DNA of 64,000 nucleotides from Flavobacteriales bacterium (GTDB lineage: Bacteria; Bacteroidota; Bacteroidia; Flavobacteriales; JANQLC01): positions 81,574 through 145,573 of the forward strand of contig JANQLC010000007.1 in NCBI GenBank assembly GCA_028280815.1, read 5' to 3'. The notes beneath the pieces are model-generated. The model was not told the DNA's origin. It was given only the letters and a program-made list of their open reading frames with translations, and did no database searches. The translations under genes were made by a program, and so were the position numbers. How positions within the stretch are numbered: the stretch's first letter is position 1; each line of letters starts with the position of its first letter. Shown here in pieces: positions 1 to 64,000 of this stretch.

Positions 1-1
1 T

Positions 2-679
2 TTACGACAGTTGAATCAAAAGGCACCGGGTACCCTGCAACACGCACTTCAGGTGGCCAACCTGGCGGAACAAGCGGCTATGGAAGTGGGGGCGAACCCG
101 CTTTTGGTTCGTATTGGCGCCCTGTATCACGATATTGGAAAGATGCACAACCCGACTTACTTCGTCGAAAACCAGAGTGCCATAGCCAATCCGCATGAAA
201 GCCTATCGCCCAAAGAGAGCGCAGCCATCATCATACAGCACGTGATAGACGGTATTGAACTGGCCAAGAAAAACAACATCCCAGATCGCGTTATCGATTT
301 TATCCGCACCCACCACGGTACGAGTCTGGTGTACTACTTCTTTGAAAAATATAAGGAGCGAAATCCCGATGTCGAAATCGATGAAAGCGGTTTCCGTTAC
401 CCGGGGCCCATCCCATTTTCAAAAGAGACTACCATCGTCATGATGGCCGACTCGATCGAAGCCGCTTCGCGTTCACTCAAACGAGCCGATGCCTTGCAGA
501 TCAGCGATCTCGTGGATAGAGTGGTGGATAGACAACTCTCAGGCGGACAGTTTCTCAACGCCGAAATCACCATGAAGGAAATACAGACCGTAAAAAAACT
601 ATTGAAGAAAAACCTCATGAGTATCTATCACCTGCGGATGGCATACTCGGAGCAGAATCTCGATAAAAAAAGTTTGTGA
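2..679 (+). CDS. HD/HDIG-domain metal-dependent phosphohydrolase, C-terminal part (5' end outside window)
   Basis: The frame is open to the window edge. The translation carries the LYHDIGK and IRTHHGTS motifs typical of HD/HDIG hydrolases (7TM-HD / YqfF-like C-terminal domain). Confidence 0.75.
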   Translation, partial: LRQLNQKAPGTLQHALQVANLAEQAAMEVGANPLLVRIGALYHDIGKMHNPTYFVENQSAIANPHESLSPKESAAIIIQHVIDGIELAKKNNIPDRVIDFIRTHHGTSLVYYFFEKYKERNPDVEIDESGFRYPGPIPFSKETTIVMMADSIEAASRSLKRADALQISDLVDRVVDRQLSGGQFLNAEITMKEIQTVKKLLKKNLMSIYHLRMAYSEQNLDKKSL

Positions 680-738
680 GATTGTAAGCCCTGCTTTACA
701 TTTGCAACCCTTTTGGGGTCGGTGCCATCCACGAGCTG

Positions 739-822
739 GGAGAGGTGGCAGAGTGGTAATGCAGCAGATTGCTAATCTGTGATCGCGATAGCGATCCCGG
801 GGTTCGAATCCCCGTCTCTCCG
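739..822 (+). tRNA. tRNA-Ser (anticodon GCU)
   Basis: Cloverleaf folded by eye: acceptor GGAGAGG / TCTCTCC, anticodon stem-loop GCAGA-TTGCTAA-TCTGT, long variable arm, T arm CGGGG-TTCGAAT-CCCCG. Confidence 0.9.
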
Positions 823-1054
823 CTACCTGAGCTGTGGCAGTCCAACCCAGTTTCTCACCTTTTTTGATCTCATACGACTGGCTTGATTCGATCGATTTTG
901 GGCTCGTTTTACAGCTTCTTCCACCTATGATCCCGATGGAAACGGACCGTGGTATCGTTATAGACGGCGTTGTATTCAAAGATAAGTGCAATGTTCGTCA
1001 AAAGCGCTTCTCGATCCGAGCCGCAACGGGTCAGGGCTTGACCTGCTCCAAGCC

Positions 1055-1800
1055 TTTATTTGGGCTGGCTTTGGTGTGAACTGCTGTTTGATTCTGTCGG
1101 TGGGTTGTTTGATCGGGTTGTCTCCTGTGGGGGTGCATTTGTCCTTTCACGATGGGTGTGGTTGGATTTTGGGTTTCTCGTTTTTTCTCTCGCCCCCATT
1201 TGGGCTTTTTGCATTTGTTTTTTTGCGGTTGGCGTATGCGGGTTTTGTGGCTTGTAGGCTGTCGTTCCGCCGCGTTTGCACGGGGGTATGAGGCGCTATC
1301 TCCCGCCGGATCCTTGTATTCTTCTTTCCTGTGGTTGATATAAGCGGTTTGGGGTGCGTTGTTTTGATTGGGTTGTCTCTTATCGGTTTTTTGCATTTGT
1401 TTTTCTGCCATTTGGTGTGAATGGGCTTTGGATTGCATGGGTTGCTCGGTTTGTTCGGTGGGCTGTTGCCTGATTGGTGTATGAGCCTGTCGGCGGGTTG
1501 GGTTGTTTGATCGGGTTGTCTCCTGTCGGGATTTTGCATTTGTTTTCTACGATTGGCGATGCGGATTTTGGGTTGGATTGACTGGGGCGGCTTGTTCAGT
1601 GGCTTGGTTTGTTGTTGTGGTTGATTGGGTTGACGTGACTGTTTCGTTGATTTGATTGGGCTGCTTGGATTCGGTTTGGTTGCTTTGATGCTGGGTTGTG
1701 GCGCCCTTGTGTCGGCTGGGCCATCTCCTGTCGGATCTTTGCATTTGTCTTTCTATGGTTTGGGGTGGTTGGATTGGTTTTTGCCCATGTGGAAGTGAAA
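1055..1800 (+). repeat. G+T-rich non-coding repeat array, locus 1 (TTTTGCATTTG-type units)
   Basis: The motif (T)TTTGCATTTG recurs at 1133, 1206, 1387, 1532 and 1737. Four of the five copies are preceded by CTC(C/T)T(G/A)T(C/G)GG and all are followed by GT-rich GGNTTGG sequence. Segment 1383-1529 is about 85% identical by eye to 34987-35134. No credible ORF. Confidence 0.7.
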
Positions 1801-1811
1801 GGGAGGGTCGT

Positions 1812-1843
1812 TTTGTACACCTGAAAAATTGTCTTTAATTTTG
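1812..1843 (+). promoter_or_regulatory. Bacteroidota sigma-A type promoter (TTTG-N20-TAATTTTG) in front of bamD
   Basis: TTTG at 1812-1815 and TAATTTTG at 1836-1843 match the TTTG / TAnnTTTG consensus and spacing. The -7 box ends only 4 nt before the GTG at 1848. Confidence 0.4.
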
Positions 1844-1847
1844 CGCC

Positions 1848-2717
1848 GTGTGTAAGGGATACAAATCGGCTTTTCTGGCACTTGTCTTGTCGCTTTCCGC
1901 CTGCGCATCGGACTTCGATAAAGCGATGAATCGTACGGATAAGGCGCTGCGTTACCGGGTGGGCGCCGAATATTACGAAAAGGGCAAATACGATAAGGCG
2001 GTCGAGTTGCTGGAGTCCGTTCAAAAGTTGTATGCGGGTAGCCCTCAGTTGGAGCGCATCGATTACCTCATCGCGGATTCTCGTTTTCGAAATCGCGATT
2101 ACGCCTTGGCAGCCTATGGTTTCAAGCGTTTTTACAAATCCTTTCCGAGGAGTGTAAAGGCGGAAAAGGCTACTTACCTCGCCGCCGTATGCGATGATGA
2201 GCAGTCTCCTTACTTCGAGCTGGATCAAACGCCTACGAAAAAGGCGATTGAAGCTTACCAGTACTTTATCGATACCTATCCGAATAGCGATTCAGCCGCA
2301 GTTGCCGATCGGCGGATCGGTGCTTTGAGAGAGAAGTTAGAGCGCAAACGCTTCGCGATTGCCGACTTGTATTTTAAAATGATGAATTATCGGGCGGCCG
2401 AGGTTGCCATTGAGAATTTTTTAGATGATTACCCGGATACCGTCTTTCGGCAAGAGGCGATGGAAAAGCTATTCGAATCTTCCTACGAATTGGCCATGAA
2501 GAGCATTCCCAGCCTCAAAGAAGAGCGCCTAGTCGAATCGCAAACCGCTTATCGCCGTTTGATCAAGCGTTTCCCCCAAACGCCATTGCGAAGAAAAGCC
2601 GATCAAAGAAAGTTGCAAATCGATGCGGAGCTGAGCCGAGTTCGAAGGCAAAAGGCCGAATTGCGAAAGGCAAAACAAAAGGCAAAACAAGCCGATTTGA
2701 ACAGAGATAAAAGGTAA
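1848..2717 (+). CDS. bamD: outer membrane protein assembly factor BamD (TPR lipoprotein)
   Basis: Lipobox LSLSAC followed by TPR-like repeats (YYEKGKYDKAVELLE). The K/R-rich C-terminal tail and the position upstream of rpoZ-coaBC-recN are as in other Bacteroidota. Confidence 0.85.
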   Translation: MCKGYKSAFLALVLSLSACASDFDKAMNRTDKALRYRVGAEYYEKGKYDKAVELLESVQKLYAGSPQLERIDYLIADSRFRNRDYALAAYGFKRFYKSFPRSVKAEKATYLAAVCDDEQSPYFELDQTPTKKAIEAYQYFIDTYPNSDSAAVADRRIGALREKLERKRFAIADLYFKMMNYRAAEVAIENFLDDYPDTVFRQEAMEKLFESSYELAMKSIPSLKEERLVESQTAYRRLIKRFPQTPLRRKADQRKLQIDAELSRVRRQKAELRKAKQKAKQADLNRDKR

Positions 2718-2736
2718 ACCAAAGGTTTTTTGCGAT

Positions 2737-3060
2737 ATGGATTTCAAACGTGTAAAAGCACCTGAAACGACGACGACTATCGACCGCCAAGCGCTTACGG
2801 CCAAAGTTGGCAGTATCTATGCTGCGGTCAATGTCTTGGCCAGGCGAGCCGATCAGATCAATGCGGAACTCAAAGTGGAGCTGATGCAGAAGTTGGATGA
2901 GTTTGCAACCGGCGATGAAAGTTTGGAAGAGGTCTTTGAGAATCGAGAGCAGATCGAGGTTTCCAAATATTATGAGAGCTTGCCCAAACCCACGGCCATT
3001 GCCACACAACAGCTGTTGGATGATGAGATCTACTTTCTCCTTCCCGATGAAAAGGACTGA
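2737..3060 (+). CDS. rpoZ: DNA-directed RNA polymerase subunit omega (Bacteroidota type)
   Basis: A 107-aa protein with SIYAAVNVLARRADQIN. Its position between bamD and coaBC is conserved. Confidence 0.7.
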   Translation: MDFKRVKAPETTTTIDRQALTAKVGSIYAAVNVLARRADQINAELKVELMQKLDEFATGDESLEEVFENREQIEVSKYYESLPKPTAIATQQLLDDEIYFLLPDEKD

Positions 3061-3063
3061 TTC

Positions 3064-4281
3064 GTGCTTCGAGCTAAGAATGTTTTACTCGCCGTCACCG
3101 GAAGTATCGCGGCTTATAAAGCGGCGGAATTAACGCGCTTATTCATCAAGGCAGGCGCTCGGGTAAAGGTTTGCATGACCCCCGAAGCGGCGGAATTCAT
3201 CACGCCACTCACGCTCGCTACGCTATCCAAGAATCCGGTTCACACTGCTTTTACCGAGGGCGAGAAGTCCAGTCGCGTTTGGGACAGCCATGTCGATTTG
3301 GCCGCCTGGGCGGATTGCATGGTCTTTGCCCCCCTCACGGCCAATACCTTGGCAAAAATGGCTCAGGGGCAAAGCGATAATTTTCTGATCGCCACCTACC
3401 TCTCTGCCCGTTGCCCCGTTTTTGTAGCCACTGCCATGGACTTGGATATGTATGCGCATCCCACTACCCAGTCCAACTTGGAGGCCTTGGCTCGCCATGG
3501 CGAGCAAGTGATTCCATCGGGTTTTGGGGACTTGGCCAGTGGCTGGGTCGGTGTGGGAAGGATGGCAGAGCCGCAGCAAATCATCGATCGCATGGAGACC
3601 TTTATGCGTGCGTCTCAGCCTCTGTATGGCAAAAGGGTTTTGCTCACCGCAGGGCCTACCCATGAGCCCATCGATCCCGTGCGCTTCATCGGAAACCACT
3701 CTTCGGGGAAAATGGGCTTTGCCTTGGCGCGAATCGCTTTGGAGCTCGGTGCAGCGGTCACTGTGGTACTGGGGCCTGTAGCACCTCAATTCGAGGAAGA
3801 GGACTTGGTGCTGGTGCCCGTTCAGACCGCTGTGGAAATGCTAGAGGCTGTGCGAGCGCACTTCGCCCAATCCGATATTTTCATCGCCGCTGCAGCGGTT
3901 TCAGATTACCGCCCCAGGGTGGTGTCAGCGCAGAAGGTCAAAAGGGAACAACGGGCTCTTTCCCTGGAGTTGATTGAAACCCCCGATATACTAAGCGTCA
4001 TGGGCGCGCAGAAGAAATCGCAGATCACAGTGGGTTTTGCCTTAGAGACGGAAGACGAAGAGAAAAATGCGCTGAAAAAACTGATCGAGAAGAAAGCCGA
4101 TTGCATGGTGATCAATTCTTTGCGGGATCCGGGATCCGGTTTTTCACACGATACCAACCAGATCAAAATCCTAGCCCGAGACGGGGAGAAAATCGCGTTT
4201 GATTTGAAGTCCAAGCTCGCGGTTGCAGCGGATATTTTTAAATTTATCCTTCGAAAGTACCATGCGCTTCGTGAAGACTGA
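3064..4281 (+). CDS. coaBC: bifunctional phosphopantothenoylcysteine decarboxylase / phosphopantothenate-cysteine ligase
   Basis: N-terminal flavoprotein motif [13 protein letters not shown] and C-terminal CoaB motifs ([21 protein letters not shown]). 405 aa. Confidence 0.95.
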
Positions 4282-4362
4282 GCTCAGTATGTGTGCCCTA
4301 TTCGGTGGACGGGTGTCCCTAAGGGCTCAAATTATCGATGCCGATGCATGGATGAAAACCCG

Positions 4363-6021
4363 ATGCTGCAACAGCTCCACATAGAGAACTACGCGCGTAT
4401 CGACTCGCTCTCCCTGGATTTGAAAGCGGGCATGACGGTTATAACCGGTGAGACCGGTACGGGAAAGTCCATCTTGTTGGGTGCGCTCAGCCTGCTGCTC
4501 GGCAGCCGTGCCGACCGAAGATGCGCAACCGACCGAGAGAAAAAGTCGGTTGTCGAAGGCGTGTTTGCCATAGGCGATTGCGAGCTGCAATCGCGCTTTG
4601 AATCCCTCGACCTGGATTGGGATGCCCAGGTGGTCGTCCGCAGGGAAATATGGCCTTCCGGTCGCAGTCGCGCCTTTGTCAACGACACGCCCACCACGCT
4701 GGAAGTCCTCTGCCAATTGGGTGATCAGCTGTTGGCCATTCACGCACAAGGTGAAACGCAGCGCTTAGACGATCCTGCTTTTCAAATGGAACTGCTCGAC
4801 AGCCTATCTGAGAATCCACAAATACGCTTGCAGTACAAAGAGACCTATCAGGCCTATAAGGCGCTTGAAAAACGCTTGGCACAGGCGGAAGCACAGCAGG
4901 CAAAACGGGTGGAGGCCAGGGATTTCAATCGCTTTCTCCTCGCTGAATTGGATCGTGCCGAGTTGCGGCCAGGGGAAGAGTTAGAATGGGAAACCGAGCA
5001 GAAAAAGCTCGCCCACGTAGCGCAGATCAAGACGGCTTTGGAAGCGGTACGGCATCGTTTGGATGCCGAAGACTGCGGCGTGTTGCCACAACTTCAACAG
5101 GCGAGGAACGCGATTTCACAGCTAACCGATTGGGGGGATTCCTTTGCTGAAGTGGCCGGGCGGCTGGACTCCGCTTTTATCGAATTGCAGGATTTGCTCC
5201 GTGAAGCGGAAGGTCTGCAAGCGGGAACCGAGCACGATCCCCAGCGCTTGCACTGGATCGAAGATCGCTTGCAACGCCTCTTTGATTTAAAGCGGAAACA
5301 CCAGGTGAATTCGGTGGCTGAATTGTGCGAAGTGCAGCGAAAAATCACCTTGGAATTGCGCGAACTCCACGCCGCTGATGCGGCGCTCGACGAGCTGAGA
5401 TCGACCTGTCAAGACTTAAATCGATCGTTGAAACAAATTTCTCAAAAACTTCACTTAGAAAGGATTAAGTCAGCAAATTTAATTGAAAAATCACTGTGTG
5501 ACACCTTGTCAGTCCTCGCCATGCCCGATGCGCGCTTGTCGATTGCAGTCGAGTCGACGGGTGTCTGCAATGCCGGTGGAAGCGATTCGGTGGGTTTTTA
5601 TTTTTCGGCTGATCAAGACGGTGCTTTGCAACCCCTGCAAAACGTGGCTTCCGGGGGGGAGAAATCTCGTTTCATGTTGGCGGTTAAACGCCTCTTGGCG
5701 GATAAACGGCAAATGCCTACCCTGGTTTTTGATGAGATTGACAGCGGCGTTTCCGGCAGGGTGGCCGATCAGATGGGTCGGATTATGAAGGCGATGAGCC
5801 GGTCGAACCAACTCATCACCCTTACCCATTTGCCCCAGGTGGCCGCCAAAGGGGATTGGCACCTAAGGGTTTTTAAAGAGCCGAAAGGCAGCAAAACCCT
5901 TTCGGTGGTAAAGGATTTATCCGAGGCGGAAAGGGTGGAGGAATTGGCTGCCATGCTCAGTGGGCGTTCCGTATCGCAGGCGGCGCTGCGCCAAGCCGAA
6001 GAATTGTTGCAGTCGGATTGA
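4363..6021 (+). CDS. recN: DNA repair protein RecN
   Basis: MLQQLHIENYARID start, Walker A GETGTGKS, long coiled coil, and the C-terminal ABC signature ASGGEKSR followed by LVFDEIDSG. The start is moved to ATG 4363 from the ORF-track M at 4291. Confidence 0.9.
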   Translation: MLQQLHIENYARIDSLSLDLKAGMTVITGETGTGKSILLGALSLLLGSRADRRCATDREKKSVVEGVFAIGDCELQSRFESLDLDWDAQVVVRREIWPSGRSRAFVNDTPTTLEVLCQLGDQLLAIHAQGETQRLDDPAFQMELLDSLSENPQIRLQYKETYQAYKALEKRLAQAEAQQAKRVEARDFNRFLLAELDRAELRPGEELEWETEQKKLAHVAQIKTALEAVRHRLDAEDCGVLPQLQQARNAISQLTDWGDSFAEVAGRLDSAFIELQDLLREAEGLQAGTEHDPQRLHWIEDRLQRLFDLKRKHQVNSVAELCEVQRKITLELRELHAADAALDELRSTCQDLNRSLKQISQKLHLERIKSANLIEKSLCDTLSVLAMPDARLSIAVESTGVCNAGGSDSVGFYFSADQDGALQPLQNVASGGEKSRFMLAVKRLLADKRQMPTLVFDEIDSGVSGRVADQMGRIMKAMSRSNQLITLTHLPQVAAKGDWHLRVFKEPKGSKTLSVVKDLSEAERVEELAAMLSGRSVSQAALRQAEELLQSD

Positions 6022-6270
6022 TTATATTTGTCTTAGCGAAATGGGGCGAGATCAAAAAATAGGGATGGCACGAGAGCGGAAAAATTTCAATGCCTTGCTA
6101 AAAAGTAATCGCTGGCTTCAAGATGCGCTGTTGGTGCTGGAAATTTGAATTTGACTAAATTGTAAGCTTTGGCGAGAACCTTTGGTTATGGTGTGCAGTA
6201 TAAATTGGAACCATCGGCCCATGCGGATTGTTGGATTTGCAAGGCTACCACGGTAGAAAAAATATAAAAC

Positions 6271-7095
6271 ATGGCCTTACTAGCGGGAAAGCGGGGCGTT
6301 CTATTCGGTGCTTTGGACGAACACTCCATCGCATGGCAAGTAGCGGAAGCCGCCCATGCCGAAGGCGCTCGATTCGTATTGACCAATGCGCCTGCGGCTG
6401 TCCGTATGGGAGCTATTGAGGCACTGGCAGCGAAAACCGGCTGCCGGGTTGTGCCCGCTGATGCGACCGATGTGGGAGACTTGGAAAACCTGTTTGATGA
6501 AGCCTGCAACCACTTGGGGGGCAAGCTGGATTTTATCCTGCATTCCGTCGGCATGTCGGTAAACGTTCGCAAGGGAAAGCACTATACCGAATTGAATTAC
6601 GATTGGCTGCAAAAGGGCTGGGATATATCGGCTGTTTCCTTTCACAAGCTCATGCGCGTGGCCTGGGATAAGGCGGCCGTGAACGATTGGGGCTCTATCG
6701 TGGCCTTAACCTATACAGCTGCACAGCGAACATTTCCCGATTATAACGATATGGCCGATCACAAGGCTTATTTGGAATCAATCGCGCGCAGTTTTGGATA
6801 CCATTGGGGTCTGCGCAATAAGGTGCGCGTCAATACCGTCTCGCAGTCACCAACCCGGACGACTGCGGGCAAGGGGGTCAAGGGATTTGATGGATTTATC
6901 GACTTCGCGGAAGCCATGTCTCCGCTCGGCAATGCGAGTGCTCGGGACTGTGCCCATTACGTCTTGACCCTTTTTTCCGATTGGACGAGAAAGGTGACCA
7001 TGCAAAACCTCTTTCACGATGGCGGATTCTCCAGCACAGGGGTGAGCAAAGCCGTGATGGATCGGTTTATGCGGGGTGAACGCCAGACGGACTGA
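6271..7095 (+). CDS. fabI: enoyl-[acyl-carrier-protein] reductase (NADH) FabI
   Basis: SDR-type protein with SIAWQVAEAAHAEGA near the N-terminus, typical FabI length (274 aa) and a Y...K region. Confidence 0.9.
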   Translation: MALLAGKRGVLFGALDEHSIAWQVAEAAHAEGARFVLTNAPAAVRMGAIEALAAKTGCRVVPADATDVGDLENLFDEACNHLGGKLDFILHSVGMSVNVRKGKHYTELNYDWLQKGWDISAVSFHKLMRVAWDKAAVNDWGSIVALTYTAAQRTFPDYNDMADHKAYLESIARSFGYHWGLRNKVRVNTVSQSPTRTTAGKGVKGFDGFIDFAEAMSPLGNASARDCAHYVLTLFSDWTRKVTMQNLFHDGGFSSTGVSKAVMDRFMRGERQTD

Positions 7096-7159
7096 AGCGC
7101 TTGGCGCCTGTGGGAACCGCCTTTGCAACCCAATGGGGTTTTTCCTTTCTTTTCCATAA

Positions 7160-8803
<1,644 letters not shown>

Positions 8804-8987
8804 ATCTGGGCGATTGTGAGATCATTTTTAGACCGAGTGAATGTCCTTGGCGCGATCTGTCTATGGGGTTTGATAAAAACGCAAAACGGACCTTGGGCTG
8901 TGGTGATTTGGAACGGATTTGCGTACGGATTTTTTGAATCGCATTTTAAATCGTATACTATATTTTTAAAGGATTGAGGAAAACGCG

Positions 8988-10817
8988 ATGGATGACAAGC
9001 CGAACTATCTCTCTCTTCTCGGCATCGTACTGATGGTGCTGCTCTTTTACCTCTGGCAAAGTCAACTCAAAAGGGAAGGGGTGAACGGTCCCGCTCGGGC
9101 CCAGGCCGAAAAACCCAGTGCAGCTGCCCAAGGGCAAACTGATACCGAACTGCCCAGCGCTGCGGTTGAGCGCATGGGCCATACGGCTGAGGGGAGTGAG
9201 GCGGACGTGCCCGGTACCACGGTATTGGAAAACGATAAGTTAAAGCTGGTGATAGACAACCAAGGGGGGTGGTTCAAACAGGTGATCATCAAGGGGCACC
9301 GCCCTTATGCTGCCTACAAATCGGGAAAGGATGCACCGCTCTATATGATAAACGGTGGCAATGCCTCCTTTGGGCTTCGCTTTGTGGATGAAGCGGGACA
9401 CGAGGTCAATACGAAAGAACTCTTTTTCACCCCTAGCTTGCAGAAGACGGACAGCACACAGACGCTGAGGATGCGTTTGCAATGGGCTGGCGATAAGCAT
9501 CTGGATTACATTTATACCTTGCGGGATGACTATATGATGGATTTTTCCATTCGGTCGGAAGGCATGCGAAGTGAATGGCAGGAGACAGCGCCCCTGCGAT
9601 TGGATTGGCGTACCCAATCCTTTAGTCGGGATAAGAGTTACGCCATGGAAAAGATGGGAAATGAGTTTTACTACACCTATGAAAACGGCCGGACCGACTA
9701 TATGCGAAGTGATGAGTCGAAGGGCAAGACGGAGCGAGAAGTGGGGTGGATAGCGAGCCACCAAGGCTTTTTTACTTCTATTTTATTGCCGGATAAAAAC
9801 TTTGAGACCGCTACCTTTTTCTTGCAATCCCAAAGGGGTGATTCCACTTTTGTAAAGCGTTATCGAGCGGTTGCAGCTCTACAGCGCACCGATGGGGAGC
9901 TGAGTTATCAAATGAATTGGTACTACGGCCCGGTCAAGTATGAGATACTGCGGCAATACCATCGCAAATTGGAGGCGCAAGTACAGTTTGGCTGGGGTAT
10001 TTTCCGATATGTAAACATGTATTTCATCAATCCGGTGTTTCAATTCTTCCACAACCTCGGCTTGGGCTTTGGCTTGATCATCTTTTTGATGACGATCGTG
10101 ATGAAAATCGTCCTCTCGCCCGTTACCTATAGGCAGTATTTACAGAGCGCCAAGATGCGCATCATCCGGCCTGAGATTCAAGCGATCCATGAGAAGCACA
10201 GCGATAATCCGCATAAGAGACAGATGGAAAGCATGCGGGTACAGAACGAAGCCGGTGCGGGCATGTTGAGCGGCTGTTTGCCAGCGCTCTTTCAAATGCC
10301 CATCCTCTATGCGATGTTTCGATTCTATCCCGCGCTGATCGACCTGCGCCAGCAGCGTTTCTTATGGGCAGACGATTTGACAGCTTATGACTCGGTCTTA
10401 GAATTGCCCTTTCACATTCCGATCTATGGCGACCACGTCAGTCTATTCACCTTTTTAATGGCGATTTCCCTATTCTTTTATACGCGCTTAAACGGTATGG
10501 GCACCGCGCAGCAGCCCATGCAGAAGGGCATGCCCAATATGCGGTTTATGATGTACCTCACGCCGGTTTTCATGTTGTTGTTCTTCAACCATTACGCTTC
10601 GGGCCTGACCTATTACTACTTTGTGGCCAACTTGACCACCATCCTTTTAATTTTGCTGATCAAGCGCTTTATTTTGGACGATGAAAAGATCCATGCCAAG
10701 ATTCAAGCGAGCAAGGCCAAGCCCAAAAAGAAGGGTTCCTTTTCTGAGAAGATGGAAGCGGTGATGCGCCAGGCACAGGAACAGCAAGCGCGCAACAGGC
10801 GTCAGAAAATTCGCTGA
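8988..10817 (+). CDS. yidC: membrane protein insertase YidC
   Basis: An N-terminal TM segment, a large periplasmic domain, and a C-terminal 60-kDa insertase core (KMRIIRPEIQAIHEKH...; GCLPALFQMPILYAMF). Confidence 0.93.
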   Translation: MDDKPNYLSLLGIVLMVLLFYLWQSQLKREGVNGPARAQAEKPSAAAQGQTDTELPSAAVERMGHTAEGSEADVPGTTVLENDKLKLVIDNQGGWFKQVIIKGHRPYAAYKSGKDAPLYMINGGNASFGLRFVDEAGHEVNTKELFFTPSLQKTDSTQTLRMRLQWAGDKHLDYIYTLRDDYMMDFSIRSEGMRSEWQETAPLRLDWRTQSFSRDKSYAMEKMGNEFYYTYENGRTDYMRSDESKGKTEREVGWIASHQGFFTSILLPDKNFETATFFLQSQRGDSTFVKRYRAVAALQRTDGELSYQMNWYYGPVKYEILRQYHRKLEAQVQFGWGIFRYVNMYFINPVFQFFHNLGLGFGLIIFLMTIVMKIVLSPVTYRQYLQSAKMRIIRPEIQAIHEKHSDNPHKRQMESMRVQNEAGAGMLSGCLPALFQMPILYAMFRFYPALIDLRQQRFLWADDLTAYDSVLELPFHIPIYGDHVSLFTFLMAISLFFYTRLNGMGTAQQPMQKGMPNMRFMMYLTPVFMLLFFNHYASGLTYYYFVANLTTILLILLIKRFILDDEKIHAKIQASKAKPKKKGSFSEKMEAVMRQAQEQQARNRRQKIR

Positions 10818-10899
10818 GCGGATGATCCAATTCGACACCGTATCGAATTTCTGAGACGGTGGTCCGTGGCCTTTTTGCCCGACTGCTCTATCTCACCGA

Positions 10900-10995
10900 G
10901 GCTTGAGATTAAAAAACTCTTTTCCCCTTTGTTCTCTTCCAACCGTGGGGGTGCTGAAAAACAGTGTATGCAGAGACTGCAGCGCTGGCTTTTTG
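10900..10995 (+). repeat. two GTTTGAAAAG-type repeat units (mini-locus of the GT-rich repeat family)
   Basis: TTGAGATTAAAAAACTCTTTTCCCCTTTGTTCTCTTCC...GTGGGGG followed by TGCTGAAAAACAG... resembles the units of the 38750-40275 array in the same orientation. It lies just 5' of the tRNA-Ser(UGA) locus. Confidence 0.35.
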
Positions 10996-11084
10996 GAGAT
11001 GGGCGGCTCGTGATGAGATCGCTACAAAACCGGCTGTGTGGAAGCCTGTCTCTCTTCTCGAATGCGCTGGTCTCAGGTTTAATT

Positions 11085-11172
<88 letters not shown>

Positions 11173-11276
11173 TGCGGCTGCAAATATAGCGTTTTTAGCC
11201 CTGTCCATCACCTGTGTTGAGGCCTTGTACGCCGGCTTCGACTAAGCGTGGAATTCCACGCCGTTTTTCTGGGGTT

Positions 11277-14200
11277 TTACGCCGTTGCGCGCGCTTTTTT
11301 GCGAAACCGAATCTTTCCCCGCTGCAACAGGTAGAGCATGACCGGTACGATGACCAGCGTGAGGAATGTGGCAAAGGACAGTCCAAATATTACCGTCCAG
11401 GCCAAGGGGCCCCAGAAGACGACATTGTCCCCACCGATGTAAGTGTGTGGATTGTAATCGCTGAAGAGCGAGAAGAAGTCTATGTTTAAGCCCGTAGCCA
11501 GGGGGATCAAACCCAAGATGGCCGTAATCGCGGTGAGCAGTACTGGGCGTAAGCGCGATCGACCCCCCTCTACGATGGCTTCAAAGTAATCCCGCTTTTC
11601 CAATAGCGCTGATTCGTCGAGCCCGCGCTCTGCTTTTTTGCGGTCGATGAGCAGCTGGATATAGCCGACCAAGACGATGGCGTTGTTTACCACGACCCCC
11701 GCCAATGCGATGATTCCCATCATGGCCATGATGATGATAAAGTCCATGTGAAATATCACCAGTCCGAGGAGCACACCGATAAAGCTCATTAAGACGGCCG
11801 TCATGATGATAAGCGGTTTGGAAATCGAGTTGAATTGTGCGACCAAGATCAAGACAATGCCGCCTACGGCCATGAGTAGGGCTTTGATCAAGAAGTTTAA
11901 ATTTTTTGATTGTTCTTCCTGTTCGCCTGTAAATTTATAGCTCATGCCTTTGGGTAGGGGAAAACCCTTCAACTCACGCTTCAGCCGCGCTACGATTTCA
12001 TTGGCGTTGTAGCCTTGTAAAACGTTGGAATAAAGGGTGATGACGCGTTTTAAGTTTTTGCGCTTGATCGCGCTAAACGAAGAAGTGGACACTTTTTTAC
12101 ACACAGTTGATATGGGTACTTGCTTCAATTGGCCATCGGTGATATCCCGGTATGTCACCGGTTGGTTAAAAAGCGCATTTTCATCGTAGCGGTAGTCTTT
12201 GTCGAACCGCACGTTGATATCGTAATCGTCTTTTGGGTCTTTGTAGGTGGATATTTTTTCACCGTACAGGGATCGGCGCAGGGTTAAGCCGATGTTGCTC
12301 GTACTCAAGCCCAGCGCGCCGGCTTTTTTGCGATCTACCCGTATGCGAATGCCGGGCTTAGAACGGTTTACGTCTATTTTTAAGGCTTCGATACCGTCTA
12401 TCTTTTTATCGTTGATAAAGTCGCGAATTTTTTCCACTTCGTCGAGCATAACCGGATAGTCATCGCCTGAGATTTCCAGGTTGATCGGATAACCGATGGG
12501 GGGGCCTACCCAATCTTTTTCCACGCTCATAGAGACGCCTGGATAGCCTTGCACAGCCTTTCGGATCCTTGCTAGCAGTTCTCGGCTGCTCATCCCGCGT
12601 CGGTACTTGTATTCGCGCAACGAAAGGGTGATCTTGGCTTTGTTCGGCATTTCGGATTGATTTCCGCTATCCGTTTGCGGGTTGCCCGCGCCTTCGCCTA
12701 CTTGCGCCACCCCTGACTCCACCATATAGTTGTAGCCGTCTGGGTCTTCGTATTTTTTGATGATATCATAGATGCGCTTTTCAATCGTCTCGGTAAAAGC
12801 GTTGGTCTTTTCGATGTCTGTGCCTTCGGGAAATTCGATATACGCCATGATCTGGTTGGGCAGGGTATCTGGAAAGAAATCCACTTTGGGCTGGGCTATA
12901 CCCACTAAGAAGAAGGACAGCAAGAGCAGCAGTACGGTTCCGAAGAAAAAGTAATATGCGCGCTTGCCGCTGAGGGCAAAGCGCAAAAGTCGTTGATAAG
13001 CGTTTTCCAATCGAGCCAGGAACACATGCTGAAAGTACCGTTCCGCTCGGCTGAGGGCGTATTTGTAAATCCACATCAGCAGGGCAAAGAACAAGATCAG
13101 GTTTCCCAGACCCCTTAAGAAACCGATGTTTTGAGCCCATCCAACGAGTAAAAACGAGGCGCCTACCAGTGCTGAGATAAGGCTTATGCGCACGAGCGCT
13201 TTCTGGCGCATGGTTCTTTCTTTCAATTGCATGAGGTGACTCGTGAGCGTGGCATTGATGACCAAGGCGACGAAGAGCGATGAAAAGAGCACGATGGAGA
13301 GGCTCGTGGGGAAGTAAATCATGAACTTTCCCAAGGTACCCGGCCAAAGTCCCAGTGGAAAGAAGGCTGCCAAGGTGGTCGCCGTAGAGGCGATAACAGG
13401 CCAGGCGAGTTCACCTATGCCCTGGATGGCGGCTTCTTTGCATGACAGGCCCTTTTCATTCATCAGGCTGTGAACGTGTTCAACCACCACGATACCGTTA
13501 TCGACCAACATGCCCAATCCCATCACCAGCCCAAATAACACTATGGTGTTGAGTGTAATGCCCATGCTGTGCAAGATCAGATAGGACATCAGCATGGAGA
13601 TTGGAATGGCAATGCCGACGAAGATGGCATTGCGCAGGCTGAGGAAAAACATCAGCACGCTTACCACGAGAATCACACCCAAAATGATGTTGTTGACCAG
13701 ATCGGCTACTTGGTCTTTAGTCATTTGGGATAGGTCGTTGGTTATGCTGATGTGCAGCGTTTTGGGTAGGTATGTTCGCTGTGCGTCTGCCACGATTGTG
13801 CGAATGCCATTTGTCGCTTCAATCGTGTTTTTGCCGGAGCGCTTTTTCACGTCTAGCATCACGACGGGTTTTCCAAATGCGCGTGCATAGGAGGTGGCGT
13901 CTTTTCCCACAAATGAAATCCGGGCGATATCCCCGAGGTAAACGACTCCGCCTTGCCTTTTGACCACGATGCTTTCCAGTTGTTTTGGGTCGGATATCTC
14001 ACCGACGATTCGGATGTTTTTGCGGATGTCGTTTGCGATGAAATCCCCACCGGAAATGGTTCTGTTTTCCAGCCGGATGCTGTTGACAATGTCGTCAAAA
14101 CTCACTTTGGCAGCCGCCATCTCGTAGGGGTCTACAGCGATTTTGACCTCTTTATCCGGTGCGCCTCGTATGGCTACCTCTTTGATTTCAGGCAGGCGTT

Positions 14201-14738
14201 CGATTTCGTCTTTCAGCTGTTCGCCGTATCCCTTGAGCTGTTGAATGCTGAAATTCCCCTCCAGGTTGATGTTGAGGATGGGGATTTCTTCCGAAATGTT
14301 GAGGTCGAATACCCTGGGTTCCACCTTTCCACCGTTATCCATCACCGGCCATTCGGCTTTGGCTTTGGCCAGGTCAACCTTGTCCTTTACCTTGGCCTTG
14401 GCTTCTTCCACAGCTATGCCTTCATCGAATTCGACGATGATGATGGAGTAGTCCTGCAAGGTGGTAGAGGTGATTTTGTTTACCCCGTTGATTTGTTTGA
14501 ACTCTTTTTCAAGTGGCTCTGTGATAAACTTTTCCACATCTTCGGCTGCATTCCCAGGGTTTGCGGTACTCACGTAAATCTTCGTCTCGATGATTTCGGG
14601 AAAAGCTTCGCGCGGCATGGCGTAATAAGAGAACAGACCACCCAGCAAAATAATCGCGATAATCACGTAAACTGTCACGCGGTTGTTAATCGCCCAGGTG
14701 GAGATGGGAAACCGTTTATCTGTTTTTTTATCGCTCAT
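11277..14738 (-). CDS. efflux RND transporter permease subunit (AcrB/HAE1 type)
   Basis: About 1150 aa with the two-fold TM / large-loop architecture of RND pumps, in an operon with the adaptor and TolC-like genes. The start is set at ATG 14738 (MSDKKTDKRF...); the ORF-track M at 14777 would overlap the adaptor gene by 50 nt. Confidence 0.92.
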   Translation of the reverse strand: MSDKKTDKRFPISTWAINNRVTVYVIIAIILLGGLFSYYAMPREAFPEIIETKIYVSTANPGNAAEDVEKFITEPLEKEFKQINGVNKITSTTLQDYSIIIVEFDEGIAVEEAKAKVKDKVDLAKAKAEWPVMDNGGKVEPRVFDLNISEEIPILNINLEGNFSIQQLKGYGEQLKDEIERLPEIKEVAIRGAPDKEVKIAVDPYEMAAAKVSFDDIVNSIRLENRTISGGDFIANDIRKNIRIVGEISDPKQLESIVVKRQGGVVYLGDIARISFVGKDATSYARAFGKPVVMLDVKKRSGKNTIEATNGIRTIVADAQRTYLPKTLHISITNDLSQMTKDQVADLVNNIILGVILVVSVLMFFLSLRNAIFVGIAIPISMLMSYLILHSMGITLNTIVLFGLVMGLGMLVDNGIVVVEHVHSLMNEKGLSCKEAAIQGIGELAWPVIASTATTLAAFFPLGLWPGTLGKFMIYFPTSLSIVLFSSLFVALVINATLTSHLMQLKERTMRQKALVRISLISALVGASFLLVGWAQNIGFLRGLGNLILFFALLMWIYKYALSRAERYFQHVFLARLENAYQRLLRFALSGKRAYYFFFGTVLLLLLSFFLVGIAQPKVDFFPDTLPNQIMAYIEFPEGTDIEKTNAFTETIEKRIYDIIKKYEDPDGYNYMVESGVAQVGEGAGNPQTDSGNQSEMPNKAKITLSLREYKYRRGMSSRELLARIRKAVQGYPGVSMSVEKDWVGPPIGYPINLEISGDDYPVMLDEVEKIRDFINDKKIDGIEALKIDVNRSKPGIRIRVDRKKAGALGLSTSNIGLTLRRSLYGEKISTYKDPKDDYDINVRFDKDYRYDENALFNQPVTYRDITDGQLKQVPISTVCKKVSTSSFSAIKRKNLKRVITLYSNVLQGYNANEIVARLKRELKGFPLPKGMSYKFTGEQEEQSKNLNFLIKALLMAVGGIVLILVAQFNSISKPLIIMTAVLMSFIGVLLGLVIFHMDFIIIMAMMGIIALAGVVVNNAIVLVGYIQLLIDRKKAERGLDESALLEKRDYFEAIVEGGRSRLRPVLLTAITAILGLIPLATGLNIDFFSLFSDYNPHTYIGGDNVVFWGPLAWTVIFGLSFATFLTLVIVPVMLYLLQRGKIRFRKKARATA

Positions 14739-15906
14739 GGCCTTTTGCATTCTCAATCGATACCTCGTCTCCGTCACTTACGTCGGCCGCCCCTGCTGCT
14801 ATCAGGATTTCACCCGGTGATAGCCCACTGCGCACCTCGGTTAGGGAACCCGTGGTCAGTCCGGTGGTGATAATCCTTTGCTCGGCTCGACCCACATTTC
14901 CCTCACGCTTTGTAATGGTGTAAACTATTTCTTGCCCTTTTGCATTTTTGCGGATGACGTTTTGTGGAATCACCAGTGCTTCGGGGTTTTTGTAATCGGT
15001 GATCTCCAATTTGGCGATGAGGTTGGGTTTTACGAGACCGTCTCGGTTTGGGATGTCCACCTGAATGCTAAAAGAGCGGTTGTTGGGGTTGACGAAGTTG
15101 CTCACCTGACGGATTGTACCGTCATAGGTTTTTCCAATGCTCGGTAAATGCACGTTGACGCGATCGCCTAGGGTGATATTTTCTATGTAATTTTCAGGGA
15201 TTTCCGCTTGTACGTACATGTTTTTCAAATTTACGATACGCATGATTCTCGAACCTGGGGCCACTACTTCTCCACGATTGGACAACACTTGTTCAATCGT
15301 ACCGTTGAAAGGGGCGTGGATCTGCGTTTTTGCCAGTTGGGCTTGCAGCTGCTGAACGCTTTGTCGGGCGGTTTCCGCTTGGGTTTTGGCTTGCAAGTAT
15401 TGCATTTCGGAACCTATTTCTTGATCCCACAGCCGCTTTTGTCGCTCGAAAGTGGTCTCTGCCAACCGCGCTTGCGCCTGGGTTTGTAAAAGCCTTTGAG
15501 CCAGGCCGCCGTCGCCAATGCACGCCAAGAGTTCCCCCTTTTTTACCGTGTCGCCCTCTCTCACATACACCCGATTTAAGATGCCGCTGTATTCTGAAAA
15601 GAGGATCAAGTTCTGCTTGGTTTCTACGTTCCCCTGAATGGCTGTAAAATGCTCGAAAGCGGTATCTCTTACCCGGACGGTGGTAACCGGGATTTGGATC
15701 GACTTGGGATTCAATCGAGATAGGGCCTGATCCAATTGCTCAAGCTCGAGCTCTAGTGCGTCGTATTGTTTTAATATGGAATTCTTTTTTGCCTTGATCA
15801 AGTCGACTTTACCCGTGGCGATAACCGATTGGGTGGTCTTATCGGCTGTTTCTTTCCCACAGGAAAAAGCCAGTAGGATGGGCAGCAGGTAGCATAACTC
15901 TTTCAT
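14728..15906 (-). CDS. efflux RND transporter periplasmic adaptor subunit (HlyD/MFP family lipoprotein)
   Basis: Lipobox LLAFSCG, a coiled-coil hairpin (LQAQLAKTQ) and beta-barrel domains, between the TolC-like and RND genes. Confidence 0.9.
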   Translation of the reverse strand: MKELCYLLPILLAFSCGKETADKTTQSVIATGKVDLIKAKKNSILKQYDALELELEQLDQALSRLNPKSIQIPVTTVRVRDTAFEHFTAIQGNVETKQNLILFSEYSGILNRVYVREGDTVKKGELLACIGDGGLAQRLLQTQAQARLAETTFERQKRLWDQEIGSEMQYLQAKTQAETARQSVQQLQAQLAKTQIHAPFNGTIEQVLSNRGEVVAPGSRIMRIVNLKNMYVQAEIPENYIENITLGDRVNVHLPSIGKTYDGTIRQVSNFVNPNNRSFSIQVDIPNRDGLVKPNLIAKLEITDYKNPEALVIPQNVIRKNAKGQEIVYTITKREGNVGRAEQRIITTGLTTGSLTEVRSGLSPGEILIAAGAADVSDGDEVSIENAKGHER

Positions 15907-15910
15907 GGTC

Positions 15911-17272
15911 TCATGGTTTAATGGGTACGTCTAATGCGCTTCCTAGTTTGGCCCTCGCATTGATCACCTCCAATAGGGATTGTAAATATTTTCGCTGGGC
16001 TTGATACAATTGTCGTTGGGCGCTGTTTAGCTCTTGACTGGTACTGATGCCTTCAAAGAACTTGGTTCGTTCTTTTTTCTCTACGTGCTCGGCTAGGCTC
16101 AGATTTTGCTTCGTGGTCTGATACTGATCTAAGGCAAATCGGTAATTGCTCTTGGCGCTTTGCAGGTTTAATAATATGTGCTGTTCGGTTTGTGCCAAAT
16201 GGTTTTCGGCGATTTTCAGATCGACTTTAGCCGCTTGAATGCGGGCCTTTCTCCCCAAACTGCTAAAGATCGGTATGTGTAAATCCACGCCGAGCAGTGC
16301 CGACCCAAACCACTTCTGCCTGTTTTCGAAAAATGAGAATGAATCGGAATAAGCGTTTTGACCATAACTCAAAAAGGCGGACAGGCTCGGTAGCGATTGG
16401 CTCTTCTCGTGCTTCAGCTGTAGCGTCCGGGCTGCTTTGTCGTTTTCAGCGATGCGGTGGTCGATGTGGCGCGATATCGAGAAGGGTTCTTGTAATATGT
16501 TGTCATTCATGGATTCAGCGGCCAGTTGCTCCATTTTTTGGCTGAGGTGAACGGGCGACTCGATATCGCGCCCCAAGGTCATATTGAAGCGTTCATAAGC
16601 GATTTTTTCCTGGCGCCTGGCGCTGCGCAGCTGGTTTTCCATGCTGTGTAGATTGATCGCCAGCTGTTCGGCATTTTCAATTTCCATCAAGCCGTTTTTT
16701 ACGGCGGCATCGGCTTCGCGGAAACTCTGCTGCAAGACGCTTAGGTTCTCTTTGAGGATTTGAATCATCTCTTCGGCCAGCAGCGCATTTCCGTACGCAT
16801 TGACCACCGATTCGCGAATGCGCTGCTCGGTTTTTTCCCTTGTATTTTTTGAGATGAGCAAATAGGTTTTGGCCGATTGTAAGCCGATTAGATAGGAACT
16901 GTTGAATAAGAGTTGGGAAAGCGTTGCCGAGGCGCTCAGGTTTTGTGCTGTGGTAAAGGGCAACATCTCGTAATCCCCTTTTTTGCCACCAGGAAAAAAT
17001 TCTGCCGGTGTGGGTTGTAGGGGTTTTTTTAAAAAATTTTTATAGTCGAGCTCTGCACCGATTTGTGGCAGTCCGATACTCGTGGACTCCCATTTTTTTT
17101 TCCTTGCCTTTTGAATTTCACATGTCGCATCTCGGATGGCATAACTGTGCGCTAAGGCGTATTGTAAAGCCGCTTTCAGGCTGAAGCTCACTGGGATGGT
17201 ATCACCGCGATGTTGTGCGAAGAGAAGACCATGGGTAATGAGACAAAAACAAATGAATAACTGTTTTTTCAT
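15911..17272 (-). CDS. TolC-family outer membrane efflux protein
   Basis: A signal peptide and two OEP-type repeats. It is the first gene of the efflux operon. Confidence 0.88.
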   Translation of the reverse strand: MKKQLFICFCLITHGLLFAQHRGDTIPVSFSLKAALQYALAHSYAIRDATCEIQKARKKKWESTSIGLPQIGAELDYKNFLKKPLQPTPAEFFPGGKKGDYEMLPFTTAQNLSASATLSQLLFNSSYLIGLQSAKTYLLISKNTREKTEQRIRESVVNAYGNALLAEEMIQILKENLSVLQQSFREADAAVKNGLMEIENAEQLAINLHSMENQLRSARRQEKIAYERFNMTLGRDIESPVHLSQKMEQLAAESMNDNILQEPFSISRHIDHRIAENDKAARTLQLKHEKSQSLPSLSAFLSYGQNAYSDSFSFFENRQKWFGSALLGVDLHIPIFSSLGRKARIQAAKVDLKIAENHLAQTEQHILLNLQSAKSNYRFALDQYQTTKQNLSLAEHVEKKERTKFFEGISTSQELNSAQRQLYQAQRKYLQSLLEVINARAKLGSALDVPIKP

Positions 17273-17843
17273 CTATGGTGATTTGATTTTTAAAGCGCGG
17301 GTTTGGTATTTGCCTTTGACCGTGGTGAATGCTGTGCAGCTGGTGTGCCAAGGGTCCGCTCACCCGTCCCCAGTAAATTTTGCGATACATGCGGCAGGTG
17401 GTAGACCGCCTTTGTAGCGATGCGGTAGGTGAATGAGGTGGTGCTCAAAATTTTTTCTTCCATGGGCTTTGCTCAGGTGCAAATGTATGTATAACTCATA
17501 TATCAAGCGTACGGGGAAAAGAAGGCCTTTGGTTTTTGCACTGTTAGTAATCACGATGTTCGCATGGTTTGCCCGATAAATACATCCGGGTTTATCGCGT
17601 AACGAATTTTACGACTCTCTGCTATCCTCGCATAGGGGTTTTCGCCAAAGCGCTTGTTTCACCGTTCTTATTCCATTACTCGGCTTCTTCAGCGATATAC
17701 CTCGCCATCATACCTTTTCGGTTCTTCTTAACGGATTTTTTAAATTTTGGACGTCTTACCTTTCCAAAATCAGGCGATTCCTCTTTCAACCCTTACGTTA
17801 AAAAAACATTAACTACATCTGCCAGACCCTTAAAATCGAAAAT

Positions 17844-17978
17844 ATGAGAAAGACGTTGTTTTTTCTGATCGCAGTCGTTCTCAGCCTTACCACCGGTTGC
17901 AATGAAGATCGAGGAATCGTATCTCAATCGGATACCGGGATAAAACCGGCCGGCTCAATCCCGGAAGCGATAAAATAG
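17844..17978 (+). CDS. small putative lipoprotein (44 aa), possibly the 5' remnant of a disrupted longer gene
   Basis: MRKTLFFLIAVVLSLTTGC has a signal peptide plus lipobox. The TAG at 17976-17978 is in frame with ORF 17982-18185. Too short for the ORF track. Confidence 0.3.
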   Translation: MRKTLFFLIAVVLSLTTGCNEDRGIVSQSDTGIKPAGSIPEAIK

Positions 17979-18334
17979 CCGATGCCATCACCTATCATCA
18001 ATACCATTTTTAGGGGCGATAGCCCAAATACCGAAGAGGCCGGGCAGTCAAGCGGTCTGGAAGGGAGGAAAATCTCCAAAGGGGATAGAGCCGATATCAT
18101 CGATATAAAGGATCGTAAAAAAGAGCACATCTTAAAATGGGTCTGCTTTAAACCCCGTGGTTACGCCTTGATCAGCGCGCTTTGAAAGGCATCCCGAATC
18201 CGGCGGTCTCGTTCTATTCGGAAGGAAAGTTCGATCGAAACCATCCCAACTCCGGGATGGAATATTTTTTATTGTTCAACCCTTCATTGTTTTTTACAAT
18301 ACATTTTAAGTCTGATGCGTATTCGTTTCTCGTT

Positions 18335-20850
18335 TGGTCGCTTGAAAAGGAGAACTCGTTTTGGCGCTCGCCTGTAGGTCAGTAAAAAGCATTTTTTATC
18401 GTCTGACGGTTTAAAGAAGCGGACTTGTCCTTTTGTTTCTGCACTGTGTTTCAGTTGCAAAATGCCGACTGCGGCCTATAATTTGCACGGGCCTGAATCG
18501 CCGGCTCTTATTTTTTTGCTCTTATCCCTGTGGTCAGCTGCGCTGGCCCCGCTACGCAGGTTTGGTAAGAGATGGGCATCTAAGGGGTCAACCCCTTGAT
18601 TCTTTATTGTATGTTCTTCTCAATTGGGTAGGGCCTGAAAGGCTGGTGTTGTTTTCTCGTCTTTGTCCTTTTGTGCGCGTTTGGAGGCTTGGGTCTTGTT
18701 TTCTCGCTGCTGTTTGGCCTTTATAAAACGGCTTGTTTTGCGTTGGGGAGTTCCCGCGTTTTTTGCTTTGTTTCGCCGGTGTTTTGACGAACTGTTTTGT
18801 CGGTTGCCTTGCCGGGTTATTGGGTTGTTGTGTTGCGGTGGGCTGACTGGTTTGAGCTGGCTTGGATTGAGCAGCTGGGTTTGGTTTAGATTGGTTTACA
18901 CAAGGTGTTTAAAAGGCGTTTTTGACAGGGGAAATGAAGGCGGCTCGGTGGTGGCTATGGGTGGGTTGATTTGTTCAGTGGGCAGTGTATGGGTCTATCG
19001 GTTGAATTGGGTGGCTTGGATTGGGTTGTTGGGTTTTGTTGTCGATTGTGTTTGTGGGGCTGGCGAATTGTTAGCTCGGTTGGTTGCCTGACTTTGGTTT
19101 GATTGCTCAGGTGCTGGTTTGTCTTCTTGGTTTTTCTTTTGTGTTGGCTTGATTTCCACCCTTTGGTTTTGTTCTCTTGGGCTTGTTTAAGGGTTTGGGG
19201 CTGTTCTTCCGTTTCTGTTTGTCAGTTTAAAAGGGTTTTTGTCCTCAACCTCTTGAAAAGGGAGGCTTGCCTTTTTGGCTTTGTCGTTTGGGGCGTTTGG
19301 TTGGTTGAATTGGGGTGCGGTGTCGTTGTATTGGCTCGGTTGGGTTGGCACAAAGTGTTTGAAAGGTGTTTTTGCCATTGGGAAAAGGCGGGCCCGTCGG
19401 CGGCTTCGGGTCGGGACTTTTTTATGCTAAGCGGTTTTGAGTCAGCGGCGCTTTCGTATTGATAAAGGTTTGCATTTCACTGGCTTGCTGGGTTTGGGTT
19501 GGTTGAGTTGGGTTAGTCGAATTGCTCTATTGGTTTAGTGGGTTGGTCGGGTGGTGGTTGGTTGACTGGCTTGACTTGGTTGGCTTGGGTTGAGTGGGTT
19601 TGTCGGGTTGGATTGTTTGAGTTGATTGACTCGTTGGGCGTAGTGGGTGCGGTTCGATTGGATTACGTCGGTGCGGTTGGCTTGGATGGGTTACAGTGGA
19701 CTGCGCTCGGTTGGTTTGTTGTGGTTCGTTTGGGTTTGTTTCGGCGTGTTGCGTCGATGTGTTCGTTGGGGTTGGGTGATGGTCTTGTGATGCGGCGGTT
19801 GGATTGGGTTGTGATGCAGGGCGTTGCGTTTGTTTCGTTTGTTTTTTTACCATCCTTGAAAGAAATAAACTACTGCTGTTTTGTATGCTTGTGCTGAGTT
19901 GCTTAGCCCCTACTGGGTTGTTGCGTTGCGGTGGATTGGCTGGCTTGGATTGTCGTAGTGGGTCGGTTTGGGCTAGCCGGCTTGGATGCGCTGATCGATT
20001 GCTTCAGTAGCTTGGTATGGCTGGTTTGTCAGTGTGATTCATCGGGTTGGACTGGGTTGATTTGGATTGGCTCGGTGGATTGGTTTAGTGGATTGGGTTG
20101 CTTCGCACGGGTTGGATGGGTTGTGGTGGTGTCTTTGTGTTGATCGATTGTATTCTTCCTCTTCGATTCCTTTGGTATGGGTTTTTTCTGTGGTCGATAT
20201 AGGTGGATTTTAGACTTCTCGTTTTTTGTCCCTTCTCCTGCAGTTGGTTTTTTTGCGTTTGGCTTTCCGCTGATTGGCTTGGGTGGTTTTGGGCTGGATG
20301 GGCTTGTTTGATGCGTTGTTGCGTTGCTGCATGGCGGTGAGTCGTCGCATTGATTGTGTCGGATTGTTTGATAGGCTTTGAAAGAAGTATGACCCTTGCT
20401 GTTTCGGGTGCTTGGTCTCTCTTGGTTTTGTCGGGTGGGCTGGATTGGCTCGTCGGGCGTAGGGGGGTCGTTTGGATTGGGTTAGGTGTGTGCGATTGGG
20501 TTGGATGGTTTGCGGTTGGTCGGCTCGTTTTCTCGGTTTGGCTCTTTTGTGGTGGCTTGAAGCAGGCGGTTTGTTTTCTCCCTTTTGTGCGCGTTTGAAA
20601 ATTCGCAGCCCTTTCCCCTTTGGCCATTTAAAGAGCGGGGATTATTTTTTGCAAAGGCGTATTGTCTTTCTGGTTTTTCCCTTTTGCGGGCCAAAGCGGG
20701 TGTTCTCGTCTTTGATCGCTGGATTGGGCTTTTCGTCTGAGATGTGTTCTCAGTGCGCTTGGGGTCGAAGGCCTGTCGCCCAATCGGTCTGTTGGAGCTT
20801 TTCGGCTGTCTTTGAAAACATCGGTGTAGCGGTCGAAGTGAGGCTCCAAT
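18335..20850 (+). repeat. G+T-rich non-coding composite repeat block, locus 2 (largest)
   Basis: 2.5 kb without a credible gene. The two lines I counted (19561-19620 and 19741-19800) are 83% and 82% G+T. Contains GGNTTGG simple repeats, GTTTGAAAAG-type units and the conserved box GTGTTT(G/A)AAAGG(C/T)GTTTTTG at 18903 and 19354. Confidence 0.75.
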
Positions 20851-20852
20851 GG

Positions 20853-21941
20853 CTATTTTGTCCCGCCCTGTAGCATCAGGTAAGCCTTGAGAAAGGGGTC
20901 GAGCTCACCGTTCATCACCGCCTCTACCTCAGGGGTTTCTACACCCGTTCGCACATCTTTGACGAGTTTGTAGGGGTGCATGACGTAATTTCGGATCTGG
21001 GAACCCCACTCTATTTTTTTCTTGCTGGACTCGATTTCACTCTGTTTGGCGCGTTTCTTTTCCAATTCGATTTCGTATAGGCGAGAGCGCAGCAATTGCA
21101 TGGCTTTTGCTTTGTTTTCCAATTGCGAGCGCGTTTCGGAATTCTCTATGACGATGCCGGTAGGCCGGTGCTTCAGGCGTACGGCTGTTTCGATTTTATT
21201 GACCGCTTGCCCGCCGGCGCCGCTCGAACGCATGGTTTCCCATTCGACATCGGAGGCGGGAATTTCGATTTCAATCGCATCGTCCACCAAGGGGTAAACA
21301 TATACGGAGGCAAAAGAGGTGTGCCGCTTGGCATTGGCGTCAAAAGGGGAGATACGCACCAGGCGGTGTACACCATTTTCGCCCTTCAGATAGCCAAATG
21401 CATAAGCGCCGGAAAATTCTAAGGTAACGGTTTTTACGCCGGCTACCTCGCCGGCTTGGTAGTTGAGTTCTCTGGTTCTATAGCCGTGCTTTTCGGCGTA
21501 CATCGCGTACATGCGCATGAGCATGGAAGCCCAATCGCAGCTCTCCGTTCCGCCGGCTCCAGCGGTTATTTGAAGCACGGCATCCATCGCATCTGCTTCA
21601 TCTGAAAGCATATTTTTGAACTCCAAGCGCTCCAAGCCTTTTATCGTCTTTTGATACTGTACTTCCACTTCGGCCTCCGCCGCTTCTCCTGCCTTTAAAA
21701 AATCGAAGAGCAGCTCCAAATCCACAAAGTCTGCGACCCGACTCTCGTAATCTGTGATCCAGTTCTTCTCGAGTTTCATCTCCTTCATCACCCTTTGGGC
21801 TGCCTTCGGGTCATCCCAAAAACCGGGCCTGGCCGCGAGCTGTTCCGATTCCGCAACCGCCGCTTTTTTCTCCTCGATTTTGAGGTGTCGCTTCAGCTCG
21901 GTAATGCGTTGACCCACTGCGCTTAACTGTTCTGCCGTCAT
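20853..21941 (-). CDS. prfB: peptide chain release factor 2
   Basis: Contains the SPF motif (RISPFDA) and the GGQ motif ([10 protein letters not shown]). The start is set at ATG 21941 ([20 protein letters not shown]), giving 363 codons including the stop. The frame is continuous, with no programmed +1 frameshift site. Confidence 0.93.
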
Positions 21942-22003
21942 GATTTCGTGCGGTTCAGCTTGTAAATATACGGTGTATTTCAAATGGGTTGGGGATACAC
22001 TGT

Positions 22004-22435
22004 CTATCGCAATTGGATGCCATATCGATAACGGATAAACTGGAAGTAGTTGTAGAGCTTGTAGTTTAACTTTAGACCGTATTCTATATCCGGGCGGTAG
22101 TCGATATAGGTGCTGTAGAAATCCGGGTCGTAGTGCATGGGGTCCTCGTGTCGCCGATTCCATTCGGCCACATAGAATAGGTTTTGCGTTTTGTAAAAGC
22201 TGTTGCTGTGATACCAATCGGGACGGGCGATGGACTTGAGATAGGTTTCATAACTCGGGTCTAAGACGATTAAGTCGTAGCGGTTCCCATCGCTTTTCAC
22301 CAGCTGTAGGGTATCGCTTTTCACCGGTTTTTCAGGTATTTTGACGGCTGCCTGACTTTTGGAAATCGCGTGTATCGTATGGCAGGCGTGGGTCAGCAAG
22401 GCGCTGAGGCTTAGTATGAGAATCACCTTTTTCAT
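22004..22435 (-). CDS. secreted/lipoprotein of unknown function (resembles DUF6146-type Bacteroidota proteins)
   Basis: A signal peptide ([18 protein letters not shown]) followed by [14 protein letters not shown]...YVAEWNRR...YNYFQF, recalled as a conserved Bacteroidota family. Confidence 0.65.
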
Positions 22436-22678
22436 CGGCTTGGGCTTTTTCTAAAAGGTGTAAAAAGCGTGCCAAAATCGAGTACTAAGTTATCAAAAAT
22501 ATCCGTTGCGCGCTGTGCGCTTTCCCATTTGCGCTTTCCACCGCTTTTCTCGGCTCGGGTACTCGGCGCTGGGCTCGGGTAATTTTTATTGCTATGCTGT
22601 GTTCAGGCATACCGATGAGCATAGGGCTCGTTTGTACCTTTGGGTGGCACTTTTGGTTTTAACCCTTAGCTTTGTGGG

Positions 22679-23164
22679 ATGCATACATTTCCAGATCCCG
22701 AAGCGCTCGACAGCGTAGCTGCCTTTCACGACTTGTTCGATTTGCCGGTATTGGAAGAGCCGCACCTGCCCAATGCGGCGCGCACCGCGCTTCGGATCAC
22801 CCTCTTACAGGAGGAATTGGACGAGCTCAAAGAAGCGGTTGCCAACCGGGATTTGGTGGCCGTAGCGGACGCTTTGGCCGATTTGCAATACGTGTTGAGC
22901 GGTGCTGTCCTGGAGTTTGGCCTGGGTAAAAAGTTTAAAGCCCTATTTGACGAGGTGCAGCGTTCCAATATGAGTAAGGCGCCGAAAACCCGGGCGGAAG
23001 CCGAGGCTACCCGCCGCCACTACGAGCGGAAAGAGCGGGTTGAAGCCGAGATCGTCCCACGCGATCCCCATTTTCTGGTCTATCGAAAATCGGATAAAAA
23101 AGTGCTGAAATCCATACACTACAGCCCGGCGGACTTGAAGCCCATCTTAGCGCGATCCGACTGA
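22679..23164 (+). CDS. MazG-like nucleoside triphosphate pyrophosphohydrolase family protein
   Basis: An all-alpha MazG-like core: LLQEELDELKEAV...VAVADALADLQYVLSGAVLEFG...EVQRSNMSK. Confidence 0.7.
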   Translation: MHTFPDPEALDSVAAFHDLFDLPVLEEPHLPNAARTALRITLLQEELDELKEAVANRDLVAVADALADLQYVLSGAVLEFGLGKKFKALFDEVQRSNMSKAPKTRAEAEATRRHYERKERVEAEIVPRDPHFLVYRKSDKKVLKSIHYSPADLKPILARSD

Positions 23165-23232
23165 GCGCTGCAAAATTCTGAAACGAACCTAAGGGAACCC
23201 CGTTGGCTATCTGATTGAAAGGAGGTCGGGGA

Positions 23233-23651
23233 TCAGCTCTCGGAAAGGGTGGTGGTGTGATCCCGTAACTCCTCACCGAGATGGGTTGTGTTTAAAGTGG
23301 GCAAATTAACAGGCGGAAAGCCCGATAGGTTGGTCAATGTGGAAATATAGGCTCTGATATAGGGAAACAGCAGGGCAGGAGCGTTCACATAAAAAAATGT
23401 ATCCAATTCGTCAAGCGCCGTTTTCTTTTTGAAGCTATAATCAGCTGTTGCGTCAATCTCAATGTGAAATGATCCGTTCTCAGCTTCAATCTCTACGCCT
23501 AAGGACAATTGAAACCTACCCTTTTCTTATCTATTACACCTTTGGGAGAAAAGGCTATGGACAGCTCTTTAGGCAGCTCACCTCTCTTAGGGCACTCGAT
23601 TAATGAACGGGTGATGGTATAGCCTTTAAATTGAGATTTTGAATGTTCCAT
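23233..23651 (-). pseudogene. SecB-like chaperone, interrupted by a single-base frameshift
   Basis: The C-terminal ORF carries the SecB signature NAPALLFPYIRAYISTLTNLSGFPPVNLPTLN. The N-terminal part starts at ATG 23651 (MEHSKSQFKGYTITRS...) and runs into a TAG, while the downstream frame opens in the overlap around 23505-23530. The total of 419 nt is one base short of 140 codons. Confidence 0.7.
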
Positions 23652-23656
23652 ATTGC

Positions 23657-24046
23657 TCAAGCGGCCAGTGCATGGACTTCATCGTGCCGTGGGGTCATGG
23701 CTTTAGCATAAGCACTCAGAAATTTGAATTCGGGAATGGGCTTATCAAGGTGAATTTTCTCCCTATACCCCAACTCGTACCCCAACTTGAGGTCGGCATG
23801 TTCTATCTCGGTTAAGGAGTCCTCCGAAATAAATAGGATATCTTCCTGTAGAAACAAGGATTCAAATTCGTCCCATATTTTTTTCTCTTCCAGTATATAA
23901 TCTTCATCGTTTTCAAAAAAACTCAAAGCAATCACTTCGATTGTATGTCTACCAGTACAGAACCGATATTCATATCGAATTCGGATTTGTGGAAACTTTG
24001 CATGTAGCGCCTTCAATTCTTTCGTTACAAATTCGCTCGCTGTCAC
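23657..24046 (-). CDS. hypothetical acidic protein (129 aa), middle gene of the HEPN/SecB-like operon
   Basis: GTG start with a 4-bp GTGA overlap on the upstream stop; its own stop lies 5 nt before the SecB-like ATG. I recognise no domain. Confidence 0.6.
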   Translation of the reverse strand: MTASEFVTKELKALHAKFPQIRIRYEYRFCTGRHTIEVIALSFFENDEDYILEEKKIWDEFESLFLQEDILFISEDSLTEIEHADLKLGYELGYREKIHLDKPIPEFKFLSAYAKAMTPRHDEVHALAA

Positions 24047-24336
24047 AACTCGAATGTTTGGGTTAGATACCTTTTAATCTCTCTCGCTTTGCGCAAAGCG
24101 GTCTCGCCCTTTTCTATATTGATTTCTATATCGCGGTAGTCCGATTCTATCCTATGTTTTTTTAAATCATCAACCTTTCTACGAAAAAGCTCACTTTCTT
24201 TAGGGCCGAATAATTTTTCTAATTGGCGGACAATGTGATCCCTGACATATAGATGAGTTCCTCCCTTAACAGATTTGCTTTCCGTGTCTTGTTTTTTATA
24301 GCTTATACATAAGACGCTTTTTAGGGTATATTTCAT
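24043..24336 (-). CDS. HEPN-like domain protein (97 aa)
   Basis: KKHRIESDYRDIEI followed by the helix GETALRKAREIKRYL resembles the R..(A/S)DY region and last helix of PF05168-type HEPN domains (from memory, not searched). Confidence 0.5.
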   Translation of the reverse strand: MKYTLKSVLCISYKKQDTESKSVKGGTHLYVRDHIVRQLEKLFGPKESELFRRKVDDLKKHRIESDYRDIEINIEKGETALRKAREIKRYLTQTFEL

Positions 24337-24506
24337 CAGTTGAAAACAGCTGTAATAAGAACAGTGCGCAGCAGGGGCATACAGGGATGCGCTAATCAGT
24401 CAGTTCGGCAGCTTCTTCATTCAGCTTGGATTTTTCTCTAAGCCTGCTCATGGATACCGGGGCAAGGGTACGTTTTTTTGAATATGCGTCGGTTTCGCCG
24501 GTGTCC

Positions 24507-25895
24507 TTAGATGTGTATGGCTTCGCCATAGGCATGGGCTGTCGCTTCCATAAGGGCTTCGGAGAGGGTGGGATGGGGGTGTACCGCTTTGAGGATTTCA
24601 CGCCCGGTCGTCTCCAGCTTTCGGGCGGCCACCGCCTCGGCGATCAGTTCGGTCACCCCTTCTCCAATCATGTGGCAACCCAGCCACTCGCCGTATTTCT
24701 TATCGTAGATCACCTTTACGAAGCCTTCGGTAGCCCCATTGGCTGTGGCTTTTCCCGATGCGGAGAACGGGAATTTCCCCACGTTTATGTCGTAGCCCTT
24801 GGTACGGGCTTGGTCTTCGGTAAGCCCGACAGAAGCGATCTGGGGCGAGCAATACGTACAAGCGGGTAGGTTGTCGTAATCCAATGGCGCTGGATTTTTT
24901 CCCGCTATCTTTTCTACACATAGGATGCCTTCGGCGGAAGCGACGTGTGCCAAAGCCGGGCCGGGTATCACATCGCCAATGGCATAGTAGCCCGCTGCGG
25001 TTGTCTCGTAAAAGTCGTTTACGACAATTTTGTCCCCTCGGGTTTGGATGCCCAAATCTTTTAGACCTATATTTTCTATATTGGATTGAAAGCCGACAGC
25101 CGACAGCACGATATCGGATTCCAATTCCCTTTCGCCTTTGGGGGTTTTTAGCTCAGCTTTGACCTGGCTCCCTCGGGTGTTCACCTCGGTTACCGCTGAT
25201 GTGGTCATGACGGCGATGCCTCGCTTCTTAAAACTGCGTTCCAGCTGCTCGGAAATCTCTGCATCTTCTACGGGGACCAAGCGATCTAGGTACTCGACTA
25301 AGGTAACGGCAGTGCCCATCGCGTTGTAAAAATAGGCGAATTCCACACCGAGGGCGCCGGAGCCGACTACGACCACACTTTTGGGCTGTGTCTGTAAGGC
25401 GAGTGCCTGGCGATAGCCGATTATTTTTTTGCCGTCTTGTTTTAACGCGGGGAGCTCCCGTGAGCGCGCACCGGTTGCAATGATGATGTGTTGAGCGCGA
25501 TAATCCCTCGCTTTCCCCGCCTTGTCCACTACGCTTACAACCCGGTTCTCTTTCAGCTGAGCGGTTCCCGAGAGGACTGGGATTCGGTTTTTTTTCATTA
25601 AAAACTCAATCCCTTTGCTCATCTTATCGGCTACGCGGCGACTTCTCTTGATGACTTGTCCAAAGCCCGCATCGAATTTTTCCACTTTTAGACCGTAGTC
25701 TTTAGCGTGTTGCAGATATTGAAAGACGGCGGCGCTCTTCAGCAAGGCTTTCGTGGGAATGCAACCCCAATTTAGGCAGACGCCGCCCAAGCGATCCTTT
25801 TCAACCACAGCGGTCTTGAGTCCCAGTTGGGCAGCGCGAATGGCTGCTACATATCCCCCTGGGCCGCTTCCTATTACCATGATATCGTAGTCCAT
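24507..25895 (-). CDS. lpdA: dihydrolipoyl dehydrogenase
   Basis: MDYDIMVIGSGPGGYVAA FAD motif, redox-active GGVCLNWGCIPTK, and the C-terminal HPHPTLSE dimerisation motif. The start is moved to ATG 25895. Confidence 0.95.
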   Translation of the reverse strand: MDYDIMVIGSGPGGYVAAIRAAQLGLKTAVVEKDRLGGVCLNWGCIPTKALLKSAAVFQYLQHAKDYGLKVEKFDAGFGQVIKRSRRVADKMSKGIEFLMKKNRIPVLSGTAQLKENRVVSVVDKAGKARDYRAQHIIIATGARSRELPALKQDGKKIIGYRQALALQTQPKSVVVVGSGALGVEFAYFYNAMGTAVTLVEYLDRLVPVEDAEISEQLERSFKKRGIAVMTTSAVTEVNTRGSQVKAELKTPKGERELESDIVLSAVGFQSNIENIGLKDLGIQTRGDKIVVNDFYETTAAGYYAIGDVIPGPALAHVASAEGILCVEKIAGKNPAPLDYDNLPACTYCSPQIASVGLTEDQARTKGYDINVGKFPFSASGKATANGATEGFVKVIYDKKYGEWLGCHMIGEGVTELIAEAVAARKLETTGREILKAVHPHPTLSEALMEATAHAYGEAIHI

Positions 25896-25973
25896 CGCTC
25901 GGTTGTGTTTAGAATGTTTGTGCGAATTTAGTGAGTTGTCGGAGATATACACATATCGCAGGGCGTTAGCCCG

Positions 25974-26555
25974 CTATGAGGAAACGTGCTCCCAATTTTC
26001 GCCCTTTTTGATGCGGTAGAGTTGCATTTCCGAGATGCCGAATTGTTTGGCGATCATTTTTAAGCGGGTCTTTCGGTTGGGATCGAAGATCCTTCTCTTC
26101 AAGTACTTCACCCGGGTCTCGGTCAGCTTTTTCCCCGCATAGGGCTTGCGGTTTTTATTTTTGGCCTTTCCCAGTATGACATTGGGATTGCGCTCGTGGT
26201 GTTGAACCAATTCGTCTTTGGACACCCATTTCAAATTGGACCAGTGGTTGTTCAACTTGTTGTAATCGATATGGACTATAAATTTTTGCTCTGCTTTCGG
26301 CTTGGGTAAGAAATACTCGGCCACGAGCTGGTGCAGGTACCTGCTCTGATGCAAGAGCTTATCCCGTTTGCTTTTTAACCATACCCGATATTTGAAGACG
26401 GGGTATCCCTCGGCCAAACAGCCTTTTAAGAGCCTACCCTTTTCCAAGTTGGTCTTAAAGCTCATCAAGCGCCCAAAGTCGGAGATGGCATACCGGAATT
26501 TTAAACGGCATTCTAAGGCTACTTCTCTCCATTCTTCTCCAGGGAAGAATCGCAT
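25974..26555 (-). CDS. NUMOD4-motif HNH endonuclease with C-terminal helix-turn-helix
   Basis: GEEWREV...YAISDFGRLMS (NUMOD4), HIDYNKLNNHWSNLKW (HNH_3-type), and a C-terminal MIAKQFGISEMQLYRIKKG. The start is set at ATG 26555. Confidence 0.8.
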   Translation of the reverse strand: MRFFPGEEWREVALECRLKFRYAISDFGRLMSFKTNLEKGRLLKGCLAEGYPVFKYRVWLKSKRDKLLHQSRYLHQLVAEYFLPKPKAEQKFIVHIDYNKLNNHWSNLKWVSKDELVQHHERNPNVILGKAKNKNRKPYAGKKLTETRVKYLKRRIFDPNRKTRLKMIAKQFGISEMQLYRIKKGENWEHVSS

Positions 26556-26861
26556 TATATGTTTTTTGCAAAGGTAAAAATATCGGGCGATAGATTCACT
26601 TCGTTTAACTTGGATGGAAACCTTTGCACCTGGGCTGAAAATGACGGGATGCATTGAAATTTAGACGAGCGATAACTTCTGCGGGATTCAAAGCTGGGAA
26701 AAATGCGTGGATTTGTCAAGAAAATTTGGCTCTACGTGAAAGCTCAGAAAGGGATTTTTGCCAATCGAACAGCGAGTCCAGGATTCAATGGGCTTGGGTT
26801 TCACAGCGCTTAAAGGAATATCCAATATGGACAGCACGAGTATGAGGAGTGCTCAACCCGC

Positions 26862-27890
26862 CTAGCTGTAGGGGTGGGGCTGCTTTAAAATGCGTTTCAG
26901 TATATGAAATTTACTTTCCGTTTCTGAGCATTCCGCAGCCACTTGGCTTTCCGAGGTGATGCCGCTCCCAGCAAAATAGCGAATGCCATTGGCGTAGATT
27001 TCAGCGCAGCGCAGGTTGACGTACAATTGGGTCGTATCCGGTGTTTTTAAGCCCAAGAAGCCGGTGTAAAAACGGCGTTCATAGTTTTCGTGCTCGAGGA
27101 TAAAGGCTTTGGCTTCGCGCAGCGGCAGGCCGCAAACCGCTGGTGTGGGGTGCAAGCGCTGGGTCACAGCTTCTATTTTGTCTTTGGCGATGCGGGCGCT
27201 CAGCTGGGTTTTCAGGTGGCACAGGTGTCCGGCTCGGACCGTATGCGTCTGCCCGAGTTGTACGTTTTTAGAAAATGCCCGGAGTCTAACTGAGATGTAA
27301 TCGGTTACCAATTGCTGTTCCATGCGCTCCTTCTGATTCCAGGTGGGGGCCTGCGTATGCACCTGGGTACCGGCCAGTGCGACAGTGGTCAATACCCCTT
27401 GCGCCCAGGCGACCAAGAGCTCGGGTGTGGCGCCCAGCCAATAGCCGGTATCCGGGTGATACCAGAGGTAAACCATCGCATGGGGATAAGTGGTACAGAG
27501 CTTTTGAAAAGCTCGAAAAGGATTGATTTTCTGGGCTTGGAATGCATACCTCGAAAACACCACTTTTTTAAACCGCCTTTTCTTTTGTTGTGTGATCAGT
27601 GCGCGCAACACGGCTCGGTACGCCCCTTCATCCAATGGAGCCTCGAGCCCCTTGAAATGTCTTCGGGGTTCGGGCAGTTGCCAGTCCGCTTGAAAGTCCA
27701 CGGCTGCGGCCTTTTCATAGGAGAACTCGTATGGGGTTTGCCCCAAGAAGTCGTGAAATACAAAGCTTTTATCACCCTGGGATTGCGGTGTGATGCAGTG
27801 GGCCTGTGCCGCTCCGGGCAAGCGGTAAAAGGCGAACGGCTCGGCTGCGTTCATTTCCAGCGCGCTATTTTTCAATGGGCAGGATGACAT
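26862..27890 (-). CDS. menF: isochorismate synthase (menaquinone pathway type)
   Basis: Chorismate-binding C-terminal domain (LHPTPAVCG, RFYTGFLG, NLRCAEI, AGSGITSES). The alternative start at ATG 27854 would remove the 26-nt overlap with the upstream gene. Confidence 0.85.
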   Translation of the reverse strand: MSSCPLKNSALEMNAAEPFAFYRLPGAAQAHCITPQSQGDKSFVFHDFLGQTPYEFSYEKAAAVDFQADWQLPEPRRHFKGLEAPLDEGAYRAVLRALITQQKKRRFKKVVFSRYAFQAQKINPFRAFQKLCTTYPHAMVYLWYHPDTGYWLGATPELLVAWAQGVLTTVALAGTQVHTQAPTWNQKERMEQQLVTDYISVRLRAFSKNVQLGQTHTVRAGHLCHLKTQLSARIAKDKIEAVTQRLHPTPAVCGLPLREAKAFILEHENYERRFYTGFLGLKTPDTTQLYVNLRCAEIYANGIRYFAGSGITSESQVAAECSETESKFHILKRILKQPHPYS

Positions 27891-28287
27891 TGGTCATCTT
27901 GATTTGACTGATGCGCTTCTCCCTTTCGTCGCAAACTGTGATCTCAACCAGGTGTGTAGCTCGCCCTTTGTGAATGAAAGAAGCCTTTCCAATTGCATAG
28001 CCTGTGCGCAAGCTGCAGATGTGGTTGGCGGCAATCTCAATTCCCATGACCCGGTATCGCGTTGTATCCACGCTTATAGCAGAGAGCGAGCTGCCCAGGG
28101 TCTCGCCCAGGGCTACTGTAGCGCCGCCGTGCAACAGCCCCATGGGCTGATGTACACGGGGTGTTACCGGCATTTTGGCAATCAGATAGGTGCCGTCAAA
28201 ATGGGTGTATGCGATGGATAGGGTATTCAGTAAGCCGTACTTTTGGGCTCGTTTCAGCTTTTTTAAGATCGCTCTGTCACTTGCCAC
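27865..28287 (-). CDS. PaaI/hotdog-fold thioesterase (probable 1,4-dihydroxy-2-naphthoyl-CoA hydrolase)
   Basis: HQPMGLLHGGATVALGETLGS motif of PaaI-type thioesterases, directly upstream of menF. Confidence 0.8.
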   Translation of the reverse strand: MASDRAILKKLKRAQKYGLLNTLSIAYTHFDGTYLIAKMPVTPRVHQPMGLLHGGATVALGETLGSSLSAISVDTTRYRVMGIEIAANHICSLRTGYAIGKASFIHKGRATHLVEITVCDEREKRISQIKMTNVILPIEK

Positions 28288-28358
28288 CTTGCCTTTTTCT
28301 CCGCTGCTAAGTTATGAAAGGGTGAGAATTTCTTACCTTTGCCATACAAAAGCGCTGA

Positions 28359-28934
28359 ATGATGCTCACCAAATACAGCAAGTTAGCCGTCGCCTTTATC
28401 TCGATCGCAGTATCGGCTTATCTATTTGTCGACCGACAAACGGGAAATGCGATAACCGTCCTTTTGATCGCGCTGCTCATCTCGTTTTTTTACTTTAGAA
28501 ACGAGTTTATCCTGATCGCATTTTTTAAGCTGCGCAGGCAAGACATGAAAGCCGCAAAAAAGTGGTTGAACCGGATCAAACACCCCAAGGCTGTGCTGAT
28601 CAAAAGCCAACGGGCTTATTATTACTTTTTAAATGGGATTGTCGAATCGCAGCACAACCTGACCCAATCGGAGAATTTCTTTAGAAAGGCTTTACAGACC
28701 GGTCTCTTTATGGATCACGACAAGGCCATGGCCAAGTTGAACTTGGCTGGGGCTGCTATGGCCAAGGGGCGAAGGCGCGAAGCGCAATGGCTGTTGAAAG
28801 AAGCCCAGCAACTCGATAAGCGGGGACTGTTGACCGAACAGATCAAAGTGGTAAAAGCACAGTTTAAAAAAGCCCATGTGGGCAGAAATCCGAACGCCAT
28901 GCGGATGCAGCGAAATCGGGGCAGGGGTTTTTAA
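28359..28934 (+). CDS. hypothetical membrane protein with TPR-like C-terminal region
   Basis: Two N-terminal TM helices, then helical-repeat-like sequence and a basic tail. No family recognised. Confidence 0.55.
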   Translation: MMLTKYSKLAVAFISIAVSAYLFVDRQTGNAITVLLIALLISFFYFRNEFILIAFFKLRRQDMKAAKKWLNRIKHPKAVLIKSQRAYYYFLNGIVESQHNLTQSENFFRKALQTGLFMDHDKAMAKLNLAGAAMAKGRRREAQWLLKEAQQLDKRGLLTEQIKVVKAQFKKAHVGRNPNAMRMQRNRGRGF

Positions 28935-28983
28935 ATGGTGCTTTTGTGTAGCCACTGGCTTCCAGGCTTTCTGCAACTGTTCT

Positions 28984-28992
28984 GGGGGGGGG
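28984..28992 (+). repeat. poly-G homopolymer tract (9 G) in a 486-bp non-coding region
   Basis: Read directly: CT GGGGGGGGG TCCGAG. Confidence 0.9.
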
Positions 28993-29420
28993 TCCGAGTT
29001 GCTTTAATCCCCCTCAAATCCTTACACCCGCAAGGCAAAACAGTTCTATGGGTAGCTGTCTTTGCCCACCCGTGTTGGGGTAACCTGGATGTCTAATTTA
29101 TTTTTCTTTGTCTGTTCCAAGTCGTAAGCGCTTTGACTACAAAGCCTTTGGATTGACCGATGTCGTCTGTAAAGCTAGGTGCCAGCTCGGCGTCCAGCCC
29201 AATCCGTCGTAGGCACTGCCGTTCTCACACCTCAGTTTCCAATATCTATGCGTGCGCTGCCGTTATGTCTTGGGTTTGAATGCATCGGCCTTTTTCCCCA
29301 AGTCTCGGTCGGGTATGTCTGCGTGCTCGGGTAAGATGAGTCGGTGGCTTTATCGGCTATATTTTTTATATTTATTCACAGATACGGCTGTCATGCGGTT
29401 TTAATGTAGCGATAGAATTC

Positions 29421-30959
29421 ATGCTGGTAAAGGTTTATGGCGGTTTGGTCTTTGGCATAGAAGCCCTACCGGTAACTGTCGAAGTCAATATAGATAAGGG
29501 TGTTGGCTATTTCCTCGTGGGGCTGCCGGACAACGCCATTAAGGAGAGCTGTCACCGCATTCAAGCGGCTTTGGTCAATCTCGGCTATCGATTTCCCAAG
29601 CGTCAGATCACCATCAATATGGCACCGGCGGGTGTGCGAAAAGAGGGATCTGCCTACGATCTCACCTTGGCCATTGGCATTTTGGCTGCCTCGGGACAGA
29701 TTCCCCACGCTGAGATCGGGGACTACTTCATCATGGGAGAGCTCTCTTTGGATGGGGGTTTACAACCGATTAAAGGCGCATTACCCTTGGCCATCCAGGC
29801 TCGAAAAGCGGGATTCAAAGGCTTTATTTTACCCAAGCAAAACGCGCGCGAAGCGGCTTTAGTAGATGCGTTAGCGGTCTATGGTATCGAAAATCTGTCG
29901 GCTGCCATCGATTTTTTCAAAGGCAAAGAGAGGCCCCAGCCGTTTCTCGTAGATACGCGGGCGGCGTTTTACGCGCGGCGAGACGAGCGTGAATTAGATT
30001 TTTCAGACGTCCGGGGTCAAGAGAACGTCAAGCGGTGTATGGAAATCGCTGCGGCGGGCGGGCACAACGTTATTTTGATCGGCCCGCCGGGTGCCGGAAA
30101 GACCATGTTGGCCAAGCGTTTGCCGTCCATCCTGCCGCCTATGGGCTTGCGAGAAGCGCTGGAGACGACCAAGATTCACAGCGTTTGCGGCCGGTTGAAA
30201 GAAAGCGGTGGTTTGTTGACGAATCGACCCTTTCGCTCCCCCCATCACACCATTTCCGATGTCGCCTTGGTAGGGGGTGGCACCTATCCACAACCGGGCG
30301 AGATTTCCTTAGCCCATAACGGGGTTTTGTTTCTCGATGAATTGCCCGAGTTCAAGCGAAGCGTCTTGGAAGTGATGCGCCAACCCTTGGAAGACCGAGA
30401 GGTGACGATTTCCCGATCCAAGTTCACCGTCACCTATCCCGCCAGCTTTATGTTGGTCGCTTCGATGAATCCCAGTCCTTCGGGCTATTTCAATGATGCA
30501 GCAGCACCGCGGACTTGCTCACCAGAAGAGATGCGGCGTTACCTGAGTAAGATATCGGGCCCCTTGTTAGATCGAATCGACATTCATATCGAGGTGACGC
30601 CGGTTCGCTTTGAGCGACTCAGCGGCGATCGCAGAGGCGAACCCAGTGCCGTCATCCGCCAGCGGGTGGTCTCCGCCCGAAAAACGCAGTGGAATCGGTT
30701 TGCGACTCGTGAAAATCAGCACTACAATGCGCAGATGCAGCGCAAGCAAATCGAAAGGTTTTGCAGCTTGGATCCGGCCGGTTTAGACTTGTTAAAAACC
30801 GCTATGCAACGCTTGGCGCTCTCGGCCCGTGCTTACGACAGAATACTGAAAGTGTCCCGCACCATAGCCGATTTAGCGGGTGCCGAACGCATACAAGCCC
30901 ATCACATCTCAGAAGCCATACAGTATCGCAGCTTAGATCGGGAAGGCTGGTTGCACTGA
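29421..30959 (+). CDS. comM: YifB/ComM family Mg-chelatase-like AAA+ ATPase
   Basis: An N-terminal Lon-protease-like domain, Walker A GPPGAGKT, GVLFLDELPEF, and the C-terminal ARAYDRILKVSRTIADL. Confidence 0.95.
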   Translation: MLVKVYGGLVFGIEALPVTVEVNIDKGVGYFLVGLPDNAIKESCHRIQAALVNLGYRFPKRQITINMAPAGVRKEGSAYDLTLAIGILAASGQIPHAEIGDYFIMGELSLDGGLQPIKGALPLAIQARKAGFKGFILPKQNAREAALVDALAVYGIENLSAAIDFFKGKERPQPFLVDTRAAFYARRDERELDFSDVRGQENVKRCMEIAAAGGHNVILIGPPGAGKTMLAKRLPSILPPMGLREALETTKIHSVCGRLKESGGLLTNRPFRSPHHTISDVALVGGGTYPQPGEISLAHNGVLFLDELPEFKRSVLEVMRQPLEDREVTISRSKFTVTYPASFMLVASMNPSPSGYFNDAAAPRTCSPEEMRRYLSKISGPLLDRIDIHIEVTPVRFERLSGDRRGEPSAVIRQRVVSARKTQWNRFATRENQHYNAQMQRKQIERFCSLDPAGLDLLKTAMQRLALSARAYDRILKVSRTIADLAGAERIQAHHISEAIQYRSLDREGWLH

Positions 30960-31036
30960 TTGATTACCTTTGTAAAATATTTGGGCGGGCGAAAACGAGC
31001 GCTTGTAAAGTTTTGACGGCTATCGCACAGCCTGGG

Positions 31037-32815
31037 ATGAGACCGAAGGCCTCGAAAATATCGGAATACGCCATACGGGGCATTTTCAACTACCCATTGG
31101 TCGTCTTGGACGCGCTGGTGGGGAGTACTTCCCTTTTGATTTACACCCAACTGGTCTTTGGTCGGGTGCGCACCGATGGTGTTTTCTATTTGGTGAACAT
31201 CGCGGTGGCCTGTGCTTTTGGGCTGCCCTTGCTATTCGCGTTCAGCCTATGGGGCAAGCGCATCCGAAACCCGGTATTCAGCTTTTTCTTGCAGATGTCG
31301 GGTTTGTTAGTCGTGATGTGGGTTTACGCTTTGTTGCCCGAGACCGCCGAAGCCTATACGTCGATCACAGTCTATCGTTTGGGCGCCGCCACCCTGTGCG
31401 CCCTACTCCTGTGTAGCTTTATCCTGTTCTTTCAAGTCGATTCGGACAACGGCTTTTGGCAATTCAATCGCTGCTGCTTCGGCGCGGCGCTCTCTTCATC
31501 GCTTTACGCCGCATTGCTCTTTCTCGGTGCCTGTCTCGCCCTGTACTTCTTTCGGTATTTGTTTCAAATTCAAATTGAGAAAAAAGTCTTTATTCAGGTT
31601 TTCATCTTTTTCTTCGGCGTGATTGACATCTGGTACTTTCTGGCCCTTCTGCCCGTGCGCCCCGAGGCTTTGGCATCGGAAAAGAAGTATCCCAATGGCT
31701 TAAAATTCATCGCGCAATACGCCTTGATCCCATTGCTCTCGTTTTACGGACTGGTCTTGTATGCGTACGGATTGAAAATCGTGCTCAAATGGCAGCTGCC
31801 CGAGGGTGGGTTAGCCACACTGGTAAGCGTTTTTAGCGCGATGGGCATGGCCGCCATCGCGCTGGTCTATCCGCTCCGAAAACAAGAGTCCAAACGCTGG
31901 GTTATCTTTTTTAAAAACGCCTTTTACATCGCCCTGCTTCCCTTACTCGCTCTGCTGCTGATCGCCGTGTGCAGGAGAATTGAGTCATACGGCTTTACGG
32001 AAGCGCGTTACTTGCTGTTGGTGCTGGCCGTTTGGTTGGTTGGAATCGCCATCTATTTCATTCGCAAAGAAGACGGAAAACTGATCTATATTCCGATGAG
32101 CCTCTTTGCCCTCATCTGCTTGGCGGCTTTCCTGCCGTATTACAATGCTTTTTCCGTCTCTAAAAAATCACAGCTCGATCGCTTGCACAACCTATTCCAG
32201 CGCGGACACATATCGGTGTCCGATAGCTTGGACGACGAGCCCGTCTCGCCCGATTCCTGGGCGCGGGTTCACAGCATTTTGGCCTATCTCGACGCGCGTG
32301 GCGAGTTGGGTGCCGTTTCGCCGTATTTTGGCCAGCGGGGTGAGGAGATAGTGAAGCCTGGCAGTCCGTACCCCGACAGGGTAAAAGTCGCTGCACTCAT
32401 GGCCTTGCTCCCCCGTCAATCAAATAGCTGGCTCGACAAAACGCTTTGTGTAACCCCCCGAGCGGTGGCGCTAAGTGGTTTTGCCTATCTGATTCCCATC
32501 GATGATACGGATTCCCAAAACCAGCGTTTGGATGAAGGGTTGACTCATTCGTGGATCGATGGCTTATCCCTCTGTGTCCGCTTTCAATCGCATACGATGA
32601 AAATCCCGCTCGCAGACGAGCTACTCCGTGTAAATAGCTGGTCTTTTAAAGGTGTAAACCAACTGGACAGCCTGGTGTTTACCGCTGCGGACTCCCTTTA
32701 TTCAGCTGAGCTCTGGATTGAAAGCGCGCAGCTCAAGTCTTTTGACAGGGATTCCATCGCGATAAAAGCCTTACAGGGTTATTGCCTGCTCAAGAAAAAC
32801 GATTCCATCGACTGA
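31037..32815 (+). CDS. polytopic membrane protein (DUF4153-like)
   Basis: About 10 TM helices followed by a soluble C-terminal domain. The start is set at ATG 31037, after the comM stop; the ORF-track N-terminus overlaps comM. Confidence 0.7.
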   Translation: MRPKASKISEYAIRGIFNYPLVVLDALVGSTSLLIYTQLVFGRVRTDGVFYLVNIAVACAFGLPLLFAFSLWGKRIRNPVFSFFLQMSGLLVVMWVYALLPETAEAYTSITVYRLGAATLCALLLCSFILFFQVDSDNGFWQFNRCCFGAALSSSLYAALLFLGACLALYFFRYLFQIQIEKKVFIQVFIFFFGVIDIWYFLALLPVRPEALASEKKYPNGLKFIAQYALIPLLSFYGLVLYAYGLKIVLKWQLPEGGLATLVSVFSAMGMAAIALVYPLRKQESKRWVIFFKNAFYIALLPLLALLLIAVCRRIESYGFTEARYLLLVLAVWLVGIAIYFIRKEDGKLIYIPMSLFALICLAAFLPYYNAFSVSKKSQLDRLHNLFQRGHISVSDSLDDEPVSPDSWARVHSILAYLDARGELGAVSPYFGQRGEEIVKPGSPYPDRVKVAALMALLPRQSNSWLDKTLCVTPRAVALSGFAYLIPIDDTDSQNQRLDEGLTHSWIDGLSLCVRFQSHTMKIPLADELLRVNSWSFKGVNQLDSLVFTAADSLYSAELWIESAQLKSFDRDSIAIKALQGYCLLKKNDSID

Positions 32816-33430
32816 TCAGGCTTTTAATCGACCTGAAGACAGCCCTTTTTGGATGATGTCCTCGATAAAGCGATCCGTTCGGTCGCCTTTGGGGTCATAG
32901 GTTTTTTTCAGTGAGATATCGAATAGATTGGCTTTCACATTCCACCAAAAAGCCGACCAACCGCTCTTGTATGCCTTGATGATTTCAAAGGGGGTGAGCT
33001 GGGTCTGTCGATAGACCAGCTTGACCAAGATCTGACCGTCTGTCCGCGACAGCGCTTTGAGTTGATTGGCAAAGGCGTCTTTCATATAGCGTTGCAGCTT
33101 TTTCACGATGCGCCGCTTCGCCCGTTTGGACTGCACCAAGTCGAGTTGTCTTTGTAGCTCCAGCAAGCTATCCGAAGCGATTTTAGCGTACTTGAATACG
33201 CGGTACACCTTTCGCTTGAGGTACAGGTATCGAACTCGATCACTGCGGTTTTTTAATCGCAGTGGTGTGAAGTAGGTGAGTTCACGCAAGAGCTGGGTAT
33301 GGACTGTGTCGCCGCCGATGACGATTGTCGTATCCCGCTCAGCCCAGGGGGGTCTCGTGTGTTTGGGCCTATTCTGGGCGGGTGCCAAGACCCAAAAACC
33401 CAGGATAAGACCGGTTAAAAGATGGCGCAT
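32816..33430 (-). CDS. DUF4294-like secreted protein
   Basis: A signal peptide, then TDGQILVKLVYRQTQLTPFEIIKAYKSGWSAFWW...KKTYDP, recalled as the DUF4294 signature. Confidence 0.7.
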   Translation of the reverse strand: MRHLLTGLILGFWVLAPAQNRPKHTRPPWAERDTTIVIGGDTVHTQLLRELTYFTPLRLKNRSDRVRYLYLKRKVYRVFKYAKIASDSLLELQRQLDLVQSKRAKRRIVKKLQRYMKDAFANQLKALSRTDGQILVKLVYRQTQLTPFEIIKAYKSGWSAFWWNVKANLFDISLKKTYDPKGDRTDRFIEDIIQKGLSSGRLKA

Positions 33431-33620
33431 ATCGGCTCGATTTACTCTCGCTTAAAGGCGCGGCTTCAGACTCTATATGAAACTGAAAAATACCATTTTA
33501 ATCCCCTGCTTGTGCGTTACAGGATGCCTTGTAAAACAATTTCTTCGGGTTAGAGTGCAGATGGTTTTCCCATATTGCTATCTTTGCCCACAAAATGGTT
33601 TGCCCCCCAAAAATAACGAA

Positions 33621-34709
33621 ATGGCAAAAGAAGAACTATTAGACGCCCAATCGCTGTCCTTCTTAGAAGAATACCTCGATACGCCTGCGCCTACTGGCTT
33701 TGAATCCGCTGGACAGAAAGTGTGGCTGGACTACATCAAGCCCTATGTCGATGAAACGCTGGTGGACAACTATGGCTCGGCAGCGGCGATCAGCAATCCG
33801 AAGGCCGACTACAAGGTGGTGGTGGAAGCCCATGCGGACGAGATATCTTGGTTTGTCAATCACATCACCGACGAGGGGCTGATTTACGTGATTCGGAATG
33901 GGGGTTCAGATCACCAGATTGCGCCGAGCAAACGCGTGCACATCCACACCCAAAAGGGTATGATTCCCGGCGTATTTGGCTGGCCTGCCATTCACACCCG
34001 CGACCATGCCAAGGAGGAAGCGCCCAAGCTGGAAAACATCTTTATCGACATCGGTGCGACCAGCAAGGCCGAAGTAGCCGACTTGGGGGTGCATGTGGGC
34101 TGTGTGATCACCTATCCGGATTCCTTTATGGTCTTGAATGATAGGTACTACGTCTGTCGCGCCTTGGACAATCGGATCGGCGGTTTCATGATCGCACAGG
34201 TCGCTCGTTTGTTAAAGGAAAATCAGGTGGACTTACCCTTTGCGCTCTACGTGGTCAATTCCGTACAAGAAGAGGTGGGCTTGCGCGGCGCTGAGATGAT
34301 GACACAGCGCATTAAGCCCGATCTAGCCCTCGTGACCGATGTGACGCATGACACCTCTACCCCGATGATCGACAAACGGAAAGAAGGGGATGTGCGCTGT
34401 GGAAAGGGACCGGTATTGGCCTATGCTCCCGCCGTTCAAAACAATTTGCGAGACCTGCTCATCCATACGGCAGAGAAATGTAAAATCCCCTTTCAACGCG
34501 GTGCACTATCGCGTGTTACCGGTACCGATACCGATGCCTTTGCATACAGCAACGGCGGTGTGGTTAGCGCCCTGGTTTCTCTTCCGCTTCGCTATATGCA
34601 CACCACTGTGGAAATGGTGGAAAAGACTGATGTGAATCATTTGATACGACTGCTGTTCGAGGGCTTGAAAAACATAGGGCACAAGCGGGATTTCAGGTAT
34701 TTGCGCTGA
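33621..34709 (+). CDS. M42 family metallopeptidase (glutamyl aminopeptidase / FrvX-like)
   Basis: LDTPAPTGFE, the HADEI motif, DNRIGG and SVQEEVGLRGA are M42 signatures. The start is moved to ATG 33621. Confidence 0.9.
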   Translation: MAKEELLDAQSLSFLEEYLDTPAPTGFESAGQKVWLDYIKPYVDETLVDNYGSAAAISNPKADYKVVVEAHADEISWFVNHITDEGLIYVIRNGGSDHQIAPSKRVHIHTQKGMIPGVFGWPAIHTRDHAKEEAPKLENIFIDIGATSKAEVADLGVHVGCVITYPDSFMVLNDRYYVCRALDNRIGGFMIAQVARLLKENQVDLPFALYVVNSVQEEVGLRGAEMMTQRIKPDLALVTDVTHDTSTPMIDKRKEGDVRCGKGPVLAYAPAVQNNLRDLLIHTAEKCKIPFQRGALSRVTGTDTDAFAYSNGGVVSALVSLPLRYMHTTVEMVEKTDVNHLIRLLFEGLKNIGHKRDFRYLR

Positions 34710-34837
34710 GGTCCCTCACACCGGACCACCTTTGGAATCGGATAAAAATAACCGAGCCTAGCTTGAATCGACGGGGCTATCGGCTTTGTTTTGAAACTTA
34801 CGGGGCTTTGGCGATCAGCAGGGGAGACTCCATTGCG

Positions 34838-35645
34838 GGCGGGTTTCTAAATGGTGTTGCTCCTGTCGATTTTTTGCATTTGCTTTTCTACGGTTGGTGA
34901 TGGTTAGATTTTGAGCTGGGTTGTTTTTTGTCCTTGTGTTCTCCGTCGGGTTTTTGCACTTCTCATCTCTTTGCTTCTTGTACGGGTCGGTTTTTTGCAT
35001 TTTTTCTACCATTTGGTGTGGATGGACTTTGGATTGCATGGGTTGGGTTACTCAATTTGTTCAGTGTGCTGTTGCCTGATTGGCGTGTGAGCCTGTCGGC
35101 TGGTTGGGTTGTTTGATTGGGTGTCTCTTATCGGTTTTTTGCATTTGTTTTTCTCGGGCGGGTTTTGGATCCTGTGGGTTGGATGGGTCTGTTCTTCATC
35201 GAGTTCCTCGCGTGGGTTTTATGCTTGGCGTAGGTGGGTTTTGAGCTGTGTTGCATTTGCAATGGCTGGACGGGATCGGATCTTTTACACGGGTCTTTTC
35301 TGCGATGGGTGTGGGTGGGTTTTGGACTTCTCGCCTTTTCCCCTTTTTCCTGTTCGGATTTTTTGCATGGGCTTTTTCTGTGGCTGGTTTATGCAGTTTT
35401 GCCGGTTGGTGTACGTCATTTCGCTCTCGTTTGTGCGCGAGTGCATTTGTCGGGTTTTTGCATCGGCATTTTTCGGTTGATGTAGTTGAGTCGGCTGGAT
35501 TTCCACCCAGTGTTTGAAAGGCGTTTTTGCCCTTGGGATTAAGGCGGCTTGTCAAGGGTTGCCAGTCGGCGCTTTTTTACCTGAGCCGTTTTGGGTCGAC
35601 GGCGTTTTTGTATGGATCAGGGCTTGCGTTTCGCTTGAGCCTGGT
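34838..35645 (+). repeat. G+T-rich non-coding repeat array, locus 3
   Basis: TTTTGCA(T/C)TT-type motifs at 34870, 34951, 34991, 35135, 35358, 35451 and 35466. Segment 34987-35134 matches 1383-1529, and 35509-35645 matches 19354-19492. Confidence 0.7.
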
Positions 35646-35685
35646 GAATGGATATAGTCGTTAGTCGGCTTTAACCCTATGGCAG

Positions 35686-37392
35686 TCAGTGATCCAATTC
35701 CAATTCCAAATCTGTGAGCAGTTTGGCCACGAGCGGATTTTTCGCTGCGAAATAAGCGTATTTTTCCTGGGGCGTATAGGGCAATTTTTCCATTGCTTCT
35801 TCATCCACTCGGGTCCTTATCGAAAGGGTGTAGTTGTCGAGCTTTTCCCGTAGGAAATCGGTCAGTGCTGTCTGGTGCTTTTTAAAATCGTCTAAGAGCG
35901 ATTGGGTGGGCAGGGTATGAGCAATTACGAAGTCCTTTTCTAGCTGGGGATTGGAAGCGGTTAACGAGAGAAAATAGCTGTGTCGCATTTCTTCTTTTTG
36001 CCTTTTTGCAAAGTCATTCCATTGTTTTTTTAAGTCCGATTCTGCAAACGGGGTTTTGGGCAGCTCGTCGCAACCCACCGCCATTTCTTCAGCGGGTGCT
36101 TCTTCGTTGAGCCGAGCTGTAATGGAAAAGGCAGATCGCCGTTTGGCATTTACGATGGATTGAGTCGCTGAGGGTGCTATACCGGATGGGGGGACTTTTT
36201 GCGCCCGGTCAACCTGCTGTGCAGCCACATCTTTTCCGGGTTCCCTACCCGATTCTCTCGACTGGGTTACAGCGGTTGAATCAAGGCTTTTCGGTGGCGA
36301 CGCCACCAGGGGTGTTGCCTTTTTTTTTGCGCTCTGAAAACCCGATCGAGAGGCCAGTTGCACCAAGGCGATCTCTACGGTAAGGCGTTTGTTTTGACTG
36401 GTTTTGAAATGGCGTTCTGCCGCATTGACAATCGCCAAACCATCGAATAAGAAGGGGACAGGGGTTTGCTGTGCTTGCGCTATATATTTTTTTCGAGCCT
36501 CTTCACCCACTTCCAACAAGGCGTGGGTTTGGGGATCCGTAGCGACGAGCAAATCCCGAAGGTGTTCGCCCATACCGGCCAAGAACGACTCAGTTGGGAA
36601 TCCCCTTGTCAAAATTTCATCGTATTGGAGCAACAATCCCCTGTAGTCCCCCTGTAGCATAAGATCAGTCGCCTCGAAGAAGTATGTGTGGTCTAAGACG
36701 TTTAAATTTTCCGATACGGCAGCCCACGTCAGCTTTTTACCGGTAAAGGAAACCAGGCGGTCAAATAGGGAAAGCGCGTCTCGCAAGGCGCCATCGGCCT
36801 TTTGAGCGATGAGGTGCAAGGCATCACCTTCCACCTCGACCTGTTCTCTATCGGCTATTTTCTCGAGCTGCGCTTTGATGTCGGATACGCTGATCCGCTT
36901 GAAATCATAGATCTGGCAACGCGAGCGTATCGTGGGAATGATCCTGTGCTTCTCCGTAGTGGCCAAGATGAAGACGACGTGTTTGGGTGGCTCTTCGAGA
37001 GTTTTTAAAAAGGCGTTAAAGGCGGCTTGTGAGAGCATGTGCACTTCATCGATGATATACACCTTGTACTTTCCCACCTGAGGGGCGAATCGAACTTGCT
37101 CGCTAAGTGAACGAATGTCATCTACAGAATTGTTTGAAGCCGCATCCAATTCAAAGATGTTAAATGAAAAATCGCTTTTCTGAGCGTCCGAAGTCGATTC
37201 GTTGAGCTTTCGGGCTACAATACGGGCACAGCTGGTTTTACCCACGCCACGCGGACCGCAGAACAACAAGGCCTGTGCCAGCTGATTCGCATCTATGGCT
37301 TGCTGCAAGGCAGTCGCAATGGCGCGCTGGCCGACTAAGTCCTCAAATCGGTCTGGCCGGTATTTTCTGGCCGATACGACGTATTGCTCCAC
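35686..37392 (-). CDS. dnaX: DNA polymerase III subunit gamma/tau
   Basis: VSARKYRPDRFEDLVGQ, Walker A GPRGVGKTS, and IIDEVHMLS. The start is set at GTG 37392 (V-EQYVVSARKYRP); the ORF-track start at 37440 is an alternative. Confidence 0.93.
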   Translation of the reverse strand: MEQYVVSARKYRPDRFEDLVGQRAIATALQQAIDANQLAQALLFCGPRGVGKTSCARIVARKLNESTSDAQKSDFSFNIFELDAASNNSVDDIRSLSEQVRFAPQVGKYKVYIIDEVHMLSQAAFNAFLKTLEEPPKHVVFILATTEKHRIIPTIRSRCQIYDFKRISVSDIKAQLEKIADREQVEVEGDALHLIAQKADGALRDALSLFDRLVSFTGKKLTWAAVSENLNVLDHTYFFEATDLMLQGDYRGLLLQYDEILTRGFPTESFLAGMGEHLRDLLVATDPQTHALLEVGEEARKKYIAQAQQTPVPFLFDGLAIVNAAERHFKTSQNKRLTVEIALVQLASRSGFQSAKKKATPLVASPPKSLDSTAVTQSRESGREPGKDVAAQQVDRAQKVPPSGIAPSATQSIVNAKRRSAFSITARLNEEAPAEEMAVGCDELPKTPFAESDLKKQWNDFAKRQKEEMRHSYFLSLTASNPQLEKDFVIAHTLPTQSLLDDFKKHQTALTDFLREKLDNYTLSIRTRVDEEAMEKLPYTPQEKYAYFAAKNPLVAKLLTDLELELDH

Positions 37393-37445
37393 TGGATTTC
37401 CACTTGTCCACAAAAGTAATATTTCAAAGCCATACAGCAAAGGAC

Positions 37446-37476
37446 TTGTTCAAAGCGGAGAATAGTACTACATTTG
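37446..37476 (+). promoter_or_regulatory. Bacteroidota sigma-A type promoter (TTG-N20-TACATTTG) for rpsF-rpsR-rplI
   Basis: TACATTTG at 37469-37476 matches TAnnTTTG, and TTG at 37446-37448 lies 20 nt upstream. The rpsF ATG is 32 nt downstream. Confidence 0.45.
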
Positions 37477-37508
37477 CGCCCGAATTAAAGATTATCTGAG
37501 CTGTCACT

Positions 37509-37862
37509 ATGAGGCATTATGAGACTGTTTTTATCTTAAGTCCCGTTTTATCTGATGATAAGGTAAAGGAAGCAGTTGAGAAGTACGAGGATCTCATCCG
37601 ATCCAAGGAGGCGAAAATCGTCGCCTCTGAGCATTGGGGCCTCAAAAAATTGGCCTACCCGATCCAGCGCAAAAAAACCGGATTTTACCACTTGTTTGAA
37701 TTCCAGACCCAAAACAGCGGCTTGCTGTCAGCGCTTGAGTTACAGCTCAAACGCGATGAACAGGTCCTGCGCTTTTTAACCGTACGCCTGGATAAGCACG
37801 CCATCGAATGGGCTAGCAAGCGGAGAGAACGACTAAAAATCCAAATAGATGAGGCATCATGA
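37509..37862 (+). CDS. rpsF: 30S ribosomal protein S6
   Basis: [14 protein letters not shown] start, 117 aa, upstream of S18 and L9. Confidence 0.95.
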
Positions 37863-38173
37863 GCAGCAACGATAAGAGTTTGGAGGTATTGGAAAAAAGC
37901 GGAGCGAGCAGCCAGAGTGAAATCCGCTATCTCACCCCTTTGAAAATCGAAACCGGTAAGCGTGATAAATACTGTCGATTTAAACGATCAGGCATTCGTT
38001 ATATAGATTACAAGAATCCCGACTTTTTATTAAAGCTGGTCAATGAGCAGGGCAAAATCTTACCCCGCCGCCTGACCGGTACCTCTTTGAAATACCAGCG
38101 AAAAGTGGCTAAGGCCATCAAGCGCGCGCGCCACTTAGCCCTGTTGCCCTATCAGGGTGATATGTTGAAATGA
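37859..38173 (+). CDS. rpsR: 30S ribosomal protein S18
   Basis: [15 protein letters not shown]...ILPRRLTG...[23 protein letters not shown] overlap with rpsF. Confidence 0.95.
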
Positions 38174-38188
38174 GAGAGATGCGATAAA

Positions 38189-38635
38189 ATGGAAGTGATA
38201 CTGGTGCGAGATATCGAACACCTGGGCCTCAAAGACGAGATCGTCACCGTGCGGGATGGGTACGCCCGAAATTACTTGATTCCAAAACAGCTCGCCATTT
38301 GCGCTTCCCAATCCAATCGAAAGCAACACGACGAGGCACTGAGACAGCGCGCACACCGCGAGCGGGAAGGGGTAAACCAGGCCCGTGAAACAGCGGCTGC
38401 GCTAGCGGATTTGACACTTAAAATCCCAGCCAAGGTGGGTGCTGAAAACAAGCTATTCGGCTCTGTAACCCGTGCAGACTTGGCTGAGGCCTTGCGTCAA
38501 TCGGGATTCGATATCGACAAAAAACGCATCGAGATAAATGGCGGTGTCGTCAAAGCCATAGGAACTCATACGGCATCCATACGCTTGCACCGCTCGCTTA
38601 CGACAGACCTTTGCTTTGAAGTCGTAGCCGGTTAA
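38189..38635 (+). CDS. rplI: 50S ribosomal protein L9
   Basis: MEVILVRDIEHLGLKDEIVTVRDGYARNYLIP start, 148 aa. Confidence 0.95.
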   Translation: MEVILVRDIEHLGLKDEIVTVRDGYARNYLIPKQLAICASQSNRKQHDEALRQRAHREREGVNQARETAAALADLTLKIPAKVGAENKLFGSVTRADLAEALRQSGFDIDKKRIEINGGVVKAIGTHTASIRLHRSLTTDLCFEVVAG

Positions 38636-38749
38636 GCCAACGCGATACAGCACCATAGCCGTGGTGCCCAATTTGCAGAATCCTGCTGTATTTGCGTTTG
38701 AGCGCTGTTGACTCTCATTATAGCTCGAATCCCGACAAACCTGTAAATT

Positions 38750-40275
38750 CAGCCTCAGTTTTTGCATTTATGCGGTGTCTCGTTTGTAAAATCCCAGTGT
38801 CGCATAAATCATATGTTTGGGCTTCAAAGGGGATAAGCTCGTTTTTTTGTTTTATCCCCATAGGGTTGATTTAAAAGTCGGTCTTCCCATTTTGTTTTAG
38901 CCTTGTGAGATCGGCCTGAAAACCCAAGCCTATCTCTCCCCTATGGGTCTATCTGAAAAGCGCCTCTTATTTTTGGCGCTTGTGCATTCCGGTTGTAAAA
39001 TCGCAATCACCTCGTCGGTCAAACCGGATCAACCTCAAGGGTTTTTACCATATAGTTAAACTAAGGGACTGAAGAATAGATTTGTCTTTATCTTGTGAGA
39101 GTGGTTTGAAAGGGGTCTATTTTTTGATCCCATCCCTGTTGTGGGGCCGTTTGAAAGGGAGGCTTATTCTTTGATTTTTGCCTATCTCTGTGGGTCGGTT
39201 TAGAAGGCGAATTGTTTTTCCCTTTCCGTTTGGTAGCTTAAAAATGAGGCTCGTCTTTTGTTTTGCCTTTGTCCTCTCTGGTGCAGGTCCCGATGTTGGC
39301 CTAAATCGAAAGTGTCTAAACAAGGGTTTATTTTTTGTGCTTGTCCCTGTGTGGGATTTGAAGGGGGCTTATTTCTTTGTTGTCGTCCTTGGGATTCGGT
39401 TTAAAAAGTCGGTGCTATCTCTCGCCCTGTGAGGTGGAGCTGAAAAGTGGGCATGCTTTTCTACTTTTGTGTTGATCTGAAGAATCCGCCTTGTCTTTGG
39501 TTTCCGTAGAGCCAGTGCGGCTGGGTTTTGTTGTATTTTCAACTTGGGGGCATTCTGAAAAGCAGGGTTTACGCTTTCACTTTGTCCTTTTGTGGTAACT
39601 CGGTGGGGCAGGGATTTATTTTTTGTTTTTGTCCTGTGCGGCAGTTTAAAAAGGGGGACTCTTGTGCCTACCTCTGTTGTGCCCCGGCTGCAAAATCCCA
39701 ATCGCGTCATCGTGGTCAAATCGGTACAGTACTGCCTTGGGAAACGGCTGAGAAGGGGCTTATCTCTTTTTGTGTTTATCTGTGCAGCAGTTGGAAAGTC
39801 AGATTTGCTCTTTGGTTTTATCTCCGTATGGATATAGCAATGCGAAAATCCAGCTCTGTCTCTTTCTTCTGTGTGACGGTTTGAAAAGCGGCCTTATTCT
39901 TTTGTTTATATGCTTCCAGCTGCAAAAGTCCAATTGCATCGTCGATCAAATCGGAAGGGACTTGTTTTTTGTCCCCGAGGAGCCTGGAAAGCGGGTCTTG
40001 TCTTTATCCGGCGTATCGGTTTTGAAAATGGGGTGGTTTTTTTGCCTTTGTTCTGGTTTGGCAGTTTAAAAAGAGCGCTTTTTTGTCTGATCGGCAATCG
40101 ATTTGGGTTGGCTCCACTGGTTTTATCAGGTGTTTATCCCGGCGTGCTTTGGTCTGAAAAAGCGGCTTTATCCGCTGTGAGGAGTCTGAGTCTCCAACTC
40201 TATTTTTGCCCTTTTGCGCGGGTTTGAAAGAGATCGTCCTATTTCTTTGCGTTTGCCTCTACGCGCTTTGGGTGT
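38750..40275 (+). repeat. tandem array of roughly two dozen degenerate 36-60 bp units (GTTTGAAAAG...CTTATTCTTTTGTTT...CTGTG), locus 4 of the GT-rich family
   Basis: Unit starts read at 39103, 39149, 39198, 39237 and so on (periods 46, 49, 39). A sub-repeat CTGCAAAA(T/G)(C)CCAAT.GC.TC.TCG..(G/A)TCAAA(T/C)CGG occurs at 38992, 39687 and 39918. A TTTTTGCATTT motif lies at 38758. Confidence 0.75.
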
Positions 40276-40388
40276 GGTAGCCGCCTAGTGAAAACCCTTT
40301 GTAAGCCTGGCACGGCGAGAGGAGAGAAACGCGCAAAAGTTGAGGCATCGGGATAGAACCGATTGGTGTATGAAGCGTCCCAACGCAT

Positions 40389-41591
40389 TTATGCTTTTGC
40401 CGTCAGTGCTTTTCCCACCTTGTCTGAGGCCGCTTGCAAACTCACCGCTGCATGCACGGATAGACCGCTTTTGTCGATCATCTCTTCAGCCAGCTCAGCA
40501 TGGGTTCCTTGCAGGCGCACGATGATCGGCACGGGGATGGTATCCCCCATATTTTTACAGGCATCGATGATGCCCTGCGCCACCCGATCGCAGCGCACGA
40601 TCCCCCCAAATATGTTGATCAGGATGGCTTTCACGTTTGAGTCTGCCAAGATGATTCGAAAGCCTTTTTCCACGCGCTTCGCGTCGGCTGTGCCCCCTAT
40701 GTCCAAAAAATTGGCTGGGTTTCCACCCGAGAGCTTGATGATGTCCATGGTAGCCATCGCCAAGCCCGCACCGTTGACCATGCAGCCCACATTTCCATCG
40801 AGTTTGATGAAGTTGAGTCCCGCCCGCCCTGCCTCCACTTCGGTCGGGTCTTCTTCTCGCGTATCGCGTAGATTCGCATAGTCTTTGTGACGAAACAGGG
40901 CGCTGTTGTCCAAGGTGACCTTCGCATCCACAGCTGTGATTTTGTCGTCCGAAGTCTTTAAGACCGGATTGATTTCAAAGAGTGAAGCATCGGATTTTTC
41001 ATAGGCTTGGCAAAGAGCTGTCACGAACCCGACCAGCTCCTTAAAAGCCTGACCGCGCAACCCCAAGGTAAAGGCGATTTGACGCGCCTGAAAGGGCAAA
41101 ATACCCATTCCGGGCGCTAAGGTTTGGCTGTATATTTTGTTCGGTGTGTGCGTGGCTACGGTTTCGATGTCCACGCCGCCTTCAGGCGAATACACGACCA
41201 TGGGCTTGCCCTCGGCGCGGTTGAGCAAGACGGATATATAGTACTCTTGGATGTCCGATTCGCCGGGGTAATACACATCCTCGGCCACCAGTACTTGGTT
41301 CACCCGCTTTCCTTCCTTTGTAGTCTGGGGTGTGATCAGTCGCATACCCAAGATTTGTCCGGCCAGGGTTTTTACCTCACCCAGCGATTTGGCGAGCTTG
41401 ACACCGCCGCCCTTGCCGCGGCCGCCCGCGTGTACCTGTGCCTTGATCACCCACCACCGCGTACCGGTTTCCACAGAAAGCCTCTGGGCTGCTGCTACAG
41501 CCTTTTCGGCTGTGTCTGCTACGATGCCCCGTTGTACGCGTACCCCGAATGCGCTTAAAATGTCTTTTCCTTGGTATTCGTGTAGATTCAT
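40389..41591 (-). CDS. sucC: ADP-forming succinate-CoA ligase subunit beta
   Basis: MNLHEYQGKDIL start, ATP-grasp motifs and the C-terminal ligase-CoA domain (INIFGGIVRCD). The start is moved to ATG 41591. Confidence 0.96.
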   Translation of the reverse strand: MNLHEYQGKDILSAFGVRVQRGIVADTAEKAVAAAQRLSVETGTRWWVIKAQVHAGGRGKGGGVKLAKSLGEVKTLAGQILGMRLITPQTTKEGKRVNQVLVAEDVYYPGESDIQEYYISVLLNRAEGKPMVVYSPEGGVDIETVATHTPNKIYSQTLAPGMGILPFQARQIAFTLGLRGQAFKELVGFVTALCQAYEKSDASLFEINPVLKTSDDKITAVDAKVTLDNSALFRHKDYANLRDTREEDPTEVEAGRAGLNFIKLDGNVGCMVNGAGLAMATMDIIKLSGGNPANFLDIGGTADAKRVEKGFRIILADSNVKAILINIFGGIVRCDRVAQGIIDACKNMGDTIPVPIIVRLQGTHAELAEEMIDKSGLSVHAAVSLQAASDKVGKALTAKA

Positions 41592-41702
41592 AATCCCTTT
41601 TTTGCCCCTGCACAAATGTAGCGATCTATTGCCAGACCGACTGGCCGGTCCGGGCGACCGCCTTACGCCTCGCTAGAATTTTAGAATGACTAACTTGCAC
41701 GG

Positions 41703-42398
41703 GTGACGAACGCTGTGATCAAAGGGGCAAACATCTATAAAACCTTTGCGGGTGTAAGGGTGCTGAAAGGCATAGACATTGCGGTGCAGTCGAGAGAAAT
41801 CGTCAGTATCACAGGCGAATCCGGCGCTGGTAAAACCACCTTGCTTCAGATATTGGGTACGCTAGCCAAACCGGACAGGGAGCCCGAGGCAGAAATTTTG
41901 ATCGACAACAGCAAATTGAGTGCGCTCAACGATCGCAAGTTGTCCCGGTTTCGAAATCGAAACATCGGGTTTGTCTTTCAGTTTCACCGGTTGCTGCCCG
42001 AGTTTAACGCTTGGGAAAACATCGCGTTACCCGCACTCATCGCTGGGGATTCCAGAAGTGATGCGCGTAAAAAAACACGGGAGTTGTTGCGGTTTTTGAA
42101 ACTCGAAGACCGCAGCCAACACAAGCCCAATCAACTCTCCGGTGGTGAGCAGCAACGCGTGGCCGTGGCCCGAGCCCTGATCAATCGACCCAAGGCCGTG
42201 CTTGCGGATGAGCCTTCCGGGAATCTCGACAGCAGGCGCGCAGCAGAACTGCACCAATTGTTTTTTGACTTGCGAATCGAATTTGACCAAACCTTTGTCA
42301 TCGTAACACACAACAAGGAATTGGCTGAAATGGCAGACCGAAGGCTCGAAATGGCGGATGGTCTCATGAGAGACGTGTCATGCGTTTCCAGTGCTTAG
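41703..42398 (+). CDS. lolD: ABC transporter ATP-binding protein (LolD-like)
   Basis: Walker A GESGAGKTT, signature LSGGEQQRVAVARAL, Walker B VLADEPSGNLD. GTG start. Confidence 0.85.
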   Translation: MTNAVIKGANIYKTFAGVRVLKGIDIAVQSREIVSITGESGAGKTTLLQILGTLAKPDREPEAEILIDNSKLSALNDRKLSRFRNRNIGFVFQFHRLLPEFNAWENIALPALIAGDSRSDARKKTRELLRFLKLEDRSQHKPNQLSGGEQQRVAVARALINRPKAVLADEPSGNLDSRRAAELHQLFFDLRIEFDQTFVIVTHNKELAEMADRRLEMADGLMRDVSCVSSA

Positions 42399-42453
42399 CC
42401 CAATGGACTGCGATTGGATGACGGGTGTAAAAAGATCACTTCCCCTTTGCGCG

Positions 42454-43218
42454 ATGAACCTCGAAGCCTTGCGATCATTTCTCGACCACAAGGCCGAAAT
42501 GTATCAGAATCCGAGATTCATCAGCGATGACCCCATTCAAGTCCCCCATCGATTCTCAAAGAGACAAGACGTTGAAATCGCGGCCTTTTTCAGTGCAACC
42601 CTCGCTTGGGGCAACCGCAAAGCGATCGTTAAAAACGCCTCGAGAATGATGACATTGCTGGATGAGACGCCTTATGACTTCATCAAAAACCATACGGCAA
42701 AGGATTTGGAGAGATTGCCCTCTTTCACACACCGTACCTTCCACTCGGCAGACCTCAGATTTTTTATCCGAAGGCTGCGCGTCCTATACGATCGATCCGA
42801 TACCTTGGAAACCTACTTTAGGCCCCAGGGGACGGAAAGCGGTTTAAAGTGTGGAATCAGCTGGTTTCGGAATTGCTTTTTGGGCGACCAGCCGGGGCAT
42901 CACGCGGCCAAGCACATTTCCGATCCCTGGAAGAACAGCGCAGCCAAGCGGCTCAACCTGTTTTTACGCTGGATGGTGCGCAGTGCATCGAGGGGCGTGG
43001 ATTTCGGCCTGTGGAAAGGCATTCAACCCCGATACCTATGCATGCCATTGGATGTGCACAGCGGCCGCGTAGCGCGAAGGCTGGGCTTGCTCAAGCGACC
43101 GCAAGACGATTGGAAGGCCGTTGAAGAATTGACTCAAAGGCTCAGAAAATGGGATGCCTCGGATCCGGTAAAGTACGATTTCGCACTATTTGGGCTAGGC
43201 GCTTTTGAGGGATTTTGA
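42454..43218 (+). CDS. TIGR02757 (DUF2400) family protein
   Basis: ATLAWGNRKAI, AAKRLNLFLRWMVR, PLDVHSGRVARRLGL and DPVKYDFALFGLG are recalled family hallmarks. The start is set at ATG 42454. Confidence 0.8.
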   Translation: MNLEALRSFLDHKAEMYQNPRFISDDPIQVPHRFSKRQDVEIAAFFSATLAWGNRKAIVKNASRMMTLLDETPYDFIKNHTAKDLERLPSFTHRTFHSADLRFFIRRLRVLYDRSDTLETYFRPQGTESGLKCGISWFRNCFLGDQPGHHAAKHISDPWKNSAAKRLNLFLRWMVRSASRGVDFGLWKGIQPRYLCMPLDVHSGRVARRLGLLKRPQDDWKAVEELTQRLRKWDASDPVKYDFALFGLGAFEGF

Positions 43219-43298
43219 GACGGTAAAGCCCGGGATTCGACACCGCCTCATTTTGGAATTAAATAGTAACTTTGTGCTTCACCAACAATCTAAATCGT

Positions 43299-44103
43299 AT
43301 GGATATCTCTGCTATAGATTGGGGCCGAGTCGCAGCCGGATCAGTTGAATACGGTATAAAGGCTATCAAGTTTATCCTCATCGTAGGGGTCGGCTTTTGG
43401 CTGGTCAACTGGGTGGGTAGATTGACCGAGGGCCTCATGCAGAAAAGGCGGGTGGATATCGCCCTGCGCAAATTCATACACAACCTAGGTGTCGTGCCGC
43501 TCAAAACGATCGTGGTGATCGCTGCGCTCGCTACGGCGGGCATTGAAACCGCTTCTTTTGTCGCCGTACTCGGAGCCATCGGCTTGGCGCTGCAAGGCAG
43601 CCTGAGCAATTTTGCCGGTGGAATCCTGATCCTGTTGTTTAGACCTTTTCGAGTGGGTGACTTTGTCACTACGCAAGACTACAGTGGAACGGTGGATGAT
43701 ATCGGAATCCTATACACGGTAATGACCACGCCGAAAAATACCGTCATCCTGCCCAATGGATTGGCGGCCAATAACTCCATCGTCAATTTCAGCAAGCTGG
43801 GTTACCGCCGCGTCGACGTAACGGTGGGCATTGCCTATGACGCAGATATCGATCGAGCTAAGAAAATCATTCGTGAAGTCATTCAAGCCAATCCCAATAG
43901 TGTTGCGCGATCGGGAAATCACCGTAGCGGTTTTGGCACTGAGCGAGAGCAGCGTGGACTTAGCGGTGCGTTGCTTTGTCGAAAATGAGCTGTATTGGGA
44001 GACCTACTTTAAACTCCATGAAAATGTGAAAAAAGCCTTAGACCGAGCCGGTGTCCAAATTCCATTCTCGCAGCGCGATGTCCACCTTTATCAGTCGGGC
44101 TAA
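43299..44103 (+). pseudogene. small-conductance mechanosensitive channel (MscS family), frameshifted
   Basis: Frame 1 gives the TM3/beta domain (FRVGDFV...GTVDDIGILYTVMTTPKNTVILPN...VDVTVGIAYDADIDRAKKIIREVIQANP). Frame 2 continues with the expected IVLRDREITVAVLALSESSVDLAVRCFV...IPFSQRDVHL. The shift lies near 43885-43905, and the 805-nt length implies one extra base. Confidence 0.8.
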
Positions 44104-44168
44104 ACCCTCCGATCTGCACAGTTGTCAATCGACATACCCTGAGACCTGTCCGCTGTTGACTTTCCAAT

Positions 44169-44816
44169 ATGCTACAGACCGATTTGACGTTTGATTACCT
44201 ATATCGGGAAAACGCTTCTCCAAATGCTTCCCTGCTGCTACTCTTACACGGCTATGGCAGTGATGAACGGGATTTATTCCACTTTGCAGCGCGCCTACCT
44301 GCGCCTTATTTCGTAGCCTCCCTTCGGGCGCCCCATCGTTTGCCCTTCGGGGGTTACGCCTGGTATGCTTTAAGGGTTGATTCAGCTGGAAAGACGAGTC
44401 CAGATAACGCCCAGGCCCTGGAATCGCAGCGCGACTTGTCTCGGTTTGTCGATGCGGTCAGGGTAAAGCACCGGCTGTCCGGTGAAAGGGCTGCGGTAAT
44501 CGGGTTTAGTCAAGGGGCTGCAATGGGTTATAGCCTAGCGTTAAGCCACCCCGATAGAATAGGGAAAATCGCTGCGATGAGCGGCTGTTTAAACCCGAAT
44601 GACGTACCCAGCCCGCCCAAGGACTGGCGTGATTTGAAAGTTTTTATCTCCCACGGTACAGCCGATGCTGTCGTGCCCTTCCATTTGGGGTTGAAAGCCT
44701 GTGCGTGTTTGCAGGGGCTCGGCATCGAACCCGAATTCAAATCCTATGAACACATGGGACACCACATCGGTGCGGCGAGTTTTGCCGATATGCTCAGGTT
44801 TTTGAAAACCGCCTAG
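44169..44816 (+). CDS. alpha/beta hydrolase (phospholipase/carboxylesterase family)
   Basis: LLLLLHGYGSDERD, the nucleophile elbow GFSQGAAM, and a late HGTAD...H triad arrangement. Confidence 0.85.
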   Translation: MLQTDLTFDYLYRENASPNASLLLLLHGYGSDERDLFHFAARLPAPYFVASLRAPHRLPFGGYAWYALRVDSAGKTSPDNAQALESQRDLSRFVDAVRVKHRLSGERAAVIGFSQGAAMGYSLALSHPDRIGKIAAMSGCLNPNDVPSPPKDWRDLKVFISHGTADAVVPFHLGLKACACLQGLGIEPEFKSYEHMGHHIGAASFADMLRFLKTA

Positions 44817-44892
44817 GTTCGTACAGCACAAAGCCTTTCGGCTCGGTTAAAGATTCTATATTTGCAGCTGGCTTTGGAAAGATAGAAACAAC

Positions 44893-45048
44893 ATGAAGAG
44901 AACCTATCAACCCGCCCGGCGAAAACGGCGGAATAAGCACGGTTTTAGGGCGCGTATGGCAGCTGTGGCGGGCAGAAGGGTGCTGGCGAAAAGACGCGCC
45001 AAGGGGCGACAAAAGCTCAGTGTGAGTGTGGCGCGAGCCAAGCGATGA
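44893..45048 (+). CDS. rpmH: 50S ribosomal protein L34
   Basis: Translated by hand as [51 protein letters not shown]. Too short for the ORF track. Confidence 0.9.
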
Positions 45049-45059
45049 GAAAGCCTATT

Positions 45060-47861
45060 TCAGTGCTGTGCGGTCTCGTACTTCCGCCTTAAATACCGGG
45101 CGGTGTACGAGTTTTTCAAATCCGAGATGTCCTCGGTTGTACCTTCATAGATCAAGTGCCCCCCCTTTTGCCCCCCTTCGGGGCCCAGATCGACCAACCA
45201 ATCCGCCGCTTTGACAATATCCAAATTGTGTTCGATGACGATCAGGGTATTTCCGCCTTCCAACAAAGCCTGAAAGCCGCCCAATAGCTTTTTCACATCG
45301 TGAAAATGCAAGCCTGTAGCGGGTTCATCAAAGATGAAAAGGGCGTGTTCTCCGATTCTCGCTTTGCTTAAAAAGGAAGCCAGCTTCAGGCGCTGGGCTT
45401 CGCCGCCGCTCAGTGTGCTGACCGATTGGCCCAATTTGACATAACCCAAGCCGATGTCTTGAAGCGGCTGCAATCGCCTTGCGATCTGCGCTGCACCATG
45501 GGCGTTGAAAAACGCGATGGCAGCGTCAGTGGTCAGCTCCAGTATGTCGTAAATATTTTTTCCGGCGAAACAGACCTCCAATATTTCCCTTTTGAATCGC
45601 TTCCCATCGCAAGCCTCACAGACGAGGTGTACGTCGGCCATGAACTGCATTTCAACGCGTACCTCACCTGTCCCTTCACAGCTGTCACAACGCCCGCCGT
45701 TCACGTTAAAGGAAAAGTGCTTGGGCTTGTAACCCCTTATTTTGGCACCTTTTTGAACGGCAAATAAATTTCGGATATCGTCGTAAGCCTTGACGTAGGT
45801 GACCGGATTGGAACGCGAATTCTTTCCAATGGCATTTTGATCGATGAGCGCGATGCTATCTATCGCCTTTGGCGGCATTTCTACCGCTTGGTGTTCGCCC
45901 ACCCTCCCAATGTACAAGCCCAATTTCTTTTGTAGGGCGGGGTACAGGATTCCCTTTAACAGCGTGGTCTTGCCCGATCCGCTCACGCCGGTGACCACTG
46001 AGAGTGCGTGCGATGGAAAGCGTACATCGATGTTTTTCAAATTGTGTTCTCGGGCGCCGATCACTTTGAAAAAGCCGTCGATAATCCGCGCCTTTTGGGG
46101 GGTTGATACCGTCTTTCTCCCGGTTATGTACTGCGCGGTTAGCGTCTCGGATGCGCGCAATTCTCTCGGTTCGCCGGCAAAGACCACTTCACCACCCAAG
46201 TCAGCGGATTCAGGTCCCATGTCGATAAGGTAATCGGCTGCTTTTATGATTTCTTCATCGTGTTCTACCACGATGACGGTATTTCCCAAATCGCGTAAAC
46301 GCTGGAGTATTTTTATCAGGCTATCGGTATCTCGCGGATGGAGGCCAATGCTGGGCTCGTCCAAGATATAGGTAGCGCCCACCAAACTGCTGCCCAGGGC
46401 AGTAGCCAGGTGGATTCGTTGGGATTCACCACCGGAGAGGCTTGACGACGTCCGGTTTAGGGTGAGATAGTTCAGGCCCAAGTCCAGTAGGTATTGCAAA
46501 CGCCTCTCAATTTCGATGAGAAGCCGCTTGGCCACCCGTTGGTCAAAGGGGGATAGTTTCAGACTCTTAAAAAAGTCCAGGAGTGCGTCTAATGCTAGGT
46601 CGATCAATTCGGTCAATGCCTTTCCACCGATCTTTACGTAGCTCGCTTCGGTGCGCAAACGCTTGCCCCCACAGTTCGGGCAACGGGTTTTTCCGCGGTA
46701 GCGCGAGAGCATTACGCGATTCTGCACCTTGTAGCTCTTCTGCTCCAATCGCTCGAAGAATTCGTTTATCCCTCTAAAATGTTCATTACCCGTCCAGAGC
46801 AAGCGGCGTTCACCTTCGCTGAGTTGGTAAATGGGACGGTGGATGGGAAAATTGAATCGCTCGGCGGTTTCTATGAGTCGATCCTGCCACTTAGACACTT
46901 TTTCGCCATGCCAACAAGCGATAGCCCCTTCATACACCGAAAGTTCCTTATTGGGAATCACCCGATCTGCATCGATGCCTATGATACGCCCGTAGCCTTT
47001 ACATATCGGGCATGCACCATAGGGGTTGTTAAAGCTGAAAAGCGCCGTCGAGGGCTCGGTGAAATCCATGCCGTCCAATGCAAAGCGATTGGAAAAGGCC
47101 ATGCGTTTTTGCGCGGTCACATCTTCAACTAAGGCACGGCCCTTGCCTTCGTAAAAAGCGGTTTGTACAGAGTCGGATAGGCGGTTGTAGAAATCTGAAT
47201 CGGCGCGCACGGAAAGCCGATCGACCACCAAGAAAAGCCTTTCCGGCTTTCGGCTGTCCCGTGGGTCGATCGCATCCAAGCGCAAAAGCGCGCCGTCCAA
47301 TTGAATGCGGGCATAACCCTGTTGGATGAGAATCTGGGCCTGTGATCCCAATGTCCTATTTTCGAGCTGAATCGGGGCGAGTATCTGCAGCTGGGTACCC
47401 CCTGGCATTTGTTTGACCGCCGCCATCACATCGGCTACCGTTTGCTTTTTCACCTCAGTTCCGGAAATGGGGGAAAAGGTCTTACCGATGCGAGCATATA
47501 AAATCCTCAGGTAGTCGTATAGCTCTGTAGCGGCTCCCACCGTGGCGCGCGGATTGGTGGCGTGAACCCGTTGCTCGATGGCAATCGCGGGTGTCAGCCC
47601 GTAGATGGCATCCACCTTGGGCTTGTCCAACCGGCTCAGGAATTGACGCGCATAGGCGGAGAGGCTTTCCACATAGCGCCGCTGGCCCGCTGCGTAAAGG
47701 GTGTCGAAGACCAAGGAGGATTTTCCAGAGCCCGATAAGCCGGTGCATACGACCAATTTATTTTTTGGGATCGAAACGGAAACGCTTTTCAGGTTGTGGA
47801 GCGCAGCTCCCTTTATTGCGATGTATTTCTTGGGATCGAGCCCTTCTAAGTCCGCTGACAT
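45060..47861 (-). CDS. uvrA: excinuclease ABC subunit A
   Basis: Two ABC modules (GLSGSGKSS, GVSGSGKTT; LSGGESQR, LSGGEAQR) and zinc-finger cysteines. The start is set at ATG 47861. Confidence 0.97.
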   Translation of the reverse strand: MSADLEGLDPKKYIAIKGAALHNLKSVSVSIPKNKLVVCTGLSGSGKSSLVFDTLYAAGQRRYVESLSAYARQFLSRLDKPKVDAIYGLTPAIAIEQRVHATNPRATVGAATELYDYLRILYARIGKTFSPISGTEVKKQTVADVMAAVKQMPGGTQLQILAPIQLENRTLGSQAQILIQQGYARIQLDGALLRLDAIDPRDSRKPERLFLVVDRLSVRADSDFYNRLSDSVQTAFYEGKGRALVEDVTAQKRMAFSNRFALDGMDFTEPSTALFSFNNPYGACPICKGYGRIIGIDADRVIPNKELSVYEGAIACWHGEKVSKWQDRLIETAERFNFPIHRPIYQLSEGERRLLWTGNEHFRGINEFFERLEQKSYKVQNRVMLSRYRGKTRCPNCGGKRLRTEASYVKIGGKALTELIDLALDALLDFFKSLKLSPFDQRVAKRLLIEIERRLQYLLDLGLNYLTLNRTSSSLSGGESQRIHLATALGSSLVGATYILDEPSIGLHPRDTDSLIKILQRLRDLGNTVIVVEHDEEIIKAADYLIDMGPESADLGGEVVFAGEPRELRASETLTAQYITGRKTVSTPQKARIIDGFFKVIGAREHNLKNIDVRFPSHALSVVTGVSGSGKTTLLKGILYPALQKKLGLYIGRVGEHQAVEMPPKAIDSIALIDQNAIGKNSRSNPVTYVKAYDDIRNLFAVQKGAKIRGYKPKHFSFNVNGGRCDSCEGTGEVRVEMQFMADVHLVCEACDGKRFKREILEVCFAGKNIYDILELTTDAAIAFFNAHGAAQIARRLQPLQDIGLGYVKLGQSVSTLSGGEAQRLKLASFLSKARIGEHALFIFDEPATGLHFHDVKKLLGGFQALLEGGNTLIVIEHNLDIVKAADWLVDLGPEGGQKGGHLIYEGTTEDISDLKNSYTARYLRRKYETAQH

Positions 47862-48314
47862 GGTCGAAATTCGGTCTGCAAAGCTACGAAAAACCAAAAG
47901 CCTTAGAGCAGAAGGCGCCTCGGGCTACTCGGAGGAATTTGTAAGACCTTGCTTTTATTTTATGGGGTATTGTCCTTCTCGGGTATCAGAAAGCCCGTAT
48001 GGAAAATTTGGTCTTTTGTCCCGCATTTCGCTCCATTCGCCTGCATCCCAAACCACTGCTGAGCGGCATGCGCTTTTTACAGCTTTTTTTAATGGAGCAC
48101 TTCGCTTTAGACCCTCTCATCGTTGTTTTTTTGTTATATTTGGCATTGGGTTGACTGCTGCGCCAAAGGCTGTGCTGCGCGCTGGGGAAGCCTGTTCAGC
48201 GGGTAGAGAGAAATAGGGGGCCGGTGCACTTTTGGTTTAACAGTCTCGGGTATCCAAAGTCGGCCAAGCTGAAAACAGCGACTTTAAAAACTGCATTTCG
48301 GGGGTAACTCGAGT

Positions 48315-48644
48315 ATGCTTGCCATGAAAAGAGGTGTTTTAATGGCAGTGCTAAGCGCGGGAATCTTGGCTGTGTTTTCGTTTAGAGGGGTAAAAAACAC
48401 CGGTGTGTCGCCCCGCCTGGCAGAGGTTGGAGCCTGTTCGATAGGGTCCGGTGACTGTGATAACTTTACGGAAACCTGCAGGACATCCTCGGATAAGTTT
48501 ACGGAATGGCGTCGGACCTGGAGTAAGTATTCTCCTACCACTATCCCCACTGCTAAGAAGACAGAATCGAGTAAAGAGGTGGATAAAGCGAAAAAAGAAG
48601 CGGAAAAGGTGAGTGAGATTAGCCATGCATTAGAGCGGTTTTGA
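48315..48644 (+). CDS. small secreted/membrane-anchored Cys-containing peptide (109 aa), unknown family
   Basis: An N-terminal hydrophobic segment, a core with three Cys (GACSIGSGDCDNFTETC), then DKFTEWRRTW and a K/E-rich tail ending SEISHALERF. The coding frame is supported by protein-level similarity to the decayed copy at 49055-49331. Confidence 0.5.
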   Translation: MLAMKRGVLMAVLSAGILAVFSFRGVKNTGVSPRLAEVGACSIGSGDCDNFTETCRTSSDKFTEWRRTWSKYSPTTIPTAKKTESSKEVDKAKKEAEKVSEISHALERF

Positions 48645-49054
48645 TCCAGTAGGCATCTTTTTAAAGGCGAGAAATATATTTATGCCTGCCCAGGCCTGCT
48701 ATTCTACCCGTTTTGCGACCAATCCGATTGATCGGTCTTACTCCGTGTGTATCGGAAACCACATCGGCTACAGCTTTTGCGAAATGAACCCAGTTGCTTC
48801 ATTCAAAGATTGATGAATACGAGAAAAAATATAAGGCCGAAAAGGGCAAAGACGAGATAAAGGAATCCTTTTTTTAGTCCAAAAAGCCGGCTTGGTGAAA
48901 CGGTTAAAGAGAATGTCACAAGAGGCTAATAAGGTGTTGGTCAATCGGTCTTTTGTGGCATACAGATCTGAGCTAATTATATTGCCCATTATGGATGCTT
49001 TTCAAAACCTTTTTTTGGTTTATTGTTGAATTACATAATTCAAATATACCTGTG

Positions 49055-49331
49055 GTGAAAAAGTACTTTTAATCGGCGTGCTCGGCCTGGGAATCTCAAT
49101 CTTGGCTTCATTTAGAAACGTAAAAACAACGATGTGGTGCCCACTCTGACAAAGGTCTACGCCTATTCGCTAGGCTTTGGTGTATTTGAAGAATCTTATC
49201 ACGTGACACCGGATAAATTTGTGAGTTGGCATAGGCGGTGGGTTGCGTATGCGGATTGTCCGGGGCCGCGTAAAAAATTGGAAGAGGAAGCAAATGCGAG
49301 CGAGATCAGCCGGGCATTAAAGCCGCTTTAA
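49055..49331 (+). pseudogene. decayed paralogue of the 48315-48644 peptide gene (two frameshifts, all Cys lost)
   Basis: Three frames joined by hand give MKK / VLLIGVLGLGISILASFRNVKTTM / VVPTLTKVYAYSLGFGVFEESYHVTPDKFVSWHRRW...ASEISRALKPL. This aligns with the upstream peptide; C to Y substitutions occupy two of the Cys positions. Confidence 0.45.
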
Positions 49332-49365
49332 TGACATCTCTTTTAAAGCCTGAAAGTATACACTT

Positions 49366-49866
49366 ATGCTAGCCAAAGCCCACTACTTGATCCATTTTGG
49401 CGTCATTTTTCTGGTCTCTCTATCCGCTGTGCTGAATTCTTATTTGATGCATAAAAAAATCAAGGCTGGAAACCTATCCGCGCTGAATCACTTCATCGAG
49501 AGAAGCGTTGTCGATAATCCGGTTTATCACGCCTATTCCATATTTACGGGAACCAATAACGGATACGGCTTTTACGGGATTAACGTAGCCACCTATAAGT
49601 ATTTTAGCGTCGAACTATACGACAGGGATAAAAAATGCATTGCGAAGACGCACACATTTGGGTTTAAAAAACAGAACAATCTAGCTCGATTTGAAGTTTT
49701 GGCCTCGAGAATCGCGAATTATATCGCGGATAACGAGGAATTTCCCAAAGAAGGAGATAAAGAATTACTGAAGGCGAGAAAGCTGTACGTCAACGAAATA
49801 TTCAAGCACATCGGCTTGTACGAAAAAGAGGTGGGAATTTATAAAAGCCTTGCGCTTAGCTATTAG
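49366..49866 (+). CDS. N-terminally membrane-anchored protein of unknown function (166 aa)
   Basis: One N-terminal TM helix followed by a soluble domain (NNGYGFYGINVATYKYF). It overlaps or abuts the HTTM gene, in the same position that SdpA occupies next to SdpB in sdpABC-type loci. The similarity to SdpA itself is not established. Confidence 0.55.
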   Translation: MLAKAHYLIHFGVIFLVSLSAVLNSYLMHKKIKAGNLSALNHFIERSVVDNPVYHAYSIFTGTNNGYGFYGINVATYKYFSVELYDRDKKCIAKTHTFGFKKQNNLARFEVLASRIANYIADNEEFPKEGDKELLKARKLYVNEIFKHIGLYEKEVGIYKSLALSY

Positions 49867-50699
49867 ATTCAATGCGCCGAGTCATCAAATGGGCTATTTC
49901 AGCGCCATCGCATGCTTTAGAATCGCTGTTGCCACCTTAGTCTTAATCGATTTCTGTTGCGTTTTTTACGAATTAAAAATCTTTGCCTCCGATCAGGCCA
50001 TCTTACCGTTGGGGCTGGGCCTTATTCAAACCGAGTACCACACCCTGTTGAGTCCGCTCTATACTTTTATGACGGATCACAATCTCAGTATTACGGTTTT
50101 TATGACCGCGGTTTCCATATTGTACCTGTTGGCTTTGGTCTTTTGTATTTTGGGTTTTCACACGCGAAAATCCTTCTTCACCGCCTTGATCTTACAATTG
50201 CTGATATTCCGATCCATCCCGAATTTCAATTACGGTTACGATAGTTTTATCACCATGTCTTTCTTCTATTGCCTGTTGTTTCCCGTTGGGACGGAATACG
50301 CGCTGGACAGTTATCGCAAGGGCGAGAATAGATCGAGGCGAAAAATGCCATCCAGGTATTTTTCATTACCCTTTTACTTAAAAACCCATTTGTGCATCGT
50401 TTATTTCGTATCGGGCCTCTCGAAAGTCTTGGATCCGAATTGGTGGGATGGAAATGCGATTTGGCGTGCCTATGACGATCTGAGTCCTGCTCTTTACGTA
50501 CCGCCTTTCCTTTTGGCTACTCTGTCTTTATCGGTCGTCTCTATCGAGCTGCTCTATTCCTTTTTGGTCTGTACGAAATTCCGCAAAGTTTACGGTAGTC
50601 GATATGGCTCTCATCCATTTGGGCATCGGGATATTTTTGGGGCTGTCTTCCTTTGCAGCAGTTGTGTATAATCCGAAAAACGAAATCAGGTCAGTTTGA
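49850..50699 (+). pseudogene. HTTM-domain (SdpB / vitamin K-dependent gamma-carboxylase-like) polytopic membrane protein, frameshifted near the 3' end
   Basis: FRIAVATLVLIDF..., GFHTRKSFF, IVYFVSGLSKVLDPNWWDGNAIW are HTTM-like. After about 50585-50595 the expected continuation TVVDMALIHLGIGIFLGLSSFAAVV is in the next frame and ends at TGA 50697-50699. The true start may be ATG 49889. Confidence 0.7.
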
Positions 50700-50948
50700 A
50701 AGACAAAATCAGATTTTTTTGAGAAACACACCACTCATCAATAAAAAGCCCCATATCGGAGCTCGATTTAGTGAGTCCGATTCGCTTTAAAGCCTTTATT
50801 TATAGGAGATAGCCCGTTTATGACATTTATACGACGGTTAATGATAAAAGACATGTGCGTACCGTCTCAGAATGACGATTAAATGACGGTTTTATCGGAT
50901 TTCGTTTTTGTTTGGGATTCCATCCTTATTCTCCTGTATTGCCTGTAA

Positions 50949-51560
50949 TTACTGGCGTTTCCGTCCATTTTCACCTTTCTTCAATTCAATGGAATTCGTT
51001 TTACCCCCCTTACTTCTATGTCGATACCGATTAACAGCCTGACGGGCTTGAAACATTTGGTAATTCTGACGAGTAGGCTGACCGCTTCGGCCAGCAAAGC
51101 GGTTATCAACGGACTCAAACCCTTTTTGGGACATCGGTTACAATTGATCGGGCGACAAACCGTAGGAAAGGGCAAAGCGAGTACGGTATTGGTAGATAGG
51201 CCCGAAAGCGATTATTTATACCTTACTGAAGTCAAAATTCCGCTGAGCGAGAAATTTGGTATGCAGCTCATCTTTGCCAGAGGTTTCAATTCGGAGGGAA
51301 CCCCTATCCCTCGGGACGGCTTTCTCCCAGATTTTGAGATGGATGAAGTAGAAGGCTTAATAAGGGAGAAAAAGCCGCTCGGCGATCCCGAAGAGCGATT
51401 GTTGCGTGCAGCCTTAGACCTGATAGCGGGGAAGCGTCCTGTATTGCCGGCGAATTCTGAGTCGGCTGATCGTCTTTTCGGCACGCTGATATACTCGAAT
51501 ATAATGGAAGAGAACACTTTTGGAAAAAACCCTTATAGACAGGCGGTTTCTAAAGTCTAA
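50949..51560 (+). pseudogene. S41 (C-terminal processing) peptidase, C-terminal fragment only
   Basis: HLVILTSRLTASASKAVINGLKPF...IGRQTVGKG matches the Ser/Lys dyad region of S41 peptidases. The upstream frame closes at TAA 50946-50948, and no N-terminal/PDZ part or signal peptide is present. Confidence 0.65.
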
Positions 51561-52024
51561 TTAGGGTGTAGTCCCCTTGCACCAATTGGAAACTCGGTTG
51601 ATAAATTCCTGAACTCAGTCTTTTCCCCGATACTCTCGGAGCGTTCCAAAGCAACTGGGATGCTTATATGCTTAGGGTATCCACGTCCAAGACGCGGGCT
51701 CACAAATCCATATGGGCACTTGCCGATCCTTTTCTCTGGCTTTCCATCTTTCCCGACCCCGACTTGTGCGAGCCTGGATTTTTTGCGTAGTTCAATGGGG
51801 CGTTTCTATGCCGTTTTGGGTCTGCGAAATCGATACATGGGCTAATAAAGAATGACAATCAGCTTTTCTTTGCCCAAAAATAGCGCGTATCTCTTCGCCG
51901 AGCACCCCTCATTCGCTCCATTTTCACACCTCTTTTAATTTATGTGATTTGATTTCTCCTCCTAATCAGTTGCCGTGCTGCGTGCGGGCAAGCACGCGAA
52001 AATGCTCCAGGGTTTTTACCGGTT

Positions 52025-53398
52025 TTAATCTCTATCATCCCAATCGACGGGCTGATACAGATCTTCTACCACTATCGCATTGGGGTTGTACAAACGCTCG
52101 CCTTGCGGGGTGATCAATCGCAAGGGTATCTGCCGAGTTTGGGCAGCCGAGTTGGGTTTTAAGGTCGGAAATCCCGTTCGCCTCCAGTCGTTATAGGGTT
52201 CCAAACTGCCAAATAGGGCGATGTATTTCTGTTTGATAATATTTTCCAGGTCAACGGTTTGCGTAACCCTCTTTATAAAATCCTCATCTGCCGCTTTTCC
52301 GGTCACTTGCTCGACAGATGCGCTTACCGCTTCTCGAAAGGCAGTTTTCGCACCGCCCGTATCGTCGGTTCTAAGTTTGGCTTCGGCTTTTATAAATTGG
52401 GCCTCTACATAGGTAACCATCCCGAGGTTTTTATCGGCTGTAGCCAGCGCCGGGCCGATATTTGACACATCATCCTTATCTTGCTCTTCTGCCTCAGATC
52501 CCGAATATCCATCATAGTCATCTTTTGTCGCAAAAAAGGCCAACCGCGGATCGTTGGGCGCTCTCATCATATTGATAAAGGTAGCCCCCATCTTTAGATA
52601 ATTGGCTCGATTCTTTTGAATCGCATACCATTGATTCGTGCTCGATCCCCCGCCATCAAAAACCGCTTCCATATCGTCTTGACTGCTCGATATGCCAGAA
52701 CGATTGATGTAGTCCAAGGCTTTTTCAGCGGCTTTGTCATCGATCTGCGTAAGCCTCAAAGCGTAACGGGCTTTGAGCACGTAAGCGATCTTTTTCCATT
52801 TGGCTACATCGCCATTGAAGATTAAATCATCTGTGCCGGGTATGCGCGCGTTATCCGAATCGGATTTTTCAAAATCAGCAATCGCCTCACCCAACATCGC
52901 TTGTATCTCGTCGTAAATCGCTCCTTGCTTTTGGTATTTGGGATGGTGATTTCCTTTCAATCCGCCAAATGCATCACTATAGGGTACTGCATTCCAAAGA
53001 TCGGTGGCCGTACTGAGGTTTATCGCCATCAATACCTTGGCCATGCCATCGTAATAGGGGTTGTCCGCTCCATACTGGTCTATGATTAGAAATGCATTTT
53101 CCATGGCATCGTGGTATAAGATTCCCCATTGATTATTGAATGTTTCTTCCGTAATCTTATATCGTCCGGTATTTTCATATTGACCATCATTGCCGGTCAA
53201 GTGTTGGGTAAATATGTTGGCTGTATGGGCCAATTCAGCGGTTTGCGTGCTAAAGGTAGCCACTTCTGAAACCGTTAGCATTACATCGGGCGTAACGGAT
53301 TCTACTTCGTTTGGATTCTTATTGAAGGTATCCAATTCGTGGTTACAAGCGTAAAAGAGTAGAGTCGTGAGCGTTAGAATTGTTATCGCCTTTTTCAT
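52025..53398 (-). CDS. susD: SusD/RagB family nutrient-binding outer membrane lipoprotein
   Basis: Lipobox LLFYAC and TPR-like SusD architecture, immediately downstream of the SusC-like gene. Confidence 0.9.
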   Translation of the reverse strand: MKKAITILTLTTLLFYACNHELDTFNKNPNEVESVTPDVMLTVSEVATFSTQTAELAHTANIFTQHLTGNDGQYENTGRYKITEETFNNQWGILYHDAMENAFLIIDQYGADNPYYDGMAKVLMAINLSTATDLWNAVPYSDAFGGLKGNHHPKYQKQGAIYDEIQAMLGEAIADFEKSDSDNARIPGTDDLIFNGDVAKWKKIAYVLKARYALRLTQIDDKAAEKALDYINRSGISSSQDDMEAVFDGGGSSTNQWYAIQKNRANYLKMGATFINMMRAPNDPRLAFFATKDDYDGYSGSEAEEQDKDDVSNIGPALATADKNLGMVTYVEAQFIKAEAKLRTDDTGGAKTAFREAVSASVEQVTGKAADEDFIKRVTQTVDLENIIKQKYIALFGSLEPYNDWRRTGFPTLKPNSAAQTRQIPLRLITPQGERLYNPNAIVVEDLYQPVDWDDRD

Positions 53399-53409
53399 TT
53401 TTTAAATGC

Positions 53410-56400
53410 TTAAAATCCTACCTTTAACCCAAAAGCAAATGATTTGCTGCCGGGGTTGTTGAAATAGTCGAAGCCGTCTATACGGGATCCTGCGCCCGTC
53501 AGGCTCGTCTCGGGATCCACGCCTTTGTATTGGGTATCCAACCAAAGGTTGCGACCTGAAATGGAGAACTCTACATACTGAATAAAGTTTAACATATTGG
53601 ATTTGCTGAAATCGGAGACTCGGTAAGCCAAAGAAATCTCTCGCAAGCGCACCCAGCCCCCATCCTGGACAAATTGTTCGGCAGCCCCGCTCCACCCGAC
53701 ATACTCTTTAAAATATGTTTGGGCATCGATGGCTTTGTCGTTGGGCGAGCCATCTTCTTTCACACCGGGGATGGTATAAGATTTACCTCTGTCTATCGCC
53801 GATTCTGCCGTGGCACCATAGTAGTTTAATAGTGAATAAGTTCCATTGTGTATATCACCGCCTTTTCTAATGTCTAACAAGGCTGAAAGGCTGATATTTT
53901 TCCATCTAAGCGTGTTTTGAATGCCCGCTGTCCATTGGGGGGCGGGATTTCCGATATTTCCGCTTTCGGGGTCTTTTATGGGAAGCCCGTCAGAACCGAT
54001 CACCAAATTTCCACTCTTGTCTCTTTTCCATTTTGCTCCGAAAAGAGCGCCCAGCGGATACCCCACGATGGCATAGGATCCGATTGATTCAAAGGCTGAT
54101 TCTATAGAAGCCTGGTCCACGCCATCGGCCAACTGAGTGACTTCGTTGTCATTGGTGGCAAAATTGATATGGGTGCCCCAATTCCAATTGCGATTGCGCA
54201 GGACACCCAATCCCAAATCCACTTCAACGCCCTTGTTCACGATTTCAGCTGCATTGGTGTACCGAGTCTCAAGGCCGGTTGAGGCTGCCAAAGGAATGTT
54301 GAGTAAGACATCTTTTGAGGTTTGATAATAATAGGAAGCATCTAAGGTGACCCGCTTTTGCAGAAAAGCCAATTCCAACCCGGCTTCATGGCCGAGCAAA
54401 CGCTCTGGCTCCAAATCGGGATCCCCCAACCCACTGGATATGCCCATTCCAGATCGTTTCATATATGGGAAACTCAAACCCTGGGTATATCCACCGGCAA
54501 TATTAGAAGCTGTGTAAAATGTTTTGTTGGAATACGGTGCGGGCGAAAGACCGGATTCCGAGTAGCCGTAGCGCAATTTGGCAAAGCTCACCCAAGCGGG
54601 TAAATCAAAGGAATTGGAAGCGACCCAAGCTAGTGAGACGGCCGGATAGAAGGGTTTTTTATCGTAGCTGGAAGCCTCGTCCTCCCGGCCCGAAGCGGTT
54701 ACAAATAGTTGATCTTTCCAATCGAGTTCCGCTTGCGCGTAAATGCCGCGATCGATTTTCTTACTTTTATAATTGGAAGCGTATAACTCGGAGGCATTTC
54801 CCAAACTGTAAATCCCTTGTACGGCCAGGTTTCTGCCTCGGGAAAAAACCTCGTCGTAAAAGCTGGCATTGATATCGAGCCCCGTCGTATAATTTAAATT
54901 CAAGATATCTTCGCCGATTAAGGGTACGGCGCCTGAAAGTATCAGATTGACATTGAATTCTTTGTTGAGAATTCTGTCGTAATTCACTTGACCTTTACCC
55001 GAGCTGTTGTCATCTCCGACAGAAGAAATGGCGTAAACTTGTCGCCGATTATCACTGTACACGTCCCAGCCCGAGCGCAGTGTGCTGTGAAACCAATCCT
55101 TTGGCGTATAGGTGATGTAGGCGCTCCCCAGGGTTCGGTTCACCTCATCGGTAAAAGGATCTGCGTAGGCGCTGTAATAAGGGTTATCATGTGAAGCGCG
55201 GTAAGTTTTTTGAAATCCAGTGGCTGGGTCTACGTAATCCCTTAAATCATAAGAAGCAGGTGTTGTCAACAAATCCAACATAATCCCTGAAAGATTACTT
55301 CCGTTTTGCACTTTGGTTCCACCTGTATAGGAATAAGTAGCCGTGGCGCCCATCTTGAGGTTATCCGACAGATCTGTATCCCCCGTCAGCCGGATGCTGG
55401 TTCGCTTTAGCTCGGAGTTGGGGATAATCCCTTCCTGTTCGGTGCGTCCCACTGATAGCCTAAAAGTGGTCTTTTCACTTCCCCCGCTCAGGGCTAAGTC
55501 ATAGCTCTGGGTAACGCCCGTCTGAAAAAAGTTATCGGTATTGTCATATAGGGGTATCCCCGCTTCGGCAGCCCTAGGCCCCCAACTATCACTTGTGCCT
55601 TCAGACACGTCATCTTTGGTGTTATATAACTTATCTGGCCCTGGATCTGCGGCTGCCTTAAATTGACCCCCTGTTCCCGCTGCGTAGGTATGCTGCAGCT
55701 TGGGCAGTTTGCTAACGGTAGCCAGTTCGGTGCTCGTCCTGAAATCGATGCCGATTCCCTTTCTCTTTTTACCACTTTTGGTCGTGTAGATGATCACCCC
55801 GTTTCCAGCTCCTTCTCCGTACAACGCGGCGGCGGCAGGCCCCTTTAGGATGGATACATTTTGTATATCATCGGAATTGAGGTCCAACAAGCGGTTGGAA
55901 GCATTTACTCCTTCCAGATTTTTATTATAGGCGTAGTCTCCAGCTTTGGATTGCACCGTAGCATTGTTCACCCGCACCCCGTCGACGATAATCAAGGGAT
56001 CCGAACCCAGAGAGATGGATTTTTTTCCCCGAATGATGATCTTGCTCGAAGCGCCGGGCGTGCCACCCGAACCGATCACTTGAACGCCGGCGGCCTTGGC
56101 GGCGAGGGCTTCTACCACGTTCCGCTCACCCGATTTTTCTATGTCGTCGGCGGAAACCTCAGAGACACCATATCCCAATGCTTTTTGCTGGCGCTTCACG
56201 CCAAAGGCGGTGACCACCAACTCGCTCAATTGATTTTTAGCTGGGGTCATGGTAATGTTGAGGACCTCTTTTTCACCCACGGTTACAACGACCGCCTCAT
56301 ACCCCACATAGGTAAACCGCAATTTTTCTCCTTTCGACGCGCGAATGGAATACTTACCGTCGAAGTCCGTGGAAGTACCCCGAGGAGCGGTGCCGACCAC

Positions 56401-56526
56401 CACCACATTTACGCCTGGCAGGGGCAAACCTTTTTGATCTGCTACGGTTCCCCCAATCGCCTTTGGCTGTGCATAAACGTCTATCGCGCTGAGTGTGCAA
56501 AGAGTCAATAACAGTATTTTCTTCAT
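53410..56526 (-). CDS. susC: SusC/RagA family TonB-linked outer membrane protein
   Basis: A signal peptide, a carboxypeptidase-regulatory-like domain (GTVADQKGLPLPGVNVVV), a plug domain, and a beta-barrel ending in a terminal F. Confidence 0.95.
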   Translation of the reverse strand: MKKILLLTLCTLSAIDVYAQPKAIGGTVADQKGLPLPGVNVVVVGTAPRGTSTDFDGKYSIRASKGEKLRFTYVGYEAVVVTVGEKEVLNITMTPAKNQLSELVVTAFGVKRQQKALGYGVSEVSADDIEKSGERNVVEALAAKAAGVQVIGSGGTPGASSKIIIRGKKSISLGSDPLIIVDGVRVNNATVQSKAGDYAYNKNLEGVNASNRLLDLNSDDIQNVSILKGPAAAALYGEGAGNGVIIYTTKSGKKRKGIGIDFRTSTELATVSKLPKLQHTYAAGTGGQFKAAADPGPDKLYNTKDDVSEGTSDSWGPRAAEAGIPLYDNTDNFFQTGVTQSYDLALSGGSEKTTFRLSVGRTEQEGIIPNSELKRTSIRLTGDTDLSDNLKMGATATYSYTGGTKVQNGSNLSGIMLDLLTTPASYDLRDYVDPATGFQKTYRASHDNPYYSAYADPFTDEVNRTLGSAYITYTPKDWFHSTLRSGWDVYSDNRRQVYAISSVGDDNSSGKGQVNYDRILNKEFNVNLILSGAVPLIGEDILNLNYTTGLDINASFYDEVFSRGRNLAVQGIYSLGNASELYASNYKSKKIDRGIYAQAELDWKDQLFVTASGREDEASSYDKKPFYPAVSLAWVASNSFDLPAWVSFAKLRYGYSESGLSPAPYSNKTFYTASNIAGGYTQGLSFPYMKRSGMGISSGLGDPDLEPERLLGHEAGLELAFLQKRVTLDASYYYQTSKDVLLNIPLAASTGLETRYTNAAEIVNKGVEVDLGLGVLRNRNWNWGTHINFATNDNEVTQLADGVDQASIESAFESIGSYAIVGYPLGALFGAKWKRDKSGNLVIGSDGLPIKDPESGNIGNPAPQWTAGIQNTLRWKNISLSALLDIRKGGDIHNGTYSLLNYYGATAESAIDRGKSYTIPGVKEDGSPNDKAIDAQTYFKEYVGWSGAAEQFVQDGGWVRLREISLAYRVSDFSKSNMLNFIQYVEFSISGRNLWLDTQYKGVDPETSLTGAGSRIDGFDYFNNPGSKSFAFGLKVGF

Positions 56527-57167
56527 AAAGGTGTGTATATAAGCAAAAATTTTTCCTCTCGTTCTCGGGCTTTTAGTTCATTTTAGTGAGGATATCACGG
56601 CTACATGGAAAAGCGGGTCGGTTTACAGTTGTTGTCACATTTTATTTTCTGGGGCTAAGGTACTTGAATTATTGAAATGGGCAAAAAATTATTTTTAGAC
56701 ACGCGGGTTGAACCGATGGGAATTCCCTTTGGCGTTTGGATACACAATTATTTTTTAAATATTTGTTTATCTGATACGGGTATTTTCTGTTTGCAAGCGG
56801 CTATTTTTATCCCTCGAGCATTACAGCGATTTTAAATGGACATCTTTGATCCGGTGTTGTAAAAATATTTTGGCTGCTCCCGATCGACAGTTGTAAAAGG
56901 CTGGGTTTTCTCTGCATGTAACGATTGGCTCTCTCATAGCGCTCCTTTTCCCTTTTCATTTCTCGACGGGTTAGGCGTTTGGGTTTCTCTTCCGATTCGG
57001 TATGCAGTTGTTCTGCTTTATCACATAGACTTTCTACTGCTGGGTTGAGGTAGTGTAAAAATTTTATACCTGAGGTTGGATTGTTCGAAAAAACAGCTAA
57101 CTTGGGTTCCGTTCTAAAAAACGCAAGAGTGATATAGCATTGTACTGTTGGTATAGAGAGATAGTAT

Positions 57168-58748
57168 ATGGAGCATGCGATTTTCCAAAGAGAGCACCTA
57201 ATCGAACGGCTCGCGGCTGTGGGCGAGTGGGATATCATTGTGATAGGGGGTGGTGCCAGTGGATTGGGTGTGGCCTTGGATGCCTTGAGCCGCGGGTTTA
57301 AGACCCTTTTGTTAGAGGCTGTGGATTTTGCTAAGGGGACCTCGAGTCGGAGTACCAAACTGGTGCATGGGGGTGTGCGCTATATGGCGCAAGGTGACAT
57401 CGCGCTGGTGCACGAAGCGCTTCACGAGCGAGGACTGCTGGTTCAAAACGCCCCTCATCTCGTGGCGGATCTCTCGTTTATCATCCCCAATTATAGCTGC
57501 TGGGGTGGCCCCTTTTACACCCTGGGTATGAAATTATACGATCTGCTCGCCGGTCGGTTGAGCTTGGGAAAATCGACCCATATCGACAGGGCGGAAACCC
57601 TGAGGCGAATTCCTACGCTAAAGCCCAGGAAACTCAAAGGCGGTGTCTGCTACCACGATGCGCAGTTCGATGACGCGCGGCTGGCCGTCAACCTGGCGCA
57701 GACTTGCCTGCAGCTCGGCGGCATTGCGATCAACCACTTTCCGGTTACGGGGTTGATAAAAGATAAAAGCGGAAGGATAGCAGGGGTGAAAGCCTTGGAC
57801 GACGAAACCCAAAAGCCTTACGACTTATACGCCCGATCGACGGTCAATGCCACGGGTGTTTTTGTGGATGATATCCATCGGATGGATCAGCCCCAAGCCC
57901 AGCTCATGGTGAAGCCCAGCCAAGGGGTACACCTGGTATTGGACAGATCTTTTCTACCGGGTCTGGATGCCCTGATGATTCCGAGAACCGAGGATGGCCG
58001 TGTGTTGTTTGCCGTGCCCTGGCACAACCGCGTCCTCGTGGGGACTACGGACACCCCCTTGGACACATGCAGCTATGAGCCGGTAGCCTTAGAGACGGAG
58101 ATCAATTTCATTTTGCGAACCGCCGGCCAATATCTGGTGCATCAGCCCAGGCGCAGCGATGTGCGAAGTGTTTTTGCCGGCCTTCGGCCCCTGGCGGCCC
58201 CACGAGCTGGAGCCCGTCAGACCAAAGAGATCTCCCGAAGCCACAAAGTCTGGGTATCTCCCTCTAAGTTGATCACGCTTATCGGGGGCAAGTGGACGAC
58301 TTTTAGAAAGATGGGTCAGGACGTGGTCGACCGGGCGATTCGAGAAGGTCTTATCCCAGGTCGGGATAGCCAATCGGAAAAACAGCCGATATGGGGCGCG
58401 GCAGCACACTTAGACCGAAGCGATCACCTATATGTATATGGTGCAGACAGGCTGGCGCTTTTGGATTGGGTCGAACGCGATCGGCGCCTAGGCGAAAAAT
58501 TGCACCCGTCCTTGGAGTTCCTCAGGGTGGAAGTGGTCTGGGCGGTGCGGAACGAATTGGCACGCACGCCGGAAGATGTCCTGGCACGAAGGGTGCGCGC
58601 CTTGTTTCTCGATGCGCGAGCCGCGGTAAAAATAGCGCCAGAAGTAGCGGGGATAATCGCTCGTGAACTCGGTCGGGATAAAGAATGGGAAAAGGCTCAG
58701 GTGGCGGATTTTACGAAGACAGCCCAAAATTATATGCTAACTCGATAA
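57168..58748 (+). CDS. glpD: FAD-dependent glycerol-3-phosphate dehydrogenase
   Basis: [21 protein letters not shown] motif, [15 protein letters not shown], and a GlpD C-terminal helical domain. Confidence 0.93.
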
Positions 58749-58758
58749 TACAAATGAC

Positions 58759-60255
58759 GTGAAACGGTATATCTTAGCCATGGACCAGGGGACGACCAGC
58801 TCTCGCGCCATCGTCTTTGACAAGCGCGGACACATCGTCTCTGTAGCGCAAAAGGAGTTTAACCAACGCTTTCCCCAACCGGGCTGGGTGGAGCACGATG
58901 CTTTGGAAATTTGGTCGACCCAGGCGGGTGTGACGGCAGAAGCCACCACAAAGGCGGGGTTGAATGGTAAACATATCGCAGCCATCGGCATTGCCAACCA
59001 ACGCGAAACCGTCGTGGTATGGGACCGGAAAAGCGGCATTCCCATTTACAATGCCATCGTTTGGCAAGACAAGCGAACGGCCGAATATTGTGCGGAATTA
59101 AAGCGCCAAGGCAAAGCCGAAGAGATCAGAGCGAAGACCGGCCTGGTGCTCGACCCTTACTTCTCAGCGACTAAGATAAAATGGATCTTAGACCATGTAG
59201 CCGGGGCCCGAGAAAGGGCGCTGGCCGGTGACTTGCTATGTGGGACGATCGATACCTGGCTCATATGGAATTTAACCCGTGGTGAGCTTCACATCACAGA
59301 CGTCACAAACGCCTCGCGCACCTTGATCTACAATATAAACACCCTGAGTTGGGATGCGGAGCTGCTGGCGCTGTTTGATATACCCAAAAATATATTGCCG
59401 CTCGTCCGGTCGAGCAGTGCGGTATACGGGGAGACGAAAACCACTATTTTCGCCTCAAAAGTCCCCCTTGCAGGCATTGCCGGCGACCAACAAGCCGCGC
59501 TGTTTGGACAGCGGTGCACGGAGTCGGGCATGGTCAAAAACACTTATGGGACCGGTTGCTTTATGCTGATGAATGTGGGGACGAAGCCCGTGATATCCAA
59601 GCGGAATTTGCTCACGACAATCGCCTGGCAAGTCGATGGAGCGACCCATTATGCTTTGGAGGGTAGCATTTTTATCGCTGGCGCCTTGGTGCAGTGGTTG
59701 CGAGATGGTTTGGGAATCATCGACCGGCCTGCGGAAGTGGAAGATTTGGCGGCCCGGGTGGCGGATTCAGGGGGGGTCGTCTTCGTACCCGCTTTTGCCG
59801 GTTTGGGAGCGCCTTACTGGAACTCGCGTGCGAAGGGGACGCTCTTTGGCCTGACGCGAAACGCGACCGCTGCCCATATCGCCAGGGCCTCCCTGGAGGC
59901 CATCGCCTACCAGACTACAGATGTCCTACAAGCCATGGAGGCAGATAGCGGTGTTCCGATAAAGGAGTTGCGCGTGGACGGTGGCGCTACGGTTGACGCG
60001 CTCTTGATGCAATTTCAAGCCGATGTGCTCGATACCCAGGTCATTCGCCCCAAGGTGATTGAAACCACAGCCTTGGGTGCAGCTTATCTCGCCGGCCTAG
60101 CCATCGGATATTGGAAAGGTGGCGATGAAATTGCGGGTTTCTATGCGATCGATCAGACTTTTAGCCCGACTCAAGACCGGGAAAATATAGCGCGCGGACT
60201 CAAAGCATGGCGCCGGGCTGTCCAAGCCTTGGAGAATTGGACGCTTAACGCCTGA
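58759..60255 (+). CDS. glpK: glycerol kinase
   Basis: [40 protein letters not shown] and other FGGY-family motifs. GTG start. Confidence 0.97.
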
Positions 60256-60624
60256 TGCATGGGAATGGGTGGTCGATAATGCGCAAAAGTGCTTATAAAA
60301 CACAAAAGTGATGAATTATATGCATAAGGGAAGCGATAATCGATTCGATTTTTCCTCGTAGGACCACAGCAAAGGCCGTTCAATGGCCATACTGAAACGA
60401 GAGAAGTACGAAGAGATGTATTTACCAAGTGGCTTAATTAGAAAGAACTGAGAAATTGGTGATAAAACCAGTTGTGTGCAGTGAAGTGATGCGGAGTGGG
60501 GAAGGGCAGGTCTCGAAAGCGCCATTGGGGGGCGGTCTAAAACTTTTTAAGTGATTGAATGTTAAATGATAAAATTGTTGCAAATCGTCTATCAAACCGA
60601 GTCCAACGCAAATTTTACGCCACT

Positions 60625-61359
60625 ATGAGTTCATTTATCCCAGAGTATATGGACACCCTATTGCTCTTACTCATCGGAAACAGCGTGGTGGCCAATGTGG
60701 TATTGAAGGGCACCAAGGGAAATGGCAGCGGTTGGATGGTCATTACCACCGGTTGGGCGCTGGGTGTCTTCCTCGGTGTGGTCGTGGCTGGGCACTATAG
60801 CGGTGCCCATCTGAATCCAGCCGTAACGGTGGGTTTGGCCATCGCGGGCTCGTTTAAATGGCAATGGGTATGGCCATACATTTTGGCACAGATGCTCGGT
60901 GCGATGACCGGCGCCCTGCTCACCTGGATGGTGTACAAAGACCATTTTAATCAGACTCCAGACCGAGTTGTTAAACTCGGGGTTTTTGCCACCATACCCG
61001 CCATACGGAATGGGCTGTGCAATTTGCTCAGTGAGATCGTCGCGACCTTTGTGCTCGTCTTTGTCATCTTCTACCTGAGCAGTGGTGAGATCAAATCCCC
61101 GGATGCCCATACGCCCATCGGATTGGGTTCGGTAGGAGCTATTCCCGTCGGATTTTTGGTGTGGGCTATCGGCTTGGCGCTCGGGGGGACTACGGGTTAC
61201 GCCATCAACCCGGCACGCGATTTGGGACCTCGGATTTTTCATGCGCTCGCGCCTATCAAAGACAAGGGGAGCAGCGATTGGGGCTATGCCTGGATACCCG
61301 TTTTCGGCCCTTTGATCGGTGGGAGTCTGGCCGCGGGCTTATATCTAATTTTAAAATGA
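60625..61359 (+). CDS. glpF: MIP/aquaporin family glycerol uptake facilitator
   Basis: Two NPA boxes (HLNPAVT, INPARD). The start is moved to ATG 60625. Confidence 0.9.
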   Translation: MSSFIPEYMDTLLLLLIGNSVVANVVLKGTKGNGSGWMVITTGWALGVFLGVVVAGHYSGAHLNPAVTVGLAIAGSFKWQWVWPYILAQMLGAMTGALLTWMVYKDHFNQTPDRVVKLGVFATIPAIRNGLCNLLSEIVATFVLVFVIFYLSSGEIKSPDAHTPIGLGSVGAIPVGFLVWAIGLALGGTTGYAINPARDLGPRIFHALAPIKDKGSSDWGYAWIPVFGPLIGGSLAAGLYLILK

Positions 61360-61386
61360 TAAAAACCAACTGCAAAAGCTGAAGAG

Positions 61387-62115
61387 ATGAAAAATACTAC
61401 ATGGGTACGCCGACTGCTGATCCTCATCAGCGCCTTGGGTACAGCTACTGTCCTATCAGCACAGAGCGAAAAACAGCCGGTTGCGCTCGAGGTAAAACTG
61501 AAAAACCTGCATTCGTGGCGAGGGGTGGTAGGGTGCAATTCTCCTGTGACTACATTTGAATTGTCTTACCAAACCGCGGATGCTGCGCTCAAGGTGGGTT
61601 CTTGGAGCGCATTCAGCCTCAACGGTCGATGGAGAGGTATCACCTATTATGTGGAATATGCTCGATCGGGATTTAAGCTAAGGCTGACCGACGATCCGAG
61701 TTCCAATGATGTATTTGATACCCACACCGACCACCTCATCTATGCAGATATTTCCTATGCCTTGCCGAATGAGCGGTTTCCACTTAAAATGCTTTGGAGC
61801 TCCATGATTTCAGGCCGAGACACCTATGTGGATAAAAGCGGAAAGGGAAAAAACCGGTACTCCAGCTATGTGGAGCTGTCTATGCCCCTGTGGAAAGCGG
61901 AAGACCAATGCGTCACCTTCGGTGTAGGCGGCGCCTTTTCCCTTGCGGATAGCCGATCGAATTTTTACGGCGATCACGCCAATGCGACTCGGGTTTTCGT
62001 CGAGTATAAATCCGCGATTCAAGTTCTGAATCGGTGCATGCCGCTTTCCATCGAATCCCTTTGGAGCCCCGTGCATAACAATGGCGTCCTACAAGTCGCT
62101 TTTCAGTTGTTGTAA
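61387..62115 (+). CDS. putative outer-membrane beta-barrel protein of unknown function
   Basis: A signal peptide (ALGTATVLSAQS), alternating aromatic/hydrophilic strands and a C-terminal aromatic-rich end, directly after glpF. Confidence 0.55.
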   Translation: MKNTTWVRRLLILISALGTATVLSAQSEKQPVALEVKLKNLHSWRGVVGCNSPVTTFELSYQTADAALKVGSWSAFSLNGRWRGITYYVEYARSGFKLRLTDDPSSNDVFDTHTDHLIYADISYALPNERFPLKMLWSSMISGRDTYVDKSGKGKNRYSSYVELSMPLWKAEDQCVTFGVGGAFSLADSRSNFYGDHANATRVFVEYKSAIQVLNRCMPLSIESLWSPVHNNGVLQVAFQLL

Positions 62116-62188
62116 CCCTTAGCGGCTGTGCTGGATGGCTTTTGCCTACGTTAAAATTTTCTATTTTTGTCCCATCTATCGCCATCAG

Positions 62189-64000
62189 ATGTCGGGACAA
62201 AGCGCCGTCAACTACACCGAAGACCACATCCGATCCCTCGATTGGAAGGCGCACATCCGCATGCGGCCCGGCATGTATATCGGAAAACTGGGTGATGGGT
62301 CTTCCTTAGGTGATGGGATTTACGTCTTGCTCAAGGAGGTTTTAGACAACGCCGTCGACGAATTTGTGATGGGCAGTGGCAAGACCATCGAGATCAGCAT
62401 CCGGAATGAGGGGGTAGCCGTTCGCGATTATGGGCGGGGCATCCCATTGAGCAAGGTGGTCGACGTGGCTTCCAAGATGAATACGGGCGGGAAGTACGAC
62501 AGCCGCGCATTCAAAAAATCGGTCGGATTGAACGGCGTCGGCACCAAGGCCGTGAATGCGCTCTCCCGTCGTTTTGAGGTGCAATCCATCCGCGGCGGTC
62601 AAAGCGTAACCGCCGCATTTGAACGCGGTGAGTTGGAGCGGGTAGTGGAGACCGAGACCTCTTCGCGTACGGGTACGCGCGTGCGCTTCACCCCCGACGA
62701 AGCGATCTTTAAAAATTATCGCTTCCGCCCCGAATATGTGGCGTGCATGCTCAAGAATTACACCTACCTCAACCCCGGTTTAACCCTCGTCTACAACGGG
62801 CAAAAGTTTCGTTCTGAGGGCGGGTTGCGGGATTTGTTGCGGGACCACATCGACACGGATACAGCCTATCCCATCATACACTTGTCGGGCGGGGATATCG
62901 AAATCGCTTTGACGCACAGTCAGGCATCCTATGTGGAGGTTTACTTTTCATTTGTAAATGGACAGCAGACCCCGCAGGGGGGTACCCACCTAAACGCTTT
63001 TCGCGAAGCCCTTGCAAAGGCCATTCGCGAGTTTTTTGGAAAGCATTACGATGCAGCCGACATCCGGAAATCCATCGTTGCAGCCATCAGCCTAAAGGTG
63101 GTGGCACCCGTCTTCGAGTCCCAGACCAAGACCAAGCTGGGTTCCACCGACATGGGAGACGGCTTGCCCAGCATTCGAACTTTTGTCAACGACTTCGTCA
63201 AGAACCATTTGGACAACCACCTCCACAGGGAGCCCAAAACCGCGGCAGCCTTGCAAAAAAAGATTTTACAAGCCGAAAAAGAGCGCAATGAACTCGCCAG
63301 CATACGAAAGCAGGTCCGGGAGCGGGCGAAGCGGGTCAGTCTACACAACAAAAAATTGCGCGATTGCCGCCAGCATTACAACAACCCCAAAGTTAGTCGT
63401 AGCTTGGAGAGCAGCATTTTTATCACCGAAGGCGATTCGGCGAGTGGTTCCATCACCAAATCGCGGGATGTGGAGACACAAGCCGTTTTCAGTCTGCGCG
63501 GCAAACCCCTCAACGCTTATGGGCTCAGCAAGAAAATCGTCTATGAAAACGAAGAGTTCAATCTGCTTCAGTCAGCCCTGAACATCGAGGACGGTCTGGA
63601 TGGTTTGCGCTACAACAACGTGGTGATCGCTACCGATGCCGATGTCGATGGCATGCACATACGCTTGTTGCTGATCACTTTTTTCCTGCAATTCTTTCCC
63701 GAGCTCATTCGGGAGGGGCACCTGTACGTCTTGCAGACCCCGCTCTTTCGGGTTCGAAATAAAAAGGAGACGCATTACTGCTATTCGGAAGCAGAGCGGC
63801 AGCGAGCCCTCCAACGCCTGGGTGCCCACCCTGAGATCACCCGATTCAAAGGCCTGGGTGAGATTTCGCCCGATGAGTTCAAGCGCTTCATAGGGCACGA
63901 CATACGCTTAGAACCCGTCATGCTCAGCAAAGAGACGAAAGTAACGGGCTTGCTCAGCTTTTATATGGGTAAAAACACCCCTGAGCGACAGGCGTTCATC
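62189..64000 (+). CDS. parE: type IIA topoisomerase ATPase subunit, topoisomerase IV subunit B type (3' end outside window)
   Basis: Absent from the ORF track because it runs off the window. Translated by hand from ATG 62189: [42 protein letters not shown]-box [23 protein letters not shown], and [16 protein letters not shown] at about 63422. Confidence 0.9.

Follow-up and report, generated by a model that had tools for sequence, protein, structure and literature searches.

The convergent genes rplI and sucC in the 64-kb stretch of DNA that we analysed from an uncultured marine Flavobacteriales bacterium (below, the window) are separated by an array of about 23–26 head-to-tail direct units on one strand (38821..40262, + strand). 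The units are 31–55 bp long (mode about 40–49 bp), have a period of about 43 bp and together occupy about 1.45 kb. The tract is non-coding and has no conserved structure. Its unit family was also found at further loci, and a second lineage has it in the same position and with the same polarity. We propose, with a probability of roughly 0.45, that it is a lineage-specific, minisatellite-like intergenic repeat which evolves at the DNA level, is probably transcribed through read-through only and may serve in bulk as a zone of termination or buffering. On this reading no single unit is an RNA gene, an intrinsic terminator or a precise operator site. A literature search found no description of such arrays.

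Architecture and composition of the array

The left flank of the array is formed by rplI (ribosomal protein L9; 38189..38635, + strand), an open reading frame whose identical protein in L001 matches Pfam Ribosomal_L9_N/C. It is the final gene of rpsF-rpsR-rplI and is transcribed toward the array, as is sucC (succinyl-CoA synthetase beta; 40389..41591, - strand) on the right flank. The non-repeat spacer 3' of rplI (38636..38820, + strand) contains only weak hairpins, the best of -14.9 kcal/mol and without a U tract, together with a TTTTTGCATTT motif (38759-38769) and the first variant ('type B') unit, a member of repeat family D9 (38775-38819). The spacer that separates the array from the sucC stop codon (40263..40388) is also free of repeats and contains no canonical terminator; its best hairpin (-12.8 kcal/mol) has no U tract after it. 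An ABC ATPase and DUF2400 complete the neighbourhood, and Pfam searches of the window ORFs revealed no par, rep or regulator gene adjoining the array.

The excess of direct repeats is strong (z about 16). We counted 638 direct 14-mer pairs with at most three mismatches, compared with 141 ± 31 in dinucleotide shuffles (maximum 211), and the short-range offsets of these pairs concentrate at 40–49 nt; inverted 14-mer pairs showed no excess (110 vs 104 ± 20 in shuffles). Fourier peaks were located between 39 and 49 nt, at periods of 48.7, 45.7 and 39.5–41.7 nt, and the highest reached 9.0, the shuffle maximum being 6.1. An iterated nhmmer profile recognised 23 units, every one on the + strand. The degenerate units of about 45 bp that a preliminary description had reported between rplI and sucC are thus real, and the unit starts it gave (39103, 39149, 39198 and 39237) match profile hits at 39105, 39149, 39198 and 39236. 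Tandem Repeats Finder, suggested there for defining period and copy number, returned zero repeats even with a score of 30 because the units are only about 60–70% alike (the best pair within the array is 83% identical over 36 nt).

The unit consensus can be written as ..CCTGTGG..GGTTTGAAAAG-GGGC-TTATTyTTTTGT..TTATCC.., with internal spacing that varies among units. A few units seem to be reversed; these are the 'type B' variants, exemplified by CCGGTTGTAAAATCGCAATCACCTCGTCGGTCAAACCGG at 38984..39040 (+ strand; repeat families D7 and D9), and similar copies begin near 38775, 39679 and 39916. The array is 62% G+T on the + strand and 45% G+C, and the line 39121-39180 is 70% G+T, as had been counted before. 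Its GC skew is +0.14 and its AT skew -0.33, while third codon positions have about +0.05 and -0.11; ordinary mutation bias does not explain a keto skew so far above that of third codon positions.

The sequence of the array was found again in two Logan contigs (100% identical) and in a TARA contig (99.8%), without any indel, and the array is not an assembly artefact. The TARA contig differs from the window by one SNP in the rplI part and three in the array, a density that is uninformative. We also compared the tract with the CRISPR layout, in which near-identical repeats of 23-55 nt alternate with unique spacers of comparable length and the period is usually at least 55 nt. The period of about 43 nt is not partitioned into repeat and spacer, the units are too divergent, as already noticed in the preliminary description, and among the 30 long ORFs of the window Pfam found no Cas family, only housekeeping families or no match.

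Further loci of the unit family and a second lineage

A second, smaller array of about 9–10 units plus one of type B is present at 18330..18800 (+ strand), with the same unit family and the same strand polarity. It forms the left part of a 3.5-kb, ORF-poor and G+T-rich tract flanked by an OEP/TolC gene and prfB, and it contains the best match outside the main array (39871-39907 vs 18401-18438, 84%). When the HMM of the window array was applied to the adjoining part of this tract (18800-20850), five hits with 27.9 bits were obtained, compared with a shuffle maximum of 10.3. A weak two-unit cluster is possible between yidC and a tRNA gene (10900..10965, + strand; HMM E-values 1.1 and 2.3). The family also occurs in L016, at 10.56-10.92 kb and 17.44-17.60 kb, and at two sites in L144, a contig of the second lineage, and it is thus dispersed across several intergenic loci, as are the BOX, REP/BIME and MITE families.

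To compare the two lineages, HMMs were trained on each separately. The HMM built only from window units gave nine hits with 58 bits in L144 (15756-16645), where shuffled controls averaged 0.9 hits and reached at most 13.8 bits. In the reverse direction, the HMM built only from L144 units gave 14 hits with 100 bits in the window array (shuffle maximum 16.3 bits). Of the 30 defined columns of the two consensuses, which were derived independently, 24 agree, and the type B unit has a match in L144 at 16017-16034 (94% over 18 nt). In L144 the G+T-strand array adjoins the 3' end of sucC, in the locus and orientation seen in the window. The array of the preliminary description therefore stands, because conservation of its unit extends to other places in the genome and to a relative. 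A comparison of copy number, also proposed there, did reveal a difference between lineages, with about 17 units in 0.86 kb in L144 and about 26 units in 1.45 kb in the window, whereas samples of the window's own population showed no change; such stability is expected, because the repeats are too diverged to slip.

The more distant sucC neighbours L146 and L147 have no array. A scan of genome contigs with ribosomal protein L9 found distant phyla only and no close relative, and a scan of metagenome contigs with the 19-nt island motif TTTTTGCATTTGTTTTTCT gave more than 120 unrelated matches in AT-rich DNA and no related array.

Coding potential and RNA structure

The preliminary description had noted that no gene is present in about 1.5 kb, and our tests agree with this. 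Three-nucleotide periodicity is absent from the array (1.1, compared with 4.7-15.9 in the neighbouring genes), its ORFs have no Pfam match, and the unit-to-unit spacings are mostly not multiples of three. ORFs of 84–118 aa do occur in several frames and would fit what is left of a decayed gene encoding a repetitive, low-complexity protein (stop codons are in any case scarce in A+C/G+T-skewed DNA). The outgroup sequences L019 and L022, however, have no gene at the position of the array, and such a remnant is scarcely credible. A coding or pseudogene origin was rejected on the periodicity and Pfam results.

The array was next considered as RNA. Rfam found nothing at the gathering threshold, and at an E-value threshold only two chance lncRNA matches appeared (E 0.27 and 2.4). 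Mean folding z-scores per unit were -0.35 on the + strand and -0.39 on the - strand of the window array. Over 46 units of both lineages the means were 0.04 and -0.28 (p = 0.78 and 0.08), so there was no folding excess on either strand. The L144 arrays had no hairpin tendency (z +0.2), RNAalifold found zero consensus pairs in 39 units, and unit folds of the A+C strand were weak, from -0.9 to -11.6 kcal/mol.

Several units had been described as containing a short hairpin, and the three that were quoted are exact: AAGCGCC / GGCGCTT with a 10-nt T-rich loop (38958..38981), a second at 39112-39131 with one G.T pair, and a third at 40161-40176. Other hairpin-bearing units lie at 38829-38860 and 39955-39976. 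They are exceptions, as a stem of at least 5 bp is present in only about 5–6 of the 26 units, with loops of 6–16 nt. The idea that each unit is a terminator-like or small-RNA module, making the tract a terminator stack for sucC or a tandem sRNA locus (for example of the NsiR1 type, where each repeat has a promoter and a terminator of its own and yields a discrete RNA), is favoured by the five or six units in which G+C stems of 5–8 bp are followed by CTTTTC on the minus strand. It is also favoured by the complementarity of a unit's own arms, which slightly exceeds that across units (mean stem 4.6 vs 4.3 bp, p = 0.04), and by the loss of a real terminator at this position (see below). Against it, most units have no stem and z-scores are about 0, and loops of 10–16 nt with 4-U tails make poor terminators. 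A terminator scan of the array gave no site on the minus strand and three weak sites on the plus strand, no more than in shuffles. A 43-nt unit is also too short for a promoter plus an RNA. The Bacteroidetes promoter pattern TTTG-N17-23-TAnnTTTG, which marks the starts of tRNA, bamD, dnaX, rpsF and sucC in the window, has no match inside the array, and a sigma-70 scan was at or under the shuffle level. The hairpin, terminator and small-RNA claim is not supported by these results, and we regard such modules as very improbable.

Loss of the hairpin terminator and probable read-through transcription

In the outgroups L019 and L022 (L9 66% and 64%), the corresponding spacers measure 135 and 240 nt and carry a bidirectional terminator hairpin of -30 to -32 kcal/mol and no array. 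Within 200 nt of the gene ends, the best hairpins are far weaker in the window (-14.9 kcal/mol for rplI and -12.8 for sucC) and in L144 (-17.8 and -8.3), and none has a U tract. The array thus occupies the place of the outgroup hairpin terminator, and the array-bearing genomes do not have that hairpin. By eye it seemed plausible that the unit itself is homologous to the outgroup terminator; this was rejected, as the HMM gave no support (E>1).

As the hairpin terminator is absent, the tract is probably transcribed by read-through only. Read-through from sucC would produce an A+C-rich RNA (C 25.5%, G 19.4%, C/G 1.31) with more C than G and essentially no structure, and RNA from the rplI side would be G+U-rich. 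The C/G value of the sucC-sense strand is only weakly rut-like.

Such a read-through RNA is also what one would expect if the array encoded a long non-coding sponge in the manner of CsrB/RsmZ or CrcZ, with about 25 linear motif copies titrating an RNA-binding protein or a small RNA. Its motifs would be CUUUUCAAAC, the A-rich AAAACAAAAGAAUAA and GRGAUAA on the sucC-sense strand, or GUUUGAAAAG and U-rich tracts on the opposite strand. The strong strand asymmetry and the orientation to sucC, fixed in two lineages, agree with this explanation. GGAUAA/GAGAUA and A-rich words do recur on the A+C strand, and sponge RNAs tolerate high divergence outside the motif. The words are not located in conserved hairpin loops, however, the array has no Rfam relative, and no promoter or terminator bounds a discrete RNA. 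Hfq and CsrA are generally reported to be absent from Bacteroidota. An inverted partial copy in L144 indicates that orientation is not strictly kept, and the near-neutral divergence described below also speaks against a sponge, which we consider improbable.

Divergence and rearrangement

L016 and L144 are close relatives, and their orthologous arrays share 83.6% identity in an alignment of 545 columns, 64 of them gapped; the third-codon identity of rpsF, rpsR and rplI between the same two sequences is 84-92%. The arrays diverge about as fast as synonymous sites, in a near-neutral manner and with indels. The L144 array has units that are absent from L016. Head-to-tail units of 10–100 bp whose number differs between related genomes are the hallmarks of a minisatellite or VNTR, and the array has both. 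Single units of the window and of L144 show no collinear orthology, and the information content per column is uncorrelated between the lineages (rho -0.07).

We also observed an inverted duplication that flanks a rearranged segment. L144 10597-10753 is an inverted copy of L144 16085-16238 (87% over 157 nt), and SusC/SusD lies between the two copies. Three different gene orders occur beside rplI in the window, L016 and L144, and the arrays sit at these rearrangement junctions. In practice, inverted array copies break short-read assemblies; the contigs underlying L145 and L149 stop within arrays. With respect to tract orientation, the rule that the A+C strand is the sense strand of the upstream gene fits about 7-8 of nine tracts and the opposite rule 6-7 of nine, a count that does not discriminate because most tracts sit between convergent genes.

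Dispersal and rearrangement would also be expected of a small non-autonomous mobile element, similar to BOX, BIME or MITE, that prefers terminator spacers and inserts into its own copies or next to them, in both orientations. The family lies at 38.8-40.3 kb, at 18.3-18.8 kb, possibly at 10.9 kb and in L016 at 17.44-17.60 kb, the type B units seem to be reversed, and the modular unit of about 45 bp recalls pneumococcal boxB, which is of that size. We nevertheless found no terminal inverted repeats, target-site duplications or recent near-identical copies among the units, and no transposase or RAYT-like gene in the 64-kb window. Abutting head-to-tail units of common polarity fit tandem duplication better, and clustered insertion seems to us a doubtful origin. 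Searches of plasmids and phages by blastn yielded a chance match of 33 nt or nothing.

Shared words and the possibility of protein binding

The short words TTATCC, AAGGGG, CCTGTG/TGTGAG and TGAAAA/AAAAGG are strongly enriched in both lineages, and a sequence-specific binding protein could be an alternative cause of this enrichment. Each unit might hold a low-specificity site (for example GTTTGAAAAG and/or TTATCC..TGTG), so that the array would load many copies of a nucleoid-associated, partition-like or regulatory protein and would function like sopC, iteron or decoy arrays. A period of about 43 bp corresponds to about four helical turns and to the size of the sopC unit, HMMs recognise the array across lineages, the array persists at one locus, and the missing RNA structure is irrelevant to a DNA site. 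Several observations do not suit a binding array: units only 60–70% alike with variable internal spacing, no dyad symmetry, given the ordinary number of inverted pairs, no adjoining par, rep or regulator gene, near-neutral divergence with conserved columns uncorrelated between lineages, and no helical phasing (10–11 nt) or curvature, an 11.1-nt Fourier peak staying within the shuffle range. We therefore consider a binding array unlikely. The earlier suggestion of a sopC-like iteron or centromere is possible but likewise unlikely, the period of about 43 bp being the feature that fits. The units are not near-identical and lack a conserved dyad, no partition or replication gene is nearby, and evolution is near-neutral.

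The enriched TTATCC also suggested an oriC or DnaA-box cluster, which was rejected. Of the TTATCCACA-like DnaA boxes with one mismatch, the array contains one and the window as a whole 19 (11.5 expected); they are unclustered. GC skew is positive over nearly the whole window, with two slightly negative 4-kb bins and no sustained switch.

Bacteria usually delete useless DNA. The array has been kept at one locus and in one orientation in two lineages whose sucC genes share 84% amino acid identity and only 69% identity at third codon positions, which hints at some selective maintenance. One could regard the array as one part of a non-coding system specific to the lineage and made up of strand-polar, keto-skewed tracts that account for about 10% of the window. 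The roughly 25 linear motifs of the array would be read on one strand by a Flavobacteriales factor, and the repeats would be kept for their function and not as a fossil satellite. This factor might be an RNA-binding protein titrated by a sponge RNA read through from sucC, or a DNA-binding or strand-specific DNA-processing activity that would also generate the G+T skew. We think that such a functional system is rather unlikely.

Comparison with known repeat systems

Bacterial minisatellites or VNTRs resemble the tract in having direct units of tens of bp, placed head to tail in an intergenic spacer, and in unit gain and loss, which is reflected here in the different array sizes of the two lineages. 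Unlike typical VNTRs, the array is far more decayed and shows no copy-number variation within a population; it is also strongly keto-skewed, its family is present at several loci, and one locus is kept in two lineages.

BOX elements of Streptococcus pneumoniae have the structure boxA-boxB(n)-boxC, with the 45-nt boxB in 0-8 tandem copies. Like these and like enterobacterial REP/BIME, the array belongs to dispersed, modular, non-coding intergenic repeats that often lie at gene 3' ends and are associated with rearrangements, and with BOX it shares a tandem sub-unit of about 45 bp. It differs from all of them in that it shows no sequence similarity to them, lacks flanking modules of the A/C type and any conserved stem-loop or palindrome, and is much longer (about 25 units) and more degenerate.

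The centromere sopC of plasmid F consists of 12 repeats of 43 bp, and both sopC and iterons share with the array direct repeats in one orientation and, in period, about 43 bp. In those systems the repeats are almost identical, each includes a defined dyad or binding site, and partition or replication genes lie beside them; none of this applies to the array, whose context is chromosomal housekeeping genes.

The sponge RNAs CsrB/RsmZ and CrcZ carry many copies of a short motif on one strand and tolerate divergence between them, as the array would. They are 100-400 nt long, have their own promoter and terminator and, in the case of Csr/Rsm, present the motifs in hairpin loops, whereas the array has neither transcript boundaries nor conserved loops.

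Rho-dependent terminator (rut) regions, finally, follow a gene lacking an intrinsic terminator, give an unstructured sense RNA with more C than G and need no sequence conservation, and the array would be similar in these respects. However, rut regions are about 80-100 nt long and non-repetitive, the C/G ratio of the array is just 1.31, and a periodic tract of 1.45 kb is unnecessary for Rho loading.

Proposed origin and significance

Returning to the minisatellite-like reading, we suggest that a founder unit of about 43 bp was amplified head-to-tail in the terminator spacer where the 3' ends of rplI and sucC face each other, and that the copies afterwards decayed to about 60–70% identity. The tract would since have evolved through duplication, loss and occasional inversion of units, by unequal recombination or slippage, and it would itself be a substrate for recombination. 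Any usefulness would come from its bulk properties, as a long zone of factor-dependent (Rho-type) termination or as a collision buffer.

Free-living marine bacteria normally clear their genomes of DNA without function, and large, old and degenerate stretches of tandem repeats are uncommon among them. In the window, a tract of this kind has taken the place of a textbook bidirectional terminator, with a ribosomal-protein operon on one side and a TCA-cycle gene on the other, and it survives in two lineages. If it is satellite DNA only, the window represents a bacterial lineage that tolerates about 10% of skewed non-coding sequence, and the tract illustrates how repeats that originate in terminator spacers can go on to drive inversions. 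The post-transcriptional machinery of Bacteroidota differs from that of model bacteria, and if the tract is functional, it would point to a mechanism of termination, insulation or titration in this phylum.

Results

The convergent genes rplI (38189-38635, + strand) and sucC (40389-41591, - strand) are separated by a 1.75-kb spacer, which harbours an array of about 23-26 direct units of about 43 bp (38821-40262, + strand). All units have the same orientation, neighbouring ones are spaced 31-55 nt apart, and the anchored consensus is approximately ccTGTGgGg..GTTTgAAAaG-gGG..-tTTaTTtTTTtgt. An extra enriched block, TTATC(C/T)C, precedes CTGTG, and four variant "type B" units (..CTGCAAAATCCCAATCGCGTCATCG..GGTCAAATCGG) are scattered among the others. 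The source of the DNA is an uncultured marine Flavobacteriales bacterium, and the L9 proteins nearest to its own are MAG sequences labelled "Flavobacteriales bacterium". Two Logan assemblies and Tara metagenome assemblies contain the same region at 100% or 99.8% identity, which shows that the array sequence is not an assembly artefact.

The periodicity of the array is beyond chance. It contains 638 direct near-matching 14-mers, whereas dinucleotide shuffles give 141 +/- 31; inverted matches stay at the shuffle level. The short-range offsets between matches cluster at 40-49 nt, and the Fourier spectrum has its maxima at 48.7, 45.7 and about 40 nt, above all 200 shuffles. Tandem Repeats Finder reported no repeat in the array because the units are just 60-70% alike. 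The unit starts given in the preliminary description (39103, 39149, 39198 and 39237) were recovered as profile matches, and its three hairpins and the 70% G+T of 39121-39180 were likewise found in the sequence.

We examined several readings of the array. It is not coding, since its triplet periodicity was 1.1 (4.7-15.9 in the neighbouring genes), none of its ORFs matched Pfam, and the spacings between units are mostly not multiples of three. It is not a known RNA either, having no Rfam match. Its period is too short and its repeats too divergent for CRISPR, and cas genes are lacking. An origin of replication was also ruled out; GC skew stays positive in almost all of the window and does not switch for any sustained length. 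Nor are the units hairpin modules: the folding energy of single units was not below that of shuffles on either strand (mean z -0.35 and -0.39), and the same was true of 46 units from both array-bearing lineages (mean z 0.04, p=0.78, on the G+T strand, which is the + strand of the window; -0.28, p=0.08, on the A+C strand, in the sense of sucC). RNAalifold predicted no base pairs over 39 units. Complementarity of the arms specific to their own unit was marginal (p=0.04) and carried by five or six units. By the terminator scan, the array is not a series of stacked canonical terminators. It is not a set of tandem transcription units either: the starts of the tRNA, bamD, dnaX, rpsF and sucC genes are marked by the Bacteroidetes promoter pattern TTTG-N17-23-TAnnTTTG or by its -7 element alone, and neither occurs in the array. 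With no folding excess, no such promoters and no predicted pairs, the tandem small RNA or terminator-like modules proposed earlier are the least supported reading.

Only three related lineages were present in the searched collections. In the two outgroups, L019 (L9 identity 66%) and L022 (64%), the rplI/sucC spacer is 135 and 240 nt long, respectively, and each contains a single bidirectional terminator, a strong hairpin of -30 to -32 kcal/mol (L019 4376-4411 and L022 4104-4140, both AAAAAGGCCGGC...GCCGGCCTTTTT, -30 kcal/mol). These textbook terminators serve as the ancestral state of the spacer. The nearer lineage (represented by L016, L017, L018 and L144) shares 76% identity in L9 and 84% in SucC, with 69% at third codon positions of sucC. 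In L144, rplI is followed by an inverted array on the A+C strand (10.58-10.93 kb), then by SusD and SusC in reverse orientation, an array on the G+T strand (15.78-16.64 kb, about 17 units including one of type B) and reversed sucC; the sucC-proximal array thus matches that of the window in position and in orientation relative to sucC. A profile built from window units alone recovered nine units from the L144 array (58 bits), and one built from L144 units alone recovered 14 from the array of the window (100 bits), with less than one match, of at most 16 bits, in shuffle controls. No array was seen in the more distant sucC neighbourhoods inspected. In the array-bearing genomes no strong hairpin lies within 200 nt of the ends of rplI or sucC; the best scored -14.9 (rplI) and -12.8 (sucC) in the window and -17.8 and -8.3 in L144, none of them followed by a U tract.

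Many matches between single units connect the arrays of the window and L144, and all except one lie on the same strand; collinearity is absent, so the units have turned over since the split. Of 30 consensus columns, 24 are the same in both lineages; the best-conserved columns are uncorrelated between the lineages when the alignment anchor is excluded (rho -0.07). L016 and L144 are close (92-96% nucleotide identity in rpsF, rpsR and rplI, 84-92% at third positions), and identity between their orthologous inverted arrays is 83.6%, with 64 of 545 columns gapped and extra units in L144; the arrays therefore diverge at about the synonymous rate or faster. Within L144, 10597-10753 is an inverted copy of 16085-16238 (87% over 157 nt), and the two copies bracket the SusC/SusD pair. 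Short-read contigs from the same population (L145 and L149) stop inside the arrays. This suggests that the SusC/SusD segment is invertible or recently rearranged, and it is an assembly hazard. The order of genes after rplI differs in all three genomes (window, L016 and L144): in L016 (10001-20447) rplI and the inverted array are followed by OEP-MFP-RND-tRNA-yidC-pyrG, a block that in the window (7187-17272) lies 21 kb from rplI in the opposite orientation. Taken together, turnover, divergence, uncorrelated columns, the inverted copy and the gene orders describe an array that evolves at the DNA level, by duplication, loss, inversion and near-neutral substitution, and acts as a recombination substrate.

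Tracts poor in ORFs and rich in G+T on the + strand take up about 10% of the window (1.0-1.8 kb, 18.0-20.85 kb, 34.7-35.7 kb and the rplI/sucC spacer). The skew at third codon positions is modest (about +0.05 for GC and -0.11 for AT), so general mutation bias does not account for such tracts. A second array of the same unit family lies at 18.33-18.80 kb, with more unit matches in the adjoining 18.8-20.85 kb. It belongs to 3.5 kb of sequence (17273-20852) that separates an OEP/TolC gene from prfB and lacks a convincing gene; the same 3.5 kb also contain a small lipoprotein-like ORF near 17845 and about 2 kb of GGnTTGG-type sequence, whose minus strand (C 35%, G 15%) is very rut-like and lies downstream of prfB. 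Tracts 1000-1810 and 34730-35685 have 75% G+T and just 9-10% A on the + strand; the unit HMM recognised neither, and they carry a different repeat with the core GGTTTTTTGCATTTGTTTTTCT (five occurrences at up to two mismatches, 0.03 expected). One of them comes after a tRNA gene, and the other occupies the spacer between the M42-peptidase gene and dnaX, just 150 nt long in L016. It seems unlikely that a functional, strand-specific system underlies all of these skewed tracts. Elsewhere, a homing-endonuclease-like ORF (25974-26654, - strand; NUMOD4 and HNH_3 domains) adjoins a dihydrolipoyl-dehydrogenase-type gene, and about 1.3 kb at 23200-24500, with no listed long ORF, is visibly richer in A+T than its surroundings.

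Discussion

Of the readings considered, the best supported is a lineage-specific, minisatellite-like repeat. It would have originated in the terminator spacer before the two array-bearing lineages split from their common ancestor, and its units would then have decayed and turned over. A simple consistency check agrees with this: G+T makes up about 76% of the consensus unit and 62% of today's array, and a unit matches the consensus at about 60-65% of positions, as expected if a skewed founder had been amplified and its copies had partly decayed towards 50% G+T. The array has stayed at one locus in two lineages, its skew goes beyond general mutation bias and enriched words are common to both lineages; these observations would also suit a DNA array bound by a protein, or an RNA acting as a multi-motif sponge, and we keep both functional explanations under consideration.

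We found no sequence relative of the array in Rfam, phage or plasmid collections, and no description of such arrays in the literature searched. It is of the same kind as bacterial intergenic tandem or dispersed repeats such as minisatellites and BOX/BIME elements. What sets it apart is how far it has decayed, its strand skew, the replacement of a terminator and the conservation of its locus and orientation. Since the hairpin terminator has been lost, transcripts of sucC and rplI should run into the array. The RNA in the sucC sense (A 36.7%, C 25.5%, G 19.4%, U 18.5%) is nearly structure-free by per-unit folding, and this A+C-rich transcript, with a C/G ratio of just 1.31, may be the kind of substrate used in Rho-type termination.

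What the first reader, a model, noticed from the sequence alone, without database searches (positions are those of the whole stretch)
48315..50699. Cys-containing small peptide genes upstream of a membrane-anchored protein and an HTTM (SdpB / gamma-carboxylase-like) membrane protein
Seen: four same-strand genes lie in a row.
- A 109-aa peptide has an N-terminal hydrophobic segment, a 3-Cys core (GACSIGSGDCDNFTETC), DKFTEWRRTW, and a Glu/Lys-rich tail ending SEISHALERF.
- A decayed paralogue follows at 49055-49331.
- Next is a 166-aa protein with a single N-terminal TM helix.
- Last is an HTTM-domain polytopic protein overlapping the 166-aa gene. It has one frameshift near 50590.

Established knowledge:
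- HTTM domains are homologous to the vitamin K-dependent gamma-glutamyl carboxylase.
- In B. subtilis the HTTM-family protein SdpB, together with SdpA, is required to mature the SdpC toxic peptide.

Inference: this is an sdpABC-like peptide maturation or export locus with an unrelated, Bacteroidota-specific precursor. The Glu-rich tail raises the possibility of carboxylase-type modification. The precursor family and the 166-aa partner appear uncharacterised.
Basis: partly seen in the sequence, partly recalled or inferred. Interest (0 to 1): 0.66.

Follow-up and report, generated by a model that had tools for sequence, protein, structure and literature searches.

The report
Decayed peptide–HTTM enzyme gene cassette
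This is a broken-down copy of a rare, undescribed Flavobacteriia gene cassette that pairs a small exported protein with a membrane enzyme related to the vitamin K-dependent carboxylase; the cassette family is worth studying, but the copy in this window is very probably dead.

Summary
The four ORFs exist as described. Their homologues are rare: 18-24 clusters among 5.8 billion proteins. They always lie together.

Intact relatives carry a larger cassette. It has one to three small exported peptides, a GLPGLI protein, a ~196-aa single-pass protein, a ~290-aa polytopic protein and a ~760-870-aa outer-membrane protein. A DCC1-like oxidoreductase is sometimes added.

The polytopic protein fails Pfam HTTM and the curated SdpB cut-off. 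It is still a remote HTTM relative by fold, because only human GGCX matches. A broad profile hits GGCX at E 9e-7, and the GGCX K218/D263 catalytic pair is kept as Lys/Glu.

The 196-aa partner is not SdpA or DUF5819 by sequence. It belongs to an unmodelled HTTM-partner superfamily, one member of which is naturally fused to an HTTM domain.

The window copy is a relic:
- the GLPGLI gene is mostly deleted;
- the second peptide has two frameshifts;
- the partner lacks 31 codons;
- the HTTM gene has a +1 frameshift and a 32-nt deletion;
- the outer-membrane gene is gone.

The Cys residues and the Glu/Lys tail are lineage-specific, so they do not support gamma-carboxylation. An sdpABC-like analogy is reasonable, but membership is not shown and the chemistry is unknown.

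The parts
48324..48644 (+). PEP-b, the only intact gene of the cassette. It is a small exported-protein precursor: a 109-aa ORF from 48315, or 106 aa from the conserved MK start at 48324. It has a signal-like N-terminus ending FSFR, the core NFTETCRTSSDKFTEWRRTW, a lineage-specific E/K-rich insert, and the C-terminus ALERF.
   Evidence: ORF and translation. It is 64% identical to the L001 100-aa peptide. Family alignment A4. Profile search found 24 clusters. dN/dS is 0.275.
48664..48807 (+). Short scrap resembling the 5' end and the TGxxxGYxF motif of a P196-type gene. It is probably a duplication scar. The evidence is weak.
   Evidence: tblastn E 1e-3. A comparable 41-nt scrap lies in L001.
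48719..48927 (+). Relic of a GLPGLI-family gene. Only about the last 80 codons remain, in two reading frames. About 680 nt of the gene is deleted relative to L001.
   Evidence: tblastn with the L001 GLPGLI proteins gives E 6e-9 and 3e-4. blastn shows the gap. The intact homologues meet TIGR01200.
49055..49331 (+). PEP-c pseudogene, a paralogue of PEP-b. It has a GTG start and 1-nt deletions at 49066/67 and 49121/22. Its C-terminal residue is Leu instead of the family's Phe/Tyr.
   Evidence: Three-frame translation. DNA alignment with L001 and L031. tblastn.
49366..49866 (+). P196, the single-pass HTTM-partner protein. Here it is 166 aa because 31 codons are deleted in frame at about 49825. The lost segment includes nearly invariant residues (Y163, L167, Y168, P172, I175, N182, K185 in P0019 numbering).
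   Evidence: Alignment A2. blastn junction at 49824/49825. 19 homologue clusters. Superfamily of 121 representatives.
49850..50699 (+). HTTM-like polytopic membrane gene, now a pseudogene. An extra G at 50588 shifts the frame, and 32 nt are deleted at 50665/66, which removes the conserved WN..AFYKDF end. The Lys (SGLSK) and Glu (SIELLY) that align with GGCX K218 and D263 are still encoded.
   Evidence: Foldseek matches GGCX. Profile against GGCX. Weak TIGR04033 hit.
50681..51020 (.). Deletion junction. About 340 nt with no similarity to any related locus replace about 3.7 kb of L001. The lost stretch held the 843-aa CarboxypepD_reg outer-membrane gene and the 5' two-thirds of the S41 peptidase gene.
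   Evidence: blastn of the window against L001. No hits for the junction in any locus. Two Logan contigs identical to the window end at 50695.
51018..51560 (+). 3' fragment of an S41/PDZ peptidase gene: 180 aa against 470 aa in L001. It is a neighbour cut by the same deletion and is probably not part of the cassette.
   Evidence: Pfam Peptidase_S41 hit covering the C-terminal part only. tblastn matches residues 300-465. L001 gene table. The gene is absent from other cassettes.

Best explanation
The window holds an eroded copy of a rare Flavobacteriia cassette.

In intact relatives the cassette reads: one to three small precursor genes (PEP, about 85 aa), then a GLPGLI protein, then a ~196-aa single-pass protein (P196), then a ~290-aa HTTM-like polytopic protein, then a ~760-870-aa outer-membrane protein with a CarboxypepD_reg domain. 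A DCC1-like thiol-disulfide oxidoreductase sometimes follows.

Shown:
- The gene order recurs.
- The polytopic protein has the fold of the GGCX membrane (epoxidase) domain. It keeps the residues that align with GGCX K218 and D263.
- P196 belongs to a cross-phylum family that sits next to HTTM genes and is once fused to one.
- PEP is a conserved, selected coding gene.
- The window copy carries at least six inactivating lesions.

Inferred mechanism:
- PEP is exported by Sec to the periplasm.
- An inner-membrane HTTM-P196 complex modifies or processes it there. P196 plays the part of the missing GGCX lumenal domain. The complex probably uses menaquinol and O2 as GGCX uses vitamin K hydroquinone. 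The DCC1-like protein, where present, serves the redox cycle.
- The product is then handed to the outer-membrane barrel and GLPGLI pair for release or surface display.

This is analogous to SdpAB acting on SdpC. In this genome the enzyme pair and the barrel are broken, so the system is very probably non-functional and PEP-b is an orphan.
For: Cassette and linkage:
- Gene tables of L001, L003 and L005.
- The map of 19 species-representative loci shows 10 Flavobacteriia loci carrying the cassette genes (9 contiguous, L010 interrupted by inserted genes).
- Blind look-ups of four weak peptide hits each gave PEP-~205aa-~300aa-CarboxypepD_reg-GLPGLI, and three of the four also gave a complete DCC1-like gene (L026's is a 75-aa sub-threshold fragment).

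HTTM identity:
- The top 15 Foldseek hits are all human GGCX (E 1e-4 to 3e-3, TMq 0.56-0.62). The next hit has E 0.4.
- Profile A5 hits GGCX residues 112-316 at E 9e-7. The invariant Lys, Glu and His align with K218, D263 and H287. The roles of K218 and D263 are given in PMC13486548.
- A Chitinophagaceae relative passes Pfam HTTM, and a Planctomycete relative is fused to DCC1-like.

Partner:
- hhalign of the P196 superfamily against partners upstream of HTTM genes in other phyla gives probability 96.7% and E 4e-10.
- P0110 is a natural HTTM+P196 fusion.
- A preprint predicts an analogous single-pass DUF5819 protein taking the place of the GGCX lumenal domain.

Peptide:
- Conserved signal-like N-terminus, the TFPDKFTxWRxxW core and a terminal Phe/Tyr.
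- dN/dS 0.28.

Decay:
-.
- The lesions recur in other assemblies, at 100% and 98% identity.

The SdpAB/SdpC precedent is described in PMC6818787.
Against: - There is no direct evidence that PEP is the substrate.
- No residue typical of carboxylation is invariant in PEP. Glu is not, and the Asp of DKF is replaced by Gly or Ser in two copies.
- HTTM-partner pairs occur without PEP in other phyla, so the pair does not need this peptide.
- GGCX N290 is Ile here, and the GGCX carboxylase segment 374-418 has no counterpart.
- Quinone use is assumed, not shown.
- P196 has no detectable similarity to SdpA, DUF5819 or any solved fold.
- The P196 model is only moderate (pLDDT 74), and its most conserved motif is poorly modelled.
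- The roles of the outer-membrane protein and GLPGLI are unknown.
- The in-frame 31-codon deletion in P196 is presumed, not proven, to be inactivating.
Confidence: 0.55

Rival explanations
1. PEP is not the substrate. It is a small periplasmic or membrane-anchored accessory protein, such as an adaptor, plug or regulator for the outer-membrane barrel and GLPGLI pair, or a third subunit of the enzyme. The HTTM-P196 pair would then act on something else, such as a lipid, a quinone or an envelope protein.
For: - HTTM-partner pairs exist without PEP in Chitinophagia and Planctomycetota.
- PEP has no invariant Glu, Asp or Cys.
- In L001, PEP genes alternate with GLPGLI genes (PEP-GLPGLI-PEP-GLPGLI-PEP). 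That suggests PEP pairs with GLPGLI rather than with the enzyme.
- Viral HTTM homologues with the same Lys/Glu/Ile pattern are proposed to act on lipids.
Against: - PEP lies directly upstream of P196 in most cassettes. It is the only component specific to this clade.
- In other phyla a different exported protein occupies the same upstream position (family c10 in L013, L014 and L016). That fits a pattern of a substrate encoded next to the enzyme.
- The sdpABC and linaridin precedents link HTTM proteins to peptides.
Confidence: 0.25
2. The locus is a working sdpABC-type toxin locus. The three-Cys core forms disulfides, and the Glu-rich tail is gamma-carboxylated by the HTTM protein.
For: - The only NCBIfam hit of the polytopic protein is SdpB.
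- The GGCX catalytic Lys is conserved.
- Bacteriocin-type neighbours (a C39 ABC transporter and LytTR regulators) lie near some cassettes.
Against: - The window copy has frameshifts and deletions in the HTTM, P196 and second peptide genes, and it lacks the outer-membrane gene.
- Cys is absent from at least 10 family members, and the E/K-rich insert exists only in the window and in L001 PEP-b.
- The protein ends at about residue 300, so it has no counterpart of GGCX residues 374-418, which are needed for carboxylation.
- No SdpA, SdpC, SdpI or SdpR homologue was detected.
- PEP has no hydrophobic C-terminal toxin-like segment of the kind SdpC has.
Confidence: 0.08
3. The window locus still works. 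The 31-codon deletion is tolerated. The HTTM frameshift is bypassed or the two halves act as split proteins. The outer-membrane component is supplied from elsewhere in the genome.
For: - dN/dS of 0.20 for the window P196 and HTTM genes against L001 shows no obvious relaxation of selection.
- PEP-b is intact.
- The catalytic Lys and Glu codons are retained.
Against: - Six independent lesions affect five genes, including invariant or nearly invariant residues and the conserved C-terminus of the HTTM protein.
- No second copy of any cassette gene lies in the 64-kb window.
- The low dN/dS is expected if inactivation is recent relative to roughly 0.6 synonymous substitutions per site.
Confidence: 0.07

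Closest known systems
Bacillus subtilis sdpABC and its paralogue yitPOM
   Same: - The operon logic matches: a signal-peptide-bearing precursor is encoded beside a polytopic HTTM-type membrane protein and a small partner, and both are needed to mature the precursor (PMC6818787).
- SdpB (TIGR04033) is the only NCBIfam family hit by all 17 members of the polytopic family.
   Different: - Scores are 20-42 bits against a cut-off of 178.
- The partner does not hit SdpA, and the peptide does not hit SdpC.
- The precursor is 85-109 aa rather than 203 aa. It lacks a hydrophobic toxin segment and lies upstream rather than downstream.
- No sdpRI-type immunity or regulation genes are present.
- The host is Gram-negative, and the cassette adds an outer-membrane barrel, GLPGLI and sometimes DCC1-like genes.
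[quoted passage not shown]
   Same: - The fold matches: Foldseek finds only GGCX.
- A profile hit covers GGCX residues 112-316.
- Lys, Glu and His align with K218, D263 and H287. Ile sits at the N290 position, as in the viral enzymes.
   Different: - The protein is about 290 aa and has no lumenal domain and no counterpart of residues 374-418, which are needed for Glu carboxylation.
- Pfam HTTM does not hit this clade.
- The cofactor and the reaction are untested.
DUF5819 plus HTTM-DCC1 predicted complex, and the fused bacterial carboxylase MloH (bioRxiv 10.64898/2026.08.19.745780)
   Same: - A single-pass protein of about 190 aa is encoded next to an HTTM protein and is predicted to occupy the place of the GGCX lumenal domain.
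- A DCC1-like domain is associated.
- Fused versions exist: P0110 in this family and MloH in the preprint.
   Different: - P196 and 79 distant relatives give no DUF5819 hit.
- DCC1-like is a separate gene, and a complete copy is present in only four of the cassettes seen (L007, L025, L027, L028); L026 has a 75-aa fragment.
- MloH acts on a polyketide-peptide intermediate, not on a ribosomal protein.
HTTM-domain proteins of linaridin (RiPP) gene clusters
   Same: An HTTM membrane protein is conserved beside a ribosomal peptide precursor, and its role is unknown (PMC9927463).
   Different: - The other linaridin enzymes are absent.
- The precursor is exported by a signal-like N-terminus rather than carrying a linaridin leader.
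- The phylum and the envelope type are different.
GLPGLI family (TIGR01200 / PF09697) proteins of Bacteroidota
   Same: The cassette GLPGLI proteins meet the curated cut-off: 112-132 bits against 50.
   Different: - The function of the family is unknown.
- In the four papers found, the word occurs only as an annotation.
- Only an 80-codon relic remains in the window.

Membership tests
HTTM domain (Pfam PF05090) | Hit to the Pfam HMM at or above the gathering score of 27.7 bits | tested here: not met
   There is no hit at E<=10 for the frameshift-corrected window protein. None of the 17 family members hits at E<=1. A distant relative (L013, 29% identical) does pass, at 30.2 bits.
HTTM / GGCX superfamily (remote homology) | Sequence-profile and fold similarity to the GGCX membrane domain | tested here: met
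   Profile A5 against PDB finds GGCX at E 9e-7 over residues 112-316. Foldseek with the AF2 model (pLDDT 76, pTM 0.74) returns GGCX entries as its top 15 hits, at E 1e-4 to 3e-3. The next hit has E 0.4.
HTTM / GGCX superfamily (remote homology) | Catalytic pair equivalent to GGCX K218 and D263 | tested here: met
   An invariant Lys aligns with K218 and an invariant Glu with D263. D263E retains activity according to PMC13486548. N290 is Ile here.
GGCX proper (gamma-glutamyl carboxylase) | Lumenal domain and residues 374-418, which are required for Glu carboxylation | tested here: not met
   The family proteins end at about residue 290-300, straight after the HTTM core. The requirement is stated in PMC13486548.
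SdpB family (NCBIfam TIGR04033) | Score at or above the curated cut-off of 178.4 bits | tested here: not met
   The window protein scores 20.6 bits. All 17 members hit, but the best E-value is only 2.6e-9. Distant relatives score 26-42 bits.
SdpA family (TIGR04034 / Pfam SdpA) | HMM hit for the small partner protein | tested here: not met
   There is no hit at E<=10 for the window 166-aa ORF or for the 16 members of A2. None of 79 distant superfamily members hits. No profile-profile comparison against SdpA was possible.
SdpC family (TIGR04032) | HMM hit for the precursor, plus a C-terminal hydrophobic toxin segment | tested here: not met
   The peptides have no NCBIfam or Pfam hit. The mature part is hydrophilic.
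DUF5819 (HTTM partner) | Pfam HMM hit | tested here: not met
   There is no hit for the window ORF at E<=1 or for 79 superfamily members at E<=0.01. The architecture is analogous: an N-terminal transmembrane helix plus a domain of about 160 aa, encoded next to an HTTM gene.
GLPGLI family (TIGR01200) | Score at or above 50 bits | tested here: met
   The L025 and L005 cassette proteins score 111.8 and 131.5 bits. The window keeps only a C-terminal relic.
RiPP precursor and maturase system | Enzyme-dependent covalent modification or leader removal of the peptide | not testable with these tools
   This needs mass spectrometry in a strain with an intact cassette.

The most novel reading that the evidence does not exclude
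The intact cassette encodes the first bacterial ribosomal-protein substrate of a GGCX-type, menaquinol- and O2-dependent HTTM enzyme. A split enzyme, made of the HTTM core and the P196 'lumenal' subunit, modifies a conserved small exported protein in the periplasm of Flavobacteriia. A dedicated outer-membrane barrel and GLPGLI pair then releases the product.
Probability: 0.25. Interest if true: 0.8.

Novelty: new variant of a known kind. Interest (0 to 1): 0.5.

Why it matters
The vitamin K-dependent carboxylase is well understood in animals. Most bacterial HTTM proteins, by contrast, have no known substrate or reaction, and how SdpAB mature SdpC is still unknown.

This cassette offers a compact, testable case with four useful properties:
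- a conserved small exported protein encoded beside an HTTM enzyme that keeps the Lys/acid catalytic pair;
- a previously unmodelled partner family (121 representative clusters, one natural fusion) that probably stands in for the GGCX lumenal domain;
- a link to two other Bacteroidota families of unknown function, GLPGLI and the CarboxypepD_reg outer-membrane proteins;
- cultured strains with intact cassettes, namely Riemerella columbina and Ascidiimonas aurantiaca.

The window's own copy mainly shows that the cassette is dispensable and decays in some lineages.

Tried and rejected
- Pfam and NCBIfam scans of the window ORFs gave no HTTM, SdpA, SdpC or DUF5819 hit. The only hit was a weak one to SdpB.
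- A narrow family profile (A1) against PDB sequences found nothing at E<=10. The broader profile A5 was needed.
- hhalign of the narrow P196 alignment against partners from other phyla was inconclusive, at E 0.1. It became significant only with the wider superfamily alignment.
- Foldseek with the P196 model against PDB gave no significant match. The best hits were uricase-type folds at E 0.1, which I rejected as noise.
- The P196 superfamily profile against PDB gave only a chance FFAP match in LeoA, at E 1.5.
- The idea that the S41/PDZ peptidase is part of the system, recognising the C-terminal Phe/Tyr, was rejected. It neighbours the cassette only in L001 and the window.
- The idea that the DCC1-like protein makes the peptide's disulfides was rejected. 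It co-occurs with Cys-free peptides.
- Sequencing error as the cause of the frameshifts was rejected. Two Logan assemblies are identical to the window, and a 98%-identical Tara scaffold shares the peptide-paralogue frameshifts and the GLPGLI deletion.
- Rfam and the promoter/terminator scans of 47.8-52.1 kb found nothing above chance.
- PDB sequence searches with the outer-membrane protein and with GLPGLI gave only weak hints: the N-terminal extension of a TonB-dependent receptor at E 0.31, and PNGase F-II at E 0.004.
- My UvrA dN/dS control was misaligned and is not used.
- I could not name the window organism, because exact look-ups returned no names.
Full report
**1. Observation**

The four + strand ORFs exist as described.
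- 48315-48644 encodes 109 aa with the quoted motifs.
- 49134-49331 is the C-terminal part of a paralogue.
- 49366-49866 encodes 166 aa.
- 49850-50671 encodes a polytopic protein.

Three-frame translation shows that the paralogue starts at GTG 49055 and changes frame twice. The polytopic reading continues in another frame to 50699.

Alignment with an orthologous locus pins down the lesions.
- The paralogue has 1-nt deletions at 49066/67 and 49121/22.
- The polytopic gene has an extra G at 50588 and a 32-nt deletion at 50665/66.

The region has a lower G+C content (44-45%) than its flanks (50-53%).

**2. Rarity and linkage of homologues**

Among 5.8 billion proteins I found 18 clusters for the polytopic protein, 19 for the 166-aa protein and 24 for the peptide. 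Most share the same contigs.

Gene tables of intact loci show a larger cassette: PEP (85-100 aa), GLPGLI/Porph_ging (about 255 aa), a 196-aa protein, a roughly 290-aa polytopic protein, and a 760-870-aa protein. The only Pfam domain of the large protein is an N-terminal CarboxypepD_reg domain.

A scan of 185,579 species-representative genomes gave 19 loci. ORF clustering showed the cassette genes (PEP, GLPGLI, the 196-aa and polytopic genes, plus the outer-membrane gene, truncated in L012) in 10 Flavobacteriia loci. These include Riemerella columbina, Ascidiimonas aurantiaca, Galbibacter, Winogradskyella and Psychroflexus.

As an independent linkage test, I looked up four weak hits found with the peptide profile alone. 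All four lie directly upstream of genes of about 205 aa, about 300 aa and about 855 aa (CarboxypepD_reg), followed by GLPGLI. Three are also followed by a 122-aa DCC1-like thiol-disulfide oxidoreductase; L026 has only a 75-aa fragment of that gene.

**3. The window copy is a relic**

L001 is syntenic with the window: UvrA lies upstream, and an S41 peptidase and SusD lie downstream. blastn and tblastn against L001 and the protein alignments show the following.
- The GLPGLI gene is reduced to about 80 C-terminal codons at 48719-48927.
- The second peptide is frameshifted twice.
- The 166-aa ORF is the 196-aa gene minus 31 codons at about 49825, including nearly invariant residues.
- The polytopic gene is frameshifted and has lost its conserved C-terminus.
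- About 3.7 kb is replaced by about 340 unrelated bases (50681-51020). The lost stretch carried the 843-aa outer-membrane gene and the 5' two-thirds of the S41 peptidase gene.

These are not errors of one assembly. Two Logan contigs are 100% identical to the window. A 98%-identical Tara scaffold shares the GLPGLI deletion and both peptide frameshifts.

dN/dS against L001 is 0.20-0.28, similar to intact-intact pairs at 0.13-0.28. The genes therefore evolved as coding genes, and the decay is recent. No second copy of any cassette gene lies in the window.

**4. The polytopic protein**

Pfam HTTM does not hit it or any of its 17 relatives. All 17 hit NCBIfam SdpB, but far below the cut-off: the best E-value is 2.6e-9, and the window protein scores 20.6 bits against 178.4.

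An AF2 model of P0001 (pLDDT 76, pTM 0.74) matches only human GGCX structures in the PDB. The top 15 hits have E 1e-4 to 3e-3 and TMq 0.56-0.62, and the next hit has E 0.4.

A profile that includes distant relatives hits GGCX residues 112-316 at E 9e-7. In that alignment the invariant Lys, Glu and His fall on K218, D263 and H287, and Ile falls on N290.

According to PMC13486548:
- K218 deprotonates vitamin K hydroquinone with the help of D263.
- D263E keeps partial activity.
- Truncated viral 'epoxidase' homologues also have Glu and Ile at these positions.
- Residues 374-418, which are needed for carboxylation, are absent from those truncated forms, as they are here.

A Chitinophagaceae relative passes Pfam HTTM, and a Planctomycete relative is fused to a DCC1-like domain.

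Conclusion: the protein is a remote member of the HTTM superfamily with a plausible catalytic pair. It is not a curated SdpB and not a GGCX-type carboxylase.

**5. The 196-aa partner**

It has no Pfam or NCBIfam hit, and specifically none to SdpA or DUF5819. Its AF2 model is moderate (pLDDT 74) and has no PDB fold match.

An exhaustive profile search of 1.84 billion representatives found 121 relatives, with the consensus YxxYTGxxTGYGFFAPNV. None of 79 distant members hits any relevant family.

This superfamily is homologous to the single-pass proteins encoded immediately upstream of HTTM genes in Chitinophagia and Planctomycetota. hhalign gives probability 96.7% and E 4e-10. The narrower comparison had been inconclusive.

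One representative, P0110 (517 aa), is a natural fusion. An HTTM-like domain (residues 6-304, E 2.5e-74) is followed by a basic linker, a transmembrane helix and the P196 domain.

A 2026 preprint predicts the same arrangement for DUF5819 with an HTTM-DCC1 protein. In that model the small protein sits where the GGCX lumenal domain is. The preprint also notes the fused bacterial carboxylase MloH.

I infer that P196 is the extracytoplasmic subunit of a split HTTM enzyme.

**6. The peptide**

Ten close members share MKK, a hydrophobic stretch ending L(F/Y)SF(R/K), a variable segment, the core NFxxSxxTFPDKFTxWRxxW, and a C-terminus L(E/D)x(F/Y). The invariant positions are M1, K2, S19, F20, F48, F59 and L103.

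A more divergent group (L010-L012, L018, L025-L028) keeps the signal-like N-terminus and a terminal Phe or Tyr.

Cys is absent from at least ten members. The E/K-rich insert occurs only in the window and in its L001 orthologue. DCC1-like genes accompany Cys-free peptides, so they are unlikely to serve peptide disulfides.

**7. Mechanism**

Shown: the recurrent gene order, the HTTM fold and catalytic pair, the partner family and its fusion, and purifying selection on the peptide.

Inferred:
- PEP is exported by Sec.
- The HTTM-P196 complex modifies or processes it at the outer face of the inner membrane. The complex uses menaquinol and O2 by analogy with GGCX.
- The outer-membrane barrel and GLPGLI pair then handle the product.

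This works like SdpAB acting on SdpC (PMC6818787). It also resembles the HTTM proteins of linaridin clusters (PMC9927463). It fails the membership tests for SdpA, SdpB and SdpC.

The main rival is that PEP is an accessory of the barrel and GLPGLI pair and that the enzyme acts on another substrate. Two observations favour it: PEP-less HTTM-partner pairs occur in other phyla, and PEP alternates with GLPGLI in L001.

The chemistry is unknown. The present evidence cannot distinguish carboxylation, oxidation, epimerisation and processing.

**8. Novelty and verdict**

I found no paper that describes this cassette. 'GLPGLI' occurs in four papers, only as an annotation, and HTTM-peptide links are limited to the Sdp system and linaridins.

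The cassette is a new variant of a known kind, namely an HTTM enzyme, a partner and a neighbouring exported peptide. It has two unmodelled families and an unexpected outer-membrane module.

The specific locus in the window is a pseudogenised remnant, which lowers its own value. The family it points to is a good experimental entry to bacterial HTTM function. I score interest at 0.5.

Noticed in passing
window 17300-20850: About 3.5 kb has no ORF of 200 aa or more on either strand. The + strand shows a strong G and T excess (GC skew 0.33 and AT skew -0.43 at 18-20 kb). A degenerate 14/28-nt tandem repeat lies at 19494-19624. There is no Rfam match.
   Followed up: partly
window 48664-48807; L001 2696-2736: Short scraps of a P196-type gene lie between a peptide gene and the GLPGLI gene. 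An example is NPIDRSYSVCIGNHIGYSF against NPVYHAYSIFTGTNNGYGF. This suggests that the tandem peptide units arose by duplicating a peptide gene together with the 5' end of P196.
   Followed up: partly
window 50695 (ends of L029 and L030): Two Logan contigs are 100% identical to the window, and both stop at 50695, right at the large-deletion junction. This could reflect strain heterogeneity or a repeat at that point.
   Followed up: no
L025 8615-10309; L027 496-2002; L028 319-903: Some intact cassettes have bacteriocin-style or regulatory neighbours. L025 has small ORFs followed by a Peptidase_C39 ABC transporter. L025 and L027 have response regulators, and L027 also has a LytTR protein. L028 has a cNMP-binding regulator.
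   Followed up: no
L013 2572-3468, L014 3119-3907, L016 6236 onward: In Chitinophagia and Saprospiraceae, the position upstream of the partner-HTTM pair is occupied by a conserved 260-300-aa exported protein (family c10; the L014 copy has a lipoprotein-like N-terminus) with no Pfam or NCBIfam hit. It may be a different substrate for the same enzyme type.
   Followed up: partly
window 20853-22217 (- strand): This ORF looks like peptide chain release factor 2. It has an unusually long N-terminal extension in the mechanical ORF call, and the usual programmed frameshift may be present. I did not examine it.
   Followed up: no
all PEP and PEP2 peptides (L001-L028): Every intact peptide ends in Phe or Tyr as its last residue (...LERF, LDKF, LEKY, LDNY). 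The window's pseudogene copy ends in Leu. The meaning of this terminal aromatic residue is unknown.
   Followed up: partly
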